64,000 bases of DNA from Ignavibacteria bacterium (GTDB lineage: Bacteria; Bacteroidota; Ignavibacteria; DATCTW01), in NCBI GenBank assembly GCA_036567745.1, contig DATCTW010000054.1, positions 37,488 to 101,487 of the forward strand. The letters run 5' to 3'. How positions within the stretch are numbered: the stretch's first letter is position 1; every line of letters starts with the position of its first letter. Below are positions 1-64,000 of this stretch, one piece after another. The notes under the pieces are model-generated. The model saw nothing but the letters and a program-made list of their open reading frames with translations, searched no databases and was not told where the DNA came from. Made by a program: the position numbers and the translations under genes.

Positions 1-26
1 AATTTATATTAAAGTCAAGTTTTAAT

Positions 27-1784
27 TTGCAATCGATTGGTGATTTTTATGAGAAGGTACTAAGTATAAAGTTCAAGTTTAAAAATAAAAGGATTAAAGT
101 TGTTTTTGATAATTCTTTAAGAAAGCAAAAGGGTGTTTTTTATACGCCTCAATCAATCGTTGAGTTAATGATATCTGAGGTTTTAAAAGATAAGAAAAAC
201 TCTAATAATAAATTATACCTAAAAGTCTTTGACCCGTCATGTGGAACAGGAAATTTTTTAGTGGAATTTTTTAATAAATTTCTCACACAGAATAATGAAA
301 AGAAAACTTTAAAAAATTTATCAAAAAAACAAATATCTCTTTTTAATGATGAAATAATAAAGAATGAAATATCTTTAAAGGAGAAAAAAAATATAATTAA
401 AGAATTTATATTTGGTATTGATGTTGATCCAATAGCTATTAGGCTTTTAAAAACAATTTTTTTATTGAAGCTTTATGAAAATGAGAAAAACTTTAAAATT
501 GATAAAAGCTTAATAAAAATTCTGGATAAAAATTTGATAACCGGTAACTTCTTAAATTCAATTGAAAATGAAAAAGATAATATTCTAAACAAAAATTATA
601 AAAAAGGTTTTGATGTTATTATAGGCAATCCTCCATGGGTTACGATAAGGAAAAATGAAATTGGGAAAAGGAAATGGGATGAGTTGCGAAAACAGTATAA
701 ATCAGTTTCTATCTTTAAATTTAATTTATTCCCGATTTTTCTTGAAAAGTGCATAAGTATGATGAAAAAAGATACTATGATATCTTTTATTATACCTCAA
801 AGATTGCTTGATGCTCCAAGTTATTTTCATTTAAGAAATATTATGATTGATCAAAAATTGATTAGAAGAATCTTGAAAATTAATTCAAACAATTTTGATG
901 GTGTTGTTGCTGATTCGGTAATAATATTTCTTGATAAGGTAGAAAAAAGTTTTATTGAGATTAAGAATTATGATGCAAATAATACTCTTTTGAGTATAGA
1001 TAAACTAAATTATGAAAGCATAAAATCAAGTAATTATAAAATTAATATTTCTACATCTACTCGTCATAAAGGATTAATTACAAAGATTGAAAAGCAAAGC
1101 AAGGAATTGAAAAATTATTTTTCTGTTCATGTAGGAATGATGGTTAAAAAAAGAAAAGATATGTTAAAAAACTTTGATGTAGGTGAGCCAATTATTACTT
1201 CCAAGTGTTTTTATGATTATTCCGCAATAAAACCCAAATTTCTAGATTTATCAAAAGCTAAAATATATGGTGGTCTAAAAGATTTTAAAAAGCATTCAAT
1301 AACACCTAAACTAATTATAAAAAAAACCGGCAACAAAATAATATCTACATTAGAGCCTTATGGTTCTTTAGTTGAACAATCATGTTATTTATTACTTCCA
1401 AAGTCTAAGATCGATATATTCTTTTTCTTGGCACTACTTAATTCAAAATTAATTAATTTTTATTATAGAGTTAATCTCATAACTAATCCAGTTTCATTCC
1501 CATATATTCAACATTATGATTTAGAAAAACTACCATTATTTGATATTGAAAAAATAGTTAATAAAAAAGAATTAATTGAAGAAATTTCAAATGAATCAAA
1601 AAAAATTATAACATTGGAACAGACATTTTTACAGAAAGAAAAGAACAGGAGTAAAATAGTGATTGAAAAAAAGAAGGATAATATTAATGAAATGATTTAT
1701 AAATTATATGATTTATCTCAATCTGAAGTAAATGAAATAAATATGTTTGAAAAAAATTATTTTTTAAGTAAATCAGATACTTGA
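27..1784 (+). CDS. N6-adenine DNA methyltransferase (gamma-class) with C-terminal target-recognition domain; reading frame is open to the window edge, so the 5' end may lie upstream
   Basis: Motif I-like 'FDPSCGTGNFL' and catalytic 'GNPPW' (NPPY/W-type) seen in the translation; C-terminal 'LLNSKLINFYY' resembles TaqI/Eco57I-type TRDs; first in-frame start is TTG at 27 with no upstream stop before position 1. Confidence 0.8.
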   Translation: MQSIGDFYEKVLSIKFKFKNKRIKVVFDNSLRKQKGVFYTPQSIVELMISEVLKDKKNSNNKLYLKVFDPSCGTGNFLVEFFNKFLTQNNEKKTLKNLSKKQISLFNDEIIKNEISLKEKKNIIKEFIFGIDVDPIAIRLLKTIFLLKLYENEKNFKIDKSLIKILDKNLITGNFLNSIENEKDNILNKNYKKGFDVIIGNPPWVTIRKNEIGKRKWDELRKQYKSVSIFKFNLFPIFLEKCISMMKKDTMISFIIPQRLLDAPSYFHLRNIMIDQKLIRRILKINSNNFDGVVADSVIIFLDKVEKSFIEIKNYDANNTLLSIDKLNYESIKSSNYKINISTSTRHKGLITKIEKQSKELKNYFSVHVGMMVKKRKDMLKNFDVGEPIITSKCFYDYSAIKPKFLDLSKAKIYGGLKDFKKHSITPKLIIKKTGNKIISTLEPYGSLVEQSCYLLLPKSKIDIFFFLALLNSKLINFYYRVNLITNPVSFPYIQHYDLEKLPLFDIEKIVNKKELIEEISNESKKIITLEQTFLQKEKNRSKIVIEKKKDNINEMIYKLYDLSQSEVNEINMFEKNYFLSKSDT

Positions 1785-1831
1785 CATTCTCAATTATTCT
1801 AAATATATTCCAAACAAAAATTTTTGGAGTT

Positions 1832-3373
1832 ATGCTTTCCACTATTTTAAGTTGTACCACGTATGGGATAAATGCCTATATCGTAAAAGTCGAGACTCAT
1901 ATTGAATCTGCAAGTTTTGGGTATTTCAATATAGTGGGTTTGCCGGATACTTCTGTTAAAGAAAGTAAGGATAGAGTTGTTTCGGCGATAAAGAATTGTG
2001 GTTTTAGTTTACCTATAAGGCGAATAGTAGTAAATCTGGCTCCCGCAGATATTAAGAAAGAGGGCTCCGGATTTGATTTACCTATAGCGTTAGGTATAAT
2101 TGCTGCTCAAAATGAAGAGTTATTAGAGAGAATAAAAGATTATGTTTTTGTTGGTGAATTATCACTTGATGGGAAGTTGAGACCTGTAAAAGGTGCTCTT
2201 TCTATGGCTATTGAAGCAAAGAATCAGAATGTTAAGGGAATTATTCTTCCAATTTCAAATGCTAGAGAAGCAGGTATAGTAAAAGGGTTAAATGTATACC
2301 CTATGGAAAATTTTAATAATGTAATTGATTTTTTAAATAATCAAATAAATATAAGCCCAATTGAAATAAATGTTGAGGAGATTTTTAAAAGTGATTCAAA
2401 ATATAATTTAGATTTTGCTGATGTTAAAGGTCAGGAGAATGTTAAAAGATCTCTAGAGGTAGCAGCTGCTGGTGCGCATAATGTTATTATGATTGGTCCT
2501 CCGGGCTCCGGAAAAACAATGCTAGCAAAAAGAATTCCTTCGATATTACCTCCTTTAACTTTTGAAGAAGCAATAGAAACTACTAAAATTCATTCTATAG
2601 CAGGTTTATTACCACATAATTCAACAGTGCTTACAACCAGGCCATTTAGATCACCTCATCATACGATTTCTGATGCTGCTCTTGTTGGTGGTGGTCAGGT
2701 TCCTCGACCCGGAGAAATATCACTGGCACATTTTGGTGTATTATTCCTTGATGAATTACCTGAATTTGCAAGAAATGTTCTTGAAGTGTTACGTCAACCG
2801 CTTGAAGATTCACATGTAACAGTAAGTAGGTCCAAGCTTTCTATTGACTACCCGGCTAATTTTATGCTTGTTTGTGCTATGAATCCTTGTCCCTGTGGTA
2901 ACTATGGAAATCCAAATCAAGAATGTACATGTACAAATCAACAGATACAAAAATATATTTCTAAAATATCTGGTCCACTTATGGATAGAATTGATATTCA
3001 TATTGAGGTTGCCAGTGTTAAATATAAAGAACTTTCAGATAAAAGACATGGAGAACCATCATCAATGATAAGAGAAAGAGTAATAAAAGCACGGGAGATA
3101 CAAAGAAAAAGATTTGAAAATTATAAAAGTGTTTTTACCAATGCCGATATGCAATCAAAAGAAATTAGAGAGTTTTGTAAATTAGATGATAAGTGTGAAA
3201 TTTTATTAAATAATGCCATGACTAAGTTAGGACTATCTGCACGGGCTTATAGTAGAATTTTAAAAGTTTCAAGAACAATAGCTGATTTAGATTCTTCGGA
3301 TAATATAAGAGCTGATCATATAAGTGAAGCTATACAATATAGAAGTCTTGATAAAAATATTTGGTTATCATAA
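1832..3373 (+). CDS. comM: YifB/ComM family Mg-chelatase-like AAA+ ATPase
   Basis: Walker A 'GPPGSGKTML', Lon-like N-terminal region and ChlI-like C-terminal region; start chosen at internal ATG (M18 of the ORF) preceded by GGAG. Confidence 0.85.
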   Translation: MLSTILSCTTYGINAYIVKVETHIESASFGYFNIVGLPDTSVKESKDRVVSAIKNCGFSLPIRRIVVNLAPADIKKEGSGFDLPIALGIIAAQNEELLERIKDYVFVGELSLDGKLRPVKGALSMAIEAKNQNVKGIILPISNAREAGIVKGLNVYPMENFNNVIDFLNNQINISPIEINVEEIFKSDSKYNLDFADVKGQENVKRSLEVAAAGAHNVIMIGPPGSGKTMLAKRIPSILPPLTFEEAIETTKIHSIAGLLPHNSTVLTTRPFRSPHHTISDAALVGGGQVPRPGEISLAHFGVLFLDELPEFARNVLEVLRQPLEDSHVTVSRSKLSIDYPANFMLVCAMNPCPCGNYGNPNQECTCTNQQIQKYISKISGPLMDRIDIHIEVASVKYKELSDKRHGEPSSMIRERVIKAREIQRKRFENYKSVFTNADMQSKEIREFCKLDDKCEILLNNAMTKLGLSARAYSRILKVSRTIADLDSSDNIRADHISEAIQYRSLDKNIWLS

Positions 3374-3465
3374 TAAATATTTTCTTTGCCATTGCAAATT
3401 AAAATAAAATAATATATCTTTTTTATTATAAGTTTTTTAACAATTGATTTAAGGAGATGAATAAT

Positions 3466-4482
3466 ATGAAATTGAGGATTTCATATCTAAGCTATTTTGC
3501 GTTTCTTTTGATTTTTATTGTTTTGGGTTGTGGTGAAAAGAAACCCGAAATAAAACCAGTACCTGAGTTAACAGAATATAAAGATCCTAAATTTGCATTT
3601 TCTATACAGAGACCAAAAGATTGGGTTTCAAGTAGCACTGTTGGAAACGCAAGATTTATTTCTAGTGAAGCCGGAGTAAATAATTTTATTGATCCCTTTA
3701 ATGCAACTAAAGCAAAAGATGCAAGAATACAATTAATTGCTTTTAAAACAGGTGAAACAGCTCAGGATTTAGCAAAAGCTTTTAAAGATACTTCCCTTGC
3801 TGAAGGTAAAATAGTCGATAAAGAAGAAGATATTGAACTTGGTGGAGTAAAAGGTAAAAAAGTTACTATAAGTGCAAACTATGGAAAAGATAAAAAAATG
3901 AAATCATTTAGAGTTTTCTTCGTAAAAGATAGCCTTGCACATATAGTAGATTTTGCTGCTTTTAATGCTGGATACGAAGAGTGGGGACCTACTTTTGATG
4001 CAGTTTTAAAGACAATAAAATTTGGTGTTATTCCTGGTTCAAAGGCAACTGCTGGGGTTATTAAACCTTCAGATACATATGATAATTATTCTACACAGTA
4101 CTTTACAGTTCAATATCCTGATAATTTCAATTTCTCATCTCCTCCAAAAGGTAAAAATGATCTTTCAGTTGAAATGAAGGGCGATAGATTAGATTGTACT
4201 GTAAGAATAGATGTTTTTGGTGCTCAGAAATTAGATGTAGATAAAGTTGTTGCTCAAAATAAAGGTAAATATGTTGGTGCTGGCAATCCTGTTAAAACAA
4301 CTATTGATGGCAATCCTGCTTATTATATTCCATATTCACCAGCAAAGAATATTACAAGTAGAGCATATTTCGTAGTAAAGAATGATAAAGTTATTAGAAT
4401 TACTCTTAATTGGTATACTCCTGAAACTGACACTTATAAACCTGCTTTTGAAAAAGTTGTTGCTTCATTGAAACTTAAGTAA
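3466..4482 (+). CDS. hypothetical lipoprotein
   Basis: Lipoprotein signal peptide ending 'LGCGEK'; start moved to second ATG, which has proper spacing from AGGAG; no recognisable catalytic motif. Confidence 0.55.
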   Translation: MKLRISYLSYFAFLLIFIVLGCGEKKPEIKPVPELTEYKDPKFAFSIQRPKDWVSSSTVGNARFISSEAGVNNFIDPFNATKAKDARIQLIAFKTGETAQDLAKAFKDTSLAEGKIVDKEEDIELGGVKGKKVTISANYGKDKKMKSFRVFFVKDSLAHIVDFAAFNAGYEEWGPTFDAVLKTIKFGVIPGSKATAGVIKPSDTYDNYSTQYFTVQYPDNFNFSSPPKGKNDLSVEMKGDRLDCTVRIDVFGAQKLDVDKVVAQNKGKYVGAGNPVKTTIDGNPAYYIPYSPAKNITSRAYFVVKNDKVIRITLNWYTPETDTYKPAFEKVVASLKLK

Positions 4483-4494
4483 TTGTTTATTGTG

Positions 4495-4532
4495 AAAAAT
4501 CCCAATTTTTAAAATTGGGATTTTTCTTTTTT
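4495..4532 (+). terminator. rho-independent terminator (hairpin plus T-run)
   Basis: Inverted repeat aaaatcccaatttt / aaattgggatttt followed by tcttttttaa. Confidence 0.6.
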
Positions 4533-4558
4533 AATGACTTACCTTTTTATAATCGTTT

Positions 4559-5152
4559 ATGAAAACTCAAATAGTATTAGCAACACAGAACCAACACAAA
4601 GTAAAAGAAATAAAAAGTATACTTTGTGATTTAGATAATATTGAAGTATTGGATTTAAGTTACTTTCCTGAAATGGGACCCGTTAATGAAGATGGAAAAA
4701 CCCTTGAGGAAAATGCTATGAAAAAAGCTAAAGCTGTTTTTGAACATACTCAAGTTCTATCTCTTGCTGATGATACCGGCTTATTTGTTGATTATCTTTT
4801 AGGTGAACCAGGGGTTTACTCTTCAAGATATGCTGGAGAAAATGTAACTTATGAAGATAACAATAAAAAGTTATTAAATGCCTTAAAAGGTGTACCACCT
4901 AGAAAAAGAACAGCTCGTTTCAAATGTTGTGTCGCTTTATGTGGTAAAGAAATACAAAAAACATTTATTGGTGTAACAGAAGGGAAGATACTTTTTAGCC
5001 CCAGAGGTGAAAATGGTTTTGGATATGATCCTATTTTTTTACCAGATGGTTATGATAAAACTTATGCTGAAATGAGCGAAGAAGAAAAGAATAAAGTTAG
5101 TCATAGATATAAAGCCTTACTATTAGCAAAAGATTTTTTGAAAAGTATATAA
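4559..5152 (+). CDS. rdgB: non-canonical purine NTP pyrophosphatase (RdgB/HAM1, dITP/XTPase)
   Basis: N-terminal 'IVLATQNQHKVKEI' and 'FGYDPIF' signatures of the Ham1/RdgB family; about 197 aa. Confidence 0.85.
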   Translation: MKTQIVLATQNQHKVKEIKSILCDLDNIEVLDLSYFPEMGPVNEDGKTLEENAMKKAKAVFEHTQVLSLADDTGLFVDYLLGEPGVYSSRYAGENVTYEDNNKKLLNALKGVPPRKRTARFKCCVALCGKEIQKTFIGVTEGKILFSPRGENGFGYDPIFLPDGYDKTYAEMSEEEKNKVSHRYKALLLAKDFLKSI

Positions 5153-5183
5153 AAAAAGCTACTCATATGAGTAGCTTTTTTTA
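5151..5183. terminator. bidirectional rho-independent terminator between convergent rdgB and rpsU
   Basis: Perfect palindrome agctactcatatgagtagct flanked by an A-run on one side and a T-run on the other. Confidence 0.65.
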
Positions 5184-5196
5184 AAGATAAGAATTA

Positions 5197-5391
5197 TTAA
5201 GATTCTTCAAGAGACATTCTCTGAGCTCTTCGAATTGCTTTAACTTTCTTCATCCTTTTTTTTACGGATGGTTTTGTATAGAAAGTTCTCTTTTTAAATT
5301 CTTTTAGAACTCCTGATCTCTCGTACTTCTTCTTGAAACGTTTGATAGCCTTATCAATAGCTTCGTTTTCCTGTACGATAATACCTACCAA
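5197..5391 (-). CDS. rpsU: 30S ribosomal protein S21
   Basis: 64-aa basic protein 'VQENEAIDKAIKRFKKKYERSGVLKEFKKRTFYTKPS' matching the S21 family pattern. Confidence 0.9.
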   Translation of the reverse strand: MVGIIVQENEAIDKAIKRFKKKYERSGVLKEFKKRTFYTKPSVKKRMKKVKAIRRAQRMSLEES

Positions 5392-5420
5392 AAAATATCA
5401 CCTCACTTTGTTTTGTTTTT

Positions 5421-5939
5421 TTAAGTTTCTTCTATGTTTGTACTTTCTTGTCCGTGTTCTGTATTTTCTTGTTCACTATCCTCATTCACAGTATCGTGTT
5501 CAATGTTTGAATCTAAAGATTCTGTTGGAATAGATGTGGTTTCACTCATAATAATTTCAGTTGATTCTTCTTCGATTTTGAGATTTTCTACAAGTTTTTT
5601 TACACCGGAATTTTTGAATCTTACTACTATAACACTATTACCATTAGAAATAATTTCTTTTGATTCTACTAGACCAACATCATCCCATTCAGCATGAAAA
5701 ATACCATCACCAGGAGAATACTCTTTTAGAGGAGAGTACTCTATACAATTTTCTTTTTCTGGAATTTCCTTTGATTCTTTTTTTTCTTCGTTAATAGTAT
5801 TTAAATCTATACAAAAAGAATGATGGCATCGCGTACATTCGAACCAGCCTTTATTTTCTTCCGGTTCTTTTAAAATGACCATTTTGGTCACTTTTTTACA
5901 TGATGGACAATTTATTTCTTTAAATTTACTTTTAGCCAT
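5421..5939 (-). CDS. hypothetical zinc-ribbon protein with acidic C-terminal tail
   Basis: Two CxxC pairs (CPSCKK ... CTRCHH) near the N-terminus, Glu/Asp-rich C-terminus; immediately upstream of rpsU on the same strand. Confidence 0.5.
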   Translation of the reverse strand: MAKSKFKEINCPSCKKVTKMVILKEPEENKGWFECTRCHHSFCIDLNTINEEKKESKEIPEKENCIEYSPLKEYSPGDGIFHAEWDDVGLVESKEIISNGNSVIVVRFKNSGVKKLVENLKIEEESTEIIMSETTSIPTESLDSNIEHDTVNEDSEQENTEHGQESTNIEET

Positions 5940-6551
5940 ATTTTAATATAATATTATTTTTTAAAACAATCAAGTTAGTTTTTTTAATCTTTGTTATTTT
6001 GTCAAAAAAAACTTTCTAATATAATTTTATCATACTAATTAAAATAATGGATATTTTATTACCTTATGTTTATTATATGAAAAATATTACTTAAATTTAA
6101 ATTGCTTTATGATTATTTTAAGTGGTTAAAAAGTATGTTCAATTAGTTCGTTATAATTCTATTCTCCAACCATGAAATTACTGAATTAGGTTCTTCAAAA
6201 AGCTAAGTAATTAAATTTAAATAATTTTTAATTTCTAATAATGTTTTTTTGATTCTTGATACAAAACAGCATATAATTAAAATAATCAATATGCTATTAA
6301 ATTTATTATTTATGCCTTTTTATGGTATTGCTTTTAAGAATGAAATTGCGAATATTATAGTCAGTATTGTAATAATTTTACTACAGTATAGAGTAAAAAA
6401 TGTATTTTAAATTATACAAAAGTTTATAAAACTTATGCAAATATTTAATTTATTGTAAAATAATAATTTAAATATATTGATAATCCGTTATTTTAAAAAA
6501 AATTATGGCATATTTTTTGAAGTTTTATTGGTAGGAAAAACGGAGGTTATT

Positions 6552-7526
6552 ATGAAAAAGTTTAAAAATTTAATTATTGTGCTAGCATTCTTATCTATTG
6601 CTTCTTTTTTAAATGGATGCTATACACAAATTAGCACAGTAAGAGATGATGATAGCGATAGATATTATTCAACAAGTGATCCATTATATAATTACACAGG
6701 CACTGATTCAACCAGGCCAAACACAATAATCAATAATTATTATATGGATTATCCTCGATATCGTTACTCATTTAATTATTACTACCCTTATAGATTTTAC
6801 AGCTATGATCCATGGTGGGATTTTGATTATGTGTTTTCTTTTAGTTGGGCATTTGGATGGAATACTTGGTATTACCCATACTATCCTTATCCTTATTATT
6901 ACTCACCCTACTACTATCATCCTTTAGTATTTCACTATCCATATAATTGGTATTATAGAGATAGGGATTATTATAGATGGGGGAATGATACTCGATATTT
7001 TGGAAGTACAAGAGGTGGGTCTTCTAGATCATCGGGTGTATCAAGAACTGGAAGTAACTATCCTGGTGTGAATATTAATAGAACGAATGTTAATACAGAA
7101 GTTGATAGAGGTACAAGGACGGGTACAAATGTAAGAACAGATGAATCTACAAGGGGAGCAAGAACTGGTACGGGTGATAATGATAGAAGTGGAGTTAGAT
7201 CTAATAATACTCGAAATAATGAAAATACAAGAAACTCTGGCAACACTAGAGGTAATAGATACGAAAACATATACAACCAAAATACAAACCCTCAACCAAT
7301 TATTAAGGATAATAACAGAAATTTAACACCAGTTCAAATACAACCGAATCCTTCTTCTAGAATTGGAAGGAGTAGTGGTTCGGGTTATAATTATGATCAT
7401 AGCAGTTCAGGAAGTAGATCTTCATCAAGTTCTGGTAATTCAGGAAGAAGCTCTGGTAATTCTGGTGGTTCAAGTAACTCTGGTGGAGGTAATCGAAGTA
7501 GTGGCGCAACAAGAGGAAATAGATAA
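6552..7526 (+). CDS. low-complexity lipoprotein: Tyr/Trp/Pro-rich aromatic block followed by Arg/Gly/Ser/Asn/Thr-rich tail
   Basis: Lipobox 'FLNGC'; 'YYPYYPYPYYYSPYYYHP' block; repeated TRG/RGG/SGNSG motifs; start placed at internal ATG preceded by GGAGG (ORF track starts at 6477). Confidence 0.5.
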   Translation: MKKFKNLIIVLAFLSIASFLNGCYTQISTVRDDDSDRYYSTSDPLYNYTGTDSTRPNTIINNYYMDYPRYRYSFNYYYPYRFYSYDPWWDFDYVFSFSWAFGWNTWYYPYYPYPYYYSPYYYHPLVFHYPYNWYYRDRDYYRWGNDTRYFGSTRGGSSRSSGVSRTGSNYPGVNINRTNVNTEVDRGTRTGTNVRTDESTRGARTGTGDNDRSGVRSNNTRNNENTRNSGNTRGNRYENIYNQNTNPQPIIKDNNRNLTPVQIQPNPSSRIGRSSGSGYNYDHSSSGSRSSSSSGNSGRSSGNSGGSSNSGGGNRSSGATRGNR

Positions 7527-7553
7527 ATTTTAATATATTTTGAAAGAACCGAT

Positions 7554-8156
7554 ATGAAAACAAAGCATTTTATATTATTTGTATCATTTGTGATACTTAT
7601 CTCAGGTTGTTATACAGTTTTAAGGCATCCAGAAGTTCCGAATCAGGATGAAATGGGTAATGTATATCATCAAAATATTGATACAAGAGATAATTGTTAT
7701 AGTTGTCATTCTCAAAGAAATGACCAAATTTATGACTATGAACGATATATGAATTATTATACTGATTATGGGAATGAACACAATTACTATCCACAAAGTA
7801 GATGGGATAGTTATTATAATGTTCCATGGTGGTTTACTCCTCCAAAAGTAACAGTTGGGGTTGGTTCAACTCCAAAACAAGAAACAAATGTTAATAAGTC
7901 AACATCTAATCAAGATAACAATAGTGTTAGAACAAGTGGTTCATCAAGAGGTAGTGATGTAAAAATATCAGCTCCTGCTCCTACAAGAGGAACTACAGGA
8001 AATAGCAATAATACTAGTTCTTCAAACACAAATAATAATAATAATGTAAGTAATTCAAATACTAGAAGCACAAATAGCAATGGTAATAAAACAGATTCTT
8101 CAAATTCAAATAATAATAATGATAAAAGAAATACTGGTTCAACAAGAGGGAAATAG
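7554..8156 (+). CDS. low-complexity lipoprotein (Tyr-rich N-terminal half, Asn/Ser/Thr-rich tail); composition paralog of the upstream gene
   Basis: Lipobox 'ISGC'; 'YYTDYGNEHNYYP...YYNVPWWF'; poly-N/S tail ending 'STRGK' like the upstream protein. Confidence 0.5.
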   Translation: MKTKHFILFVSFVILISGCYTVLRHPEVPNQDEMGNVYHQNIDTRDNCYSCHSQRNDQIYDYERYMNYYTDYGNEHNYYPQSRWDSYYNVPWWFTPPKVTVGVGSTPKQETNVNKSTSNQDNNSVRTSGSSRGSDVKISAPAPTRGTTGNSNNTSSSNTNNNNNVSNSNTRSTNSNGNKTDSSNSNNNNDKRNTGSTRGK

Positions 8157-8162
8157 GTAATT

Positions 8163-9572
8163 ATGAAAATAAAATCTTTTATTTTAGCAATATCGCTTTT
8201 ATTATTAATAAGCGCTTCATCTTATTCTCAATTTATTGAAGATGCACTTAGATTTCTTCAACCCAATACTGGAACGGGCGCAAGATCCCTTGGTATTGGT
8301 GGCGCTTATACTGGTGTAGCAGATGATTTTACAGCTGTATGGTGGAATCCTGCGGGTTTGGGTCAAATTAAAAAGTTTGAATTAACGGGTGGTATTTCAA
8401 ATTATAATTATAGTGATGATGCAGATTTTTTAGGAAATACGAAAAATTATTCTAATAGTTCTACTACTTTAAATAATCTCGGTTTTGTTTTTCCATTTCC
8501 TACTGTAAGAGGTAGTCTTGTATTTGCATTAGGGTATAATAGAACAAATAATTTTACTACAGGAATGTCTTTTAATGGTTTTAATACAATTAGTTCAATA
8601 ATACCTTCTCTAATTCGAAATAATAAAGAATATAATATTCCTTATCAAATATTCTTGACTGATAACTCAGGTTTTTATACACCTCTAACAAAAAATTTAA
8701 ATCAAAGAGGTGATGTACTAGAATCTGGCTCATTAGGTAATTGGGCATTTTCTGGTGCCTTAGAAGTCGCTCCAAATTTATTTACAGGTATATCTCTTCA
8801 TATTGCTACAGGTTCATATAATTATGATAGAAGTTATATTGAAGAAGATACGAGGAATTACTATACTTTTCTTGATACATTACATTATTCAAGTATAGAT
8901 TTTACCAGACTCGATTTATCTGATAAAATTAGTGGAGATTATTCTGGTTTTGGGGCTCAGTTAGGTATTTTATATAAGTTTTCAGATAAACTTAGATTTG
9001 GATTAACTATTAAAACACCATTTAAGTATAATATCAAAGAAGATTTTTCAACCAAAGGCACTTCATATTTTGATAATGGTGATTCTTATTCTTATAAAAC
9101 TACTGGTTCTGGTGAATATGATGTAACAACACCTTTTGTTTTCAGTACCGGTATATCTTATTCAATAAAAGGAATATTACTTTCCGGTGATATTGATTGG
9201 ATTGATTATACTCAACTTGAGTTTAGCAATGCAAATGAAGATGTTGAAGACTTAAATAGAGATATTAAATCATATTTAAGGTCGGTAGTTAATTTTAGAG
9301 GGGGAATTGAATATACAATACCTAATATAGATTTGAAAGTGAGAGGTGGTTATGCTGTTTATCCTTCACCTTTCAAAGATGATCCTTCAGAGTATAACCA
9401 GAAAATTTTATCCTTTGGATTAGGATATCTTGTTGAAGAAAGCTTAATGATAGATGCAACTTATAGTATTAATTCATTTACTACAAGAAGAGTAAATTAT
9501 GATTATACCTCTCAAACTATTGAAAAAGTTAAAGCAAGTAATTTACTGGTAACTTTGTCGTTTAGATTTTAA
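8163..9572 (+). CDS. outer-membrane beta-barrel protein, FadL/OMPP1/TodX-like (PorV-like not excluded)
   Basis: Signal peptide; N-terminal 'GARSLGIGGAYTGVADDFTAVWWNPAGL' resembles the FadL-family N-terminal hatch motif; C-terminal 'SFRF' aromatic terminus typical of OMPs. Confidence 0.6.
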   Translation: MKIKSFILAISLLLLISASSYSQFIEDALRFLQPNTGTGARSLGIGGAYTGVADDFTAVWWNPAGLGQIKKFELTGGISNYNYSDDADFLGNTKNYSNSSTTLNNLGFVFPFPTVRGSLVFALGYNRTNNFTTGMSFNGFNTISSIIPSLIRNNKEYNIPYQIFLTDNSGFYTPLTKNLNQRGDVLESGSLGNWAFSGALEVAPNLFTGISLHIATGSYNYDRSYIEEDTRNYYTFLDTLHYSSIDFTRLDLSDKISGDYSGFGAQLGILYKFSDKLRFGLTIKTPFKYNIKEDFSTKGTSYFDNGDSYSYKTTGSGEYDVTTPFVFSTGISYSIKGILLSGDIDWIDYTQLEFSNANEDVEDLNRDIKSYLRSVVNFRGGIEYTIPNIDLKVRGGYAVYPSPFKDDPSEYNQKILSFGLGYLVEESLMIDATYSINSFTTRRVNYDYTSQTIEKVKASNLLVTLSFRF

Positions 9573-9591
9573 TCAGAGATATTATTTAAAT

Positions 9592-9625
9592 AAAAGCCAT
9601 CGATAATACTCGATGGCTTTTTTAT
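9592..9625 (+). terminator. rho-independent terminator
   Basis: Hairpin gccatcga-taatac-tcgatggc followed by ttttttat. Confidence 0.65.
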
Positions 9626-9707
9626 TGCACTTCACCTTGATTTAATCAATAATATTCAATATATTTGTACAATTTAATTTTACATTTCATAATTTCCGAG
9701 GAGATTT

Positions 9708-10694
9708 ATGGCTAATATATTAGATGAAATCAAAGCAAAAGCTAAAAGCAACAAGAAACATATTTTATTACCTGATGCTCTTGATGAAAGATCAATTCAG
9801 GCTGCAAGAATACTGGTTGATGAAGGTATTGCTTCAATTTCATTAGTAGGCAATGAAAATCAAATAAGAGAAAAGGCTGAAAAGCTTAATGTAAAACTTA
9901 ATGGTATTTTTATTATTGATCCTGAAAAGCATTCAAAGCTTCAGAGTTTTGCAAATGAGTTTTACAATGCAAGGAAGGCTAAAGGCAAAGAAGTAAGCTT
10001 CGAAGAAGCAACAAATACTGTTAAAAATCCACTTTTCTTTGCTGCTATGTTTGTTAAAGCTGGTCTGGCTGATGGTAGTGTAGCAGGTTCATTATCTACT
10101 ACCGGAGATGTAATGCGTGCTGGAATATTAGGAATTGGTACAATGCCAGGAATTTCCATTGTTTCGAGTTTCTTCCTTATGATTATGCCGGATAAATTAT
10201 ATGCATTCGCTGATTGTGCTGTAGTTCCTAATCCAGATTCAAAACAATTAGCTGATATTGCTATCTCTACTGCAGATAATTTCAAAAAATTAACAGGTCA
10301 AGAGCCTAAAGTAGCAATGCTTTCCTTTTCAACAAAAGGTAGTGCTAAACACGAATTAATTGATAAAGTGATTGAAGCAACAAAAATAGCACAATCTAAA
10401 AGACCAGATCTACTTATTGATGGTGAACTTCAACTTGATGCAGCTATTGTACCTAAAGTTGCTGCTCAGAAGTGCCCAGGTAGTAAAGTTGCTGGTGATG
10501 CAAATGTTTTGATATTCCCTGATTTAAATGCTGCTAATATTGGTTATAAAATGGCTCAAAGAATCGGTAAAGCTGAGGCTATTGGACCTGTCGTTCAAGG
10601 ATTAAGCAGACCATTCTTTGATTTATCCAGAGGTTGCAGTGTTGATGATATTGTTAATACTGTAGCAATAAATTCTGTTATGGGTGCCGTATAG
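9708..10694 (+). CDS. pta: phosphate acetyltransferase (short-form Pta; phosphate butyryltransferase not excluded)
   Basis: About 328 aa with Pta/Ptb-family features ('HILLPDALDERSIQAA', 'SLSTTGD', C-terminal 'GLSRPFFDLSRGCSVDDIVN'); GGAGA RBS. Confidence 0.75.
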   Translation: MANILDEIKAKAKSNKKHILLPDALDERSIQAARILVDEGIASISLVGNENQIREKAEKLNVKLNGIFIIDPEKHSKLQSFANEFYNARKAKGKEVSFEEATNTVKNPLFFAAMFVKAGLADGSVAGSLSTTGDVMRAGILGIGTMPGISIVSSFFLMIMPDKLYAFADCAVVPNPDSKQLADIAISTADNFKKLTGQEPKVAMLSFSTKGSAKHELIDKVIEATKIAQSKRPDLLIDGELQLDAAIVPKVAAQKCPGSKVAGDANVLIFPDLNAANIGYKMAQRIGKAEAIGPVVQGLSRPFFDLSRGCSVDDIVNTVAINSVMGAV

Positions 10695-10702
10695 AATTAA
10701 TT

Positions 10703-10732
10703 ATATGGCTGATTTTTAAAATCAGCCATATT
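10703..10732. terminator. hairpin terminator between convergent genes
   Basis: Inverted repeat atggctgattttt-aaaatcagccat followed by a T-rich run. Confidence 0.55.
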
Positions 10733-10734
10733 CA

Positions 10735-11304
10735 TTATTTTAAGGTATAATTTAATAAAATAGATAATTCGGGTAAAGTATTTATCTTGAGCTCCAAATC
10801 GAGGTACTTAAGTATTTTTATCCCTTCTGAAATTTCAAAATAAATATTCTTTTTATTTTTTGAAAAATCATATTTAGCTCCTACACTAATAATTGGATCC
10901 TTAAAAGATAATAAGTTCTCAATTTCATAAAATTTTATTTGGCCATTTTCTGAGATAATTTTATAACTATCAGAGAATGAAGAAAAAGTTGTTTGTAAAA
11001 ATTCCGAATTATATAAACTTAAAACATTTATCATATCTTTTTCTTTTTTTATTTCGATTATATTTCGATCCTTTTCAATTTGTTTTATTTTTACCGAATC
11101 AAGTTTTTGATGTTTAATCACTTTAGGTTTTTTATTCTTCATTTTAATATTGGATTTTTCTTTTTCCCATTTCTGAAAAATTAAAGTATCTCTTACTATT
11201 TCTGTAAAATCGGATTTTCCAGTTGATTTAATATCATTTAATAAGTAACCTAAATAAAATATCAAGACTGAATATATTATAAATAAAATAATTTTAGAAT
11301 TCAT
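10735..11304 (-). CDS. hypothetical membrane-anchored protein
   Basis: N-terminal hydrophobic helix 'IILFIIYSVLIFYLGYLL'; Lys-rich; no recognisable motif. Confidence 0.4.
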   Translation of the reverse strand: MNSKIILFIIYSVLIFYLGYLLNDIKSTGKSDFTEIVRDTLIFQKWEKEKSNIKMKNKKPKVIKHQKLDSVKIKQIEKDRNIIEIKKEKDMINVLSLYNSEFLQTTFSSFSDSYKIISENGQIKFYEIENLLSFKDPIISVGAKYDFSKNKKNIYFEISEGIKILKYLDLELKINTLPELSILLNYTLK

Positions 11305-11305
11305 T

Positions 11306-11899
11306 TTATTCCCTGAAAGATATAAATCCTTTTAATTTCAACCAACCAAATTTATTTACAGCTCTTTTTTTAATAAAAACACCATCATTAGAATTATCTT
11401 CATTAGAGGTATTGCCTTCTAAAGTGATTATATAATTATTGTGATATTCAAGTAAAAAAGCTGTATGCCCCCAAATACTATTTGTTTTTTCAAAAATGAC
11501 CCAATCGCCATATTCGGGTTTTAAATAACTTTTTATTCCATGTTTTGAAACATAATTAAAAAGCAAAAGTGATTGGCCAGTTTTTAGCAAATTAAATTTA
11601 GTAAATAGCTCTGATGCAGCAGTTCTATATGCCCATTGACAAAAAGCAACACACCAAGCATTACCACTTTTCAGTTCTATTGAGTTTAGGAAGATATCAA
11701 TCCATTTACCTGAATTACTTTTTGGAGGAGTTTCTACTATACCTATCATATTTTTTGCTTTTTGCATCCCATTTTTTATTATTTCTTGAGAATTCTTTTG
11801 TTGAATAACATATTTAATTTGCGCCAAGCACAAATCCGACAAGCAAACAAATACCAGTAAAAGTAATTGCTGCAGAAATATTATTTTTAGATATCTCAT
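11306..11899 (-). CDS. CHAP/NlpC-P60-like amidase-fold protein (putative)
   Basis: Conserved Cys context 'GNAWCVAFCQW' and downstream 'WGHTAFLLEY' consistent with a Cys-His hydrolase; N-terminal signal-like segment. Confidence 0.45.
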   Translation of the reverse strand: MRYLKIIFLQQLLLLVFVCLSDLCLAQIKYVIQQKNSQEIIKNGMQKAKNMIGIVETPPKSNSGKWIDIFLNSIELKSGNAWCVAFCQWAYRTAASELFTKFNLLKTGQSLLLFNYVSKHGIKSYLKPEYGDWVIFEKTNSIWGHTAFLLEYHNNYIITLEGNTSNEDNSNDGVFIKKRAVNKFGWLKLKGFISFRE

Positions 11900-12146
11900 T
11901 TGTAAAGTTTACTCCTTTAAAATCGAATGTTTTAATTAAATATACAGTGCCACCACCTAACGATAAGTTAATAAGTTTGACTGATAGCATTTCAATTGTA
12001 AGCTCACCACTTAACAAAGCAATTAATAAAATGATGAGAGCAAATAATCCTAAAATATAATAAATTAAATATTCTCTTTTAAGCAACTCGTTAAGTTTAA
12101 TTGAGAATATTACACTCTTACTTTTTGCTACTGATAGAATTTTCAT
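11814..12146 (-). CDS. small integral membrane protein
   Basis: 110 aa with two predicted TM helices; overlaps the start of the downstream ORF by 86 nt, so one of the two starts may be misplaced. Confidence 0.4.
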   Translation of the reverse strand: MKILSVAKSKSVIFSIKLNELLKREYLIYYILGLFALIILLIALLSGELTIEMLSVKLINLSLGGGTVYLIKTFDFKGVNFTNEISKNNISAAITFTGICLLVGFVLGAN

Positions 12147-12343
12147 ATTACTTCCTTATTTAATTAAGCGATGGTAATATAAAAATAAATGTCTATGTTT
12201 GTTTGTCAAAAATTGTCAAAATACAATAATTAAATGAAACTTTTTAAGAAAGGAATAGATTGGTATTAGAAACTTTTGTTTAAATACAATATATTAATGA
12301 ATATTTTTAGAATATAAAAATTATTGTAAAGTATTTGATATGA

Positions 12344-14662
12344 CTATTCAATCTTTGAGGTTTTTATTTTAACATTATCAAGTGGATATGTAAATAGTTC
12401 ATCAACTGAAAAAACATTTGAAAAATCTTCAGCTGTAAAGAAAACTTTTAATTTATCAGCCATTTCAAACAATCTATTTTGATAGTATTCGATACTTTCA
12501 TCTCTAAAATTTGGGTTCCATTCTGAAGCTAATTTTAAGTTCTCACAACCGAAATAAATATCTTTAGGATTAATTTTTGTATCTAAAATTCCATGTGTAA
12601 GATTTTGCATTCTTTGAATTACTTCTTTATCAATATTTAATCTTTTATGAACTGCTTCATCACTAATAACGTAAAAAGAAATTTTATCATTAATTTTATA
12701 ATTTTTCCCAGTTGAAAGTGCAAGTTGGTAGTGGGGAATTATGTTCTTTTTATCATTTTTTACTTTAAAATTATAATCGCTTAAAGATTCTTTTATTATC
12801 TCTGTACGCATAAAATCAGAAATATCAAGTTTTCGATCTCTAATATCATTATAGTAAGATACAAATAGATTATGAATCTCTTGAATTTTATTATTTAAAA
12901 TATAATCTATACATTGTAGTAAAAATTTTCTGGCAAAATTTTCTAAATTATGAGGGAAAAGTAAATTCGTTTTCATTAAAATTTTGTTGTTATAGAGTAG
13001 AAAAGCCATATTTTTCTTTTTGTAGCTCAGTACTCGTCTTGCCCTAAATTTATACTCTATCCCTTCAACTTCTACCATTTTTTTTGAAAGCATCGAAACA
13101 TAGGATTTTTCAAGATCTTCATTAGTAACATCTCTTGGAGGAACAAATATTATCTCATTACCATCAACTTGAACAGGAATGCCCCCAGTATAAGATATAT
13201 ATTTTGTAATTTTTTCCATCAATTCTTTTGCTAGTTGAAAAACATTTTCGCCATATTCTTTCGAATTATAAATAACCCATGGTGTGTTAAGATATGAAAA
13301 AAAAGAATGTGAAAAGTTTTCAAGAGCTTTTTTAAAATCGGGTTCAAAGTTTTCTCTATCGCTTTCATTATCAGAACTTGATTCTGAAACTTCTTCAGGT
13401 TTAACGATATTCATTATATCTTGAAGCATTTTTTTAAATAAATCCAACGGATCTTTTTCTGATTTAAATTCTGATTTAAGAATAGCATTTTGATATAGCT
13501 TTATTACTTCGCATACAATTATTGGACCTAAAACCCCAGTATAGTATATTTCACTTATTTGACCTATAGATGGATCTGTTTTATCTGGTAAAGGTAAAGA
13601 ATATCTTTGTTTTAGATATTCACGGTATAAGATAGAATCTATTTTTTGTGCATTAGTTAATTTTAAAACTCTTCCTAAATTGTAAGAAATTAATCTGTTT
13701 AAATAAAAAACGGATGGTAAAAGTTTTTCGCAAATTTCATTTATAATGATGCAATTATTAAAAGGTTTTTCTGGTTCATCATTTGAAATTTTATCGTCGA
13801 TTTTAATATTAAATAAATTGATTATATTATTTAAAGATCCAATATCTTGTAACTTTTTTATTACATCGAACTGTAAAACAAGATCATTGATGTCAACAAA
13901 ATGTCTACCCGGAATTACAATTTTATTTTTTTCAAAGTCATAGTCATACTTGAAAAATCTTTCTTGTTTTTTAATGGGCAAAGAGTTCCTACCAATATTT
14001 AATTCAATATTAAACTCTTCACATTTTTTTATTAAAAAATCTAATGTATATGAATACAAATTATAACCCGCAATAATATCAGGGTCTTTTTCAATAATGA
14101 TTGATATGAATTCTTGTATTTTTTGAGCGTCATTTTTTCTATTGTCTTGAATAATTTTTTTCCAACCTTTATTATCTGTCAAAATAATTGCAGAAATTTC
14201 CTGATGTTTATCTTTTGTACTCTTTTTTGTGATAAGTTCTATATTAATTCTATATAAATCGGAAAAATTAAGACCTTTAAATAGTGTTTTACCGTACTCG
14301 ATAAGATATTGGCCAACAGGATCATTTTTAATACTAATTTCAATGAAATCTTTTTCAGAAATATTTTTTTTCTTTCTAATTGTATCAAATGCAAAATTAT
14401 AAGCATTTTTTAAATCATTCCAATTTTGAAAAACACATAAATATTTATAATAATTATTACCTTGCAATTTCTTTTTTAAAGGTTGAGGATTAAATTCTTC
14501 AAGTAATGAAATATCTGATATAAAGAAAAATGGATAAAACTCTCTATCTTCGTATGATACTATATTATTTATTTTTTTATAAACTCTAATAGTTTTTTCA
14601 TTTAGTTGATAACAGGCAATTATGTTTTGTTCAGGGTCTGAACCAAATAGAAAAGAAGTCAT
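12344..14662 (-). CDS. family-B DNA polymerase-like protein with degenerate catalytic motifs
   Basis: Exo II-like 'GYNLYSYTLDFLIKK' (cf. PolB 'GYNIQNFDLPYLI'); inter-domain 'LLPSVFYLNRLISY...ILYREYLKQRYSLPLPDK' resembling the archaeal PolB 'LSRLIGQ...LLRKAYERNELAPNK' stretch; Y-GG-like 'YYTGVLGP'; motif A-like 'CEVIKLYQNAI' (Asp to Glu); motif C-like 'VQVDGNEI' (DTD to DGN); KxY-region-like 'SKKMVEVEG'. Confidence 0.55.
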   Translation of the reverse strand: MTSFLFGSDPEQNIIACYQLNEKTIRVYKKINNIVSYEDREFYPFFFISDISLLEEFNPQPLKKKLQGNNYYKYLCVFQNWNDLKNAYNFAFDTIRKKKNISEKDFIEISIKNDPVGQYLIEYGKTLFKGLNFSDLYRINIELITKKSTKDKHQEISAIILTDNKGWKKIIQDNRKNDAQKIQEFISIIIEKDPDIIAGYNLYSYTLDFLIKKCEEFNIELNIGRNSLPIKKQERFFKYDYDFEKNKIVIPGRHFVDINDLVLQFDVIKKLQDIGSLNNIINLFNIKIDDKISNDEPEKPFNNCIIINEICEKLLPSVFYLNRLISYNLGRVLKLTNAQKIDSILYREYLKQRYSLPLPDKTDPSIGQISEIYYTGVLGPIIVCEVIKLYQNAILKSEFKSEKDPLDLFKKMLQDIMNIVKPEEVSESSSDNESDRENFEPDFKKALENFSHSFFSYLNTPWVIYNSKEYGENVFQLAKELMEKITKYISYTGGIPVQVDGNEIIFVPPRDVTNEDLEKSYVSMLSKKMVEVEGIEYKFRARRVLSYKKKNMAFLLYNNKILMKTNLLFPHNLENFARKFLLQCIDYILNNKIQEIHNLFVSYYNDIRDRKLDISDFMRTEIIKESLSDYNFKVKNDKKNIIPHYQLALSTGKNYKINDKISFYVISDEAVHKRLNIDKEVIQRMQNLTHGILDTKINPKDIYFGCENLKLASEWNPNFRDESIEYYQNRLFEMADKLKVFFTAEDFSNVFSVDELFTYPLDNVKIKTSKIE

Positions 14663-14941
14663 ATAAATTTATTTTTTTTGTTCTTGTTTATAATGAACTT
14701 TTCATTTTTTAAAATAATGAAAAATAATCTAATTGAATTACGTTAGATTATTTAAAAAATATAATATTTTCAATCTTCAAAAGCAATTACTAATTTAAAT
14801 CTTAAAGATTTTTCTTGACTGTATTTTTCTGGGATAAATTTAATTTATATTTTTATTTTTTTGTAATAATAATTTTATATTTGAATTAAATAAAAAATAT
14901 TGTAAATTATAAAATAGAATAATAAAATAAGGAAAATCATT

Positions 14942-16504
14942 TTGAAGAAGTTTGTAAGTTTAATTTTATTTGTTATACTATTTGTACCTCTTTATGCTCA
15001 ATATGGAATAAATGAAATAAAGAAAAATTTAGATACTAATAATATAAAAGCCGATGAATACTTTCTTGCTTCAGATGAGTTGGAGGGTAGAGAGATTACC
15101 GAAAGAGGCCAAAAAGTAGCTGCATTATATATTAAAACACAATTCGAAAAAATTGGATTAAAGCCTGTAAATGGGAGCTATTATCAAAAAGTAAAAGTTT
15201 TAAAAATTAACCCTCCAAAAAATCCTGAATTACTCGTAACTAATGATACCATAATCTCAGCAAAATTAATGGAAGAGTTTTATCCTTCTTCAGAAGGAAG
15301 AATAATTCCTGAAGTTAGTGGCGAGGTGGTTTTTGCTGGTTATGGTATTACTGCTCCAGATTTTAATTATGATGATTATAGAGATATTGATGTAAAAGGC
15401 AAAATTGTATTAATTTTAGCTCAATTTCCTGAGGATAGCAAAATTAGTAAATTTAATAAAACAAAATTTGCTGACTATAGAAGTACTAGATATAAAGTAC
15501 AGAATGCCTTAGAACATGGAGCCATAGCTGTTCTTATAATGAATGAAATTAATAGACCATTTGATCTTTTAATAAAATCATTGGGTAGAATGTTATCTAA
15601 ACCTGTTTTCAGATTACAGGAAAAAGACTCAAAAGAATCTATACCCTTTGCATATGTATCAAAGAAATTATCAGATATAATTTTAAAAAAATCAGGTCTT
15701 AAAACTGATGTTATAAAAGATTCAATTGATAATAACTATAAAAGTTTTTCTTTCGAAATTCCAAATACTTCTGTTAAATTAAGACATGGTATTGAAAGGA
15801 ATATTGAAGAAACAGAAAATGTGGTTGGTTTATTGGAAGGTGTTGATAAAAAATTAAAGGATGAGTATATAATAGTATCCGCTCATTACGATCATGAGGG
15901 CGTAATAAATAATAATATTTATAACGGAGCAGATGATAACGCTTCAGGTACAACAGGTGTTTTAAATGTTGCAAGAATATTATCAAAATTAAAACCAAAA
16001 CGAAGTATACTATTCATTGCTTTTACTGGAGAAGAAAAAGGTTTATTCGGTTCTACATTTTATGAAAGTAATCCCTTAATAGATTTCAATAAAACCAAAG
16101 CTGCTATAAATATTGACATGATTGGACGCAAAGATGAAAAATATGAAAATAGCGATACTTCTTTTTACATTTATGCCATTGGTCCAAAAATTATGGGTGG
16201 TAATTTGCCTTCGATACTCGAGTCTGCAAAAAAAATCAATAATATGTATATCGATTATCAATTTGATACTTTAGAAGATATGAATATGTTCTATTCTAGA
16301 AGTGATCATTATGCTTTTGCTAAACAAGGAATACCTTCTACATTCTTTTTTAATGGTGAGCATAAAGATTATCACAAGCCTACAGATAAAGTAGATAAAA
16401 TTATTTTTACTTTGTTATATAAAAGAATTGAAATGATCTCTTATTTTACTTTTTTACTTGCAAATAGTAACGAAACAGTAAAAATAGAAAGGCCAATTCC
16501 TTAA
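14942..16504 (+). CDS. secreted M28-family aminopeptidase with PA domain
   Basis: Signal peptide; 'SAHYDHEG', 'NGADDNASGTTGVLNVARIL', 'GEEKGLFGS', 'NIDMIG' zinc-ligand blocks. Confidence 0.8.
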   Translation: MKKFVSLILFVILFVPLYAQYGINEIKKNLDTNNIKADEYFLASDELEGREITERGQKVAALYIKTQFEKIGLKPVNGSYYQKVKVLKINPPKNPELLVTNDTIISAKLMEEFYPSSEGRIIPEVSGEVVFAGYGITAPDFNYDDYRDIDVKGKIVLILAQFPEDSKISKFNKTKFADYRSTRYKVQNALEHGAIAVLIMNEINRPFDLLIKSLGRMLSKPVFRLQEKDSKESIPFAYVSKKLSDIILKKSGLKTDVIKDSIDNNYKSFSFEIPNTSVKLRHGIERNIEETENVVGLLEGVDKKLKDEYIIVSAHYDHEGVINNNIYNGADDNASGTTGVLNVARILSKLKPKRSILFIAFTGEEKGLFGSTFYESNPLIDFNKTKAAINIDMIGRKDEKYENSDTSFYIYAIGPKIMGGNLPSILESAKKINNMYIDYQFDTLEDMNMFYSRSDHYAFAKQGIPSTFFFNGEHKDYHKPTDKVDKIIFTLLYKRIEMISYFTFLLANSNETVKIERPIP

Positions 16505-17280
16505 TGATCTCTAAAGAAGATATATTAAAAGGACTGGAGACAGAGGTTTTTGCTAAAAAAGTTTTTACATTTGATACTATTGATTCAACAAATGATTGTG
16601 CTAAAGTTCTTGCTACAAACAACCAACCTGCGGGTAGTTTAATTATTAGTGAATACCAAACTAAAGGTCATGGAAGGTTTAAAAGACAATGGCTTTCTGA
16701 GCCGGGGAAGAATCTTTTATTTTCATTGATACTTAAACCTGATTTAGATGAAAGATATCATCATTTGTTAACTTTTTTTATTGCTAATTGTATAGCTGAT
16801 GTTATTGAGACGCTATATAAAATAAAAGTGATGGCGAAATGGCCAAATGATTTACTTATAAATGAAAGAAAATTTTGTGGAATTTTGCTAGAAACTGTAA
16901 AAAAGGATGACATTTTTGCAATTATTTGTGGGGTAGGGATAAATGTGAATCAAACCGTATTTCATGAAAACTTAATTAATGTTACTTCTTTAAAAAGAGA
17001 AATACACAATGAAGTTGATAGGTTGTTACTGTTAAAAAGTATATTAAAAAAGCTCGATAGCAATTATAAGCATTTTATTGAAAATCCCAAAAATGAAATT
17101 GAATTATGGAAAGAGAGGGATATTTTAAAAGGAAAAAGTGTTCATGTATTCTTTAATCAGAATAATTATTTTGGACATGTAATTGATATTGATTCAGATG
17201 GTTATCTTGTTTTGCGAACTGATGGTAAAAAAAGATTGAAATTTTATTCAGGAGATGTATCTTTAAAGTCCAAGGAGTAG
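16504..17280 (+). CDS. birA: biotin--[acetyl-CoA-carboxylase] ligase (no HTH domain)
   Basis: 'GHGRFKRQWLSEPGKNLLFSLIL' biotin-binding loop and C-terminal SH3-like region; start overlaps the upstream stop (TAATG). Confidence 0.8.
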   Translation: MISKEDILKGLETEVFAKKVFTFDTIDSTNDCAKVLATNNQPAGSLIISEYQTKGHGRFKRQWLSEPGKNLLFSLILKPDLDERYHHLLTFFIANCIADVIETLYKIKVMAKWPNDLLINERKFCGILLETVKKDDIFAIICGVGINVNQTVFHENLINVTSLKREIHNEVDRLLLLKSILKKLDSNYKHFIENPKNEIELWKERDILKGKSVHVFFNQNNYFGHVIDIDSDGYLVLRTDGKKRLKFYSGDVSLKSKE

Positions 17281-17300
17281 AATTAAAAAAAAATGATGAT

Positions 17301-18074
17301 ATGAAAAATTTTCTTGCTATTGATATAGGAAATACTCATATTACAGTTGGGGCTTATGAGGGGGAAAGGCTAATATTGGTTTTTAGTGTTAATTCTATAC
17401 TTGAATACTCTGAAAATGAATATTACCTTATATTTGAAGAAAATTTTAATAAGTATAATTTTTTATCATTAGATTTTGTTGGTTGTGGTATTTCATCAGT
17501 TGTTCCAGAATTAACAAATAAGGTTAAAAGAGCGATAGAAAAACTTTTAAAAATTGAGTCCAAAATTATTCATTCGGGTTTGAAGTTAAATTTTAACAAT
17601 AAATATAAGGAACCAACTAAATTAGGAATAGATCGTATTTGCTCAGTTTCTGCGGGTGTAAATAAATATGGTCATTCTTTAATTATTGGTGATTTTGGAA
17701 CAGCAACTACAATCGAAGTAGTTAACAAAAATTTTGATTATTTAGGTGGTATTATAATGCCTGGATTAAAAACTATGGTGGATTCATTGCATACAAAGAC
17801 ATCTCAATTACCAGAAGTTGACATAAATTTCCCCGAATCTATTATTGGAAATAGCACTGATTCCTGTATAAAATCTGGTGTGTTATATGGCTCACTTTTT
17901 GTATTTGAAGCATTCATAAAAAAATTTCAGGAAGAACTAGGGTATAAATGTAAAATAATTGTAACGGGTGGGTTTTCAAATCTTATTTCTTTAAAAACAA
18001 AAAAGATAGATTTTATTGAAAAATATCTTGTTTTAGATGGTATAAGGGTTATTTATAATTATAATTTTATTTAA
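17301..18074 (+). CDS. coaX: type III pantothenate kinase
   Basis: 'LAIDIGNTHITVG' N-terminal ASKHA motif, 'GIDRI' and 'GTATTIE' motifs; birA-coaX adjacency is common. Confidence 0.85.
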   Translation: MKNFLAIDIGNTHITVGAYEGERLILVFSVNSILEYSENEYYLIFEENFNKYNFLSLDFVGCGISSVVPELTNKVKRAIEKLLKIESKIIHSGLKLNFNNKYKEPTKLGIDRICSVSAGVNKYGHSLIIGDFGTATTIEVVNKNFDYLGGIIMPGLKTMVDSLHTKTSQLPEVDINFPESIIGNSTDSCIKSGVLYGSLFVFEAFIKKFQEELGYKCKIIVTGGFSNLISLKTKKIDFIEKYLVLDGIRVIYNYNFI

Positions 18075-18202
18075 TTTTTTTATTTTTTTTTCTTGATTTA
18101 TTAAGAAAATTTGTTTAATATTGAAATAAGAAACATTTAATTAATGCGAATTAACACTCTCGAAAAAAATTTTTTAAAAATAAATAGTCAGGGGCAATCC
18201 TA

Positions 18203-18937
18203 ATGAAATTGTATTTATTAATGTATCTTTTTTTTGCTGAATCATCTAAAGATCCTTTAATTAACTATCTAAATCAACTTGGGAAAGAATTTAATAAATT
18301 CTTTCCTTATGTAAATATTTTTCTTATTTTATGCCTTTTCGTGTTTATTTTTGGTATATTTCTTTTTCATAGTACTTTTGTGATATCTTTTGCAAGTAAA
18401 CTAACTAAAATGGTTAGTAAAAAGTTCTCTAAAGATTTAGAAGAGCTTTCACTTGCATTAAGTAAAAAGGGAAATTATTTGGGCTATAAATGGTTGAAAG
18501 AAAAAAATGAAGAAGAACTTACTAGTAGAAAAATATTTGAAGATTGGATGCAAAATGTATTTACTCAAGAATATTTTAATAATGTAACTGCATTTGCCTA
18601 TTTTGGTGCTTCAATACTTATTTTTATTATCGGGTTGCGTGGAATAAGAATATTTATAACATCAGAAACTCCGATGTTAGTAATTTTTGGTATTATGCTT
18701 GAGTTTAGTATGCTTATACTTTTAGCCTTTACACAATTTTATACACCTGAAACACTTGAATCGGAAAAAGAAGAAAAGGGTCCAATAATTGAAAATCTTG
18801 TAAAAGAGGTCAATAAGTTAAAAGGTACTTTAGGAATAATTGAAAAAGAATTAGAAGATGCTAAAAAATTAGTAAGGGATGCTCAAGATTCTCTTGATAA
18901 TAATACTGATCAGGAATTCTGGAGAGTAAAACGTTAA
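18203..18937 (+). CDS. inner-membrane protein with three TM segments and a C-terminal cytoplasmic coiled coil; MotA/TolQ/ExbB- or GldL-like topology (hypothetical)
   Basis: Hydrophobic segments at about aa 34-63, 126-150 and 156-180; Glu embedded in the last helix ('GIMLEFSMLILL'); charged heptad-like tail 'IENLVKEVNKLKGTLGIIEKELEDAKKLVRDAQDSL'. Confidence 0.45.
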   Translation: MKLYLLMYLFFAESSKDPLINYLNQLGKEFNKFFPYVNIFLILCLFVFIFGIFLFHSTFVISFASKLTKMVSKKFSKDLEELSLALSKKGNYLGYKWLKEKNEEELTSRKIFEDWMQNVFTQEYFNNVTAFAYFGASILIFIIGLRGIRIFITSETPMLVIFGIMLEFSMLILLAFTQFYTPETLESEKEEKGPIIENLVKEVNKLKGTLGIIEKELEDAKKLVRDAQDSLDNNTDQEFWRVKR

Positions 18938-18955
18938 TCACAAAGAGGCTATAAA

Positions 18956-19726
18956 ATGAATCAAAAAGGAAATAATGGTGGTAGTAAGCTTTGGATAGTG
19001 TTGTTTGCTGTAGCTCTTATTGAATTTTTGTATATAGTATTTATGCAACCAAAGCCTATACCTTGCCCAATAAAAATTGAAGGTAAAGTTGAAGATTATT
19101 TAAAAAATTCAGCATCCCCTATTTTAGCAGCATTACCTAATAAGGTAATTGTTTTTCCAGTGGATGCTCAAGATAATACTGGTAAAGTGATTTCTAAAAA
19201 TGGTGACTATGAGACTACAATAAACATTTCTTTACCTTATTATTATGATTCAAAAGCTCTTGAAACATTAAAAGAAACAGTTTCTTTAGAAAATGTTGTT
19301 TATATACCTCAAAAGGGTAAAGAAGCACAAAAACCAACCAAAAGTGATGAAGAAATCATTCAAATTCTAAATAACTCCTCTGAGGTGGAAAACAATCTTT
19401 TTAGTATAGATAAAGGGAATATTGTAGCTAATAGTAATAGTAATGAAATATTAATTCCTGTTAAGTTTAAAATTTACAATACAGGTTTATATAAATTTAA
19501 ATTAAATGGTAAATTAGAGAGAGCTTCATTAGTAAATAATAGTGGAGAAGAAAAGTTAAAAATTGCAAATGGTTATTTTGATATAAACAATAACGAACAG
19601 TTAAAATCTAATATTCTCTCAAATTGGAACAGGTTTTCACAAAACTTTTATATTATGGTTATGGATGCAACAAAACCTGAAGTTCCAGGAGTGTTAGCTC
19701 CTAAGGTAGAAGTACATCCAAAGTAA
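18956..19726 (+). CDS. single-pass membrane protein, periplasmic domain (paralog A of pair)
   Basis: N-terminal TM 'LWIVLFAVALIEFLYIVF' with embedded Glu; shares 'YNTGLYKFKLNGKL' and C-terminal 'PKVEVHPK' with the next gene. Confidence 0.45.
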   Translation: MNQKGNNGGSKLWIVLFAVALIEFLYIVFMQPKPIPCPIKIEGKVEDYLKNSASPILAALPNKVIVFPVDAQDNTGKVISKNGDYETTINISLPYYYDSKALETLKETVSLENVVYIPQKGKEAQKPTKSDEEIIQILNNSSEVENNLFSIDKGNIVANSNSNEILIPVKFKIYNTGLYKFKLNGKLERASLVNNSGEEKLKIANGYFDINNNEQLKSNILSNWNRFSQNFYIMVMDATKPEVPGVLAPKVEVHPK

Positions 19727-19747
19727 ATAATCGGGAGTAAGAATTAA

Positions 19748-20590
19748 ATGAGCAAATCTAGTAGTAATACATATAAAATTTATTTTATACTTTATTTAGC
19801 AGTAATTTTAGAATTGCTTTTAGTGATTGTTGAAAGAGATGACGCAGAAGATGATTTAAAAAAACAGAAGAGTAATATTGAGCAGGCTTTTGTTACATTT
19901 TTGACTGGCCTTGCTCAACCTCCTGAAGCAACTACAAGACAGGAAGTCTTAAAGATTTATGCTGATGCTGATGAAGCAAGCGGTTTGATTAATAAAAAGA
20001 CTTTCTCTGATACAAGCTTTTATATTACAATCCGTGGTGTGCATGATCTGGAAACTCTTAAGAATATCGAACTAATTCAAACTTTAATGGTTCCATTATC
20101 AGGTAAGGCATCCAGAGAGCCAAGGCCTGATAGTATAGTCAAACGGGAACTTGATTTAGCAAAAGACAGTTTAAATCATAATTATGTAAAAATTCATTTT
20201 GATAGAAGATTTTTAGAGCTTGATGGGAAAGATACTGTACTGAGAGTTCCGGTAACAATTAATTTTGATAGAACAGGTTTTTATAAATTTAAATTTGATT
20301 ATTATCTTGATAAATTAACTTTTGTACCAAATGCCAATAATCCTGATTCAATTAAGTTAGGTAATATTACTGCTGCTTTTCACATTGTTTATAATATGGA
20401 AAGGTTTACTAAGTTAGGTCCCAAAATTCTTGAAGGAGAGAAAAACTATCAACCAGCTAAACTAGAAGCTATTGTAAAGGAACTAAACAATCAATGGAAC
20501 AGGGCTGAAAATATTTTAATTTTACAAATAATTGATTCTAGCATTCCTGAGCCAGAACGGCCACCTAAAGTTCAGGTTCATACTCCATAA
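19748..20590 (+). CDS. single-pass membrane protein, periplasmic domain (paralog B of pair)
   Basis: N-terminal TM 'IYFILYLAVILELLLVIV' with embedded Glu; 'DRTGFYKFKFDYYLDKL' and C-terminal 'PKVQVHTP' match paralog A. Confidence 0.45.
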   Translation: MSKSSSNTYKIYFILYLAVILELLLVIVERDDAEDDLKKQKSNIEQAFVTFLTGLAQPPEATTRQEVLKIYADADEASGLINKKTFSDTSFYITIRGVHDLETLKNIELIQTLMVPLSGKASREPRPDSIVKRELDLAKDSLNHNYVKIHFDRRFLELDGKDTVLRVPVTINFDRTGFYKFKFDYYLDKLTFVPNANNPDSIKLGNITAAFHIVYNMERFTKLGPKILEGEKNYQPAKLEAIVKELNNQWNRAENILILQIIDSSIPEPERPPKVQVHTP

Positions 20591-20633
20591 ACAACTAATA
20601 TGTTTAATATGGCAAAATTTTAGGAGATTTAAA

Positions 20634-21755
20634 ATGAATATAAAAAGGTTTGTTGAAATAGTACTTTTAGTTATATATTTTTGTTTTGCGTTAATGGCTC
20701 AAGTACCAGATACTCGTACAGGTATTGAAGTTGAATCACCAATTAAGACATACATAGCTGCTAAAGACAATTGGAAAACAATTCCTTTTGTTGTTTCAAA
20801 TGCTAAAAAAGCATCAGCAAAATCACCGATAATTGAATCTTTAAGTGGAGCTGAGATTGTTAAATTTGATAGTCAAACAGTAAATAAAGTTATTGGAGAG
20901 AAAATAATAACAAATGATCCCAATGCTGTTGCAAATCAGGAAGGACAAAATTTTGAATATAGGTTTATACCTCGTGAAGCTGGCGACTATAAAATCACTT
21001 TAATAGGTTATGATGCTTCTAGACCAAATGATAGAGATGGAATAGGAGAAAAAGAAGTAAGATTGAAAGTTGTATATCCATTTTTCAAAGATATTGGTGT
21101 AGCTCCACCTTTACAGGCTTATGAAGGGGAAGATTTATTTATAAACTTTTTTGTTAATGGTCTTGAAAATGGAAATGAGTATAAAATAGTTAGAACATGG
21201 AAAGAAAAAACAGATACAATTCCTGGCTCAATATTTGAAATGACAGAAGAAAAAGGTAATCAAATTGCGAAAGGTGATGCAGGGCAAGTTTTAAAACTTG
21301 TAGTGTTATATCAAGGAAGTATATTTTACTATCTTGAGGGAGATAGTGCAAGTTTGGAAAATGCAGAAGAAGGACAGAAAATTAATATTGCAACTTTACA
21401 ACCAAAACCTTCAATTTTTAATATACCTGTAGTAAAACAAGCTCCTCAGGTTACGATTCCAAGAAATGATGTTCCTTATGGTGAGCGTATCGAGTTTACT
21501 GCATATTATAAAGGTGCGGAAAGAGGTGAACCTGTTCAGTTAAATGAAATAGAAAGACCAAGAGTCATAAATTTAAAAAATAATCAGAATATTTATCAAA
21601 AGCATGAACAACTTTCACCAGGTAAATTTGCTATCTATGTTAAAACAGGGCTTACTATTCCAAAAGATGGTCTCCCTATAAAAGTGATTGTAAAAGTACG
21701 TGGACAGGGGAAAGAATTTAATCAAAGTATAAAATTAGTCAAAAAGAAAAAGTAA
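20634..21755 (+). CDS. secreted/periplasmic hypothetical protein
   Basis: Signal peptide 'LLVIYFCFALMAQ'; start set at internal ATG with AGGAG RBS (ORF track begins at 20532); no known motif recognised. Confidence 0.45.
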   Translation: MNIKRFVEIVLLVIYFCFALMAQVPDTRTGIEVESPIKTYIAAKDNWKTIPFVVSNAKKASAKSPIIESLSGAEIVKFDSQTVNKVIGEKIITNDPNAVANQEGQNFEYRFIPREAGDYKITLIGYDASRPNDRDGIGEKEVRLKVVYPFFKDIGVAPPLQAYEGEDLFINFFVNGLENGNEYKIVRTWKEKTDTIPGSIFEMTEEKGNQIAKGDAGQVLKLVVLYQGSIFYYLEGDSASLENAEEGQKINIATLQPKPSIFNIPVVKQAPQVTIPRNDVPYGERIEFTAYYKGAERGEPVQLNEIERPRVINLKNNQNIYQKHEQLSPGKFAIYVKTGLTIPKDGLPIKVIVKVRGQGKEFNQSIKLVKKKK

Positions 21756-21804
21756 TTTAAGATACAATCTTAAATCATTATGTAGATGTTTTGGGAGATA
21801 AGAT

Positions 21805-23844
21805 ATGATAAAATTAAAATCTACTATTTTCATGGTTTTGTTTCTTTTTTTGTTTAGCGAAGGATTTTCTCAGAATATAAATGATAATATTCAGAAGTTG
21901 GATAGTTTAGCCTCAAAGCTAACTCAAAAAAATAAAGTTATTCGTGATGTAGCTACTTATAAAGTATTTCCTGAGAATAGTGATAACATCACAGATAATG
22001 GATATCTTTATACTAAAATGAATGGTTATCAACTTCCTTTAAACCATCCTTTAGTAAAATTATTGGATGAAATTTTTTATAATGAAGATCAAAATGGAGT
22101 AGTTGTATCAAATGATAAAGCTATAGGTTATAGAAAGGATGGACAGGATAAAACTTATAAAAGAGGCAATCTTTTCAGAGAAGATTCAACTATTGGAGTA
22201 AACGTTTATTATGCGCAGAAACCAAAATCACAAATGAATACAAGTGTTACAAAACGTTTTGAAATAGCTGAGATATTAATTCTTAAGAAGACAAATATAC
22301 CAGATGTTGATCAATCTGAAGAAGAGGAAGAAACTGGTACCAGAAGACGTACAAGGACTAAAACCACAAAATATATACAATATCCAAAAAATATGTGGTA
22401 TTCACTTTCAGGAACAAATTTAAAGAAAGCATTAGAAGGTTATGATAAAAATTTATATAATCAGATATTACGTTTATATGATGAGAGAATCGATGATTTA
22501 AATTTGAGCCCTTATTTCCCATTACCTAAAAGAGGTCCATTCCTTGTATCTGACTCTCTTGGTATAAATACTTTTACCAGTTATTTTACTAATACTCCAA
22601 TCTTCACTCCTCCTTCACCTGAAGAAACTATTAATAATTTACCTGAAGTTACTGGATTAGATCCTAACTCATTAGATGTTACTGCTTTTTCACCTTTTAT
22701 TAATGTCAAAGCAGGTGTAGATAATATTACAACAATACCTATTTCGAATAGATCAAAAAATCCAATAAAAATTGAGCAAGTTTCTTTAGAAAAACCAGAT
22801 CCTGTATGGAAAATTAAGAGTGCGGTATCAGTATTAGAACCTGAAAATTCATCAGAAATTGAGGTTGTATATAATCAATCTAAACCTGATAAAGAAGATA
22901 GGAATAATCTTATAATAAAGTGGTCTGAAGAGGGAGTTAAAACTGGAACTACTGTTGTACCTATAGCTGGAAAGACATCTCCTGAACCCCCGAGAATCTT
23001 TATAGATTTTTCACCACTATATTTTTCAGGTATATTTAGATTTGCAAATGATTGGAATTTTTCTTTTAAATTAGGTGATAAAGAAATAAATTATCCTTTC
23101 TGGTCAACAGGTAATTTAAGTTTACTTGCTGGATATCAGAATATTGTTAAGTTTGGTGTTGTATTACCTGCTAATTTTACAAATGGTGAAACCTTTGATG
23201 TTGGTTCAATAGTTGCTCCTCAGAGAAAACTTCATGGTACTGTAGGTTTGGCAGTTGAATTTAATTTGCAACCCACAGTGATGAGAAGTATTAATGAAGC
23301 TTTTGCTTTAGGTGGATATTTCTATTATGGTAAAATTAAAGATGGTAAAGAATATAGTAAGAAACCTCTAAATATTAATAATGATTTTTATTATGTGCCA
23401 ATTATAGCTCAAGTTTACTATCCTCTTATATTTAAGGATCTGGAGAAAAACCCTAAGAACATATTTCAAGTAAAAGCTGGTTTTAGTTACCATCAGGTTA
23501 AAAGAGAGCATATAATAACTAAATCGGAAATAGGACAAATGTTTTATGGGAAAGAAGAAAGATTAGTAACAAAGGATGATGTTGGCAAAGTGTATGAAGT
23601 AGAACTTATTAAGAAAGTTCCTTCACCTCTTGTTAGAATAGAATATATGAATCTTAATTCAGGTAATCAATTTGGTTTTGGTTTCCAGTTTGTTAATAAC
23701 ATTGCTAATTTTGATGCATGGCTTGAAGTTACAAAATGGTTGAGGATAGAAGCTTCGTACGTTCAACCTTTGAGAGATGCTGAAGAATGGGAAAATTCTG
23801 CTTTCTTCTGGATTTCACCGAGAATTTATTTCCCAATACCATAA
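21805..23844 (+). CDS. secreted hypothetical protein, probable outer-membrane component
   Basis: Signal peptide 'MVLFLFLFSEGFSQ'; C-terminal half rich in alternating aromatic/hydrophobic beta-strand-like segments. Confidence 0.4.
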   Translation: MIKLKSTIFMVLFLFLFSEGFSQNINDNIQKLDSLASKLTQKNKVIRDVATYKVFPENSDNITDNGYLYTKMNGYQLPLNHPLVKLLDEIFYNEDQNGVVVSNDKAIGYRKDGQDKTYKRGNLFREDSTIGVNVYYAQKPKSQMNTSVTKRFEIAEILILKKTNIPDVDQSEEEEETGTRRRTRTKTTKYIQYPKNMWYSLSGTNLKKALEGYDKNLYNQILRLYDERIDDLNLSPYFPLPKRGPFLVSDSLGINTFTSYFTNTPIFTPPSPEETINNLPEVTGLDPNSLDVTAFSPFINVKAGVDNITTIPISNRSKNPIKIEQVSLEKPDPVWKIKSAVSVLEPENSSEIEVVYNQSKPDKEDRNNLIIKWSEEGVKTGTTVVPIAGKTSPEPPRIFIDFSPLYFSGIFRFANDWNFSFKLGDKEINYPFWSTGNLSLLAGYQNIVKFGVVLPANFTNGETFDVGSIVAPQRKLHGTVGLAVEFNLQPTVMRSINEAFALGGYFYYGKIKDGKEYSKKPLNINNDFYYVPIIAQVYYPLIFKDLEKNPKNIFQVKAGFSYHQVKREHIITKSEIGQMFYGKEERLVTKDDVGKVYEVELIKKVPSPLVRIEYMNLNSGNQFGFGFQFVNNIANFDAWLEVTKWLRIEASYVQPLRDAEEWENSAFFWISPRIYFPIP

Positions 23845-23888
23845 ATGAAAATATGAAAATAAAAATAAAGATGTGGAGTTCGATTATT

Positions 23889-25388
23889 ATGAAAAAAATA
23901 TTATTTACCGGTTTTGCAATACTCTATATCCTCTTTTCTTTTAATTTATATGCTCAAAAAAAAGATAGTTTGAGTTTGGTTAGATCTCAAATTGAACCTA
24001 CAGAAAAGAGAATAGTTAACCCGGTTAACACTTTTTGGGATGAATTAAATTCACTCAGAGATAAAACTCCTGATCAACTATCAGTAGATGATATAAAAAA
24101 TATTGAAAATAAGATAGCGTATTTGGAAACTGAAAATAAAAGGTTGGATATTATTTTAAATGCTATTACTGAACTCAACCCTTTTTTCAGAGAATATCTT
24201 CCTCAATATATAGTTGAAGATGAAGAAATGCAAATAAGAATTGTTAATCAACTAAGGATGTATTTTGGGTTAAGTGAACCGGAGATGAATAGGCTTAAAA
24301 GTGAGATTAGGGGTGGAAAAATTAAAATAAGAGTTATTCAGAAACCTCTTACAGAAGAGGAACTTCAAGAAGAAGAACCAGAAAGAGCTTTAATTGGTAT
24401 ATATCTTGACCAGTATAAAATTGTTGGAAGCCAAGCTTTAACTGCTACCTTAGGTGAAGATTTATATAATAAACTTTTAGCTGATGTAGATAAATTTAAA
24501 ATAAAAACAGGTTCAGGCCCACTTTATAAAGAGCCTAAATTTGCTACTACAGATATTTCTATTTCAGGTGGTGCTTTAGCACTTAACTTACAAGCAGATA
24601 CTGCTCTCATTCAAATAGGTGCAAATGTAGCAATTGGTTATGATATTCTTAATTTACCTTTCTGGTATGGTGCTGTATGGAATGTTTCTGCTTTTTATCG
24701 ACCCGATCCAGATCAATATTATATGCTTGGAACACTTATTCCTTTTAGACCTGGTGATTCAGAAGTTGATTTAGTTGGGCCAATTCAATTAAAATCAAGA
24801 AAACTTAATGGCACTTATGGTATTTCTGCTGAGTTTGGTAAAAAACTTTTTGATATTTTACTAAAAGAAGATGAATGGGAAGGAAATAGTACTCTTGGAA
24901 TTTATATTGGTGGTAGTTTCAGTTATAGTGATTTAAAGAAGAGAGGGGATGAAATACTTGTTGATATAAATAGCAATAAAATAGGTTATTTGAATAACAA
25001 TCCTTTCTATTATATTGGTGCACATTATATTGGTTTTCTTGGATTTGAAGCACCAGCTTTATTGAAAGGTTTGCATTTTAATATTGGTTATGGTGCTTTT
25101 GCTGTTCACAAGACTGTAGTAGAAAAAGATGGTGAATCATTAAAGAAACTATCAAAGACAACAATATCTGATTTATATGCTAAACTTACATATGCACACG
25201 AAGGTATTACTGATTATACAATCTCTGCACAATATTTTAATCAATCACTTATGCTTTCTGGAATATTAAAAGTTTTTTCATGGCTCGGTCTTGAAGTTAA
25301 ATATGCAAGAGTCGTTGGAAGAGATCCTGATCCTTATGAATATCGAGATTACGTAACTGTTAGTCCTAGATTTTCATTTAGTTTCTAA
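23889..25388 (+). CDS. outer-membrane beta-barrel protein (hypothetical)
   Basis: Signal peptide 'AILYILFSFNLYAQ'; C-terminus 'SPRFSFSF' with terminal Phe typical of OMP barrels; start moved to ATG with GGAG RBS (ORF track 23787). Confidence 0.5.
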   Translation: MKKILFTGFAILYILFSFNLYAQKKDSLSLVRSQIEPTEKRIVNPVNTFWDELNSLRDKTPDQLSVDDIKNIENKIAYLETENKRLDIILNAITELNPFFREYLPQYIVEDEEMQIRIVNQLRMYFGLSEPEMNRLKSEIRGGKIKIRVIQKPLTEEELQEEEPERALIGIYLDQYKIVGSQALTATLGEDLYNKLLADVDKFKIKTGSGPLYKEPKFATTDISISGGALALNLQADTALIQIGANVAIGYDILNLPFWYGAVWNVSAFYRPDPDQYYMLGTLIPFRPGDSEVDLVGPIQLKSRKLNGTYGISAEFGKKLFDILLKEDEWEGNSTLGIYIGGSFSYSDLKKRGDEILVDINSNKIGYLNNNPFYYIGAHYIGFLGFEAPALLKGLHFNIGYGAFAVHKTVVEKDGESLKKLSKTTISDLYAKLTYAHEGITDYTISAQYFNQSLMLSGILKVFSWLGLEVKYARVVGRDPDPYEYRDYVTVSPRFSFSF

Positions 25389-25416
25389 AACTTAACTAAT
25401 AAATTATAATTAATTT

Positions 25417-25461
25417 AAGCCGTTAATTTGTTTATGAACAGATTAACGGCTTTAGATTTTT
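25417..25461 (+). terminator. rho-independent terminator
   Basis: Hairpin gccgttaatttg-tttatgaa-cagattaacggc followed by tttagattttt. Confidence 0.6.
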
Positions 25462-25465
25462 AAAT

Positions 25466-26788
25466 ATGATAAAAATGATTAAATATTTTAATATAGTTTT
25501 TTTCTTATTATTAATTATTACTTCTTTTTCTTTTGGACAAACTCCTAAATCAAAACTATATGTGGTAGGCGATAAAGTTAAACTTATTCCCAATGAATAC
25601 GAAAAAAATATCCAGGTATTTAATGTTGATATTAGCAACTTTCCTGAAATAAATTTAATTATGAAAGTATCACCTAACTATCTATCAAGGTTAAAGAATA
25701 AAAATCTCAAATTATACCAAGATGGGAAAGAACAAAAAATACTTTCAATTGAAAAAACTACTTATAAGAATAAAATTCCTGTTGATATAGTTATTGTAAT
25801 TGATAAAACTGGAAGTATGATAGATTATATTGATAAGATAAAACTTAATATTCAGAACTTTATTCAAAATATTTTGATGAAAGGAATTGATTACAAAATT
25901 GGAATAGTCACATTTTCTGATATTGTTGATTCTGTATATCAATTTACTCGTAATATTGATGAAATAGAGAAAAATTTAGCAAGTATAAAAGCAATTGGGG
26001 GTAACGATAAAAATGAGAATGCTTTAGAAGGTCTTAATGCAGCATATAATTATAATTTTAGACCAGATGCCAAAAAAATTATCCTGATTTTTACTGACGC
26101 TTTATTCCATTACAAAGGATTTTGTGGAGATGGAAAGACAGATTTAACACTTGAAGAAGTTATTGATTTAATGAAAAAGAAAAATATTAATGTTTATACG
26201 GTTGTTCCTCTTATGTACGACCAATACAAAAAATTATCAAAAAACACAGGAGGTAAAACTTATAATATTACTGATAATTTTAATTCATTATTAGAAACTT
26301 TTAGTGATGAAATAAGCCAATATTATACTGTTAGATATTTATATAATGAAAACTATATTAGTGATTCAATAGAAGTAGAATTATACGATAAAAAACACGA
26401 TGAATATCTGGTATCAAATAATGTTTCATTTTTAGATTTGAATAAAATGATGGTAATTAGCAACGATATATTATTTGATTTCAATAAATCAGAAATAAAA
26501 CCAATTTATTATAAAAATCTTAAAAATCTAACAAAATTTTTAAAGTTGCGAAATAGTATAGAGATTTCAATCAATGGTCATACTGATAATATCGGTTCTG
26601 ATGAATATAATAATAAACTTTCTTTAGATAGAGCTAATTCAGTAAAAGAATTTTTAATTAAAAATGGTGTTTCTGCAAGTAGATTAACTATCTATGGTTT
26701 TGGAAAAACTAAACCAATAGCTTCAAATGATACAGAACAGGGTAGGCAATTAAATCGTAGAATTGAAATTTTTATTACAAAAAAATAA
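25466..26788 (+). CDS. von Willebrand factor A domain protein with C-terminal OmpA-like peptidoglycan-binding domain
   Basis: MIDAS-like 'VIVIDKTGSM'; C-terminal 'NGHTDNIGSDEYNNKLSLDRANSVKEFL...RRIEIFI' OmpA_C signature; signal peptide. Confidence 0.75.
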   Translation: MIKMIKYFNIVFFLLLIITSFSFGQTPKSKLYVVGDKVKLIPNEYEKNIQVFNVDISNFPEINLIMKVSPNYLSRLKNKNLKLYQDGKEQKILSIEKTTYKNKIPVDIVIVIDKTGSMIDYIDKIKLNIQNFIQNILMKGIDYKIGIVTFSDIVDSVYQFTRNIDEIEKNLASIKAIGGNDKNENALEGLNAAYNYNFRPDAKKIILIFTDALFHYKGFCGDGKTDLTLEEVIDLMKKKNINVYTVVPLMYDQYKKLSKNTGGKTYNITDNFNSLLETFSDEISQYYTVRYLYNENYISDSIEVELYDKKHDEYLVSNNVSFLDLNKMMVISNDILFDFNKSEIKPIYYKNLKNLTKFLKLRNSIEISINGHTDNIGSDEYNNKLSLDRANSVKEFLIKNGVSASRLTIYGFGKTKPIASNDTEQGRQLNRRIEIFITKK

Positions 26789-26811
26789 CTGTTTTAAATT
26801 TATCTAAAAAC

Positions 26812-27507
26812 CTATAGTATACCCTTATTTATAAGCTCTTCTTTAACTTGATATAATTTCCACCATGGTTTATCTGGTCTATAGTGATGTTCATAATGAT
26901 AACCAAAAAAGTAACAAGATATAAAAGCCAACAAATGATTCTTTCTTTGAGTTCTTGAATTATAAGGTTGCATTTCTTCTGTATGTGGTAATTTGTGAGG
27001 TCTGTAAGTTCCAAAATAGAATAATTGAAAAGTAGAAAGTATTGCTGGAACAACCCAAAATGACCATATAGATAGTTCAGTAAATTTTATTTTTAATAAG
27101 TTGAATATAATTGCCATTATAATAATTTGTGTAAAACTTAGATATCTATACATAAAAAAGGCAAACCACAAGAATGGATTTTGATGTTTCGTACTATAAT
27201 CTGGATCATTTTCTGAACCAACAAAAGCATGGTGTTTTTTATGGTTATTTACAAGCTTTTTATATGATAATCCTGCAAATAAAAAACTGGATATATAACC
27301 AATCAACTTATTTATTATTCTATTAGATGAAATAGCATTATGCATTGCATCATGGCCTGTAATAAATAGTCCTGTAAATAGAAAAATCTGAAGAAGAAAA
27401 TGGAAATAAAATGAAAAAGAGAACAAATTGATATTTACATAAGATAAGGAATATATTAAATTAAATATCCATAAAACAATAATAATTATTGAAATTACTA
27501 CACCCAT
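26812..27507 (-). CDS. crtW: beta-carotene ketolase, CrtW-type di-iron membrane oxygenase
   Basis: Three His boxes 'HDAMH', 'HKKHHAFVGSENDPDY', 'FGYHYEHHYRPDKPWW' matching the CrtW pattern; sits in the carotenoid operon. Confidence 0.7.
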   Translation of the reverse strand: MGVVISIIIIVLWIFNLIYSLSYVNINLFSFSFYFHFLLQIFLFTGLFITGHDAMHNAISSNRIINKLIGYISSFLFAGLSYKKLVNNHKKHHAFVGSENDPDYSTKHQNPFLWFAFFMYRYLSFTQIIIMAIIFNLLKIKFTELSIWSFWVVPAILSTFQLFYFGTYRPHKLPHTEEMQPYNSRTQRKNHLLAFISCYFFGYHYEHHYRPDKPWWKLYQVKEELINKGIL

Positions 27508-27512
27508 AAGAT

Positions 27513-28433
27513 TTAAGTTTCTTTTAATATTTTGTTATTAGAAATTATGTTATTGTTTTTTGAAAAGGCTGCTTTGATAAAATAGTTCATACTATAAAAT
27601 ATTTTTTCAAATGTAGAAAGATATATTCTTTTACTAAACACATTATAATTAGCTTTTTCAATTTTATTTAAAATTGCAGAATATGTTTTAGCCATTATTA
27701 TTACGGTTGAACGGGATCCATCATTAGTTAAATAAGGAAATCCATTTAAGCCATCCTGGTAAAAAGATCTTGCTCGTTCAATCTGGAATTTCATTAGGTT
27801 GATGAAGTTATTATTAATTATTTTGTTTTTTAGTTCTTCTTTTGAATAATTAAATCTTTTTAAATCTTCAGCAGGTAAATAATATCTATCCATTTCAGTA
27901 TCTTCTTTTATATCTCTTAGTATGTTTGTAAGTTGCATTGCAATGCCTAATGATTCAGCATATTTTAGAGCCTCGATAGATGTTATGCTAAAAATATGAG
28001 TCATTATCAAACCAACAATAGAAGCTACATGATAACAGTATTTCCTTAATTCTGAAAAAGTTTCAAAAGAAACTTTTTTATTATCGAATTCTAATCCAAT
28101 TAGTAAATCATAAAAGTATTTATTTGGTATATTATAATAGTTTACTACATAAGATAGAGAATAAAATCTATCATCTTTTTCAAGATCTCCGGTATATATT
28201 TTATCTATTATTTGCTTCAATTCTAATATCTTTTTTGATTTTTCTGTTGTAGATAAGTTTGAACTATCCATTATATTATCAGAATATCTACAGAAATCAT
28301 AAACTGAATAAGCTGCGTATCTTTTATCTTTAGGCAAAAAAAAGGAAGAGAAATAAAAGCTTTTTGCATAATATCTGGTCGTTTCTTTACTTTTATTAAA
28401 TGAGAGCTGCAGTGCTTTATCTTTCGTATTCAA
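27513..28433 (-). CDS. crtB: phytoene synthase
   Basis: Squalene/phytoene synthase signatures 'YAKSFYFSSFFLP', 'YDFCRYSDNIMD', 'LGIAMQLTNILRDIKED'. Confidence 0.85.
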   Translation of the reverse strand: MNTKDKALQLSFNKSKETTRYYAKSFYFSSFFLPKDKRYAAYSVYDFCRYSDNIMDSSNLSTTEKSKKILELKQIIDKIYTGDLEKDDRFYSLSYVVNYYNIPNKYFYDLLIGLEFDNKKVSFETFSELRKYCYHVASIVGLIMTHIFSITSIEALKYAESLGIAMQLTNILRDIKEDTEMDRYYLPAEDLKRFNYSKEELKNKIINNNFINLMKFQIERARSFYQDGLNGFPYLTNDGSRSTVIIMAKTYSAILNKIEKANYNVFSKRIYLSTFEKIFYSMNYFIKAAFSKNNNIISNNKILKET

Positions 28434-28465
28434 TGAAATACCCTTTCGGATTAAAAACTTATGTT

Positions 28466-29965
28466 TTAATTTGTTATTATTAATCTTTCTACAATTTTAG
28501 CAGAAGAAATTACACCTGGCAACCCTGCTCCAGGGTGAGTTCCTGCACCAACAAAAAACAAGTTTTCAATATCTTCACTTTTATTATGAGGTCTAAACCA
28601 AGCGGATTGAGTTAATGTTGGTTGAAAAGAAAAAGCAGACCCCAAATAACAATTATAATGATTTCTGAAGAATACTGGATCAATGTGAAATTTAACAGAT
28701 ATATTATTTTTTAAGTCTGGTAAGTAATTTTTCTCCAGAAAATCAATTATTTTTTCAGAGTATTCTAAAGATACTTTATTCCAATTAATATCTGCTTTAA
28801 GATTTGGAACAGGAGATAATGCATAAAAAAGTGAAGTGCCATGAGGAGCTATAGATTTATCATGTTTAGTTGGCATATAAACATAAAGTGAAAAATCATC
28901 TGGTAAACTCTTCCCATTAAATATTTCGTTAATTAATTCCTTATAGCGTTTCGATAAAATAATATTATGGTGTTCGAGAGTAGAATCAGAATAATCTTTA
29001 TTTGCACCAAAGTAAAGAACAAATAGGGACATACTATGTTTCATTTTATCAATTTTTGTGCTTGAATATTTTTTTAATACTCTTTGATTTACCATATTTA
29101 GATAAGTATAAGAAATGTCAGAATTTGCGATAATGTAATCTGCATTAATAATTTTACCATCAAATAATTTGATACCCTGTGCTCTTTTGCCCTGTAGAGT
29201 TATTTCTTTTACTTCAGTATTATATTCTATCTTGCCACCTAAATCATAGATTAGCTTTTCAAGAGCTTTGACAAGTGCACCCAAACCTCCTTCTGCATAG
29301 TGAACACCCCACCTACGTTCGAGATAGTGAATCAGCGAATAAATTGAGGAGGTATTGAACGGATTTCCTCCTATAAGTAATGGATGAAAAGTAAAACATC
29401 TTCGCAAAAATTCGTTTTCTATGTAACTTGATACATACTTATAAACACTTTTGTATGATTTCAACCAAATAAGATGTGGTGCAACCTTTAGCATGTCGGA
29501 GAATTTTAAAAATGGTTTATCTGCTAATTCTACAAAACCTTTTTCAAAAATTGGCTTAGTTTTTTCAATAAATTTATCATATCCATATATGTCGTTATAA
29601 TTAAACTTTGAGATTTGAGCATGAATAAAATCATCTTCTGAATTGTATTCAAAGTATTTACCATCTTCATTAAATATTCTATAAAAAGGGTTAAGAGGTT
29701 TAAGAGATACATAATTATTAATATCTTTATCAGCTAAACTAAAAAGTTCCTCTAACAAAAAGGGAGCGGTAATGACTGTTGGGCCAGCATCAAACTTGAA
29801 TCCGTTTTTTTCAAATACGTACGCTTTTCCACCTGGTTTATTTTGTTTTTCAAATATCGTTACGTCATAGCCACGGGCAAGCAATCTGATAGCTACAGAT
29901 AATCCCCCAAAACCACTACCAATAATTACTATTTTTTTGGACATTTTTTCTTCGAGTACTCCCAA
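28466..29965 (-). CDS. crtI: phytoene desaturase
   Basis: N-terminal FAD fold 'IVIIGSGFGGLSVAIRL...GGKA'; C-terminal 'FFVGAGTHPGAGLPGV' typical of CrtI. Confidence 0.85.
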   Translation of the reverse strand: MGVLEEKMSKKIVIIGSGFGGLSVAIRLLARGYDVTIFEKQNKPGGKAYVFEKNGFKFDAGPTVITAPFLLEELFSLADKDINNYVSLKPLNPFYRIFNEDGKYFEYNSEDDFIHAQISKFNYNDIYGYDKFIEKTKPIFEKGFVELADKPFLKFSDMLKVAPHLIWLKSYKSVYKYVSSYIENEFLRRCFTFHPLLIGGNPFNTSSIYSLIHYLERRWGVHYAEGGLGALVKALEKLIYDLGGKIEYNTEVKEITLQGKRAQGIKLFDGKIINADYIIANSDISYTYLNMVNQRVLKKYSSTKIDKMKHSMSLFVLYFGANKDYSDSTLEHHNIILSKRYKELINEIFNGKSLPDDFSLYVYMPTKHDKSIAPHGTSLFYALSPVPNLKADINWNKVSLEYSEKIIDFLEKNYLPDLKNNISVKFHIDPVFFRNHYNCYLGSAFSFQPTLTQSAWFRPHNKSEDIENLFFVGAGTHPGAGLPGVISSAKIVERLIITN

Positions 29966-30231
29966 ATTATTAAATTAAAGTATATTAAACTGAACCCAAA
30001 CAAAAAATCTTCTACAGGTATGCTAAAAATTCTTAAGCCTAGATTGAAATCAGAATTGTAGAGAACTATTGGTCTACTTGTTAAGTAGCCATTTACAATA
30101 AGCATAAAAATAATCATTACTAACCAAAAAATTGCAAAACTTCTTTTTCTAAACAAAAAAGTTTTAAGTTTTAGATCCAGTAAAAAAGCTATAAAAGTTG
30201 ATATTATTGTTAAAAAAGTATACTCTTTCAA
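29929..30231 (-). CDS. lycopene cyclase domain protein (heterodimeric CrtYcd-type subunit)
   Basis: About 100-aa membrane protein with 'PVEDFLFGFSLIYFNLIIWE' (PxE(E/D) motif); adjacent paralogous half. Confidence 0.7.
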   Translation of the reverse strand: MKEYTFLTIISTFIAFLLDLKLKTFLFRKRSFAIFWLVMIIFMLIVNGYLTSRPIVLYNSDFNLGLRIFSIPVEDFLFGFSLIYFNLIIWEYSKKKCPKK

Positions 30232-30536
30232 TTCTCTTTAGTATAATATTTTACACTTTCCCAAACGAATAAAGATACAAAAGGTATAATTATAAAAAAT
30301 AAAATTTCTTCAATCGGTATATTAAATACAAAAATATTAACAATTTTATCTAAAGCAAAGTTCCAATGGCCCCTTTGAATTGCAAAATAATCCCAAGTGA
30401 GATATAAAATTAAAGGTATAATAATAGAAAAAAATAATGGTTGTAAGTTACGATAGAATTTTAGTTCTTTACTAAAACTCATTATCAGTGGAATAATTAA
30501 AGTAAATCCTAATACTAAAAGATATTCATATTGCAT
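30228..30536 (-). CDS. lycopene cyclase domain protein (second CrtYcd-type subunit)
   Basis: About 102-aa membrane protein with 'PIEEILFFIIIPFVSLFVWE'; overlaps neighbours by a few nt (operon). Confidence 0.7.
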   Translation of the reverse strand: MQYEYLLVLGFTLIIPLIMSFSKELKFYRNLQPLFFSIIIPLILYLTWDYFAIQRGHWNFALDKIVNIFVFNIPIEEILFFIIIPFVSLFVWESVKYYTKEN

Positions 30537-31323
30537 CTTTATACTTTCTTTTAATTGTCCTTATTACTGAAATCATAAGTAAAAAACCAGCTAAAGTATA
30601 AAGCCAGTATCCATTTGCTAAATTAATAATTAAAAATTGTAAAATTAAAATTATCATTAGCAATGAAGGTAAAGAAATAATATTAAAATTATTCAATGGT
30701 AGAAATTTTATGCTTCTATTTAACATATAAACAAAAGTAAAACCCATTATAAACCATGTAAGAAAGTTTTGAAACGGTATAAAATTATTTTTCCAGATCC
30801 AATATTTATTTATAAAAGAACCAAAAGGTTCTAACATAATATCAAAAGATAAAATGATAAAAGCAGCACTTAAAGGAATTGTAAAACTATTTTTAGGATT
30901 AGGTATTAAATATCGACAAATCAAGAAAGAATTTATCACAATATAAAGCCATGATAGAGTTATTGCAAGAGGAACAGAGCCTGGTAGAAAAGGGATAAAA
31001 TATTCTGAATAGTAATACTCACCAAAAAGGTACCCGGTTTTTAAACCAATTGCTTCAAGAGCTGTAGAAAGTATAAATATAGCACCAACAAAAAAAATAC
31101 TTGTGATCTTTTCTGTTATCGAAACGAAATAAAGTATCGAAATAACTGCTATTATTGATAAATATAAGGATGCCACCCAAAAGAAATTTTCAGTTATTAA
31201 ACCTCTTAACATAAAAATTATACCAAAAGGAAATAAGATAAGGAGTAGAATAAATAGGAACTTAATTGTTATAGCTAATATTCGATTATTATTTGGAATT
31301 ATTATATTCAGTATAGAATTCAT
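30526..31323 (-). CDS. polytopic membrane protein in the carotenoid operon (candidate CruF-like carotenoid 1',2'-hydratase)
   Basis: Six to eight predicted TM helices; functional guess rests on position in the operon only. Confidence 0.35.
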   Translation of the reverse strand: MNSILNIIIPNNNRILAITIKFLFILLLILFPFGIIFMLRGLITENFFWVASLYLSIIAVISILYFVSITEKITSIFFVGAIFILSTALEAIGLKTGYLFGEYYYSEYFIPFLPGSVPLAITLSWLYIVINSFLICRYLIPNPKNSFTIPLSAAFIILSFDIMLEPFGSFINKYWIWKNNFIPFQNFLTWFIMGFTFVYMLNRSIKFLPLNNFNIISLPSLLMIILILQFLIINLANGYWLYTLAGFLLMISVIRTIKRKYKDAI

Positions 31324-31837
31324 TAATCACCTTTTCAAAAAAAATATTCATATCTTCTTCAAGTTTATCTCGCATTTTATTGCTAATAAAATTTTGACCT
31401 AATAGTGGTGCTAAAAAATGTATATCACTCCCTTTTTCACGTACAGTTTTAATTATCATCTTAATCTTTAATTCGGTTTTATTTATATCAATTTGAGTAA
31501 GTGATGCCTGGCAAAACATATAATCATTACTATTATTTAAAGTCTCATAAATTAAAACACCTTTTTGAGGACTTCTTTCTTCTAAAATATAAGTGGTTTT
31601 GTAATTTTTTGAAAGAGGCATATCAATTTCGTAAGTCCAGGATGTTCTTTTATTGTCTATCCTTTTTACATCTATCATCCCTGGATAATATTTTTGATAA
31701 ATTGATAAGTCTCGTAGTTTAAGATCAAGGTAATCATAAGGTAAATTGATAATTTGAGATTTTTCAACTTCAGCGTAAATTGTAAAACTGTTTGTACAAA
31801 GAAAGAATAGATTTAAAATTATTAACAAGCAATTCAT
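31289..31837 (-). CDS. hypothetical secreted protein in the carotenoid operon
   Basis: Signal peptide; no recognisable motif. Confidence 0.35.
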   Translation of the reverse strand: MNCLLIILNLFFLCTNSFTIYAEVEKSQIINLPYDYLDLKLRDLSIYQKYYPGMIDVKRIDNKRTSWTYEIDMPLSKNYKTTYILEERSPQKGVLIYETLNNSNDYMFCQASLTQIDINKTELKIKMIIKTVREKGSDIHFLAPLLGQNFISNKMRDKLEEDMNIFFEKVINEFYTEYNNSK

Positions 31838-31839
31838 AA

Positions 31840-32976
31840 TTATTTTATTTTATAGTTTCGATTTTTCCAATTAGTTTTACCATAAAAAACAGTTAAATAA
31901 AAAGATCTTGTTGCTAGTATAAGCATTACAAGTATTCCAATTGGATGCAAAAAAATTGAAAAGAAACTTTGTTTAAATCTTATATACAATAATAATCTCA
32001 TTATATAGATAATAAAAATTTGTATTAAAAGCAAATAAAAAATTGTAGAATCAAAAATTTGGTATAAAAAGTAGATAAATATACCAACAAATGGATAAAC
32101 AAAAAGAAATAAATTTACAAGGCACATTACAATTAAAATTGTAAACGAATTTCCAATACCTGCAGAAATGTTTTTTGAAAAGCCAATAATTATATCTTTC
32201 ATACTAGAATACATTCTACAAGAAATTAGATCTACACCATCCAGCAATCTCAATTTAAGGTTATTTTCTTTAATTTTTCTTGCGAGATGAATATCCTCAA
32301 TAATAGATGATTTTACAGATATGTGTCCACCAATTTTATCGTAAGCTGACCTTTTAAATAAAAGATATTGCCCAATTGAAGCAGAAAACCTTGGAAACCG
32401 ATTATATTTTAACATAAACATCGGAAGAAATACAAATAATACAAAGTAAAGAAGAGGAACAAGTAATTTTTCCGATAAAGAAGTCATTTCTTGTCTAGGT
32501 ATTACTGATAAAAGGTCTGCATTCGTTAATTTTGAATACTCAACTATCTTTTTTAAAGATTGTGGATGGTGAACTGTATCTGCATCTGTAAATAGCAAAT
32601 AGTTTCCTGAAGCATGATCAGATAATATTTTACAAGCGTAATTTTTACCAATCCATCCTTCAGGAAGTGAGTGATTTTCAATAATTTTTATTTTTTGATT
32701 ATTACTGAACTTTTTTAATATTTCACCTGTATTATCTTCAGAGTCGTCATTTAAAACTATGATTTCATATTTTGAGTAATCTAATGAAAGGAGAGATTTT
32801 ATACATTTTTCTGCATTTTTTTCTTCATTTCTCATTGGTACTAAAATTGATACGAAAGGATATTCAAAAAGTTTACAGGATATATTTATTCCTCTTTTTA
32901 TTAAGAATAAATTCCAAATTAGAATAGTTAAAAATGAAAAGAGAAAAACAATAATTAAAATATTAAAGTATAGCAT
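31840..32976 (-). CDS. family 2 glycosyltransferase, membrane-bound (CruC-like carotenoid glycosyltransferase candidate)
   Basis: GT-A signatures 'ISILVPMRNEE', 'IIVLNDDSEDNTGEIL', 'FTDADTV'; C-terminal TM helices; operon context. Confidence 0.7.
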   Translation of the reverse strand: MLYFNILIIVFLFSFLTILIWNLFLIKRGINISCKLFEYPFVSILVPMRNEEKNAEKCIKSLLSLDYSKYEIIVLNDDSEDNTGEILKKFSNNQKIKIIENHSLPEGWIGKNYACKILSDHASGNYLLFTDADTVHHPQSLKKIVEYSKLTNADLLSVIPRQEMTSLSEKLLVPLLYFVLFVFLPMFMLKYNRFPRFSASIGQYLLFKRSAYDKIGGHISVKSSIIEDIHLARKIKENNLKLRLLDGVDLISCRMYSSMKDIIIGFSKNISAGIGNSFTILIVMCLVNLFLFVYPFVGIFIYFLYQIFDSTIFYLLLIQIFIIYIMRLLLYIRFKQSFFSIFLHPIGILVMLILATRSFYLTVFYGKTNWKNRNYKIK

Positions 32977-32986
32977 ATAGAATTAA

Positions 32987-33721
32987 TTAGTCAATTACAC
33001 TTTTTCTTCTAAAGTTGTGGAAGGAATTACTTATTGATGTTTTTCCTTTAATTATTTCTAAGTATTCGTCAAACTTTTTGTTTGAAATATTATTTTTTTG
33101 CAATTCGAGATCATCAACTAAAATATTAAGTAATTTATTTGTCAATAGTTTGTGATTGAAATTTGGATTTATAAATTCTACAGGTTTTGAAATTGAAATA
33201 AAAATTTCTGGTCTCTGCTCTTCGATAAATTCATAATGAAATGTTATAGGTATTGCTTGAACTTTAGATGTTTTGTTGATAATTCTTGCAATCCCTGTAT
33301 AAAACCTGATAGGCCTATATTGAGAGGGTAACATTTCACCTTGAGGAAAAATCCATATTGCATTGTTTCCATTATTTAAAATTTGAGCTGCAAAATCTAT
33401 ACTTTTAAGAGCGCTACGTGCGTTATTTCTATCAATTGAAAAGGTACCAAACTTTGAAAAAAATGGGTATTTTTTTAGTTGAACTATATCCATAATAGCA
33501 TAGCCATTCAATCTCCATCTTATTACAGATAAATAAAAGACAATTATTGGATCCCACCAGCAAGAATGATTCATATAAAATATAATTGGATATTTGTTTA
33601 TAATGTTTTTTATTTTTTCTTCTCCTCTTAAGTGCAATTTTGCGAAATGTTTTTTTAATATCATAATTACATAAAATGAAAATAATTTTTGTAGAAATCT
33701 ATTTTTTTGAGGGTAAATCAT
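32987..33721 (-). CDS. lysophospholipid/PlsC-family acyltransferase (CruD-like carotenoid-glycoside acyltransferase candidate)
   Basis: HX4D acyltransferase motif 'NHSCWWDP' and 'FPQGE' block; first gene of the carotenoid operon. Confidence 0.65.
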   Translation of the reverse strand: MIYPQKNRFLQKLFSFYVIMILKKHFAKLHLRGEEKIKNIINKYPIIFYMNHSCWWDPIIVFYLSVIRWRLNGYAIMDIVQLKKYPFFSKFGTFSIDRNNARSALKSIDFAAQILNNGNNAIWIFPQGEMLPSQYRPIRFYTGIARIINKTSKVQAIPITFHYEFIEEQRPEIFISISKPVEFINPNFNHKLLTNKLLNILVDDLELQKNNISNKKFDEYLEIIKGKTSISNSFHNFRRKSVID

Positions 33722-33811
33722 AATTTTAATTATGAAATTGATATTAATAAAATATTTTTTTATTTTTTAAAATAAGGAAAAAAAGTAATATTATCAAGAA
33801 AAGAGATTTTT

Positions 33812-35464
33812 ATGACAACAAAATCAATTTCTGCACCGCGTGGTATAAAATTAACTTGCAAAGGATGGCTACAAGAAGCTGCATTGAGAATGCTGATGAA
33901 TAATCTTGATCGAGAAGTAGCTGAAAAACCTGAAGAGTTAATTGTATATGGTGGCAAAGGTAAAGCTGCCAGAAATTGGGAATGCTATGAGGCTATAATT
34001 AAAGCTTTAACAGACCTCGAAAATGATGAGACTTTATTGATTCAATCAGGAAAACCCGTAGGAATTTTTAGAACTCATTTAGATGCCCCAAGAGTAATAA
34101 TCTCAAATTCTATGCTTGTTCCTGCCTGGGCTAATTGGGATGAATTTCGAAGACTTGAGAATTTAGGGTTAACTATGTACGGTCAAATGACTGCAGGAAG
34201 TTGGATTTATATTGGCTCTCAGGGTATATTACAGGGGACTTATGAAACTTTTGCTGCTTGTGGAGAAAAATATTTTAAAGGAGATTTATCCGGAAAAGTA
34301 ATTGTATCCTCTGGACTTGGGGGGATGGGAGGTGCTCAACCTTTAGCTGCAACTATGAATGGTGCAATATTTCTTGGAATTGAAGTAGATGAAGAAAGAA
34401 TAGAAAAGCGATTAAAAACAAAATATGTAGATTTTAAATCAAATGATCTTGATGAAGCACTGGTTTTAATTAATAAAGCTAAAGAAAAGAAAGAAGCAAT
34501 TTCGATTGCTTTACTTGGTAATGCAGCTGATATTATCCCAGAACTGGTTAAAAGAAATTTTGTACCTGATATTCTAACCGATCAAACATCTGCCCATGAC
34601 ACTTTAAATGGTTATGTGCCTAATGGCTTGCCATATAAAGAAGCATTACAACTTAGAAAAGAAAACCCTCAGAAATATATTGCACTTGCCAAACAGTCGA
34701 TAGTAACTCATCTGAAAGCAATGCTTGAATTACAAAAAAGAGGAGCTATTACTTTTGATTACGGTAATAATATTAGGGGTGAGGCAAAAGCTAATGGAGT
34801 TGATAATGCTTTTGATATACCAGGGTTTGTTCCAGAGTATATTAGGCCATTATTCTGTGATGGGAAAGGGCCATTCAGATGGGTAGCTTTAAGTGGAAAT
34901 CCTGAAGATATTTATAGGACTGATCAGGCAATTATTGATACATTCCCTGAAAATAAATCTTTAATAAGATGGATTGAAAAAGCACAAAAATTAATTACCT
35001 TCCAGGGCTTACCTGCAAGAATTTGTTGGTTAGGTTATGGTGAAAGAGCTAAAATGGGTAAAATTTTTAATGATCTTGTTGCAAGTGGGGAAGTATCTGC
35101 TCCTATAGTTATTGGGCGTGATCATTTAGATTGCGGTTCTGTTGCTTCACCAAATAGGGAAACCGAAAAAATGCTTGATGGTAGTGATGCTATAGCAGAT
35201 TGGCCTATTTTAAATGCACTTCTAAATGCAATTGGAGGCGCAAGTTGGGTTTCAGTTCATCATGGGGGTGGTGTTGGAATAGGACTCTCCATTCATGCTG
35301 GAATGGTTATAGTGGCTGACGGTACAAAAGAAGCAGAAAAAAGACTTGAAAGAGTATTAACTTATGATCCGGGAATGGGTATTATTAGACATGCTGATGC
35401 AGGTTACGAAAAAGCTATTTCTAATGCCAAAAAGTTTAATATAAAAATTCCAATGTTAAAATAA
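33812..35464 (+). CDS. hutU: urocanate hydratase
   Basis: Full-length match to the urocanase pattern ('[22 protein letters not shown]', '[15 protein letters not shown]', NAD-binding GGMGGAQP). Confidence 0.9.
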
Positions 35465-35476
35465 ATTTGATATATT

Positions 35477-35505
35477 TAATTGTGCCCGATTTACTCGGGC
35501 ACAAT
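35477..35505. terminator. hairpin between convergent genes (possible bidirectional terminator)
   Basis: Inverted repeat aattgtgcccga-tttac-tcgggcacaatt; T-run weak. Confidence 0.4.
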
Positions 35506-35516
35506 TATGATGAAAA

Positions 35517-38500
35517 TTATTTAATAAACATCATTTTTCTTGTTTGAGAAAAGTTGTTTACTTTCAAAATATAAAAATATACTCCGCTTGTAAGATCTTT
35601 TGGTATAAAATCAATTGAATAAGTGCCAGCAGGTTTGTATTCATTAACTAATTCTTCAACTTCTCTTCCATAGATATCAAATAGTTTTAGAGATACAAAT
35701 CCATTTTCTTTTATAGCATAATATATTCTTGTACTAGGATTAAATGGATTGGGATAATTTTGTTTTAACTCGTAACTTAAAGGTATCTCATTTTTATCGT
35801 TTACCTGAACGTTGGTTGTGGCTTCAGCTAAAATTACAATTTCATTATTTGATGTAATATCATTTGATAAAACTTTGATTTTTGCATCTTTTACACCAAT
35901 TGTTTTTGCTGTAAATTTTACTGTTACACTATCACTTTGACCTTCAGCTATATTATAGGGGTATGTTTTGTTTATTATTTCAAATTCAGAAGCATTATTA
36001 CCTGTTACCGTTATTCCAGATATTGTAAGAATTGCATTCCCAGAATTACCTATTCTAAAACCACTATACTTAATGTTATCTTTCATCACTTTTCCGAAAT
36101 CAACCTTTTGAGAAAGAATCATATTAGGTGCTGCTCCTAAACCAAATAAAGGTATTAACTTTTCAGGAATATTGGGGTCATTTGTTTTTAATTTTAAAAC
36201 AGAACTATAATTCTTTGGCTCATTAGGTGAAAACTTTATTACAATTATTTTTTCTTCTGCGGGTTGAATTTGAATTGGTAATGGAATATAGTTAACAAAA
36301 AATCCATCTGCGTTTATAAGTGAAACTGAGTCAACAATAAGAGTAGATAATCCATTATTTCTAATTTTTAAAGTTTTAATAGAACTATCTTTAACATTTA
36401 CTTTATTGAAATTAAAAGCAGAATCTGATAGTGTCATGATTGGGAATGATGAGTTGCCATTTAACAATATCTCGAAAATTGGTTTTTGTAAATCATTACT
36501 TTTAATTCTTAAAATTGCATTTGCTTGAGATAAACTTGATTGATATCTTATTACAATATTATCTGATTCACCAGCTAATAATGTAAAAGGAACAGATTTA
36601 CCGATTATTGAGAATCTATTCTTATTAGTGCCAATAATGTTCAATGAATCTATCACAAGAGGGGCATTCCCATTATTTTTGATAGAAATAATAGTATCTT
36701 TATAAAATCCAGTATTGACATATCCAAAATCTATTATGTTATAAGCTAAATAAAGAGAAGGTAATGAAGCTGTTTTTCCTGTACCTTTCAAAATGATATA
36801 ATCTTCTGGTTTATTTTGGTCATTACTTGTTATTACGAGTCTAGCGTATCTTAAACCAGTATCAGAGGGGATAAAGCTTACCTTGATATTTTTTTCTTCA
36901 TTTGGAGCTAAAACTATGTTATTGTAATTTGCTCCTAAAATAAAATCAGTATAAAATGCACCATCAAGATATATATTACCAATTTCAAGATTAGAGTTTC
37001 CATTATTTTTTATTACTATTTCAGTATCAGATTTTCCACCAATATCAGTTGTATTGTATTGAATTGTACTGACATATTTATATAAAGATGCATATTTAAC
37101 GTTGGCAATAATTGGTATGTTTAATATACTTAACGATGGATCATTTGAGTTTATACTAAGTTGTGCACTCTTATTTCCTCCAGGTAACGATGCATTAAAT
37201 CTAAATTTTACTGTATCAGATTGATTGAAAAGTAATGTTTTTGGAGAGTTATTAATGATAAACCCAAAACTTGAGTTATCACTTCCAGTGAATGAAAAAG
37301 ATGATAATATTAAATCGAGGTTGCCTGTATTTGTAATGATGAGAGTTGTATCTTTATATTTGCCTGCAACGCAGTCTCCCAGATTTATTGATGAATAATT
37401 TGTAGAAATTACAGCTTTGCCTCCTCCAAAACCAGTTAAGTTGATAGTTCTTATTGGAGTAAGATCATTACTTGTAATTGTGAGTGTTGCGTTTTTTATG
37501 CCGGCTGTATGAGGATAAAATAGTATTTGAACTGTATCATTAGCACCACTCTGCAATGATACATTAGTTTTTTTATTTAATATCTTAAAAGAAACTGTAT
37601 CCCCTGTGATAACTTTATCAAATAATGTAACAGTTACATTTGTTTTATTAAATGATGACTGTTTTAGTAAAGTTGAGGAGTTGTGGATTATCAAGTTTAA
37701 AGTCTTGCTTACCTGACCAATAAAAGTGCTATCAAAATTGATTGAAGAAGGTGTAAAAGTTAAATATGATTGTTGAACATTTGCGCTTACTGTAATAGTA
37801 AAACTAGTGTTATTCTTTGAGTTATTGTTGATTGTAATAGTTCCTGTTTTTACACCTAAAATATTAGGTTTTAACCTTATTGTGATGTAATATTTTTCGG
37901 ATGGATTTAGGATTACACCACTTGAAGGTAATGTAGTTGTAATTTCAAAGGAAGAGTCAGCAGTTGCTAATCCCACAGAGAATATTTTAAGTTTATAAGA
38001 ACCAGTGTTTGTTATTTCAATTGTAGAATCTTTATTGCCCGAACCTATTCCTACGACCCCAAAATTAATTGTAGTTTTATTTGCAGCTATTATCGAACCA
38101 AATACTTTTCCAGTTACATTCAAATTTGCTGTAGGTTGATTGCCTGAATTATTGTTGAAAGTGATTGTTCCTGAAAAAGTGCCAACAGAATCAGGGTTAA
38201 ATCTTATTTTAATATTTTTACTGCTATTAGGTGATACTTTAATAGGTAACGTTTCATTTAGTGAAAACTTATTGTTACCTCCTGTATATACTACAGATGT
38301 GATAACTAATGAATCAGTTAATGATGTGTTTGTAATTAACAGTAAAGAATCACTTGGCGTAGACAAAAATCCTAATGAATCAAAGTTTATTGTGGTTTTA
38401 TTTTGACTCCAGACTGAGCTACTTGCAATTCCATTACCACTTAAAGGCACATTCAAAGTCGCCCCGGCACCACCATAAGAAATTATTAGGTTTGCACTTT

Positions 38501-40889
38501 TTGAGCCTATACTAACTGGAGAAAATCTAATTGTTATAACCTGATTTGATGATGGAGTAATTGTAAGAGGTAATGTGGGTGGAGATACTAAATGAAAAGA
38601 AGAAGTATCTGTTCCGGAAAATGTAAAACTATTTATTATTAAATTAGCTAAACCAGAGTTTGTAATAGTTATTGTTTTATCGCTATATTGTGATGTTTTT
38701 ACGTCACCATAAGATAGCGATGTTGGGTTTACACTTATAGCAGCTAAAGGTGTGGCTGTAAAATTTGCAGTAGTTTGATTAGCACTTAGATTAGTATAAT
38801 TTCTACTCGAAGGTGAAAAGCTATAATTCGTTTTGGATGGTGTTAATGTATAGCTTCCACCTGCAGAAAGATTTGAAAAAGTAAATACACCTGATGAATT
38901 TGTAGTTGTTGAACCAGAAGAGCTACCTGAAAGTGTTACTGTTACTCCACTTATAGGGTTATTACTACCATCTTTTATTGTCCCACTTATAGAATATGTA
39001 ACAGGTGAAGATGTAGACCAACCCATATCCGCCATTTGATTTAGTACAATAGAACCTGGAGAATGTATGGCTTCTCCGTTAGCAAGTGCATAAGTCATTA
39101 AATTATTTCCGCTACCGGGTGGATATGTTGATTCATCAAGGTGATAAATTGAAGATCCACCTGACCATGCTGCAGGTGCATACAATCTTGCAGTTCCAGT
39201 GTTTGGTCCATTCCACCATAAATTATTTCCTGTTAGTTGATTTCCTAAATCTGTAGAAGGGTTAAAAAATATACCGGTATTAATCAGTAGTTGGCTTGAA
39301 CCATTATAAATAAATCTATCGAATATGTAGGGATAGTGATAAGTTGGATCCCCCCACGAACCTACGCCTCCGGAATAGCTAAAGGAGCCAACATAACCTA
39401 AACCATGACATAACTCGTGCAATACTACTGATACAAAATCATATTTTGTAAATGGAGTATTGCCATCTGTCCCGAAGTACCAATTGGAAAAATCACTGTT
39501 AAAATTAGCATTTATATCTGGATTTGTGTTTAAGTTTAATCTATCACCATTAATTTTTTCAGCAAGTGCAACAGGATACCATGTATTAGCATAAGGTTGA
39601 TTATTAAAACCTGTATAAGATGTAGAGGGTCCTGCACTACCCAGTATTCCTGAACCTAATGAGGTGTATGTTGCATTTACACGAATTGGAACTGACGAGG
39701 TTATGAGAGAAGCCCATATATCAATAGCATATTGAAATGCTGCTTGTGCTTCGGCACTAAATCCTGTATATGTTACAATTATTGTAGCTGCATTGGTTTT
39801 ATTTTGTTTATTCTTATAAAATTCAATTGGTGGAGGTAAATAATATCTTTGAATTTCGTCTGAGGCTTTAACATACATATATCTATCATTGGGTCTGGCA
39901 ACAATTAATTTTTTGGGTAGTTCAATCCAATTAATACCGCCATCGGTAGATTTAAAAACAGAACCAGAAGATGAACCAGCAATAATATTATTTTTCTTAA
40001 AAGAAATAAATTCAGCTGATCTTATTGAATAATCGAAATTTGTTTTTTTCCATACATCTCTTTCTTCATCAAGTATATACAATCCATTATCATAAGTAGA
40101 GAGAAAAACTTTGCCATTAATATCTGTAGTAATAAATTTTATTTTTTTAGTTCCTAACCCATCATTCAAGGCTGTGATTGTAGTACCACCATCTTTAGAA
40201 ATAAAAATACCATTGTTAAAGGTTGTAAAATATAAAGTGTTATTATAGTTTTTGATATCAGTAATATTTTCTCCGCTTATAAAATTGTTTATTTTGATCC
40301 ACGATGAACCTTTATCGTATGATTCATATAAACCTTTTTCTGTACCTACAATTATTTTTTTATTCAAAGAGGTGATTGGAGCAATAAGAATTTTTTCAGG
40401 TAAGGTACTAACTTTCTGCCAGTTTTTTCCTCCGTCTTGTGATTTATAAACTATTCCATTATCATCAACTAGAATCAAATCATTATCAACTTGGATGATA
40501 TTCCTATAAGCATTATTTTTTGGTAAGTTAGAAATTATTTGCCAGTATTGCGATGAATTGTCAAAAGAATATATACCTAAACCTGTAATTGCAAAGAGTT
40601 TGTTATTGCTATCTAAGAATAATTTACGGATATCATAAGATTCTAATCCTTCACTGACCCTAAACCACAATATCCCTTCATCAGTTGATTTCCATATACC
40701 TGCACCCCAGGTGCCAGCAAAAATTTCTCCATACTGATTCACTACGGTTGAATATAAAGGGCGAAATTGAAGTTCTCTTCTTAACTCTTCAATATTTTGC
40801 TGCGAAAAAGAAATCACAACAAAAGTTAAAGTTAATAAAAGAGAATATTTAAATAATTTCGTAAAATTATAAATCATCTCAAACCCCAC
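35517..40889 (-). CDS. giant T9SS-secreted surface protein: N-terminal BNR/Asp-box beta-propeller, HEXXH zinc-metallopeptidase-like domain, many Ig-like beta-sandwich repeats, C-terminal Por sorting domain
   Basis: Signal peptide; repeated 'S-x-D-G-G-x-x-W' BNR boxes; 'VVLHELCHGLGY' (coded around 39395-39420); repetitive T/S/N-rich beta-sandwich modules; C-terminus 'GVYFYILKVNNFSQTRKMMFIK' typical of T9SS CTDs. Confidence 0.8.
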   Translation of the reverse strand: MGFEMIYNFTKLFKYSLLLTLTFVVISFSQQNIEELRRELQFRPLYSTVVNQYGEIFAGTWGAGIWKSTDEGILWFRVSEGLESYDIRKLFLDSNNKLFAITGLGIYSFDNSSQYWQIISNLPKNNAYRNIIQVDNDLILVDDNGIVYKSQDGGKNWQKVSTLPEKILIAPITSLNKKIIVGTEKGLYESYDKGSSWIKINNFISGENITDIKNYNNTLYFTTFNNGIFISKDGGTTITALNDGLGTKKIKFITTDINGKVFLSTYDNGLYILDEERDVWKKTNFDYSIRSAEFISFKKNNIIAGSSSGSVFKSTDGGINWIELPKKLIVARPNDRYMYVKASDEIQRYYLPPPIEFYKNKQNKTNAATIIVTYTGFSAEAQAAFQYAIDIWASLITSSVPIRVNATYTSLGSGILGSAGPSTSYTGFNNQPYANTWYPVALAEKINGDRLNLNTNPDINANFNSDFSNWYFGTDGNTPFTKYDFVSVVLHELCHGLGYVGSFSYSGGVGSWGDPTYHYPYIFDRFIYNGSSQLLINTGIFFNPSTDLGNQLTGNNLWWNGPNTGTARLYAPAAWSGGSSIYHLDESTYPPGSGNNLMTYALANGEAIHSPGSIVLNQMADMGWSTSSPVTYSISGTIKDGSNNPISGVTVTLSGSSSGSTTTNSSGVFTFSNLSAGGSYTLTPSKTNYSFSPSSRNYTNLSANQTTANFTATPLAAISVNPTSLSYGDVKTSQYSDKTITITNSGLANLIINSFTFSGTDTSSFHLVSPPTLPLTITPSSNQVITIRFSPVSIGSKSANLIISYGGAGATLNVPLSGNGIASSSVWSQNKTTINFDSLGFLSTPSDSLLLITNTSLTDSLVITSVVYTGGNNKFSLNETLPIKVSPNSSKNIKIRFNPDSVGTFSGTITFNNNSGNQPTANLNVTGKVFGSIIAANKTTINFGVVGIGSGNKDSTIEITNTGSYKLKIFSVGLATADSSFEITTTLPSSGVILNPSEKYYITIRLKPNILGVKTGTITINNNSKNNTSFTITVSANVQQSYLTFTPSSINFDSTFIGQVSKTLNLIIHNSSTLLKQSSFNKTNVTVTLFDKVITGDTVSFKILNKKTNVSLQSGANDTVQILFYPHTAGIKNATLTITSNDLTPIRTINLTGFGGGKAVISTNYSSINLGDCVAGKYKDTTLIITNTGNLDLILSSFSFTGSDNSSFGFIINNSPKTLLFNQSDTVKFRFNASLPGGNKSAQLSINSNDPSLSILNIPIIANVKYASLYKYVSTIQYNTTDIGGKSDTEIVIKNNGNSNLEIGNIYLDGAFYTDFILGANYNNIVLAPNEEKNIKVSFIPSDTGLRYARLVITSNDQNKPEDYIILKGTGKTASLPSLYLAYNIIDFGYVNTGFYKDTIISIKNNGNAPLVIDSLNIIGTNKNRFSIIGKSVPFTLLAGESDNIVIRYQSSLSQANAILRIKSNDLQKPIFEILLNGNSSFPIMTLSDSAFNFNKVNVKDSSIKTLKIRNNGLSTLIVDSVSLINADGFFVNYIPLPIQIQPAEEKIIVIKFSPNEPKNYSSVLKLKTNDPNIPEKLIPLFGLGAAPNMILSQKVDFGKVMKDNIKYSGFRIGNSGNAILTISGITVTGNNASEFEIINKTYPYNIAEGQSDSVTVKFTAKTIGVKDAKIKVLSNDITSNNEIVILAEATTNVQVNDKNEIPLSYELKQNYPNPFNPSTRIYYAIKENGFVSLKLFDIYGREVEELVNEYKPAGTYSIDFIPKDLTSGVYFYILKVNNFSQTRKMMFIK

Positions 40890-40905
40890 AAAATAATTAA
40901 AAAAA

Positions 40906-42552
40906 TTAATTTCTCATTTTGGAAAACTCACTTGTAAATTTCCATTGAGGTTTACTTTTCTCATTAGCCAACCTATAACCAGTAAGGAAAAAAACTTTTA
41001 CATTTTTGGACATACCTTTGAAATCCCACCATGGTTCAACTTCGTCGCTAGGTTGATGATAATTCTTTTCGCTCCATTTTTCCATAATTTTCGAACCCCA
41101 ACCTTTTGGCTTACCAACAAAATCCTCACCGTTAGAAATATAAATACTTGGAATACCTACTTTAGCAAAATTAAATTGATCAGATCTATAGAATGAACCT
41201 TGTTCAAGGTTTTGATCCATTACACCATACATGTTTAACTTTCTTGCTTCTTCATCAACAATTTTAAATAAGTTTGAATGCTCTCCACCAATAATTTCAA
41301 TATTTTTCGGTTCTCCAAAAATGTTTACTGCATCAATATTAATGCAGGCAATAATTTTATCGAGTGGATAAGTTGGATTTTGAACAAAATAATCTGATCC
41401 AAGTAAACCCTCTTCTTCACCTGCAGTAGCTATAAAAATAATACTTCTTTTAGGTTTTACTTTTAGGCTATTAAAAGCTTTAGCCATAGTAATTAGTGAA
41501 CTTATACCTGTTGCATTATCCAATGCACCATTATAAATTGAGTCGTTATTTATAGCTTTGCCAATTCCTAAATGATCAAAATGAGAAGTATAAACAACAG
41601 CTTCTTCCTTTAATTCTTTATCACTTCCTTCAAGAATTCCTATAACGTTTCGAGTGTTCACTTCTCTTATTGAAGATTTCATTTCTATACTAATTTTTAT
41701 GCCAAGGTTAATTGGGTAAAAATCTCTGCTTTCGGCCTTATTAAAAAGATCGTCTAAATTGAAACCTCCTAAAGATACAAATTTTTGAGACGCTTCTTTA
41801 GTTAACCATCCCTGTAATTTTACTTTAGGTGATTTATTATCTTTTAAATCAAATTGTTCTCCTACCCAGGACGATTGAATAACCTGCCAACCATATCCTG
41901 CTGATTCATCTGTATGAATTATAATAGCACCTAAAGCACCTTTTTTAGCCGCCTTATCAAACTTATAATCCCATCTACCATAATATAAACGCTTTTTACC
42001 TTCAAAAAGTTTCGGATCTTTTGAAGGATCGTTATTGATTATTAGCAAAACTTTGCCTTTCATATCTATATTTTTATAGTCATTCCATTCATATTCAGGA
42101 GCCTCTATCCCATAACCAACAAAAATAACATCAGCATCTTGAATTTTAATCTCTTTTTCTCTAATACCACTAAATCCAATAAATTCAGTATAAAAATTGA
42201 AATCTATACTTTTATCTTTAGTATAAGCTTTAAGAACCATATCGTTATTCATTTCAACTCCAACCAGAGTCATTTCCTGAAAATAGCTTTTACCATTTTC
42301 TATCCCTGGTTTTAGACCATAAGATTGGAATTGTCTGGCAATATATTGAGTTGCTATTTTTTCCCCGAATGAACCAGATTTCCTTCCTTGAAGGAGGTCA
42401 TCTGCTAAAAAAAGAACGTGTGCTTTTAATTCAATAGAATCAATTTGATTGAGTGCATTTGATAACTCTTTATTAATTTTTTGTGAATAGCCAAAAGAAT
42501 AAAATATGAATATTATAATAAAAAATAATTTTACTTTCATTTTAACTCCCAT
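40906..42552 (-). CDS. secreted M28-family peptidase with PA domain
   Basis: 'YTSHFDHLGIG', 'NGALDNATGISSLITMAKAF', 'AGEEEGLLGSDYF', 'INIDAVN'; signal peptide. Confidence 0.8.
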   Translation of the reverse strand: MGVKMKVKLFFIIIFIFYSFGYSQKINKELSNALNQIDSIELKAHVLFLADDLLQGRKSGSFGEKIATQYIARQFQSYGLKPGIENGKSYFQEMTLVGVEMNNDMVLKAYTKDKSIDFNFYTEFIGFSGIREKEIKIQDADVIFVGYGIEAPEYEWNDYKNIDMKGKVLLIINNDPSKDPKLFEGKKRLYYGRWDYKFDKAAKKGALGAIIIHTDESAGYGWQVIQSSWVGEQFDLKDNKSPKVKLQGWLTKEASQKFVSLGGFNLDDLFNKAESRDFYPINLGIKISIEMKSSIREVNTRNVIGILEGSDKELKEEAVVYTSHFDHLGIGKAINNDSIYNGALDNATGISSLITMAKAFNSLKVKPKRSIIFIATAGEEEGLLGSDYFVQNPTYPLDKIIACINIDAVNIFGEPKNIEIIGGEHSNLFKIVDEEARKLNMYGVMDQNLEQGSFYRSDQFNFAKVGIPSIYISNGEDFVGKPKGWGSKIMEKWSEKNYHQPSDEVEPWWDFKGMSKNVKVFFLTGYRLANEKSKPQWKFTSEFSKMRN

Positions 42553-42558
42553 TAGAAT

Positions 42559-43737
42559 TTATATACAAATATCACCAAGTATTACTGCTTCTTTAGCGCC
42601 AGTTGTACGAGGAACATTAGATGGGTTTCCACTTATTGTTTCATTTGCTAAAATTGCAAAGCAGATAGCTTCTTTTGCATCAGAAGAATAACCATATTCT
42701 TCAATTTTCATAACTTTTGTTTTCCCAAAATATTTTTGAAGTAATTCCATCAAGAATTTATTATGCGCACCACCACCACTTACTAAAAGTTCATCAATTT
42801 CTGTTTCTGACTTCATAAAGTTATCGTAACTGAAAAATACAGACCATGCTGTAATTTCAGTTACGGTTCTTATAATATCTTCTTTTGGTATATCTCCAAA
42901 AAGTTGTAAAATTCTATCAATATATTTTTCACCAAAAATTTCTCTTCCTGTTGATTTGGGTGGTTTTATATAATAATACTCGTGACCTTTTAAAAACTCA
43001 AATAAATTGTTATTCAACTTGCCTTTCGAAGCAATTTCCCCATCTTTGTCGAAATTCAAAGAAAAAAGTTTTTTCATTAGACCATCAATAATCATATTTC
43101 CTGGCCCACAATCAAAAGCTAGAACATCTTTGACGGTGCAATTTTTTGGTAGTACTGTCATATTAGAAATACCACCAATATTAAGTAAGCCTCTACTATT
43201 TTTGTCTGAAGAAAAAATAATATAATCAAAATATGGTACTAAAGGTGCTCCTTGGCCACCAACTGCCATATCTGCTGTTCGAAAGTTACCGACTGTTACT
43301 ACTCCGGTTAACTTAGCTAATGCAGAATTATCACCAATCTGTAATGTAGAAGTAACTGTATGTCCAAACATTTCGTATGGTTTTGGAAGATGATGAATAG
43401 TTTGACCGTGATTGCCGATTAGAGCAATTTGTGAAATATCAACACCTGCCTTTTTGCATAACTTAAATATTGCTTCTGCATAAAGTTTAGGATAAAGCAT
43501 ATGTAATCTACAAATATCTTCTACATTGCTTGTGTCTTTAATTGAGTTTTTTAATACAAATTCTTTCATTCCTTCTGGAAATGGATAAGTATCAAATTCA
43601 ATTTGTTCAAACTTGGTGTTTCTGCCATTTCCATGAACTTTTAATAATACTACGTCAATTCCATCTACTGATGTGCCAGACATTAAACCTATTATAAGTT
43701 TAGGATCTTTTTTAAATAATTCTTCTAATTTTTTCAT
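42559..43737 (-). CDS. anmK: anhydro-N-acetylmuramic acid kinase
   Basis: N-terminal 'IGLMSGTSVDGIDVVLL' and overall AnmK-family layout. Confidence 0.85.
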   Translation of the reverse strand: MKKLEELFKKDPKLIIGLMSGTSVDGIDVVLLKVHGNGRNTKFEQIEFDTYPFPEGMKEFVLKNSIKDTSNVEDICRLHMLYPKLYAEAIFKLCKKAGVDISQIALIGNHGQTIHHLPKPYEMFGHTVTSTLQIGDNSALAKLTGVVTVGNFRTADMAVGGQGAPLVPYFDYIIFSSDKNSRGLLNIGGISNMTVLPKNCTVKDVLAFDCGPGNMIIDGLMKKLFSLNFDKDGEIASKGKLNNNLFEFLKGHEYYYIKPPKSTGREIFGEKYIDRILQLFGDIPKEDIIRTVTEITAWSVFFSYDNFMKSETEIDELLVSGGGAHNKFLMELLQKYFGKTKVMKIEEYGYSSDAKEAICFAILANETISGNPSNVPRTTGAKEAVILGDICI

Positions 43738-43791
43738 TTTATTTTATTAAATTAGTTTGTATTATATTTTTTAAAATTATTTAGTTTCTTT

Positions 43792-44646
43792 ATGAAAACA
43801 TTACTATTAGGTGCTCATTGCTCAACAGAAGGTGGCCTTCATACCGCATTTGATAGAGCAGAAAAAATTCAAGCAACAGCCATTCAAATTTTTACTCAAA
43901 ATGCCAGACAGTGGCATGCTTCGACTATTGAACCATATCAAGTTGAAATTTACAAATTAAGAAAATTAAAGTCAAAGGTTAAAATTATTATATCTCATGA
44001 TAGCTATTTAATAAATTTGTGTGCTAAAGATAATAATGTTCATAAAAAATCTGAGATAGCTTTTAAAAATGAAATAATTAGATGTAATTTGTTAGATATT
44101 AGATTGCTTGTGTTTCATCCAGGGTCACATTTAGGCCAGGGTGAAGAATATGGATTAAAAAAGATTGCAGATACCTTAAATAAACTTCATCAAGAAACAA
44201 AGAATTGTAATGTAATTTCAGTTGTAGAAACTACTTCTGGACAGGGTACGAATTTAGGTTATAAATTTGAACACATTAATCAAATTATTGAGATGATAGA
44301 AAATAAAAGCAGAATAGGTGTGTGTATAGATTCTTGCCATATTTTTTCTGCGGGTTATGATATTCGAGATGAAAAAAAATATTCAATGACCATAAAATTA
44401 TTTGACGAAATAATAGGATTGAAATACCTAAAGGTAATTCATCTTAATGACTCAAAAAGTGATTTTGGTTCAAGAGTTGATAGACATGAACATATTGGAA
44501 AAGGAAAAATTGGAGTAAAACCATTTTCATATTTCATGAATGATAAAAGATTTATAAATATCCCAAAGATTATTGAGACACCAAAAGGTAAGGATTTAAA
44601 AGAGGATATAGTAAATTTAAAATTATTAAGTAAATTGATTAAATAG
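43792..44646 (+). CDS. nfo: endonuclease IV (AP endonuclease, TIM barrel)
   Basis: 'LLGAHCSTEGGL...AIQIFTQNARQWH' and His/Asp/Glu metal-ligand blocks of Nfo. Confidence 0.85.
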   Translation: MKTLLLGAHCSTEGGLHTAFDRAEKIQATAIQIFTQNARQWHASTIEPYQVEIYKLRKLKSKVKIIISHDSYLINLCAKDNNVHKKSEIAFKNEIIRCNLLDIRLLVFHPGSHLGQGEEYGLKKIADTLNKLHQETKNCNVISVVETTSGQGTNLGYKFEHINQIIEMIENKSRIGVCIDSCHIFSAGYDIRDEKKYSMTIKLFDEIIGLKYLKVIHLNDSKSDFGSRVDRHEHIGKGKIGVKPFSYFMNDKRFINIPKIIETPKGKDLKEDIVNLKLLSKLIK

Positions 44647-44663
44647 AAAGCAAATTTTTAAAT

Positions 44664-45065
44664 TTAAAAAATCATTTTTACATAAAATCTAATCATAAAT
44701 GCTTGATTCATATTACTATCTAATACCAAAGCTCTTATCTCTTTATTTTTTGGATCAAACACATATAGGTATTTGTTCCCAACATCGCTCGTAACAGTAT
44801 AAATCCATACATTGTTTTTTTCATCATAAGTTTTTTTGTCTACATAATATGTTGATTTAATATCTTCAGTAGTGTGGGTAAACATTGTTTCGCTTTTATT
44901 CATAACAAAAAGCGAAGATTCCTCATAACCTTTGCAATTATCAAAATTTTTTTCTTCGTTGTTCCATTCACATATTTCCCTATAATAACAACTAAATGAA
45001 ACCTGTGCTTTCGAATGTAAACTAAAAACTATAAGAGTAATTATTACAAAAAATAAGTGTTTCAT
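44664..45065 (-). CDS. small secreted hypothetical protein
   Basis: Signal peptide 'VIITLIVFSLHSKAQ'; no motif. Confidence 0.4.
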   Translation of the reverse strand: MKHLFFVIITLIVFSLHSKAQVSFSCYYREICEWNNEEKNFDNCKGYEESSLFVMNKSETMFTHTTEDIKSTYYVDKKTYDEKNNVWIYTVTSDVGNKYLYVFDPKNKEIRALVLDSNMNQAFMIRFYVKMIF

Positions 45066-45305
45066 AATTTACCTCTAATTTTTTTATAAAAAAAATCAAA
45101 TATATTTCTATGTAGTAAATTATTATAATTTTTTCTCGCTTCTTAAAAAATAATTTAATATATTTTTTTTATAAAATCAAACTCTTTTTGATTTTTTTTT
45201 ACTTTTTTTACTTAGTACCTGATATTAGCAAATTGATAATTTTTTCAAATTACATTGATTTATTTTTTAATAGGTCTTATTTTAATAAAAAATGAGGACA
45301 AAATT

Positions 45306-45884
45306 ATGAAAAAAAGTGGTATATTAATTTTGTTTTTCTTTTTAATATTTATTTCATGTTCAAAAAAGAAAGAGCAATCCAATTATTACGAGGAGAATAA
45401 TTTAACCCAAAAAGAAACAAATTTTGTAGGTAATACTTCGAAATTAATTTCTATAAAAGGAAGCTTGTATAATAATGATATACCGGAGTTTTCATGGATA
45501 AATGAAAAAAATGAAGAAATTAATATCAAAAATTATAAAGGTAAACTTATAATTTTAAATTTTTGGGCTACGTGGTGCTCACCCTGTAAAAAAGAAATAC
45601 CAGATTTTGTAAGAGTTTATAATAAATATAAATATCAAGGTTTAGAAATTCTTGGTATTTCAGTTGATTCAGAAATGAGTCTTAATGAGATAGCAGAATT
45701 TGTTGGAGAAAATGATATAAATTACCAGATCATTTTAGATAATGGTTTATTGGAAAATGCTTTTGGTAAAATTGAAGCAATTCCCACAACTTTTATTATT
45801 GGTAAAGATTTTAAATTACATAATAAGATAGTTGGTTCAATAACTGAAGAAGAGTTAGAAAAGATTGTTAAATCAGAATTATGA
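45306..45884 (+). CDS. TlpA/ResA-like thiol:disulfide oxidoreductase (thioredoxin fold) lipoprotein
   Basis: 'FWATWCSPCKKEIPDF' CxxC active site; lipobox 'FISCSK'; start at internal ATG (ORF track 45255). Confidence 0.75.
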   Translation: MKKSGILILFFFLIFISCSKKKEQSNYYEENNLTQKETNFVGNTSKLISIKGSLYNNDIPEFSWINEKNEEINIKNYKGKLIILNFWATWCSPCKKEIPDFVRVYNKYKYQGLEILGISVDSEMSLNEIAEFVGENDINYQIILDNGLLENAFGKIEAIPTTFIIGKDFKLHNKIVGSITEEELEKIVKSEL

Positions 45885-45907
45885 AAAGCAGGTTATACCT
45901 GCTTTTC
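45885..45907. terminator. hairpin terminator between convergent genes
   Basis: aaaagcaggt-tat-acctgctttt inverted repeat. Confidence 0.5.
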
Positions 45908-45923
45908 ATATTCAGTATAATTT

Positions 45924-48326
45924 TTAAAGGTTTTCTGTAGTCTTTTTAAGTGAAGCAGAGGTTTCAAAGAATTCTTTCATTGTTAAACTCTTCAAATATA
46001 CAATACCTCTTGTTGCTCGATAAAGAGGATGCTTATTCTCATAGAAAAATTCTCTACCTAAACACCTTTTAATAGTTTGATATTGTTCTACTTGTATTTC
46101 TTGAGCTAATTCAGAAAATGGGCCATCATGTTCATAACTTGGGAAAGAAGCACCTTTTTGAGAAGCAAAGGCATTCATAAACGAGTTTTCTAAAACAGCA
46201 AACATGTTCAATGATACAGGTACATATAAGTTTGCTTCTGATGGATGAAACCTAAACCAAACATTTCTATAACCCCAAATTTCAATATCATCTCTTCCTG
46301 TTTCCTGTTGATAAAGTTTAAGGGCTTCAGTAATTACTTGCAATACTTTGTAATGTGTATCAGGCCCGCTTGCTTCAGGATCTAATGCAAGAGAAACTAC
46401 ATTGGGATTTACCTCTCTTAAAAGATTTAAGAAAGGTATAACATCACGATCAACTGTTGGTTCTTCTGTAAAAATATCCCCTTTGTAGAAACCTAATCTT
46501 AGATGATGAATTGAAGAAGAATTAAAACCAAGATAGCCCCATAAACAATCAGCTTCCCATTCTCGAATCATTCCTTTTAGTCTTTGAATATGAGGTAAAT
46601 CTTTTTTACCAGGATATTGCGTCTGAAAGTAATTCATTAATTCAACTATTCTATTTTTCAGATTGTCAATATTATCGTCTTCAAAAATACAAAATAAAAT
46701 TGAGAGTAATCTTCTGGCTTCTCCTTCATCTTTCATTATTTCTTTATTTGCTGCTACTCCATCAAGATATTGCCAAACATCTCTATTTCTGCCATTTGTA
46801 TTTTTAGGATTGAAGTAACCCTCATTTATTAATTTATCGAATGTGCCTTTTTCAAGAAATTTTTTTAGTTTTAATAAAAGATTATATACATGATTATTAG
46901 TAACAGCATTAAATCCACTTGTTAAGGTTGCAAAGTGATGTGTGTTTGATGAATCCCTTGTATTTCTGACGATATATGCTAAATATCCTAACATCAAATC
47001 ATCATGATGAGGTTCTGTATGCAGAAAAACCTGATTTTTTCTTGGGAATGCACCTCTTTCAAACTTTGAAATAATTCTTTCAGTAACAAATTTATTGAGG
47101 GTTTTATAGCTTTCTCCTCTTTTACTTAATATGGTTGAGCAAAAACGATTGCTTTCATAGTCATTTAATGTTAAATCATTAATTCTTTTATTTTTCTCTA
47201 AAGCTAAATCAATAACATATTGCTCTACCATTTCATCAGTAATTGTATCAAGTTTTGTAAGATTCTCATATTGTCTTTCGACTAATTTTACGGCTGCCCC
47301 TTTAGTTAGATAAAATCTTGCATTATCCAGGTCTTGTAAAACAGTTGCAGGGTAGTGAATATGTTTTTTGTTTTGGATTGCATTTGCAACAACTTTTGCT
47401 TTTGCTTCTCCTGCTGCAATTATGATTGCTGTACAGTTTTGATTGTAAGTAATAGTTGAAAGACCGATAGTAATCACCAAACGTTTTCGCGATACTTCGA
47501 TACCACCCAGATCGCCTGCTGCTGCAGCTTGAGTCTCATAGTTCGTAGGTGTTAATCTTGTGGTTGAAAAGAAATCAGAACCTTGAACATTGAACCCTAT
47601 ATGTCCATCAGGACCAATACCACCAAGAAAGAAACCTAACCCTCCTAAATTTCTTATTCTTTCTTCATATTCTGCACACCATTGATCGACATTTTCTAAC
47701 ACTTGTTTTTGTAGTCTTTCAAGATTTGTTTTGCCATGTCTATAACGTAAAGATAGATCCACAGTCTGATCTGGCCATACATCATCAAGATCTATACCTT
47801 TTGGTAAACCAATTTTATTGCAATCAATGAGCAATGATTTAGCTTTATCAAACCCAAAACCATCTATATAAAATTTGTTTACATAATAATAAAAACTGTT
47901 GTGATGTTGAGGATGTATTGGATAAAATTCATCTATTTGTACAAAGTGAAGACTATGAAAATCAGGTTTAGTAGAAGGATCAATACCTTCAGTTTCTAAT
48001 TCTTTTTGAACTTCAGGTTTATCCCAGTTATTTTTATAATATGTTACCCATTTTATGAAATGTTCTGGTGTTTTACCAGTAGGTAAAGAAACAACTCCAC
48101 CTCTATTTTGTTGAACCCATTCAATAAACCTTAAAGCTGTTAATTTTCCCAAAGAAGGGAAATTATCTACAACAATTACTCCGATTTTCTCAGTAGGTGA
48201 ATAAATTAATTTTTGATTTGATCGATTTAACGCGTTTTGTTCAACTATTGAATTTGTATTCTGTGAATTCATTTTTTTCCTTAAAAAATATTTAACATTT
48301 TTTATTAATTTAAAAAAAATTAACAA
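45924..48326 (-). CDS. fused glucosamine-6-phosphate deaminase-like (NagB fold) / PIG-L (LmbE-like) deacetylase-domain protein
   Basis: N-terminal 'GVVSLPTGKTPEHF' NagB/6-phosphogluconolactonase-type motif; downstream 'LHTEPHHDDLMLGY' resembling the PIG-L 'HPDDE' zinc site; 800 aa. Confidence 0.6.
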   Translation of the reverse strand: MLIFFKLIKNVKYFLRKKMNSQNTNSIVEQNALNRSNQKLIYSPTEKIGVIVVDNFPSLGKLTALRFIEWVQQNRGGVVSLPTGKTPEHFIKWVTYYKNNWDKPEVQKELETEGIDPSTKPDFHSLHFVQIDEFYPIHPQHHNSFYYYVNKFYIDGFGFDKAKSLLIDCNKIGLPKGIDLDDVWPDQTVDLSLRYRHGKTNLERLQKQVLENVDQWCAEYEERIRNLGGLGFFLGGIGPDGHIGFNVQGSDFFSTTRLTPTNYETQAAAAGDLGGIEVSRKRLVITIGLSTITYNQNCTAIIIAAGEAKAKVVANAIQNKKHIHYPATVLQDLDNARFYLTKGAAVKLVERQYENLTKLDTITDEMVEQYVIDLALEKNKRINDLTLNDYESNRFCSTILSKRGESYKTLNKFVTERIISKFERGAFPRKNQVFLHTEPHHDDLMLGYLAYIVRNTRDSSNTHHFATLTSGFNAVTNNHVYNLLLKLKKFLEKGTFDKLINEGYFNPKNTNGRNRDVWQYLDGVAANKEIMKDEGEARRLLSILFCIFEDDNIDNLKNRIVELMNYFQTQYPGKKDLPHIQRLKGMIREWEADCLWGYLGFNSSSIHHLRLGFYKGDIFTEEPTVDRDVIPFLNLLREVNPNVVSLALDPEASGPDTHYKVLQVITEALKLYQQETGRDDIEIWGYRNVWFRFHPSEANLYVPVSLNMFAVLENSFMNAFASQKGASFPSYEHDGPFSELAQEIQVEQYQTIKRCLGREFFYENKHPLYRATRGIVYLKSLTMKEFFETSASLKKTTENL

Positions 48327-48641
48327 ATTAACAAGTCAGTTATATTTTACCTATTAAATTTCTAATTTATAGATTATTAGCATTAATTATACACAGTATA
48401 CAATATTTTTTATTAGTGATTAAAAAAATATAATCTCATTTTAGCATTTTTATAAAAGTAAGGTAAATTTAAGCTCTTTTACTCGCTTAATATAAATTTC
48501 ATTTTATATCATAGTAAACTGGGAAATAAAAATAAGTAAGTTTTAAAAAATAATAATAGTTGTTGTAAGCAAAATTGTTAATAAAAGAGTATAACTTTAA
48601 CCTTGAACTTTATGAATATAATGAATAAATTTAAATTAAAT

Positions 48642-48715
<74 letters not shown>

Positions 48716-48719
48716 CAAT

Positions 48720-48822
48720 GAGGTCAAGTCCTGTGCAATTAAGAGTTGCCAAACCCCGTCAGGTCCGGAAGGAAGCAGCGGTAGGCAAATTTCTAATGTG
48801 ACGCAGGTAAACTTGGCCTCTT
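48720..48822 (+). ncRNA. ffs: small signal recognition particle RNA (4.5S-type)
   Basis: Contains conserved domain IV core 'GTCAGGTCCGGAAGGAAGCAGC'; 5' GAGGTCAAGT pairs with 3' ACTTGGCCTC to close the hairpin; followed by an 8-T run. Confidence 0.7.
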
Positions 48823-48955
48823 TTTTTTAATTAATTTTTATTAAATTATTTACGATGAAATTATCTCTTGAAAAAGAGCATTATTTTTTTTAAGTTTTTA
48901 TTATTAATTCAAAACAAAGTGGAAATTATTTAAAGTTTTTGTTTATTATAGGCTG

Positions 48956-50572
48956 TTGATGAAAAAGGAAATAATAATTAATGATACTGGTGAAGAAGTA
49001 AGAATAGCTATTATCGAAGATGGGAAGCTAGCAGAGTTTTTTATTGAAGGTTATGAAAAAGAACGAATGCTTGGCAATATTTATCTTGGTAAGGTAGCAA
49101 GGGTTATTCCTGGAATAAAAGCTGCTTTTATCGATATTGGTTTAAAACAAGATGCATTCCTTCATTTTTCTGATGTTGGTAATAAGCTTGAAGAATATTC
49201 TTCTTTAATTGGGGATGATACTGATGTTGATACTACAGATTTTGATCATGAAAGCGAAGAGGAAAAACCTATTACTTTATTAGAGGATTCAGAGCTTTTA
49301 TCGAAAGCTAAAAGCGAATTCAAAGACCGAAAAAGTCATCATATACAAAGTCCTGCTCATCAATTACAAAAAGGGCAAGAAATTCTAGTTCAAGTTATAA
49401 AAGAGCCTATTGGTAATAAAGGTGTAAGAGTTACATCTGAGGTAAGTTTACCAGGAAGATATTTAGTTATTATGCCCTTTGATAATAAAATTGGGGTTTC
49501 AAAGAAAATTACAAATTTTAAAGAGAAGAAAAGATTAAAGAGAATAGTTAAAAGTATTTTACAAGAAGGTTTTGGAGCTATTATTCGAACCGTAGCGGAA
49601 GGTGTAGATGAAGAAGCTCTTAAATCTGATTTACATCAATTGCTTAATATCTGGAAAAAAATAGAAGATAAATTAAGGGTTGTAAAACCACCAGCACTTC
49701 TTTACAAAGATATGTCAACTACCTCAAGCGTTATAAGAGATTTGTTTAACCATGATGTTACCAGAGCTGTTATTGACTCAAAAAAATTATTCAAAGAAAT
49801 TAAAGAATATGCAATAAATGCAGCCCCTTTAATTTCTGATAAAATTGAATTATACAAAGGTAAATTGCCAATTTTCGAGTATTTTAATATAGAAAATGAA
49901 ATTGAAGGATTATATTCAAAGAAAGTGTATTTAAAAAGCGGTGGTTATATATATATTGAACATACTGAAGCAATGGTTGTAATAGATGTTAATAGTGGAA
50001 GATATTATGCCCAAGTTGAACAGGAATTAAATTCTCTAAAAACAAATCTTGAAGCAGCAAGAGAAATTGCCAGACAATTACGTTTAAGAGATATTGGAGG
50101 AATGATCGTTGTAGATTTTATTGATTTAGAAGATGAAAAGAATAAAAAGAAAATTTATGATGAGCTAAAAAAGGAATTTAAAAAAGATAGAGCTAAATCA
50201 ACCATATTACCTATGACAGAATTTGGTTTGGTGCAAATAACCAGACAAAGAGTAAGGCAAAGTCTTTTTCATTCAGTTAAATCTCCTTGTCCATTTTGTG
50301 GTGGTAGTGGTGTTATAACTACAAAATCTAATGTTATAAGTAGAGTAGAGTCGTGGATTAGAAAATATATGTCATCTACTTCTGAAAGAAAATTTAAACT
50401 AAGAGTAAATCCCAGTGTTTATAATTATCTAACAGAGGGTTTTATTAACACTTTATGGAAATTGAGAGTAAAATACTTTGCCTGGATATCATTAGAACCC
50501 GATTCTACTTTATTACCAGATGAAATTAAAGTTTATTCAACCAAGCAAAACAAAATAATAACTAATTTTTAA
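48956..50572 (+). CDS. rng: ribonuclease G/E family endoribonuclease
   Basis: N-terminal S1 domain 'GNIYLGKVARVIPGIKAAFIDIG', 'AIIRT' and 'DVNSG' catalytic region, 'MIVVDFID' block. Confidence 0.8.
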   Translation: MMKKEIIINDTGEEVRIAIIEDGKLAEFFIEGYEKERMLGNIYLGKVARVIPGIKAAFIDIGLKQDAFLHFSDVGNKLEEYSSLIGDDTDVDTTDFDHESEEEKPITLLEDSELLSKAKSEFKDRKSHHIQSPAHQLQKGQEILVQVIKEPIGNKGVRVTSEVSLPGRYLVIMPFDNKIGVSKKITNFKEKKRLKRIVKSILQEGFGAIIRTVAEGVDEEALKSDLHQLLNIWKKIEDKLRVVKPPALLYKDMSTTSSVIRDLFNHDVTRAVIDSKKLFKEIKEYAINAAPLISDKIELYKGKLPIFEYFNIENEIEGLYSKKVYLKSGGYIYIEHTEAMVVIDVNSGRYYAQVEQELNSLKTNLEAAREIARQLRLRDIGGMIVVDFIDLEDEKNKKKIYDELKKEFKKDRAKSTILPMTEFGLVQITRQRVRQSLFHSVKSPCPFCGGSGVITTKSNVISRVESWIRKYMSSTSERKFKLRVNPSVYNYLTEGFINTLWKLRVKYFAWISLEPDSTLLPDEIKVYSTKQNKIITNF

Positions 50573-50590
50573 ATAAACTAAGAGTAAACT

Positions 50591-51250
50591 ATGAAGTTTT
50601 TTATTGATACTGCAAATATTGAAGAGATTAGAGAAGCCTCAAAATTAGGTGTTCTTGATGGTGTTACTACTAATCCAAGCTTAGTAGCTAAAGAAAATAG
50701 AGATTATTTTAAATTGTTGGAAGAGATTTGTGAGATAGTTGATGGCCCTATAAGTGCAGAGGTAATTTCAACTGATTATGAGGGAATTATTAAAGAAGGT
50801 GAAAAATTATCAAAAATTAATAAAAATATTGTTATTAAAGTTCCAATTATTAAAGAGGGATTAAAAGCTGTAAAAACTTTTACTGAAAAAGGTATCAAAA
50901 CGAATGTTACTTTATGCTTTTCTGCAAATCAAGCACTCTTAGCAGCAAAAGCAGGTGCTACTTATATTTCTCCATTTATTGGTAGACTTGATGATATTTC
51001 ACAACCAGGTATGGAACTAATTTCACAAATACTGACAATTTATAGAAATTATGGTTTTCAAACTGAAGTGTTAGTTGCCAGTGTAAGACATCCTGTTCAT
51101 GTTTTAGAAGCGGCTATGTTAGGTGCTGATGTAATTACTATGCCATTTAAAGTTATAGACCAATTAATAAATCATCCGCTAACCACTATTGGTTTAGAAA
51201 AATTTTTATCAGATTGGAAAAAACAAGAAAGAGCCAATCTAATTGCATAA
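50591..51250 (+). CDS. tal: transaldolase / fructose-6-phosphate aldolase (short TalC/Fsa type)
   Basis: '[13 protein letters not shown]', 'GVTTNPSL', Schiff-base Lys block 'IVIKVP'; about 219 aa. Confidence 0.8.
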
Positions 51251-51271
51251 TAAATTTTTAAGGATAATATA

Positions 51272-52354
51272 ATGAAAAAGACCCCTTTTTATGAAATTCA
51301 CAAAAAATTGGGAGCAAAAATTGTAGAATTTGCTGGTTTTTATATGCCCATTCAATATGAAGGTATTATATCAGAGCATAAAAGAGTTCGTGAATCTGTT
51401 GGTGTTTTTGATGTAACACATATGGGCGAAATAGAAATAAAAGGTAAAAATGCTTTGAGTTTTATCCAAAAAATTACAACTAATGATGCATCTAAACTTA
51501 CTGAAGGGAAAGTACAATATTCTTCAATGTGCTATCCTGATGGTGGTATTGTTGATGATTTACTGGTTTATCATTGTGGTTCATATTATATGTTAGTTGT
51601 TAACGCTTCTAATAAGGATAAAGATTTTAACTGGATGCTGGAAAATAAAATTGATGATGTTGAGATTATAGATAAAAGTGATGAAGTATCATTATTAGCA
51701 GTGCAAGGTCCAAATTCATTAAAAGTTGTTCAAAAAATTATTGATGTTGATATTACTGGTTTAAAATATTATCATTTTTTAAGGGGTAAGGTCGCTGGAG
51801 TATCTGCAATAATTTCTCGAACAGGTTATACAGGTGAATTGGGTTTTGAACTCTATTTTGATTCCAGCATTGATTCTGCTGAAAAAGTATGGAATGCACT
51901 TTTCGATGTTGGTAAAGAGTTTAATATTGCTCCTATTGGGTTAGGTGCAAGAGATACTTTGAGACTGGAAATGGGTATGTGTCTTTATGGTAATGATATT
52001 GATAATACTACTAATCCACTTGAAGCAGGGTTAGGTTGGATTACAAAATTTGATAAGGGGGATTTTGTTGGAAAAGATGCATTATTAAAAGTGAAGAGTG
52101 AAGGTCTTAAAAGGAAATTAGTTGGCTTTACGATAAATGATAAGCTCGTACCAAGACACGGTTATGATATTAATGTTAATGGTATCAAGGTTGGTAATGT
52201 TACTAGTGGCACTTTTTCTCCAATTTTAAATTACTCAATCGGTATGGGCTATGTTAATATTGAATATGCTGATGAAGGGAAAAATATTGATATTATTATT
52301 AGAAATAAACCTGTTAAAGCAACCATTACAAAACCACCTTTTATAAAAAAATAA
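51272..52354 (+). CDS. gcvT: glycine cleavage system aminomethyltransferase T protein
   Basis: 'TPFYEIHKKLGAKIVEFAGFYMPIQYEG...VGVFDVTHMGEIEIKG' canonical GcvT N-terminus. Confidence 0.9.
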   Translation: MKKTPFYEIHKKLGAKIVEFAGFYMPIQYEGIISEHKRVRESVGVFDVTHMGEIEIKGKNALSFIQKITTNDASKLTEGKVQYSSMCYPDGGIVDDLLVYHCGSYYMLVVNASNKDKDFNWMLENKIDDVEIIDKSDEVSLLAVQGPNSLKVVQKIIDVDITGLKYYHFLRGKVAGVSAIISRTGYTGELGFELYFDSSIDSAEKVWNALFDVGKEFNIAPIGLGARDTLRLEMGMCLYGNDIDNTTNPLEAGLGWITKFDKGDFVGKDALLKVKSEGLKRKLVGFTINDKLVPRHGYDINVNGIKVGNVTSGTFSPILNYSIGMGYVNIEYADEGKNIDIIIRNKPVKATITKPPFIKK

Positions 52355-52362
52355 GTATACTA

Positions 52363-54795
52363 ATGTCAGCAAGAATAAAAAATAAAAACGAAAAAACTAA
52401 AGATAAACAATCTTCTTCTGAAAAAAAACTTCAAATTATTGGAATATTAATGATAGTTGCATCATTATTGATATTCCTTTCTATCATATCTTATTCTTCT
52501 GTTGATGAAGCGAATACTGATATTAGTATTGGTGATTTGTTTAGTATTATCTTTGGTCCTGATAGTGATTTACAGGTAAAAATTGATAAAACATCAAATT
52601 GGTTGGGTATTATTGGTGCTTTAATTTCTGGTTTTATGATAACATCTACAATAGGTTATTTTTCAATAATCTTTCCAATTTTAGGAGGCGCATGGGGTTG
52701 GTTTATTTTTCGTAAGCTTGATCGAAAGAAACTTTTATATATAACAAATATCACAATTATTTTTGGTTTATTAATTTCTTCTTTTATTGGCTTAATCAAG
52801 AATATAAATCTTTTTCATTTTTTTGGTACTGAGTGGTATGGTTCAATAGGTGCATATATTGCAAGTGTTCTCTCAAGATTATTTGGCCAGGTTGGTGGTA
52901 TCATTTTAATTCTTACCGGTATATTAATTATGTTAATAATATCTATTGATTTAGATTTACATCAAACAATCAATAGAATAAAATTATGGATTGCAGAAAT
53001 AAAGGATTGGTGGATTAATAAAAGAGAAGAAAAGCTTGATTCTGTTACTGCTGAAAAACCAAGAAGAACCAAAGCAAAACCGGCGCTTAGTGCAGATACA
53101 GAAAAAGAAGTAGAATTAAAAATAATTAGAGGGGATGAGAACAACGACAAAAAAATTGACAGCGAGAAAAAAACCGATGAAGAAGATATTGATACCCCAA
53201 TTATTAAACCACAGAAAAAAACACCTGTTATTCAACCAAAAGTAGATGACGTGATCGTTGATGAAGTTGATAATTCAAATAGAATTCCTATTGAAGATGA
53301 AATAATTGATTATCATTTTCCACCTGTAGATTTATTAGATACCCCTGTAAACATTGATAAAGTAAGTGATGAAGAGTTAAAAACTAATGCTACTTTATTA
53401 AGAACTAAGCTTGGTGAATTTGGAATAAGCATTGATGATATTTCCGTTCAACCAGGACCAGTGGCAACTTTGTATGAAATTGTACCTTCTTCTGGAATTA
53501 AAATTTCTCAGATAACAAATCTTGCCGATGATATTCAATTAGCTTTAAAGGCAAAAGGAATTAGAATTGTAGCCCCTATGCCCGGAAAGGGTACCGTTGG
53601 AGTTGAAATAGTGAATACAAAACCTTCAATGGTTCATATAAAAAGCATTATAAATTCAGCAAACTTTAAAGATAATAAACTTACCCTTCCAATAGCTATG
53701 GGCAAAACAATTATTGGTGATGTTTTTTGTGCTGATCTTGCCACATTACCACATTTGCTTGTTGCAGGTGCTACAGGTTCTGGCAAAAGTATCGGTATAA
53801 ACACCATAATAGTAAGTTTGCTTTATAAAATGCACCCATCTGATGTTAAAATGGTAATTATTGATCCCAAAAAAGTAGAATTGACTTTATACGAAAAATT
53901 GAAAAATCATTATCTTGCTGTCTGTCCTGATATAAAAGATGAGATCATTATTACTACTCCTCAAAATTCCGTTACTATATTAAAAAGTATAGAAATGGAA
54001 ATGGATAGAAGATACACTTTGCTTTCAAAATGCGCTGCACGTAATATTCGTGAATATAATGAAAAAGTATTAGCGGGCAAAACAAAAGATACTGACGAAA
54101 TTAAACATAGAAAATTACCTTATATTGTTGTTCTTATAGATGAGTTAGCTGATTTGATGATTACTGCTGCAAGAGAAGTGGAAGAGCCAATAGCTCGTAT
54201 TGCTCAACTTGCTCGTGCAGTTGGCGTTCATCTTGTTGTTGCAACTCAACGACCGTCTGTTGATGTGTTAACAGGAACTATCAAAGCTAATTTCCCTGCA
54301 AGAATAGCATATCAGGTAGCATCAAGAATTGATTCGAGAACAATTTTAGATACAAATGGAGCTGAACAACTTATTGGAAAAGGAGATATGCTACTTCTTT
54401 CTTCTATGAGTCCTAAACCAATGAGAATGCAAAATGCTTATATTTCTACTGAAGAAGTTGAAAGAATAGTTGATTTTATTGGAAATCAACAAGGTTATAG
54501 TAGACCCTACGAATTACCTTCAATCCAGGAGAAGAAGAAATCTAATGGCGGTTCTGGTGGTCTTGATGATAGGGATGAGCTATTTGAGGAAGCAGCAAGA
54601 CTGATTGTAAGACATCAACAAGGCTCTGTATCGTTACTTCAAAGGAGACTGAAGATTGGGTATAGCCGTGCTGCCAGAATTGTTGATGAGTTAGAAATGG
54701 CAGGTATTGTAGGTCCATTTGATGGGAGCAAAGCTCGACAGGTTCTTGTAGAAACAGAAGAAGAATTAAATGAAATATTAGATGCTTTATTATAA
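52363..54795 (+). CDS. ftsK: DNA translocase FtsK
   Basis: N-terminal TM helices, linker, motor domain with Walker A 'AGATGSGKS', Walker B 'IVVLIDELADLM', C-terminal winged-helix gamma domain. Confidence 0.9.
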   Translation: MSARIKNKNEKTKDKQSSSEKKLQIIGILMIVASLLIFLSIISYSSVDEANTDISIGDLFSIIFGPDSDLQVKIDKTSNWLGIIGALISGFMITSTIGYFSIIFPILGGAWGWFIFRKLDRKKLLYITNITIIFGLLISSFIGLIKNINLFHFFGTEWYGSIGAYIASVLSRLFGQVGGIILILTGILIMLIISIDLDLHQTINRIKLWIAEIKDWWINKREEKLDSVTAEKPRRTKAKPALSADTEKEVELKIIRGDENNDKKIDSEKKTDEEDIDTPIIKPQKKTPVIQPKVDDVIVDEVDNSNRIPIEDEIIDYHFPPVDLLDTPVNIDKVSDEELKTNATLLRTKLGEFGISIDDISVQPGPVATLYEIVPSSGIKISQITNLADDIQLALKAKGIRIVAPMPGKGTVGVEIVNTKPSMVHIKSIINSANFKDNKLTLPIAMGKTIIGDVFCADLATLPHLLVAGATGSGKSIGINTIIVSLLYKMHPSDVKMVIIDPKKVELTLYEKLKNHYLAVCPDIKDEIIITTPQNSVTILKSIEMEMDRRYTLLSKCAARNIREYNEKVLAGKTKDTDEIKHRKLPYIVVLIDELADLMITAAREVEEPIARIAQLARAVGVHLVVATQRPSVDVLTGTIKANFPARIAYQVASRIDSRTILDTNGAEQLIGKGDMLLLSSMSPKPMRMQNAYISTEEVERIVDFIGNQQGYSRPYELPSIQEKKKSNGGSGGLDDRDELFEEAARLIVRHQQGSVSLLQRRLKIGYSRAARIVDELEMAGIVGPFDGSKARQVLVETEEELNEILDALL

Positions 54796-54804
54796 AAATT
54801 TAAA

Positions 54805-55467
54805 ATGAGAATCGAAATGATTAAGCGAATAAACTTTTTGTTAATAATATTTTTTCTTTTTTTTGAAATATCTTTTGCTAATAAATTTTATGATATAACA
54901 GCAAAAGAAATTATTGAGAAAGTACAGGCTAAATATAAAAAGACAAACACGTTGATTGCAAAGTACACTCAAACTTCGAAATTTAAATTAACAAAATTTG
55001 AACAAAATATTAATGGTACTTTATATTTAAAGAAAGAAAAAAAATATAGAATTGAAACTAATGACCAAGTATTTATTACAGATGGAATTACGTCATGGGC
55101 TTATACAAACAAAACAAACCAACTTGTAATTGATAATTTTAAAGAAGATAAGAATTCAATCTCACCAGAAAAATTTTTAGTTGAATACCCTGAGGATTAT
55201 TATTCAAGTCTTGTGGGTAAATCAAAAGTAAATAATCAAGAAGTATATGAATTAAAATTAGTACCAAAATCTGCTAATAATTTTATCAAATCTTTGAAGG
55301 TGTGGGTTGATGATGACGAATGGTTCATACGAAAAGTTGAGTTAATTGATATAAATGATAATGTTACTATATATACGATAAAAAAAGTTGATGTTAATGT
55401 TGAAATAAGTAATGATAAGTTTCAGTTTAAACCCGGGAAAGATGTTCAAGTCATTGATTTAAGATAG
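54805..55467 (+). CDS. LolA-like outer-membrane lipoprotein carrier family protein
   Basis: Signal peptide; about 220 aa; position immediately downstream of ftsK as in many bacteria; weak motif support. Confidence 0.55.
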   Translation: MRIEMIKRINFLLIIFFLFFEISFANKFYDITAKEIIEKVQAKYKKTNTLIAKYTQTSKFKLTKFEQNINGTLYLKKEKKYRIETNDQVFITDGITSWAYTNKTNQLVIDNFKEDKNSISPEKFLVEYPEDYYSSLVGKSKVNNQEVYELKLVPKSANNFIKSLKVWVDDDEWFIRKVELIDINDNVTIYTIKKVDVNVEISNDKFQFKPGKDVQVIDLR

Positions 55468-55490
55468 ATTTATAACTAATTCGGTTTTAT

Positions 55491-56495
55491 ATGAAAACAA
55501 AAAACTTTTTAAAGTACCTACTCGGGTTTATTTTAGCTATAACCTTTCTTTATTTTGCTTTTAAGGGGATTAATTTTCAAGAGTTATTAAATACTTTATC
55601 TAATGCTAATTATTTTTGGCTTTTAGTTTTTTTTATTATTCAAATTATCAGTCATATAATAAGAGCATGGAGATGGAAATATCTTTTGAATCACATTAAG
55701 GAAAAAATTTCCATTCGGAATTTATTTTCAAGTATCATGATTGGGTATATGGTTAATAATTTTATACCCCGTGGTGGAGAAATAGCAAGGCCTTATGCAC
55801 TTGGGAAGCTTGAAAATATTTCTATCTCCTCATCATTAGCTACTGTTATTGTTGAAAGAGTATTAGATGTTCTCACATTATTAGTTTTGGTGATCTTTGT
55901 ATTGATTTATAATTATGAAATCTTAATCTACAATTTCCCGTGGTTAAAAATTGCTGTTATCGTTTCTTTAATAATAAGTGTTTTGGGTTTTGCAGTTTTT
56001 ATTTTACTTTCACTCAAAACTGAATTTGCTTTTAAGATTATTAAAAGACTAGTCTCATTTTTACCTGAAAAAATTTCATTAAAGATTGAATCTTTGCTAA
56101 AATCATTTGTTGAGGGTTTATTAATTATTAAAGATCCAAAAAATTACTTTTTTATTTTTGTTTCTACTTTGCTATTATGGTTTGCATATACAATTCAATG
56201 GTATATTCCTTTTTACTCATTTAATATGGTTGATGATTATTCATTGACAATTATTTCAGCTTTGATATTAAATGTTATTGTGGCAATAGGTATTATGATC
56301 CCCGTACCTGGTGCTACTGGCACATATCACGCATTTTGTATACAAGCTTTAACAGGTTTATTTTTTGTAAATAAAGCTACTGCTGCTGCTTATGCAACGG
56401 TAACCCATGCAGTAGGCTTAATAGGTATTAGTATTGTAGGATTTTATTTTTTTATACGCGATAACATAAAATTATCTTCAATAACTGAAAAATAA
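55491..56495 (+). CDS. UPF0104/MprF-like flippase-domain integral membrane protein
   Basis: Eight predicted TM helices; 'RAWRWKYLL' and 'PRGGEIARPYAL' blocks characteristic of the lysyl-PG synthase TM-region family. Confidence 0.6.
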   Translation: MKTKNFLKYLLGFILAITFLYFAFKGINFQELLNTLSNANYFWLLVFFIIQIISHIIRAWRWKYLLNHIKEKISIRNLFSSIMIGYMVNNFIPRGGEIARPYALGKLENISISSSLATVIVERVLDVLTLLVLVIFVLIYNYEILIYNFPWLKIAVIVSLIISVLGFAVFILLSLKTEFAFKIIKRLVSFLPEKISLKIESLLKSFVEGLLIIKDPKNYFFIFVSTLLLWFAYTIQWYIPFYSFNMVDDYSLTIISALILNVIVAIGIMIPVPGATGTYHAFCIQALTGLFFVNKATAAAYATVTHAVGLIGISIVGFYFFIRDNIKLSSITEK

Positions 56496-56509
56496 TATTA
56501 GGAATTAGT

Positions 56510-58690
56510 ATGAAACAGGTAGCTCAAAATATCAAAACAGGAGAAATTAGAGTTGATGAGGTTCCACCTCCAAATCTTTTTAAAAATGCCTTATTAGTAA
56601 AAAACTATTATTCTGTAATTAGTGCTGGAACAGAAAAAACAAGTATTGATATGGGTAAAATGAGCATGTTCCAAAAAGCTAAATCACGACCTGAAGATGT
56701 AAAAAAAGTCCTTAAAGAGATAAGGCAACAGGGTATCATGGCTACTTATAAAAAAGTGATGAATAAACTGGATACACCTAAATCACTTGGATATAGTACA
56801 GCTGGAGTAGTACTTGCCGTTGATGAAGATGTTGATGAGTTTAAACCTGGAGATAGAGTTGCCTGTGCTGGTGCCGGTTATGCTTTACATGCTGATATAG
56901 TTGCTGTTCCTAAAAATTTATGTGTAAAAATACCTGATTCTGTAAGTTTTGAAGAAGCAGCATTTACTACTGTTGGCGCTATAGCTATGCAAGGCTTAAG
57001 GCAGGCAAATCCAACACTTGGTGAAAGAGTGGTTGTTATTGGGTTGGGTTTGATTGGCCAATTAACAGTTCAAATGTTGAAAGCTAATGGTTGTTTTGTT
57101 ATTGGAGTGGATCTGGATGATAAACCTATAGAAAATGCACTTAAAATATCAGGTGCTGACATTGCATTATCGGGGAAAAAACAAGATGTAAAGAGCATAG
57201 TAATGGAAATTACAAAAGGGTTTGGAGCTGATGCAGTTATAATTACTGCTGCTACTTCTTCCAACGATCCTATTAAATTAGCTGGAGAAATATCTCGTGA
57301 TAAAGGTAGAGTAATATTGGTTGGTGATGTTGGTTTGACTTTACCGAGAGCTCCTTACTATATGAAAGAATTGGATTTTAAACTTTCTCGTTCTTATGGC
57401 CCTGGTAGATATGACTATAATTATGAAGAGAAAGGTAATGACTATCCGTTTGGTTATGTTAGGTGGACTGAAAAAAGAAATATGGAGTCTTTCCTTGAAC
57501 TAATTCAAAATAAGAAAGTAAATGTAAAAAGTATTACAACTCATACTTTTTCAATAGATGAAGCTGCTAAAGCCTATGACTTGATTTCAGGTGAGAAAAA
57601 GGAATATTATATCGGAATACTATTAAAGTATTCTGAAATTGAAGATGATGGTGCTGAAAAGTATTTTCAGAAAATTAATATCAATGAAAGTGATGTTCGA
57701 GTAAGTGAAATTAATATAGGTTTTATTGGTGTTGGTAGTCATGCGCAAACAAATCTTTTGCCTCATATTGAGAGTGCAGGAGCCCATATTTTAGGCGTTT
57801 GTGATTCTCAGGGAATGGTGGCAAAATTCATTGCTGAAAAATATAAATCTAATTTTTGCACATCAAATGCAGATGATATTTTCAGTAATGAAAAAATAAA
57901 TACAGTTTTTGTATCTACACGTCATAATTCTCATGCTGAATATGTTATTAAATCATTACAAAACGATAAAAATATATTTGTAGAAAAACCATTATGTCTA
58001 AAGTATGAGGAGCTCGAGGAAATAACAAGAATATATAATGAAAAAATTAGTTCTGGGAAGAATATAAATCTATTGGTAGGTTTTAATAGAAGATTTGCTC
58101 CTTTGATGAAAAAAACAAAAGAATTTTTTAGTGATGTTGTTGATCCAATAATTGTAAACTTCAGAGTGAATGCTGGTTTTATTCCAAAATCACATTGGGT
58201 TCAGGATCCAGATGAAGGTGGTGGAAGAATAATGGGTGAAGTATGTCATTTTGTTGATGTTATTCAATATTTAACTGATTCTTATCCAATTTCTGTTTTT
58301 GCACAATCTATAAGTTCACAAAATTCAATGATTACAGATTTCGATAATATAAATGTTACTTTAAAGATGAAAAATGGCTCTCTTGGGATTATTACTTATT
58401 TAGCAAACGGTGATAAAGGAGTCAATAAAGAGCGAATGGAGGTAACAGGTGGGAATCTATATGCTATATTAGATAATTTTGAAGAGCTTTCACTTTATAA
58501 AAAGGAGAATAAAACTATAATTAAAAACAAAGGAATTGATAAAGGCTGGAAACAGGAGATCTTTGAATTTTTAGATGGTATAAAAAAGGGTAAAAGCCCT
58601 ATAGAGTATAATAGCATTAGAATTACTACATTAACTACTTTAAAAATTCTTGAATCATTAAGAACAAATGAATTAGTAGAAATAAAATGA
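56510..58690 (+). CDS. bi-domain oxidoreductase: MDR (zinc-ADH-like) domain fused to Gfo/Idh/MocA dehydrogenase domain
   Basis: Rossmann 'VVVIGLGLIGQL' in N-terminal half; second Rossmann 'IGFIGVGSHAQTNLLPHI' with Gfo/Idh/MocA layout in C-terminal half. Confidence 0.7.
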   Translation: MKQVAQNIKTGEIRVDEVPPPNLFKNALLVKNYYSVISAGTEKTSIDMGKMSMFQKAKSRPEDVKKVLKEIRQQGIMATYKKVMNKLDTPKSLGYSTAGVVLAVDEDVDEFKPGDRVACAGAGYALHADIVAVPKNLCVKIPDSVSFEEAAFTTVGAIAMQGLRQANPTLGERVVVIGLGLIGQLTVQMLKANGCFVIGVDLDDKPIENALKISGADIALSGKKQDVKSIVMEITKGFGADAVIITAATSSNDPIKLAGEISRDKGRVILVGDVGLTLPRAPYYMKELDFKLSRSYGPGRYDYNYEEKGNDYPFGYVRWTEKRNMESFLELIQNKKVNVKSITTHTFSIDEAAKAYDLISGEKKEYYIGILLKYSEIEDDGAEKYFQKININESDVRVSEINIGFIGVGSHAQTNLLPHIESAGAHILGVCDSQGMVAKFIAEKYKSNFCTSNADDIFSNEKINTVFVSTRHNSHAEYVIKSLQNDKNIFVEKPLCLKYEELEEITRIYNEKISSGKNINLLVGFNRRFAPLMKKTKEFFSDVVDPIIVNFRVNAGFIPKSHWVQDPDEGGGRIMGEVCHFVDVIQYLTDSYPISVFAQSISSQNSMITDFDNINVTLKMKNGSLGIITYLANGDKGVNKERMEVTGGNLYAILDNFEELSLYKKENKTIIKNKGIDKGWKQEIFEFLDGIKKGKSPIEYNSIRITTLTTLKILESLRTNELVEIK

Positions 58691-59376
58691 AATATAAAAT
58701 ATTTCTTTTTTTTCTCATACTCCCAATAGCCCTATTTTCTCAAGAAGGGAATAAGGATACTCTTCTTATAAATGAATCAAGGTTTGATATTTCTGCCAGT
58801 ATGGGTTTAAAAATAATAACAGTAAAAGATCTTGTTGATTACATTAATTATTATATTCCATACAATCAAGATGAATTTAAAAGTGTTACAACTTCTCCTG
58901 AATTTATGATAAATGCAGAATACCGTTTTGATGAAAATTATGGATTAAAGCTGGAATATAATTATATTTTAAAATCCTATAATCTAGAAAATACTAAAGA
59001 TTTGCTTTTTCATAATATTTCAATTAATTATAATTATCATTCAACATCTTTATTATTTGATTATATTATTCGGGATCCAGGATATTTGTTAAAATTTGGT
59101 ATAGGACCTAGCTTCTATTATTCATTATTGTATCAAAAGACACCTTTATCAAAAAATGAAGAGGAATTCCATACTTCTGGTTTAGGGTTAAAAACTGATA
59201 TATATGGACATACTCAATTTGGGAAAAATGTATATATGCTAATTGGTTTAAATTTTCAAGTTGGTTGGCTTGGAGATTTAAAGAATAAAAATGGAGATTA
59301 TTTATCACCTAAACAAAAAGTTAGCATGTCTTTTATTTCAGCTGGTGTAAATCTTGGTATGGTATTTTATTTTTAA
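58687..59376 (+). CDS. small outer-membrane beta-barrel protein (hypothetical)
   Basis: Signal peptide; alternating-hydrophobic strands; C-terminal 'GMVFYF'. Confidence 0.45.
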   Translation: MKYKIFLFFLILPIALFSQEGNKDTLLINESRFDISASMGLKIITVKDLVDYINYYIPYNQDEFKSVTTSPEFMINAEYRFDENYGLKLEYNYILKSYNLENTKDLLFHNISINYNYHSTSLLFDYIIRDPGYLLKFGIGPSFYYSLLYQKTPLSKNEEEFHTSGLGLKTDIYGHTQFGKNVYMLIGLNFQVGWLGDLKNKNGDYLSPKQKVSMSFISAGVNLGMVFYF

Positions 59377-60214
59377 TATAGGAGGATTAAAAATTAATAT
59401 TATTGAAGCAATTATTTATGGAATTGTACAGGGGTTAACAGAATTTTTGCCTATTAGTAGTACTGCACATATTCGAATAGTATCTTCTTTTTTCGGTTGG
59501 AATGATCCTGGTGCTGCTTTTACCGCTATAGTTCAAGTAGGAACAATGCTTGCTCTTTTGATCTACTTTATAAATGATATTAAGAATATGATTAAGCATT
59601 TTGTATTAAGCATATTATATAAAAAGATAAACTATAGCATTGAATCAAAACATGCATGGATGATATTGGTCGGCACAATACCCATCGTTATTTTTGGTTT
59701 GATTTTTAAAAATGCAATAGAAACCTACCTTAGATCATTATATGTTATTTCTACTACTTTAATTGTATTAGCTTTAATTTTAGCATTAGCTGAAAAAATG
59801 GCAAAAAAAACAAAAAATGTTCAAGATGTTTCATGGTTAGAATCTCAAATAATGGGAATAGCTCAGGCTTTAGCATTAATACCAGGAGTTTCTAGATCTG
59901 GTGTAACAATAACTGCTGGATTGTTTTCTGGTTTAACTAGAGAAGCTGCTGCAAGGTTTTCGTTTTTGCTTAGTATACCTGCAGTTTTTGCAAGTGGAAT
60001 GTATGAATTATGGGAAGTCAGAAATCAATTAAATTCTGATGGTTTTTTTGTAATAATTATTTCAACTTTAGTATCAGGTATTGTTGGTTATCTCTCAATA
60101 GCTTTTCTTTTGAATTACTTAAAAAAACATAGCACTTTTGTATTCATATATTATAGAATAATATTAGGTTTACTCATAATTTTATTTCTTGCTCTTGGTT
60201 GGTTATCACCTTAA
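59354..60214 (+). CDS. uppP: undecaprenyl-diphosphate phosphatase
   Basis: 'IIEAIIYGIVQGLTEFLPISSTAHI' and 'PGVSRSGVTITAGL' BacA/UppP signatures; annotated start is TTG at 59354, but a GGAGG at 59381-59385 suggests a possible downstream non-AUG (ATT) start. Confidence 0.8.
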   Translation: MVWYFIFNIGGLKINIIEAIIYGIVQGLTEFLPISSTAHIRIVSSFFGWNDPGAAFTAIVQVGTMLALLIYFINDIKNMIKHFVLSILYKKINYSIESKHAWMILVGTIPIVIFGLIFKNAIETYLRSLYVISTTLIVLALILALAEKMAKKTKNVQDVSWLESQIMGIAQALALIPGVSRSGVTITAGLFSGLTREAAARFSFLLSIPAVFASGMYELWEVRNQLNSDGFFVIIISTLVSGIVGYLSIAFLLNYLKKHSTFVFIYYRIILGLLIILFLALGWLSP

Positions 60215-60324
60215 TTTATTCATTATTCAAAATATATTGAAATTATTAATATAAATTTGTAAATTAAAAAGTTTTTAGATGGTTTTTTTAAATTAATCGA
60301 TACTTTTTATTAATTGGGGAAAAT

Positions 60325-60924
60325 ATGAAACATTTACTATTATTTTCAATTTTAGTGATGTTCTTTTCATTCTCTTGCAAAAAAGAACCTCAACCAATTG
60401 AGAGAGAAATAATGGTTATTGAAACCGATTATGGGAATATTAATATAGACTTATTTGAAAATGTTGCTCCTAATCATGTTAAAGTAATAAAAGAGTTAGT
60501 AAATAATAAATTTTATGATGGATTATATTTTCATAGAGTTATACCCGGTTTTGTTGTTCAGGGAGGTGATCCAAATTCAAGAGATAATGATAAATCAAAT
60601 GATGGAATGGGTCAGGATAGTCAACCAACAATTAACGCAGAATTTAGCAAAATATCTCATAAAAGAGGTATAGTATCTATGGCAAGAAAAGGTAATGATA
60701 TAAACTCTGCAACAAGCCAGTTCTTTATTTGTGTAGCAGATATACCTAGTTTAGACAATCAATATTCTGTATTTGGCAAAGTTATTGAAGGTATGGATGT
60801 AGTTGATAAAATTGTTAATGTAGAACGAGATAGAAATGACAATCCCATAAAACCAGTATATATGAAAAAAGTATACTTAAAAAAGATGATGATTGTTCCT
60901 TCAATTGAAAATGAAAAAGAATAG
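60325..60924 (+). CDS. cyclophilin-type peptidyl-prolyl cis-trans isomerase, lipoprotein
   Basis: 'YDGLYFHRVIPGFVVQGGDP', 'GIVSMARKGNDINSATSQFFI'; lipobox 'FSFSC'. Confidence 0.85.
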   Translation: MKHLLLFSILVMFFSFSCKKEPQPIEREIMVIETDYGNINIDLFENVAPNHVKVIKELVNNKFYDGLYFHRVIPGFVVQGGDPNSRDNDKSNDGMGQDSQPTINAEFSKISHKRGIVSMARKGNDINSATSQFFICVADIPSLDNQYSVFGKVIEGMDVVDKIVNVERDRNDNPIKPVYMKKVYLKKMMIVPSIENEKE

Positions 60925-60936
60925 CAAGGAGGTCAG

Positions 60937-62079
60937 ATGAGAAAGTATATAAAATTATTACTACTATTATTTATAATTATGGTTTCGTTAACTAACATAT
61001 ATTCACAAAAAAAATCTACAAAGAAAATGCCTTTACCAGATAAAAATATTCGAGAAGTTGTAGTACTTGAAACAAGTTATGGTAATATTGTTATTGATTT
61101 ATTCGAGCAGATTGCACCAAAGCATGTAGAAAATTTCAAAAATTTAGTAAAAACTAATTTTTATGATAGCACATACTTTCACAGAGTTATACCCGGTTTT
61201 GTAATACAAGGTGGTGATCCAAACACAAAAGATGATGATAGAGAAAATGATGGTTTTGGGAAACCAGATCAACCAACAGTTCCAGCAGAATTTAGCCATT
61301 TAAGTCATAAACGAGGCATTGTATCTATGGCAAGAAAGGGTAATGACATAAATTCTGCTACCAGCCAATTTTTCATTTGCGTTGCCGATGTTCCACAACT
61401 AGATGGAGAATACTCAATTTTTGGAAAGGTTATTGAAGGTATGGATGTTGTTGATAAGATTGTATCTGCGCCAAGAGATGGTAAGGATAATCCGAAAGAG
61501 CATATCTATATTTTGAAAGCCTATACTAAAGAAATGGATATCCCTAATCCTCAAGAAAATGTTAAACCTACAAACCCAGAATGTAACACTAATGAAATTG
61601 CTGTATTGGAAACATCATTGGGGATAATAAAGTTTGGTTTTTACGATAAAATAGCCCCAAAACATACTGAACAAATTAAAAAATTAATTAGTGAAAAATT
61701 TTATGATGGATGTACTTTTCATAGAGTAATACCTAATTTTATGATTCAAGGAGGAGATCCTTATTCTAAAGATGAAGATAGATCTAATGATGGAATGGGT
61801 AACTCGCACTTACCAAATATTCCTGCTGAGTTCAGTGATTTACATCATTTAAGAGGTACTGTGGCAGCAGCAAGAGCAAATGATCCAAATTCAGCTAATT
61901 GCCAATTTTTTATAAATGTAAATGATAATTTCTTCCTTGATAATCAATACACGGTTTTTGGTAATGTAATAGAAGGTATGGATGTAGTTGATAAAATTGT
62001 AAATGTTCCTAGAGATGAAAGGGATAACCCTTTAGAGAAAGTAGTTATAATTAAAGCTTATTTACAAAAAAGTAAATAG
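60937..62079 (+). CDS. periplasmic tandem (two-domain) cyclophilin-type peptidyl-prolyl isomerase
   Basis: Two complete cyclophilin domains ('FHRVIPGFVIQGGDP' and 'FHRVIPNFMIQGGDP'); first domain nearly identical to the upstream gene. Confidence 0.85.
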   Translation: MRKYIKLLLLLFIIMVSLTNIYSQKKSTKKMPLPDKNIREVVVLETSYGNIVIDLFEQIAPKHVENFKNLVKTNFYDSTYFHRVIPGFVIQGGDPNTKDDDRENDGFGKPDQPTVPAEFSHLSHKRGIVSMARKGNDINSATSQFFICVADVPQLDGEYSIFGKVIEGMDVVDKIVSAPRDGKDNPKEHIYILKAYTKEMDIPNPQENVKPTNPECNTNEIAVLETSLGIIKFGFYDKIAPKHTEQIKKLISEKFYDGCTFHRVIPNFMIQGGDPYSKDEDRSNDGMGNSHLPNIPAEFSDLHHLRGTVAAARANDPNSANCQFFINVNDNFFLDNQYTVFGNVIEGMDVVDKIVNVPRDERDNPLEKVVIIKAYLQKSK

Positions 62080-62081
62080 AT

Positions 62082-63098
62082 ATGGGTAAAATTGCTGCGG
62101 AAAAAATATTAAGTATCTCTCAGATAATAAAAGATATTGAAAAAAAGAAGTTTTCCCCTATTTATCTTTTTTATGGGATCGAGCAATATATTATTGAAGA
62201 AATAATTAATTTAATTATTCAAAAGGCAGTAGACCCATCTTTAAAACAATTAAATGTTGAAAAATATTATTGTCCAGAAACAGATTCTGAAACAATAGTT
62301 ACTTCTGCACTTTCTATACCGATGTTATCTGACCGAAAGGTTATTGTTGTAAGAGATTATGAAAAAATTAATGACTCTAAAGCAATCAGGCATTATTTAG
62401 AACATCCATCTCAATCAACAATATTGATTTTATCTGCAAACACTATTGATAAAAGAAAGAGTATTTTTTCTCTATTAAGCAAAAATGGTGTTGTTGTTAA
62501 ATGTGAAAATCTAAAAAGAGATGAACTTTCTCAATGGATTAAGAAAAGAGTAAACTTATACCAAAAAGAAATTTCAGAAACTGCTGTAGAAATGCTGTTT
62601 GATTTAAAAGGGGATTCTTTACAGGATATTTATTCTGAAATTGAAAAGATTGTAACTTTTGTAGGAGAGAAGACTAAAATTGAAGAAAAAGATATTTTAA
62701 CTGTTACCGGAGCTACAAAAGAATTCAATATTTTTGAATTGATGAATTTAATTGGTAACGGAGAGAAATCAAAAGCAATTTTTATGCTGGATAAACTTCT
62801 TGATCAAAATACTGAACCGATTTTAATTGTAAATTTACTTGCAAGACATTTTATCATTCTTTGGAAAATTCAGAATCTACGTAGAGTTAATCATAATCCT
62901 TCTGAAATATCTTCTATCATGCAGATTAATCCATATTTTATTAAAGATTATATGAGTCAATCAGAAAAGTTTAGTATCGTACGATTAGAACAGTGTATTG
63001 AGTTATTAAAAGAGGCAGATTTACAATTAAAAAGTGTAAGTTTGCCAAAAAAAATCATTTTAGATAATCTTATTTGTAATTTAATTAAACCGTCTTAA
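62082..63098 (+). CDS. holA: DNA polymerase III delta subunit
   Basis: 338 aa; N-terminal 'PIYLFYGIEQYIIEE' and overall HolA layout. Confidence 0.7.
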   Translation: MGKIAAEKILSISQIIKDIEKKKFSPIYLFYGIEQYIIEEIINLIIQKAVDPSLKQLNVEKYYCPETDSETIVTSALSIPMLSDRKVIVVRDYEKINDSKAIRHYLEHPSQSTILILSANTIDKRKSIFSLLSKNGVVVKCENLKRDELSQWIKKRVNLYQKEISETAVEMLFDLKGDSLQDIYSEIEKIVTFVGEKTKIEEKDILTVTGATKEFNIFELMNLIGNGEKSKAIFMLDKLLDQNTEPILIVNLLARHFIILWKIQNLRRVNHNPSEISSIMQINPYFIKDYMSQSEKFSIVRLEQCIELLKEADLQLKSVSLPKKIILDNLICNLIKPS

Positions 63099-63110
63099 TA
63101 TTTAAAAAAA

Positions 63111-63698
63111 ATGATTGATTATCACAAAACGAACGACGAAGATTTGATGAATTTATTTCAGAAAGGAGATAATTTTGCTTTTGATGAATTGGTAAAACGT
63201 TATAAACAGCCACTGGCAAATTTTGTTTATAGATTTACTTCAAATTATGATGATAGTCTTGATATTGTTCAGGATACTTTTGTTAAGGTTTTCAATTATA
63301 AAGATCATTATCAAAATGTTGCAAAATTTTCGACATGGCTATATACTATTGCTTCAAATTTAGCAAAAACAAGTATTAGAAGAAAAAAGAGATTCAAACT
63401 GTTTTCAAGTAATTTATTCAAGAATAAAGATGAAGATTTGGAAATAGAATACCCTGATAATGATATTAAACCTGATGAAAATACAGATAATAAGTTGAGA
63501 GCAGAACTTATTCAAAAAGCGTTGAGTAAAATTGCTCTACATTATCGCGAAGTTGTAATTTTGAGAGATATAATGGAACTTTCTTATGATGAAATTAGTG
63601 AAATAACAAAGCTGCCAAAGGGTACTGTAAAATCTAGAATAAATAGAGGAAGATTATACCTGAAAGAATATTTAATAAAATTTTCAAAAGACTTTTAA
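63111..63698 (+). CDS. ECF-subfamily RNA polymerase sigma-70 factor
   Basis: Region 2 'DIVQDTFVKVF...FSTWLYTIASN' and region 4 HTH 'SYDEISEITKLPKGTVKSRINRG'. Confidence 0.8.
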   Translation: MIDYHKTNDEDLMNLFQKGDNFAFDELVKRYKQPLANFVYRFTSNYDDSLDIVQDTFVKVFNYKDHYQNVAKFSTWLYTIASNLAKTSIRRKKRFKLFSSNLFKNKDEDLEIEYPDNDIKPDENTDNKLRAELIQKALSKIALHYREVVILRDIMELSYDEISEITKLPKGTVKSRINRGRLYLKEYLIKFSKDF

Positions 63699-63710
63699 AT
63701 AGTAATCACA

Positions 63711-64000
63711 ATGATAAGAAAAGAAAAAATAAATCCCGATATAAACGAAGAAGAATTTAACGATATAATTAAAGAGTTAAAGTCTCTTCCTGATATTCCT
63801 TTACCACAGGATTTTGAAAGTAAACTGAGAAATAGAATAGCGCTTTCAAATCAGAAAAAAAGTTCAAGCAATTTAGCTTTTGGTAATTATTATAAATATC
63901 TGGTTTATGGAGGATCGTTTATAGTTGTTGTTTGCATTGTCTTATTTTTTGTTTTTATATTTAATGGGACTCATAATATAGATCAATTTAAAGGAACTAT
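63711..64000 (+). CDS. putative anti-sigma factor (partial; continues beyond the window end)
   Basis: ATG 12 nt after the sigma-factor stop; translation contains a single TM helix 'GGSFIVVVCIVLFFVFIF'; call rests on position next to the ECF sigma. Confidence 0.4.
   Translation, partial: MIRKEKINPDINEEEFNDIIKELKSLPDIPLPQDFESKLRNRIALSNQKKSSSNLAFGNYYKYLVYGGSFIVVVCIVLFFVFIFNGTHNIDQFKGT

Follow-up and report, generated by a model that had tools for sequence, protein, structure and literature searches.

A probable T9SS-exported, stalk-mounted zinc endopeptidase with a predicted leishmanolysin-like metzincin module from an uncultured Ignavibacteria bacterium

Karilysin and mirolysin (the latter PDB 6R7U) of Tannerella forsythia are cargo proteins of the type IX secretion system (T9SS). 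Together with the T9SS-dependent M36 and the M6-like families of NCBIfam, they provide the comparison set of T9SS-secreted multidomain metzincins of Bacteroidota, and their own catalytic families are M10 or M43. Leishmanolysin (GP63; MEROPS M8; PDB 1LML; Pfam PF01457/IPR001577), on the other hand, is a disulfide-rich protein (19 Cys) with a Cys-switch propeptide and a GPI anchor, found in eukaryotic hosts. A large insert between the Gly of the zinc-binding motif and the third His is a distinctive aspect of leishmanolysins and comprises 62 aa in Leishmania (PMC11957388). With regard to the secretion route, BLAST searches have indicated that a T9SS may occur in Ignavibacteriae (PMC5837995).

The window (i.e., the whole 64-kb stretch of DNA that was analysed) stems from a metagenome-assembled genome of an uncultured member of the Ignavibacteria and contains a large ORF on the minus strand (35517–40889), which amounts to 1790 aa when counted from its GTG start. 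Most public gene calls of this ORF choose an in-frame ATG at position 40877, yielding 1786 aa, and this ATG is likely the true start. The domains follow each other in the order in which they are listed here, after the neighbouring upstream gene:

40906–42552, minus strand: PA-M28 peptidase that has a signal peptide and lacks a T9SS C-terminal sorting domain (CTD), upstream of the large ORF and probably co-transcribed with it (PF04389, 135.6 bits)
40803–40877, minus strand: Sec signal peptide (signal peptidase I type), aa 5–29, MIYNFTKLFKYSLLLTLTFVVISFS followed by QQ, read directly from the sequence
39900–40763, minus strand: seven-bladed BNR/Asp-box beta-propeller, aa about 43–330 (profiles, Asp-boxes and structure model)
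38994–39899, minus strand: predicted leishmanolysin-like metzincin catalytic module, aa 331–632, from an unnamed sister family of NF038122
39396–39419, minus strand: zinc-binding/catalytic motif H491-E492-L-C-H495-G-L-G498 (HEXXHXXG), from conservation over 367 module copies
39141–39143, minus strand: His583 (in GSSIYHLDE), 84 residues past Gly498, proposed as the third zinc ligand
39096–39098, minus strand: Met598, proposed Met-turn methionine (NLMT), 15 residues past His583, from conservation
38757–38993, minus strand: CarboxypepD_reg (transthyretin-like) beta-sandwich, aa 633–711 (PF13620, 48.9 bits vs. a cut-off of 32.3)
35823–38741, minus strand: nine tandem choice-of-anchor D (ASH/HYDIN/Cep192-type Ig-like) domains, putative stalk, aa 717–1689 (NF012200)
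35520–35756, minus strand: T9SS type A CTD, aa 1712–1790 (TIGR04183, PF18962), followed by the stop codon at 35517–35519

The preliminary description of this DNA had read the same 1790-aa ORF as an N-terminal Asp-box propeller, a metallopeptidase-like module with an HEXXH coded around 39395–39420, roughly ten beta-sandwich repeats and a T9SS sorting domain. This layout was borne out: the only HEXXH of the protein (aa 491–495) occupies codons 39405–39419, and the beta-sandwiches resolve into exactly ten, i.e., one CarboxypepD_reg and nine choice-of-anchor D domains.

The signal peptide combines a basic n-region with a hydrophobic core and ends in S-F-S preceding Gln. Thirteen near-identical copies of the ORF are present in the databases (with 4 residues differing between the product and the database representative P0121), as is a full-length homologue with the same architecture and 61% identity (P0122), so that the ORF is neither a chance reading frame nor an assembly artefact. 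Public records name its product either “choice-of-anchor D domain-containing protein” or “photosystem II stability/assembly factor-like”, and NCBI lists proteins of this locus under HEY9188341-44. A scan for promoters and terminators from 35300 to 44000 returned sites that were no more numerous than in shuffled sequence.

The HEXXH of the module is embedded in the string VVLHELCHGLGY (coded at 39393–39428), and its signature residues were found to be nearly invariant over the 367 module copies (H491 99.7%, E492 99.5%, H495 100%, G496 99%, and G498 99%). Further downstream, His583 is kept in 366 copies (99.7%; with 81–112 residues between the second and third His across the family) and is proposed as the third zinc ligand on the basis of conservation and topology. 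Met598 recurs in 360 copies (98%; 11–19 residues from the third His). In the structure model of the module (pLDDT 94.8, pTM 0.93), the HEXXHXXG motif falls in helix 155–167. Three hallmarks of metzincin clan MA(M) were looked for and found, i.e., HEXXHXXG on an active-site helix, a putative third zinc-binding His with a conserved Met-turn, and the catalytic-domain fold; as modelled, the module adopts a metzincin fold that is nearest to leishmanolysin. The HEXXH, with its signature residues intact, hence resides in a peptidase fold, as the preliminary description had supposed. Moreover, no other part of the protein is as conserved as the module (81% identical to its counterpart in the orthologue P0122), the CarboxypepD_reg domain coming second (76%), whereas the propeller and the stalk repeats reach 54% and 42–65%, respectively.

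Searches with the module against established references returned little. Foldseek against the PDB yielded no significant match (best hit myroilysin, E 0.03), and neither the module sequence nor a 44-sequence profile recovered a relative among all PDB chains, 1LML included. Of the PDB sequence matches that did appear, one to lysine hydroxylase was discarded as chance and the other as covering only an 11-residue HEXXH stretch. No peptidase family of Pfam, Peptidase_M8 included, matched the module at E ≤ 10. The only curated sequence family to detect the module is NF038122 (metallo_LGF; E 8e-19, over the HExxHGLG[FY] region), a match by which both are clearly homologous. Nevertheless, the scores stay below the NF038122 cut-off of 80 bits, at 68.7 bits for the module alone and 52.2 bits for the whole protein, and ten other members of the module family score 54–77 bits; by these scores, the module family is a systematically sub-threshold sister group of NF038122. 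As for the peptidase family, which was to be settled by domain annotation, the assignment to metzincins stood and a named family did not emerge.

The resemblance to leishmanolysin lies in the large Gly-to-third-His insert, which is common to both (84 aa in the module vs. 62 aa). In contrast, the module is only 17% identical to GP63, finds no Peptidase_M8 profile match, and retrieves no PDB entry by sequence profile. The product also departs from the GP63 cysteine framework, having two Cys in 1790 aa (one within HELCH and the other in a stalk repeat), lacks the Cys-switch propeptide, and carries a T9SS CTD in a bacterial host instead of a GPI anchor in a eukaryotic one. No conserved Cys N-terminal to the module was seen in the family alignment, and a pro-segment carrying a switch residue was considered for the 40 residues ahead of the catalytic core and rejected because no conserved Cys or Asp is situated there; no pro-segment or latency mechanism was identified in the product.

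The putative stalk scored 326 bits with NF012200 (cut-off 45) over nine stretches, is also matched by the Pfam families Cep192_D4, HYDIN_VesB_CFA65-like_Ig, ASH and DUF1573, and was divided into repeats of about 103 aa each by means of a self-HMM. The CTD match covers aa 1712–1786 of 1790, i.e., the extreme C-terminus of a protein that begins with a Sec signal peptide. In a scan restricted to the last 89 aa, TIGR04183 (40.5 bits vs. 23) and PF18962 (32.9 vs. 27; only 24.8 in the full-length scan) exceeded their cut-offs and the type B family CHU_C remained below (21.1 vs. 27), and an HMM made from the CTDs of relatives scored 73 bits. By these profile cut-offs, the product is a T9SS type A cargo, and its ORF is the only CTD-bearing one in the window. 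Since no gene for the T9SS machinery (SprA/Sov, PorV, PorU, PorK-N) was found within the 64-kb window, the secretion route is deduced from the CTD alone. An ORF at 8163–9572 was considered as a PorV homologue and rejected, its Pfam assignment being a FadL/TodX channel and the PorV cross-hit weak.

Compared to the karilysin/mirolysin class, the predicted catalytic module is leishmanolysin-like instead of M10 or M43, the stalk, with its ten domains, is much longer, an N-terminal BNR propeller has been added, and the host belongs to the Ignavibacteria. A different set of proteins, from Flavobacteriia (P0207, P0233, P0234, P0230, and P0238, from Galbibacter mesophilus, Tenacibaculum jejuense, Costertonia aggregata, Flagellimonas, and Neolewinella antarctica), shares the N-terminal metzincin module, choice-of-anchor D repeats and T9SS CTD. 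These relatives, named “Ig-like domain-containing” or “choice-of-anchor D domain-containing”, differ in that they lack the propeller, carry only 2–3 choice-of-anchor D repeats, and have NIDO, MSP-like and other domains inserted; their aligned parts are 36–42% identical to the product.

The observations are best explained, with a probability of about 0.6, by a T9SS cargo that has a metzincin-type zinc endopeptidase as its working part; judging from its sequence, the product is probably exported by the T9SS and mounted on a stalk. It would pass the inner membrane via Sec and fold in the periplasm, after which the type IX translocon would export it, directed by the CTD. The CTD would then be cut off by a PorU-type sortase, and the new C-terminus would be linked to a surface glycolipid or set free. 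Because the anchor point would be C-terminal, the ten beta-sandwich domains, at an assumed length of about 4 nm per Ig-like unit, may form a spacer that measures roughly 40 nm and keeps the protease and the distal propeller at a distance from the cell. At the active site, a zinc-bound water would be activated by Glu492, with His491, His495 and His583 as zinc ligands and the Met598 turn below, and the enzyme would cleave proteins outside the cell, probably to acquire nutrients. The role of a ligand- or substrate-binding head may fall to the propeller.

The product might instead be chiefly an adhesin or surface-layer-type fibre, attaching to particles or cells by its propeller and Ig-like repeats, with the metzincin module reduced to a pseudo-enzyme or to self-processing only. 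Non-catalytic beta-sandwich repeats indeed take up more than half of the protein, the BNR/sortilin/Ycf48-like class of propellers usually constitutes a binding module, and relatives pair the module with cadherin, LRR, cohesin or Calx-beta domains. However, the product retains the catalytic Glu, the three His and the Met, all of which are 98–100% conserved in the family, and the conservation of the module (81%) over that of the repeats (42–65%) would be unexpected for a decayed enzyme. Moreover, many relatives consist of a signal peptide and the module and nothing else, indicating that the module is functional by itself, and we regard the adhesin reading as improbable.

Also improbable, and to the same degree, is a dedicated two-enzyme unit with the PA-M28 peptidase, in which the endopeptidase would feed an aminopeptidase, possibly within a physical complex. 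A surface-anchored proteolytic or adhesive complex had been suggested in the preliminary description, which placed a secreted PA-domain M28 peptidase immediately downstream; read in the coding direction, i.e., on the minus strand, this gene is actually located upstream. Its M28 assignment held, whereas its PA domain is below threshold by itself (17.8 vs. 23.9 bits) and draws support from a full-length alignment (32% identity) to a paralogous PA-M28 at 14942–16504. Both genes lie on the same strand only 16–28 nt apart, and the order anmK-M28-large ORF is kept in the 61%-identical relative (L002/L003) with different genes downstream, which would fit a dedicated unit. The adjacency is nevertheless absent at L024, L025 and L026, with no M28 gene beside the more distant propeller-and-module homologues P0125 and P0124, nor beside P0123, so that gene order lends a complex no support, and the paralogous PA-M28, 25 kb off, is without such a partner. 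In addition, since the M28 peptidase carries no T9SS CTD, it would remain in the periplasm or membrane while the large protein is exported.

Two further readings concern the propeller. The first 330 aa contain four strict Asp-boxes (aa 68, STDEGILW; aa 150, SQDGGKNW; aa 190, SYDKGSSW; and aa 314, STDGGINW), the family consensus displays seven AGTxxGxxxSxDxGxxW-type repeats, and the structure model has seven blades (pLDDT 88.4), in agreement with the Asp-box propeller claimed earlier. Profile scores exceeded the cut-offs for Sortilin-Vps10 (PF15902, 38.2 vs. 33) and PSII_BNR (PF14870, 28.3 vs. 27), and the structural matches of the propeller do not discriminate among functions. By analogy with metalloprotease-binding propeller proteins such as the dispase autolysis-inducing protein, the propeller could be an intramolecular domain that controls latency or autolysis of the protease instead of a substrate-binding head, which we consider quite unlikely. 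In GH74 enzymes, the active site lies between two propellers in tandem. That the propeller is itself the catalytic part of a carbohydrate-active enzyme, as a GH74 or F510_1955 glycoside hydrolase, is the least probable reading, as it is single in this ORF, scores 75.9 bits against a cut-off of 175 with the F510_1955 family glycosylhydrolase model (NF045728), and is the least conserved large domain (54%).

Returning to the zinc endopeptidase reading, the module belongs to a large family that comprises about 5,900 clusters when grouped at 50% identity and is distributed over Chloroflexi, cyanobacteria, Bacteroidota, Ignavibacteria, Planctomycetes (Gemmatales) and other groups. No Pfam model, solved structure or paper was found for this family, and NCBI calls its members “hypothetical” (in thousands of cases) or names them after their other domains. 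Among 353 sampled members, 131 have a T9SS CTD and 21 combine the module with choice-of-anchor D repeats and a T9SS CTD, cultured Flavobacteriia among them. Fusion of an N-terminal BNR propeller to the module, on the other hand, was encountered in only five other protein clusters. The domain combination, earlier put forward as possibly new, is therefore an already known one as far as the module, choice-of-anchor D repeats and T9SS tail are concerned, and rare in its propeller fusion. When modules were clustered by identity, the propeller-bearing proteins did not come together in a single tight group (P0261 and P0335 being only 49–51% identical), and the fusion may be old or have more than one origin. 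An insensitive scan of GTDB species representatives with exact peptide words revealed no locus with both propeller and module; it retrieved loci with the module only, at 42–52% identity and in one case 31%, and loci with the propeller only, at 23–32%. The literature likewise yielded nothing on leishmanolysin with T9SS or Bacteroidetes, on NF038122, or on Ignavibacteria with T9SS and a metalloprotease, and a paper found for choice-of-anchor D deals with choice-of-anchor I instead.

The single gene is of little weight, T9SS cargoes in which a protease is joined to Ig-like repeats and a sorting tail being common; as a by-product for annotation, it reveals that public names overlook a well-conserved catalytic domain. 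Tentatively, and on balance doubtfully, the module may represent a large bacterial leishmanolysin-like metzincin family, undescribed in curated databases, from whose stock GP63 and invadolysin could derive, since it has the otherwise unique Gly-to-third-His insertion in common with the eukaryotic M8 enzymes; the propeller-fused forms of Ignavibacteria would then be derived ones to which a substrate-capturing head was added. With the module recognised as a leishmanolysin-like metzincin, the secreted proteases of environmental Bacteroidota, Ignavibacteria, Chloroflexi and cyanobacteria would be annotated better, the M8 family would gain a bacterial point of comparison, and candidates for the breakdown of extracellular protein in sediments and sludge would stand out.

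The preliminary description had placed an ORF with a HEXXH motif at 35517-40889, and the minus-strand reading frame proved unbroken over this interval, encoding 1790 aa from a GTG start codon (used here for residue numbering) or 1786 aa from an in-frame ATG at 40877, twelve bases inside the ORF, where most public gene calls start. A direct pattern search returned a single HEXXH in the protein (aa 491-495, codons 39405-39419), with VVLHELCHGLGY encoded at 39393-39428, and four strict Asp-boxes within the N-terminal 330 residues. The public assemblies hold a cluster of 13 near-identical sequences, whose representative differs from the window protein at 4 residues, as well as a homologue of 1798 aa (P0122) that is 61% identical and has the same layout. 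Cluster and homologue show the gene to be genuine. The NCBI records of the flanking genes (HEY9188341-44) are assigned to an uncultured Ignavibacteria bacterium.

The domains of the protein were mapped via Pfam and NCBIfam scans, together with a repeat HMM derived from the protein itself.

Domain map of the giant protein (scores in bits vs. curated threshold)
aa 5-29 (nt 40803-40877), minus strand: signal peptide, read from the sequence
aa ~43-330, minus strand: BNR-type propeller (Sortilin-Vps10 38.2 vs. 33; PSII_BNR 28.3 vs. 27)
aa 331-632, minus strand: HEXXH module, without a match in the Pfam profile scan
aa 633-711, minus strand: CarboxypepD_reg (48.9 vs. 32.3)
aa 717-1689, minus strand: nine choice-of-anchor D units (NF012200 326 vs. 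45)
aa 1712-1786, minus strand: type A T9SS sorting domain (TIGR04183 40.5 vs. 23; PF18962 32.9 vs. 27)

The roughly ten beta-sandwiches described earlier thus correspond to one CarboxypepD_reg and nine choice-of-anchor D units, and the proposed T9SS C-terminal sorting domain (CTD) exceeded the curated thresholds of both TIGR04183 and PF18962 when the last 89 residues were scanned separately (the type B profile CHU_C remained sub-threshold on these residues). By eye, the signal peptides of this protein and of the neighbouring M28 peptidase (42472-42552) would likely be cleaved to expose an N-terminal Gln (i.e., between SFS and QQ, and between GYS and QK, respectively); descriptions of this Q-rule concern Bacteroidetes and reportedly do not extend to the entire FCB group (PMC5837995).

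In metzincins, HEXXH is joined by a conserved Gly and a third His as well as by a Met-turn (PMC11957388). In the AF2 model, residues 155-167 of the module form the putative active-site helix bearing H491-E492-x-x-H495-x-x-G498. Conservation was counted over 367 module copies in 354 proteins and reached 99.7% for H491, 99.5% for E492, 100% for H495, 99% for G498, 99.7% for H583 (the proposed third zinc ligand) and 98% for M598 (the proposed Met-turn), with 81-112 residues between the second and third His and 11-19 between the third His and Met. The suggested metallopeptidase-like module has a predicted metzincin fold with a catalytic set kept intact family-wide, and this set, together with an 84-residue insertion between Gly498 and the third His (62 residues in leishmanolysins, whose distinctive trait it is according to PMC11957388), argues for a predicted leishmanolysin-type metzincin in mode of action. 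Nevertheless, the module fell outside M8 (leishmanolysin/GP63) in the Pfam profile test, and the M8 cysteine framework is missing (19 Cys in GP63 vs. 2 in the entire giant protein). One of these two, Cys494 (39408-39410), directly precedes the second zinc-binding His (HELCH), a position occupied by Cys in 49, Gly in 267 and Ala in 34 of the 367 copies; a redox or metal-related role for it is conceivable. The conservation pattern speaks against the rival view of the protein as an adhesin whose protease is vestigial; identity to P0122 amounts to 81% in the module, 76% in CarboxypepD_reg, 58% in the CTD, 54% in the propeller and 42-65% in the stalk repeats.

The only curated family detecting the module was NF038122 ("NF038122 family metalloprotease"; 68.7 bits, E 8e-19, cut-off 80). 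Since ten relatives scanned one by one likewise stayed below this cut-off (54-77 bits), the module family is a consistently sub-threshold sister group rather than part of NF038122. A word-indexed search yielded 723 matches, and an exhaustive HMMER search of 1.84 billion cluster representatives yielded 5,855 relatives at E<=1e-3, of which 1,870 also passed E<=1e-30. Identity is typically ~50%, and most of the relatives are annotated as "hypothetical"; they occur in Chloroflexi (Kouleothrix, Herpetosiphonaceae, Roseiflexaceae), cyanobacteria (Microcystis, Dolichospermum, Rivularia), Bacteroidota, Ignavibacteria, Calditrichia, Gemmatales, Verrucomicrobia and other groups. A Foldseek search of the model against PDB gave no significant match, and neither module sequence nor family profile matched any PDB chain, so that the kinship lies at the fold level only. 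Our literature search found no paper on the family, which may have been described earlier elsewhere. Four database proteins of ~5,000 aa (P0242, P0244, P0247 and P0252) carry five tandem metzincin modules each, the first partial and the other four ~650-900 aa apart.

Home-built HMMs for module, CTD, choice-of-anchor D repeat and propeller were run over 353 module-bearing proteins, a sample biased towards the query, in which 131 carried a CTD, 23 choice-of-anchor D repeats and 21 both, including proteins of cultured Galbibacter, Tenacibaculum, Costertonia, Flagellimonas and Neolewinella. The module of most relatives begins directly behind the signal peptide (median aa 38); elsewhere it is combined with domains such as S8, M10 and trypsin-like peptidases, cadherin, LRR, cohesin, PKD, Calx-beta and RTX repeats. 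Only the window's own cluster and five others (P0122, P0124, P0125, P0261 and P0335) have a propeller on the N-terminal side of the module, and P0251 is the single case of a C-terminal one. Three of the four parts therefore form a recurrent combination, and of the novelty first proposed only the rarity of the N-terminal propeller fusion stands: the architecture is rare, not unique. By sequence, the propeller's relatives are mostly stand-alone BNR propellers (320-520 aa, ~25% identity), several with T9SS tails. A regulatory propeller is conceivable though unlikely, nothing specific pointing to it, and a glycosidase propeller is improbable, with 75.9 bits on the F510_1955 glycosylhydrolase model vs. 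a cut-off of 175 and the second GH74 lobe absent.

Two PA-domain M28 peptidases are encoded in the window:
40906-42552, minus strand: signal peptide present, CTD absent
14942-16504, plus strand: second PA-M28 peptidase (M28 143.7 bits, PA 35.4 bits), 32% identical full-length to the first

The former was initially reported as immediately downstream; on the coding strand it lies upstream of the giant ORF (gap 16-28 nt), preceded by anmK, with nfo divergent. The order anmK-M28-giant ORF is retained in the 61%-identical relative, where the downstream genes differ. A proteolytic complex with M28, as proposed, is disfavoured: predicted compartments differ, and adjacency is lost beside P0125 and P0124 (more distant propeller+module proteins) and P0123, whose upstream neighbour is a 425-aa module+CTD paralogue. 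Synteny loss, the missing CTD and the paralogous PA-M28 therefore reduce the link to possible co-transcription. The giant ORF alone bears a CTD in the 64-kb window, where no T9SS machinery genes were found. On JGI metagenome contig L026 (8535-14950), P0005 (425 aa, module and T9SS CTD) directly precedes P0123 (1649 aa, module and ten choice-of-anchor D units) as tandem paralogues of the protease module.

Elsewhere in the window, six consecutive plus-strand ORFs (18203-25388; 244, 256, 280, 407, 679 and 533 aa) without Pfam/NCBIfam match are followed by a VWA and OmpA-like protein (25466-26788, plus strand), and together they may be an uncharacterised envelope-associated cluster. An 800-aa protein (45924-48326, minus strand; no Pfam match at 1e-5; glucosamine-6-phosphate deaminase-like PRK02122 208 bits vs. 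384) may act in amino-sugar recycling because anmK is nearby. A 772-aa ORF (12344-14662, minus strand) shows no recognisable part other than a weakly matching family-B DNA polymerase exonuclease domain (PF03104 29.4 bits; Pol II model 44.5 bits vs. 570). A tRNA-Ala(CGC) is followed six bases on by a small SRP RNA (74.3 bits; together 48642-48821, plus strand). At the window edge, an Eco57I/MmeI-type N6-adenine methylase with a TaqI-like specificity domain (27-1784, plus strand) is probably a type IIG/IIL restriction-modification enzyme, adjoined by a Mg-chelatase-like (ComM/YifB-type) ATPase. A carotenoid biosynthesis cluster (27513-31323, minus strand) of phytoene synthase, phytoene desaturase-like amino oxidase, lycopene cyclase and Caroten_synth is indicated by the Pfam annotation of contig L001, which is near-identical.

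Overall, we favour, at a probability of about 0.6, a T9SS-exported, stalk-mounted metzincin-type zinc endopeptidase. By analogy with established T9SS and metzincin biology, the protein would be exported via Sec and fold in the periplasm, its CTD would guide passage through the type IX translocon, and a PorU-type sortase would remove the CTD, followed by glycolipid attachment or release. The ten beta-sandwiches would form a stalk projecting the N-terminal protease and propeller off the cell surface, with zinc held by His491, His495 and His583 and hydrolysis assisted by Glu492. A bolder reading, less likely than not, is that the M8 leishmanolysins have in the module family a large bacterial counterpart that is as yet uncurated. 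The protein itself is of an ordinary kind, i.e., a T9SS multidomain protease, with a catalytic domain from an unnamed family and a rare N-terminal propeller.
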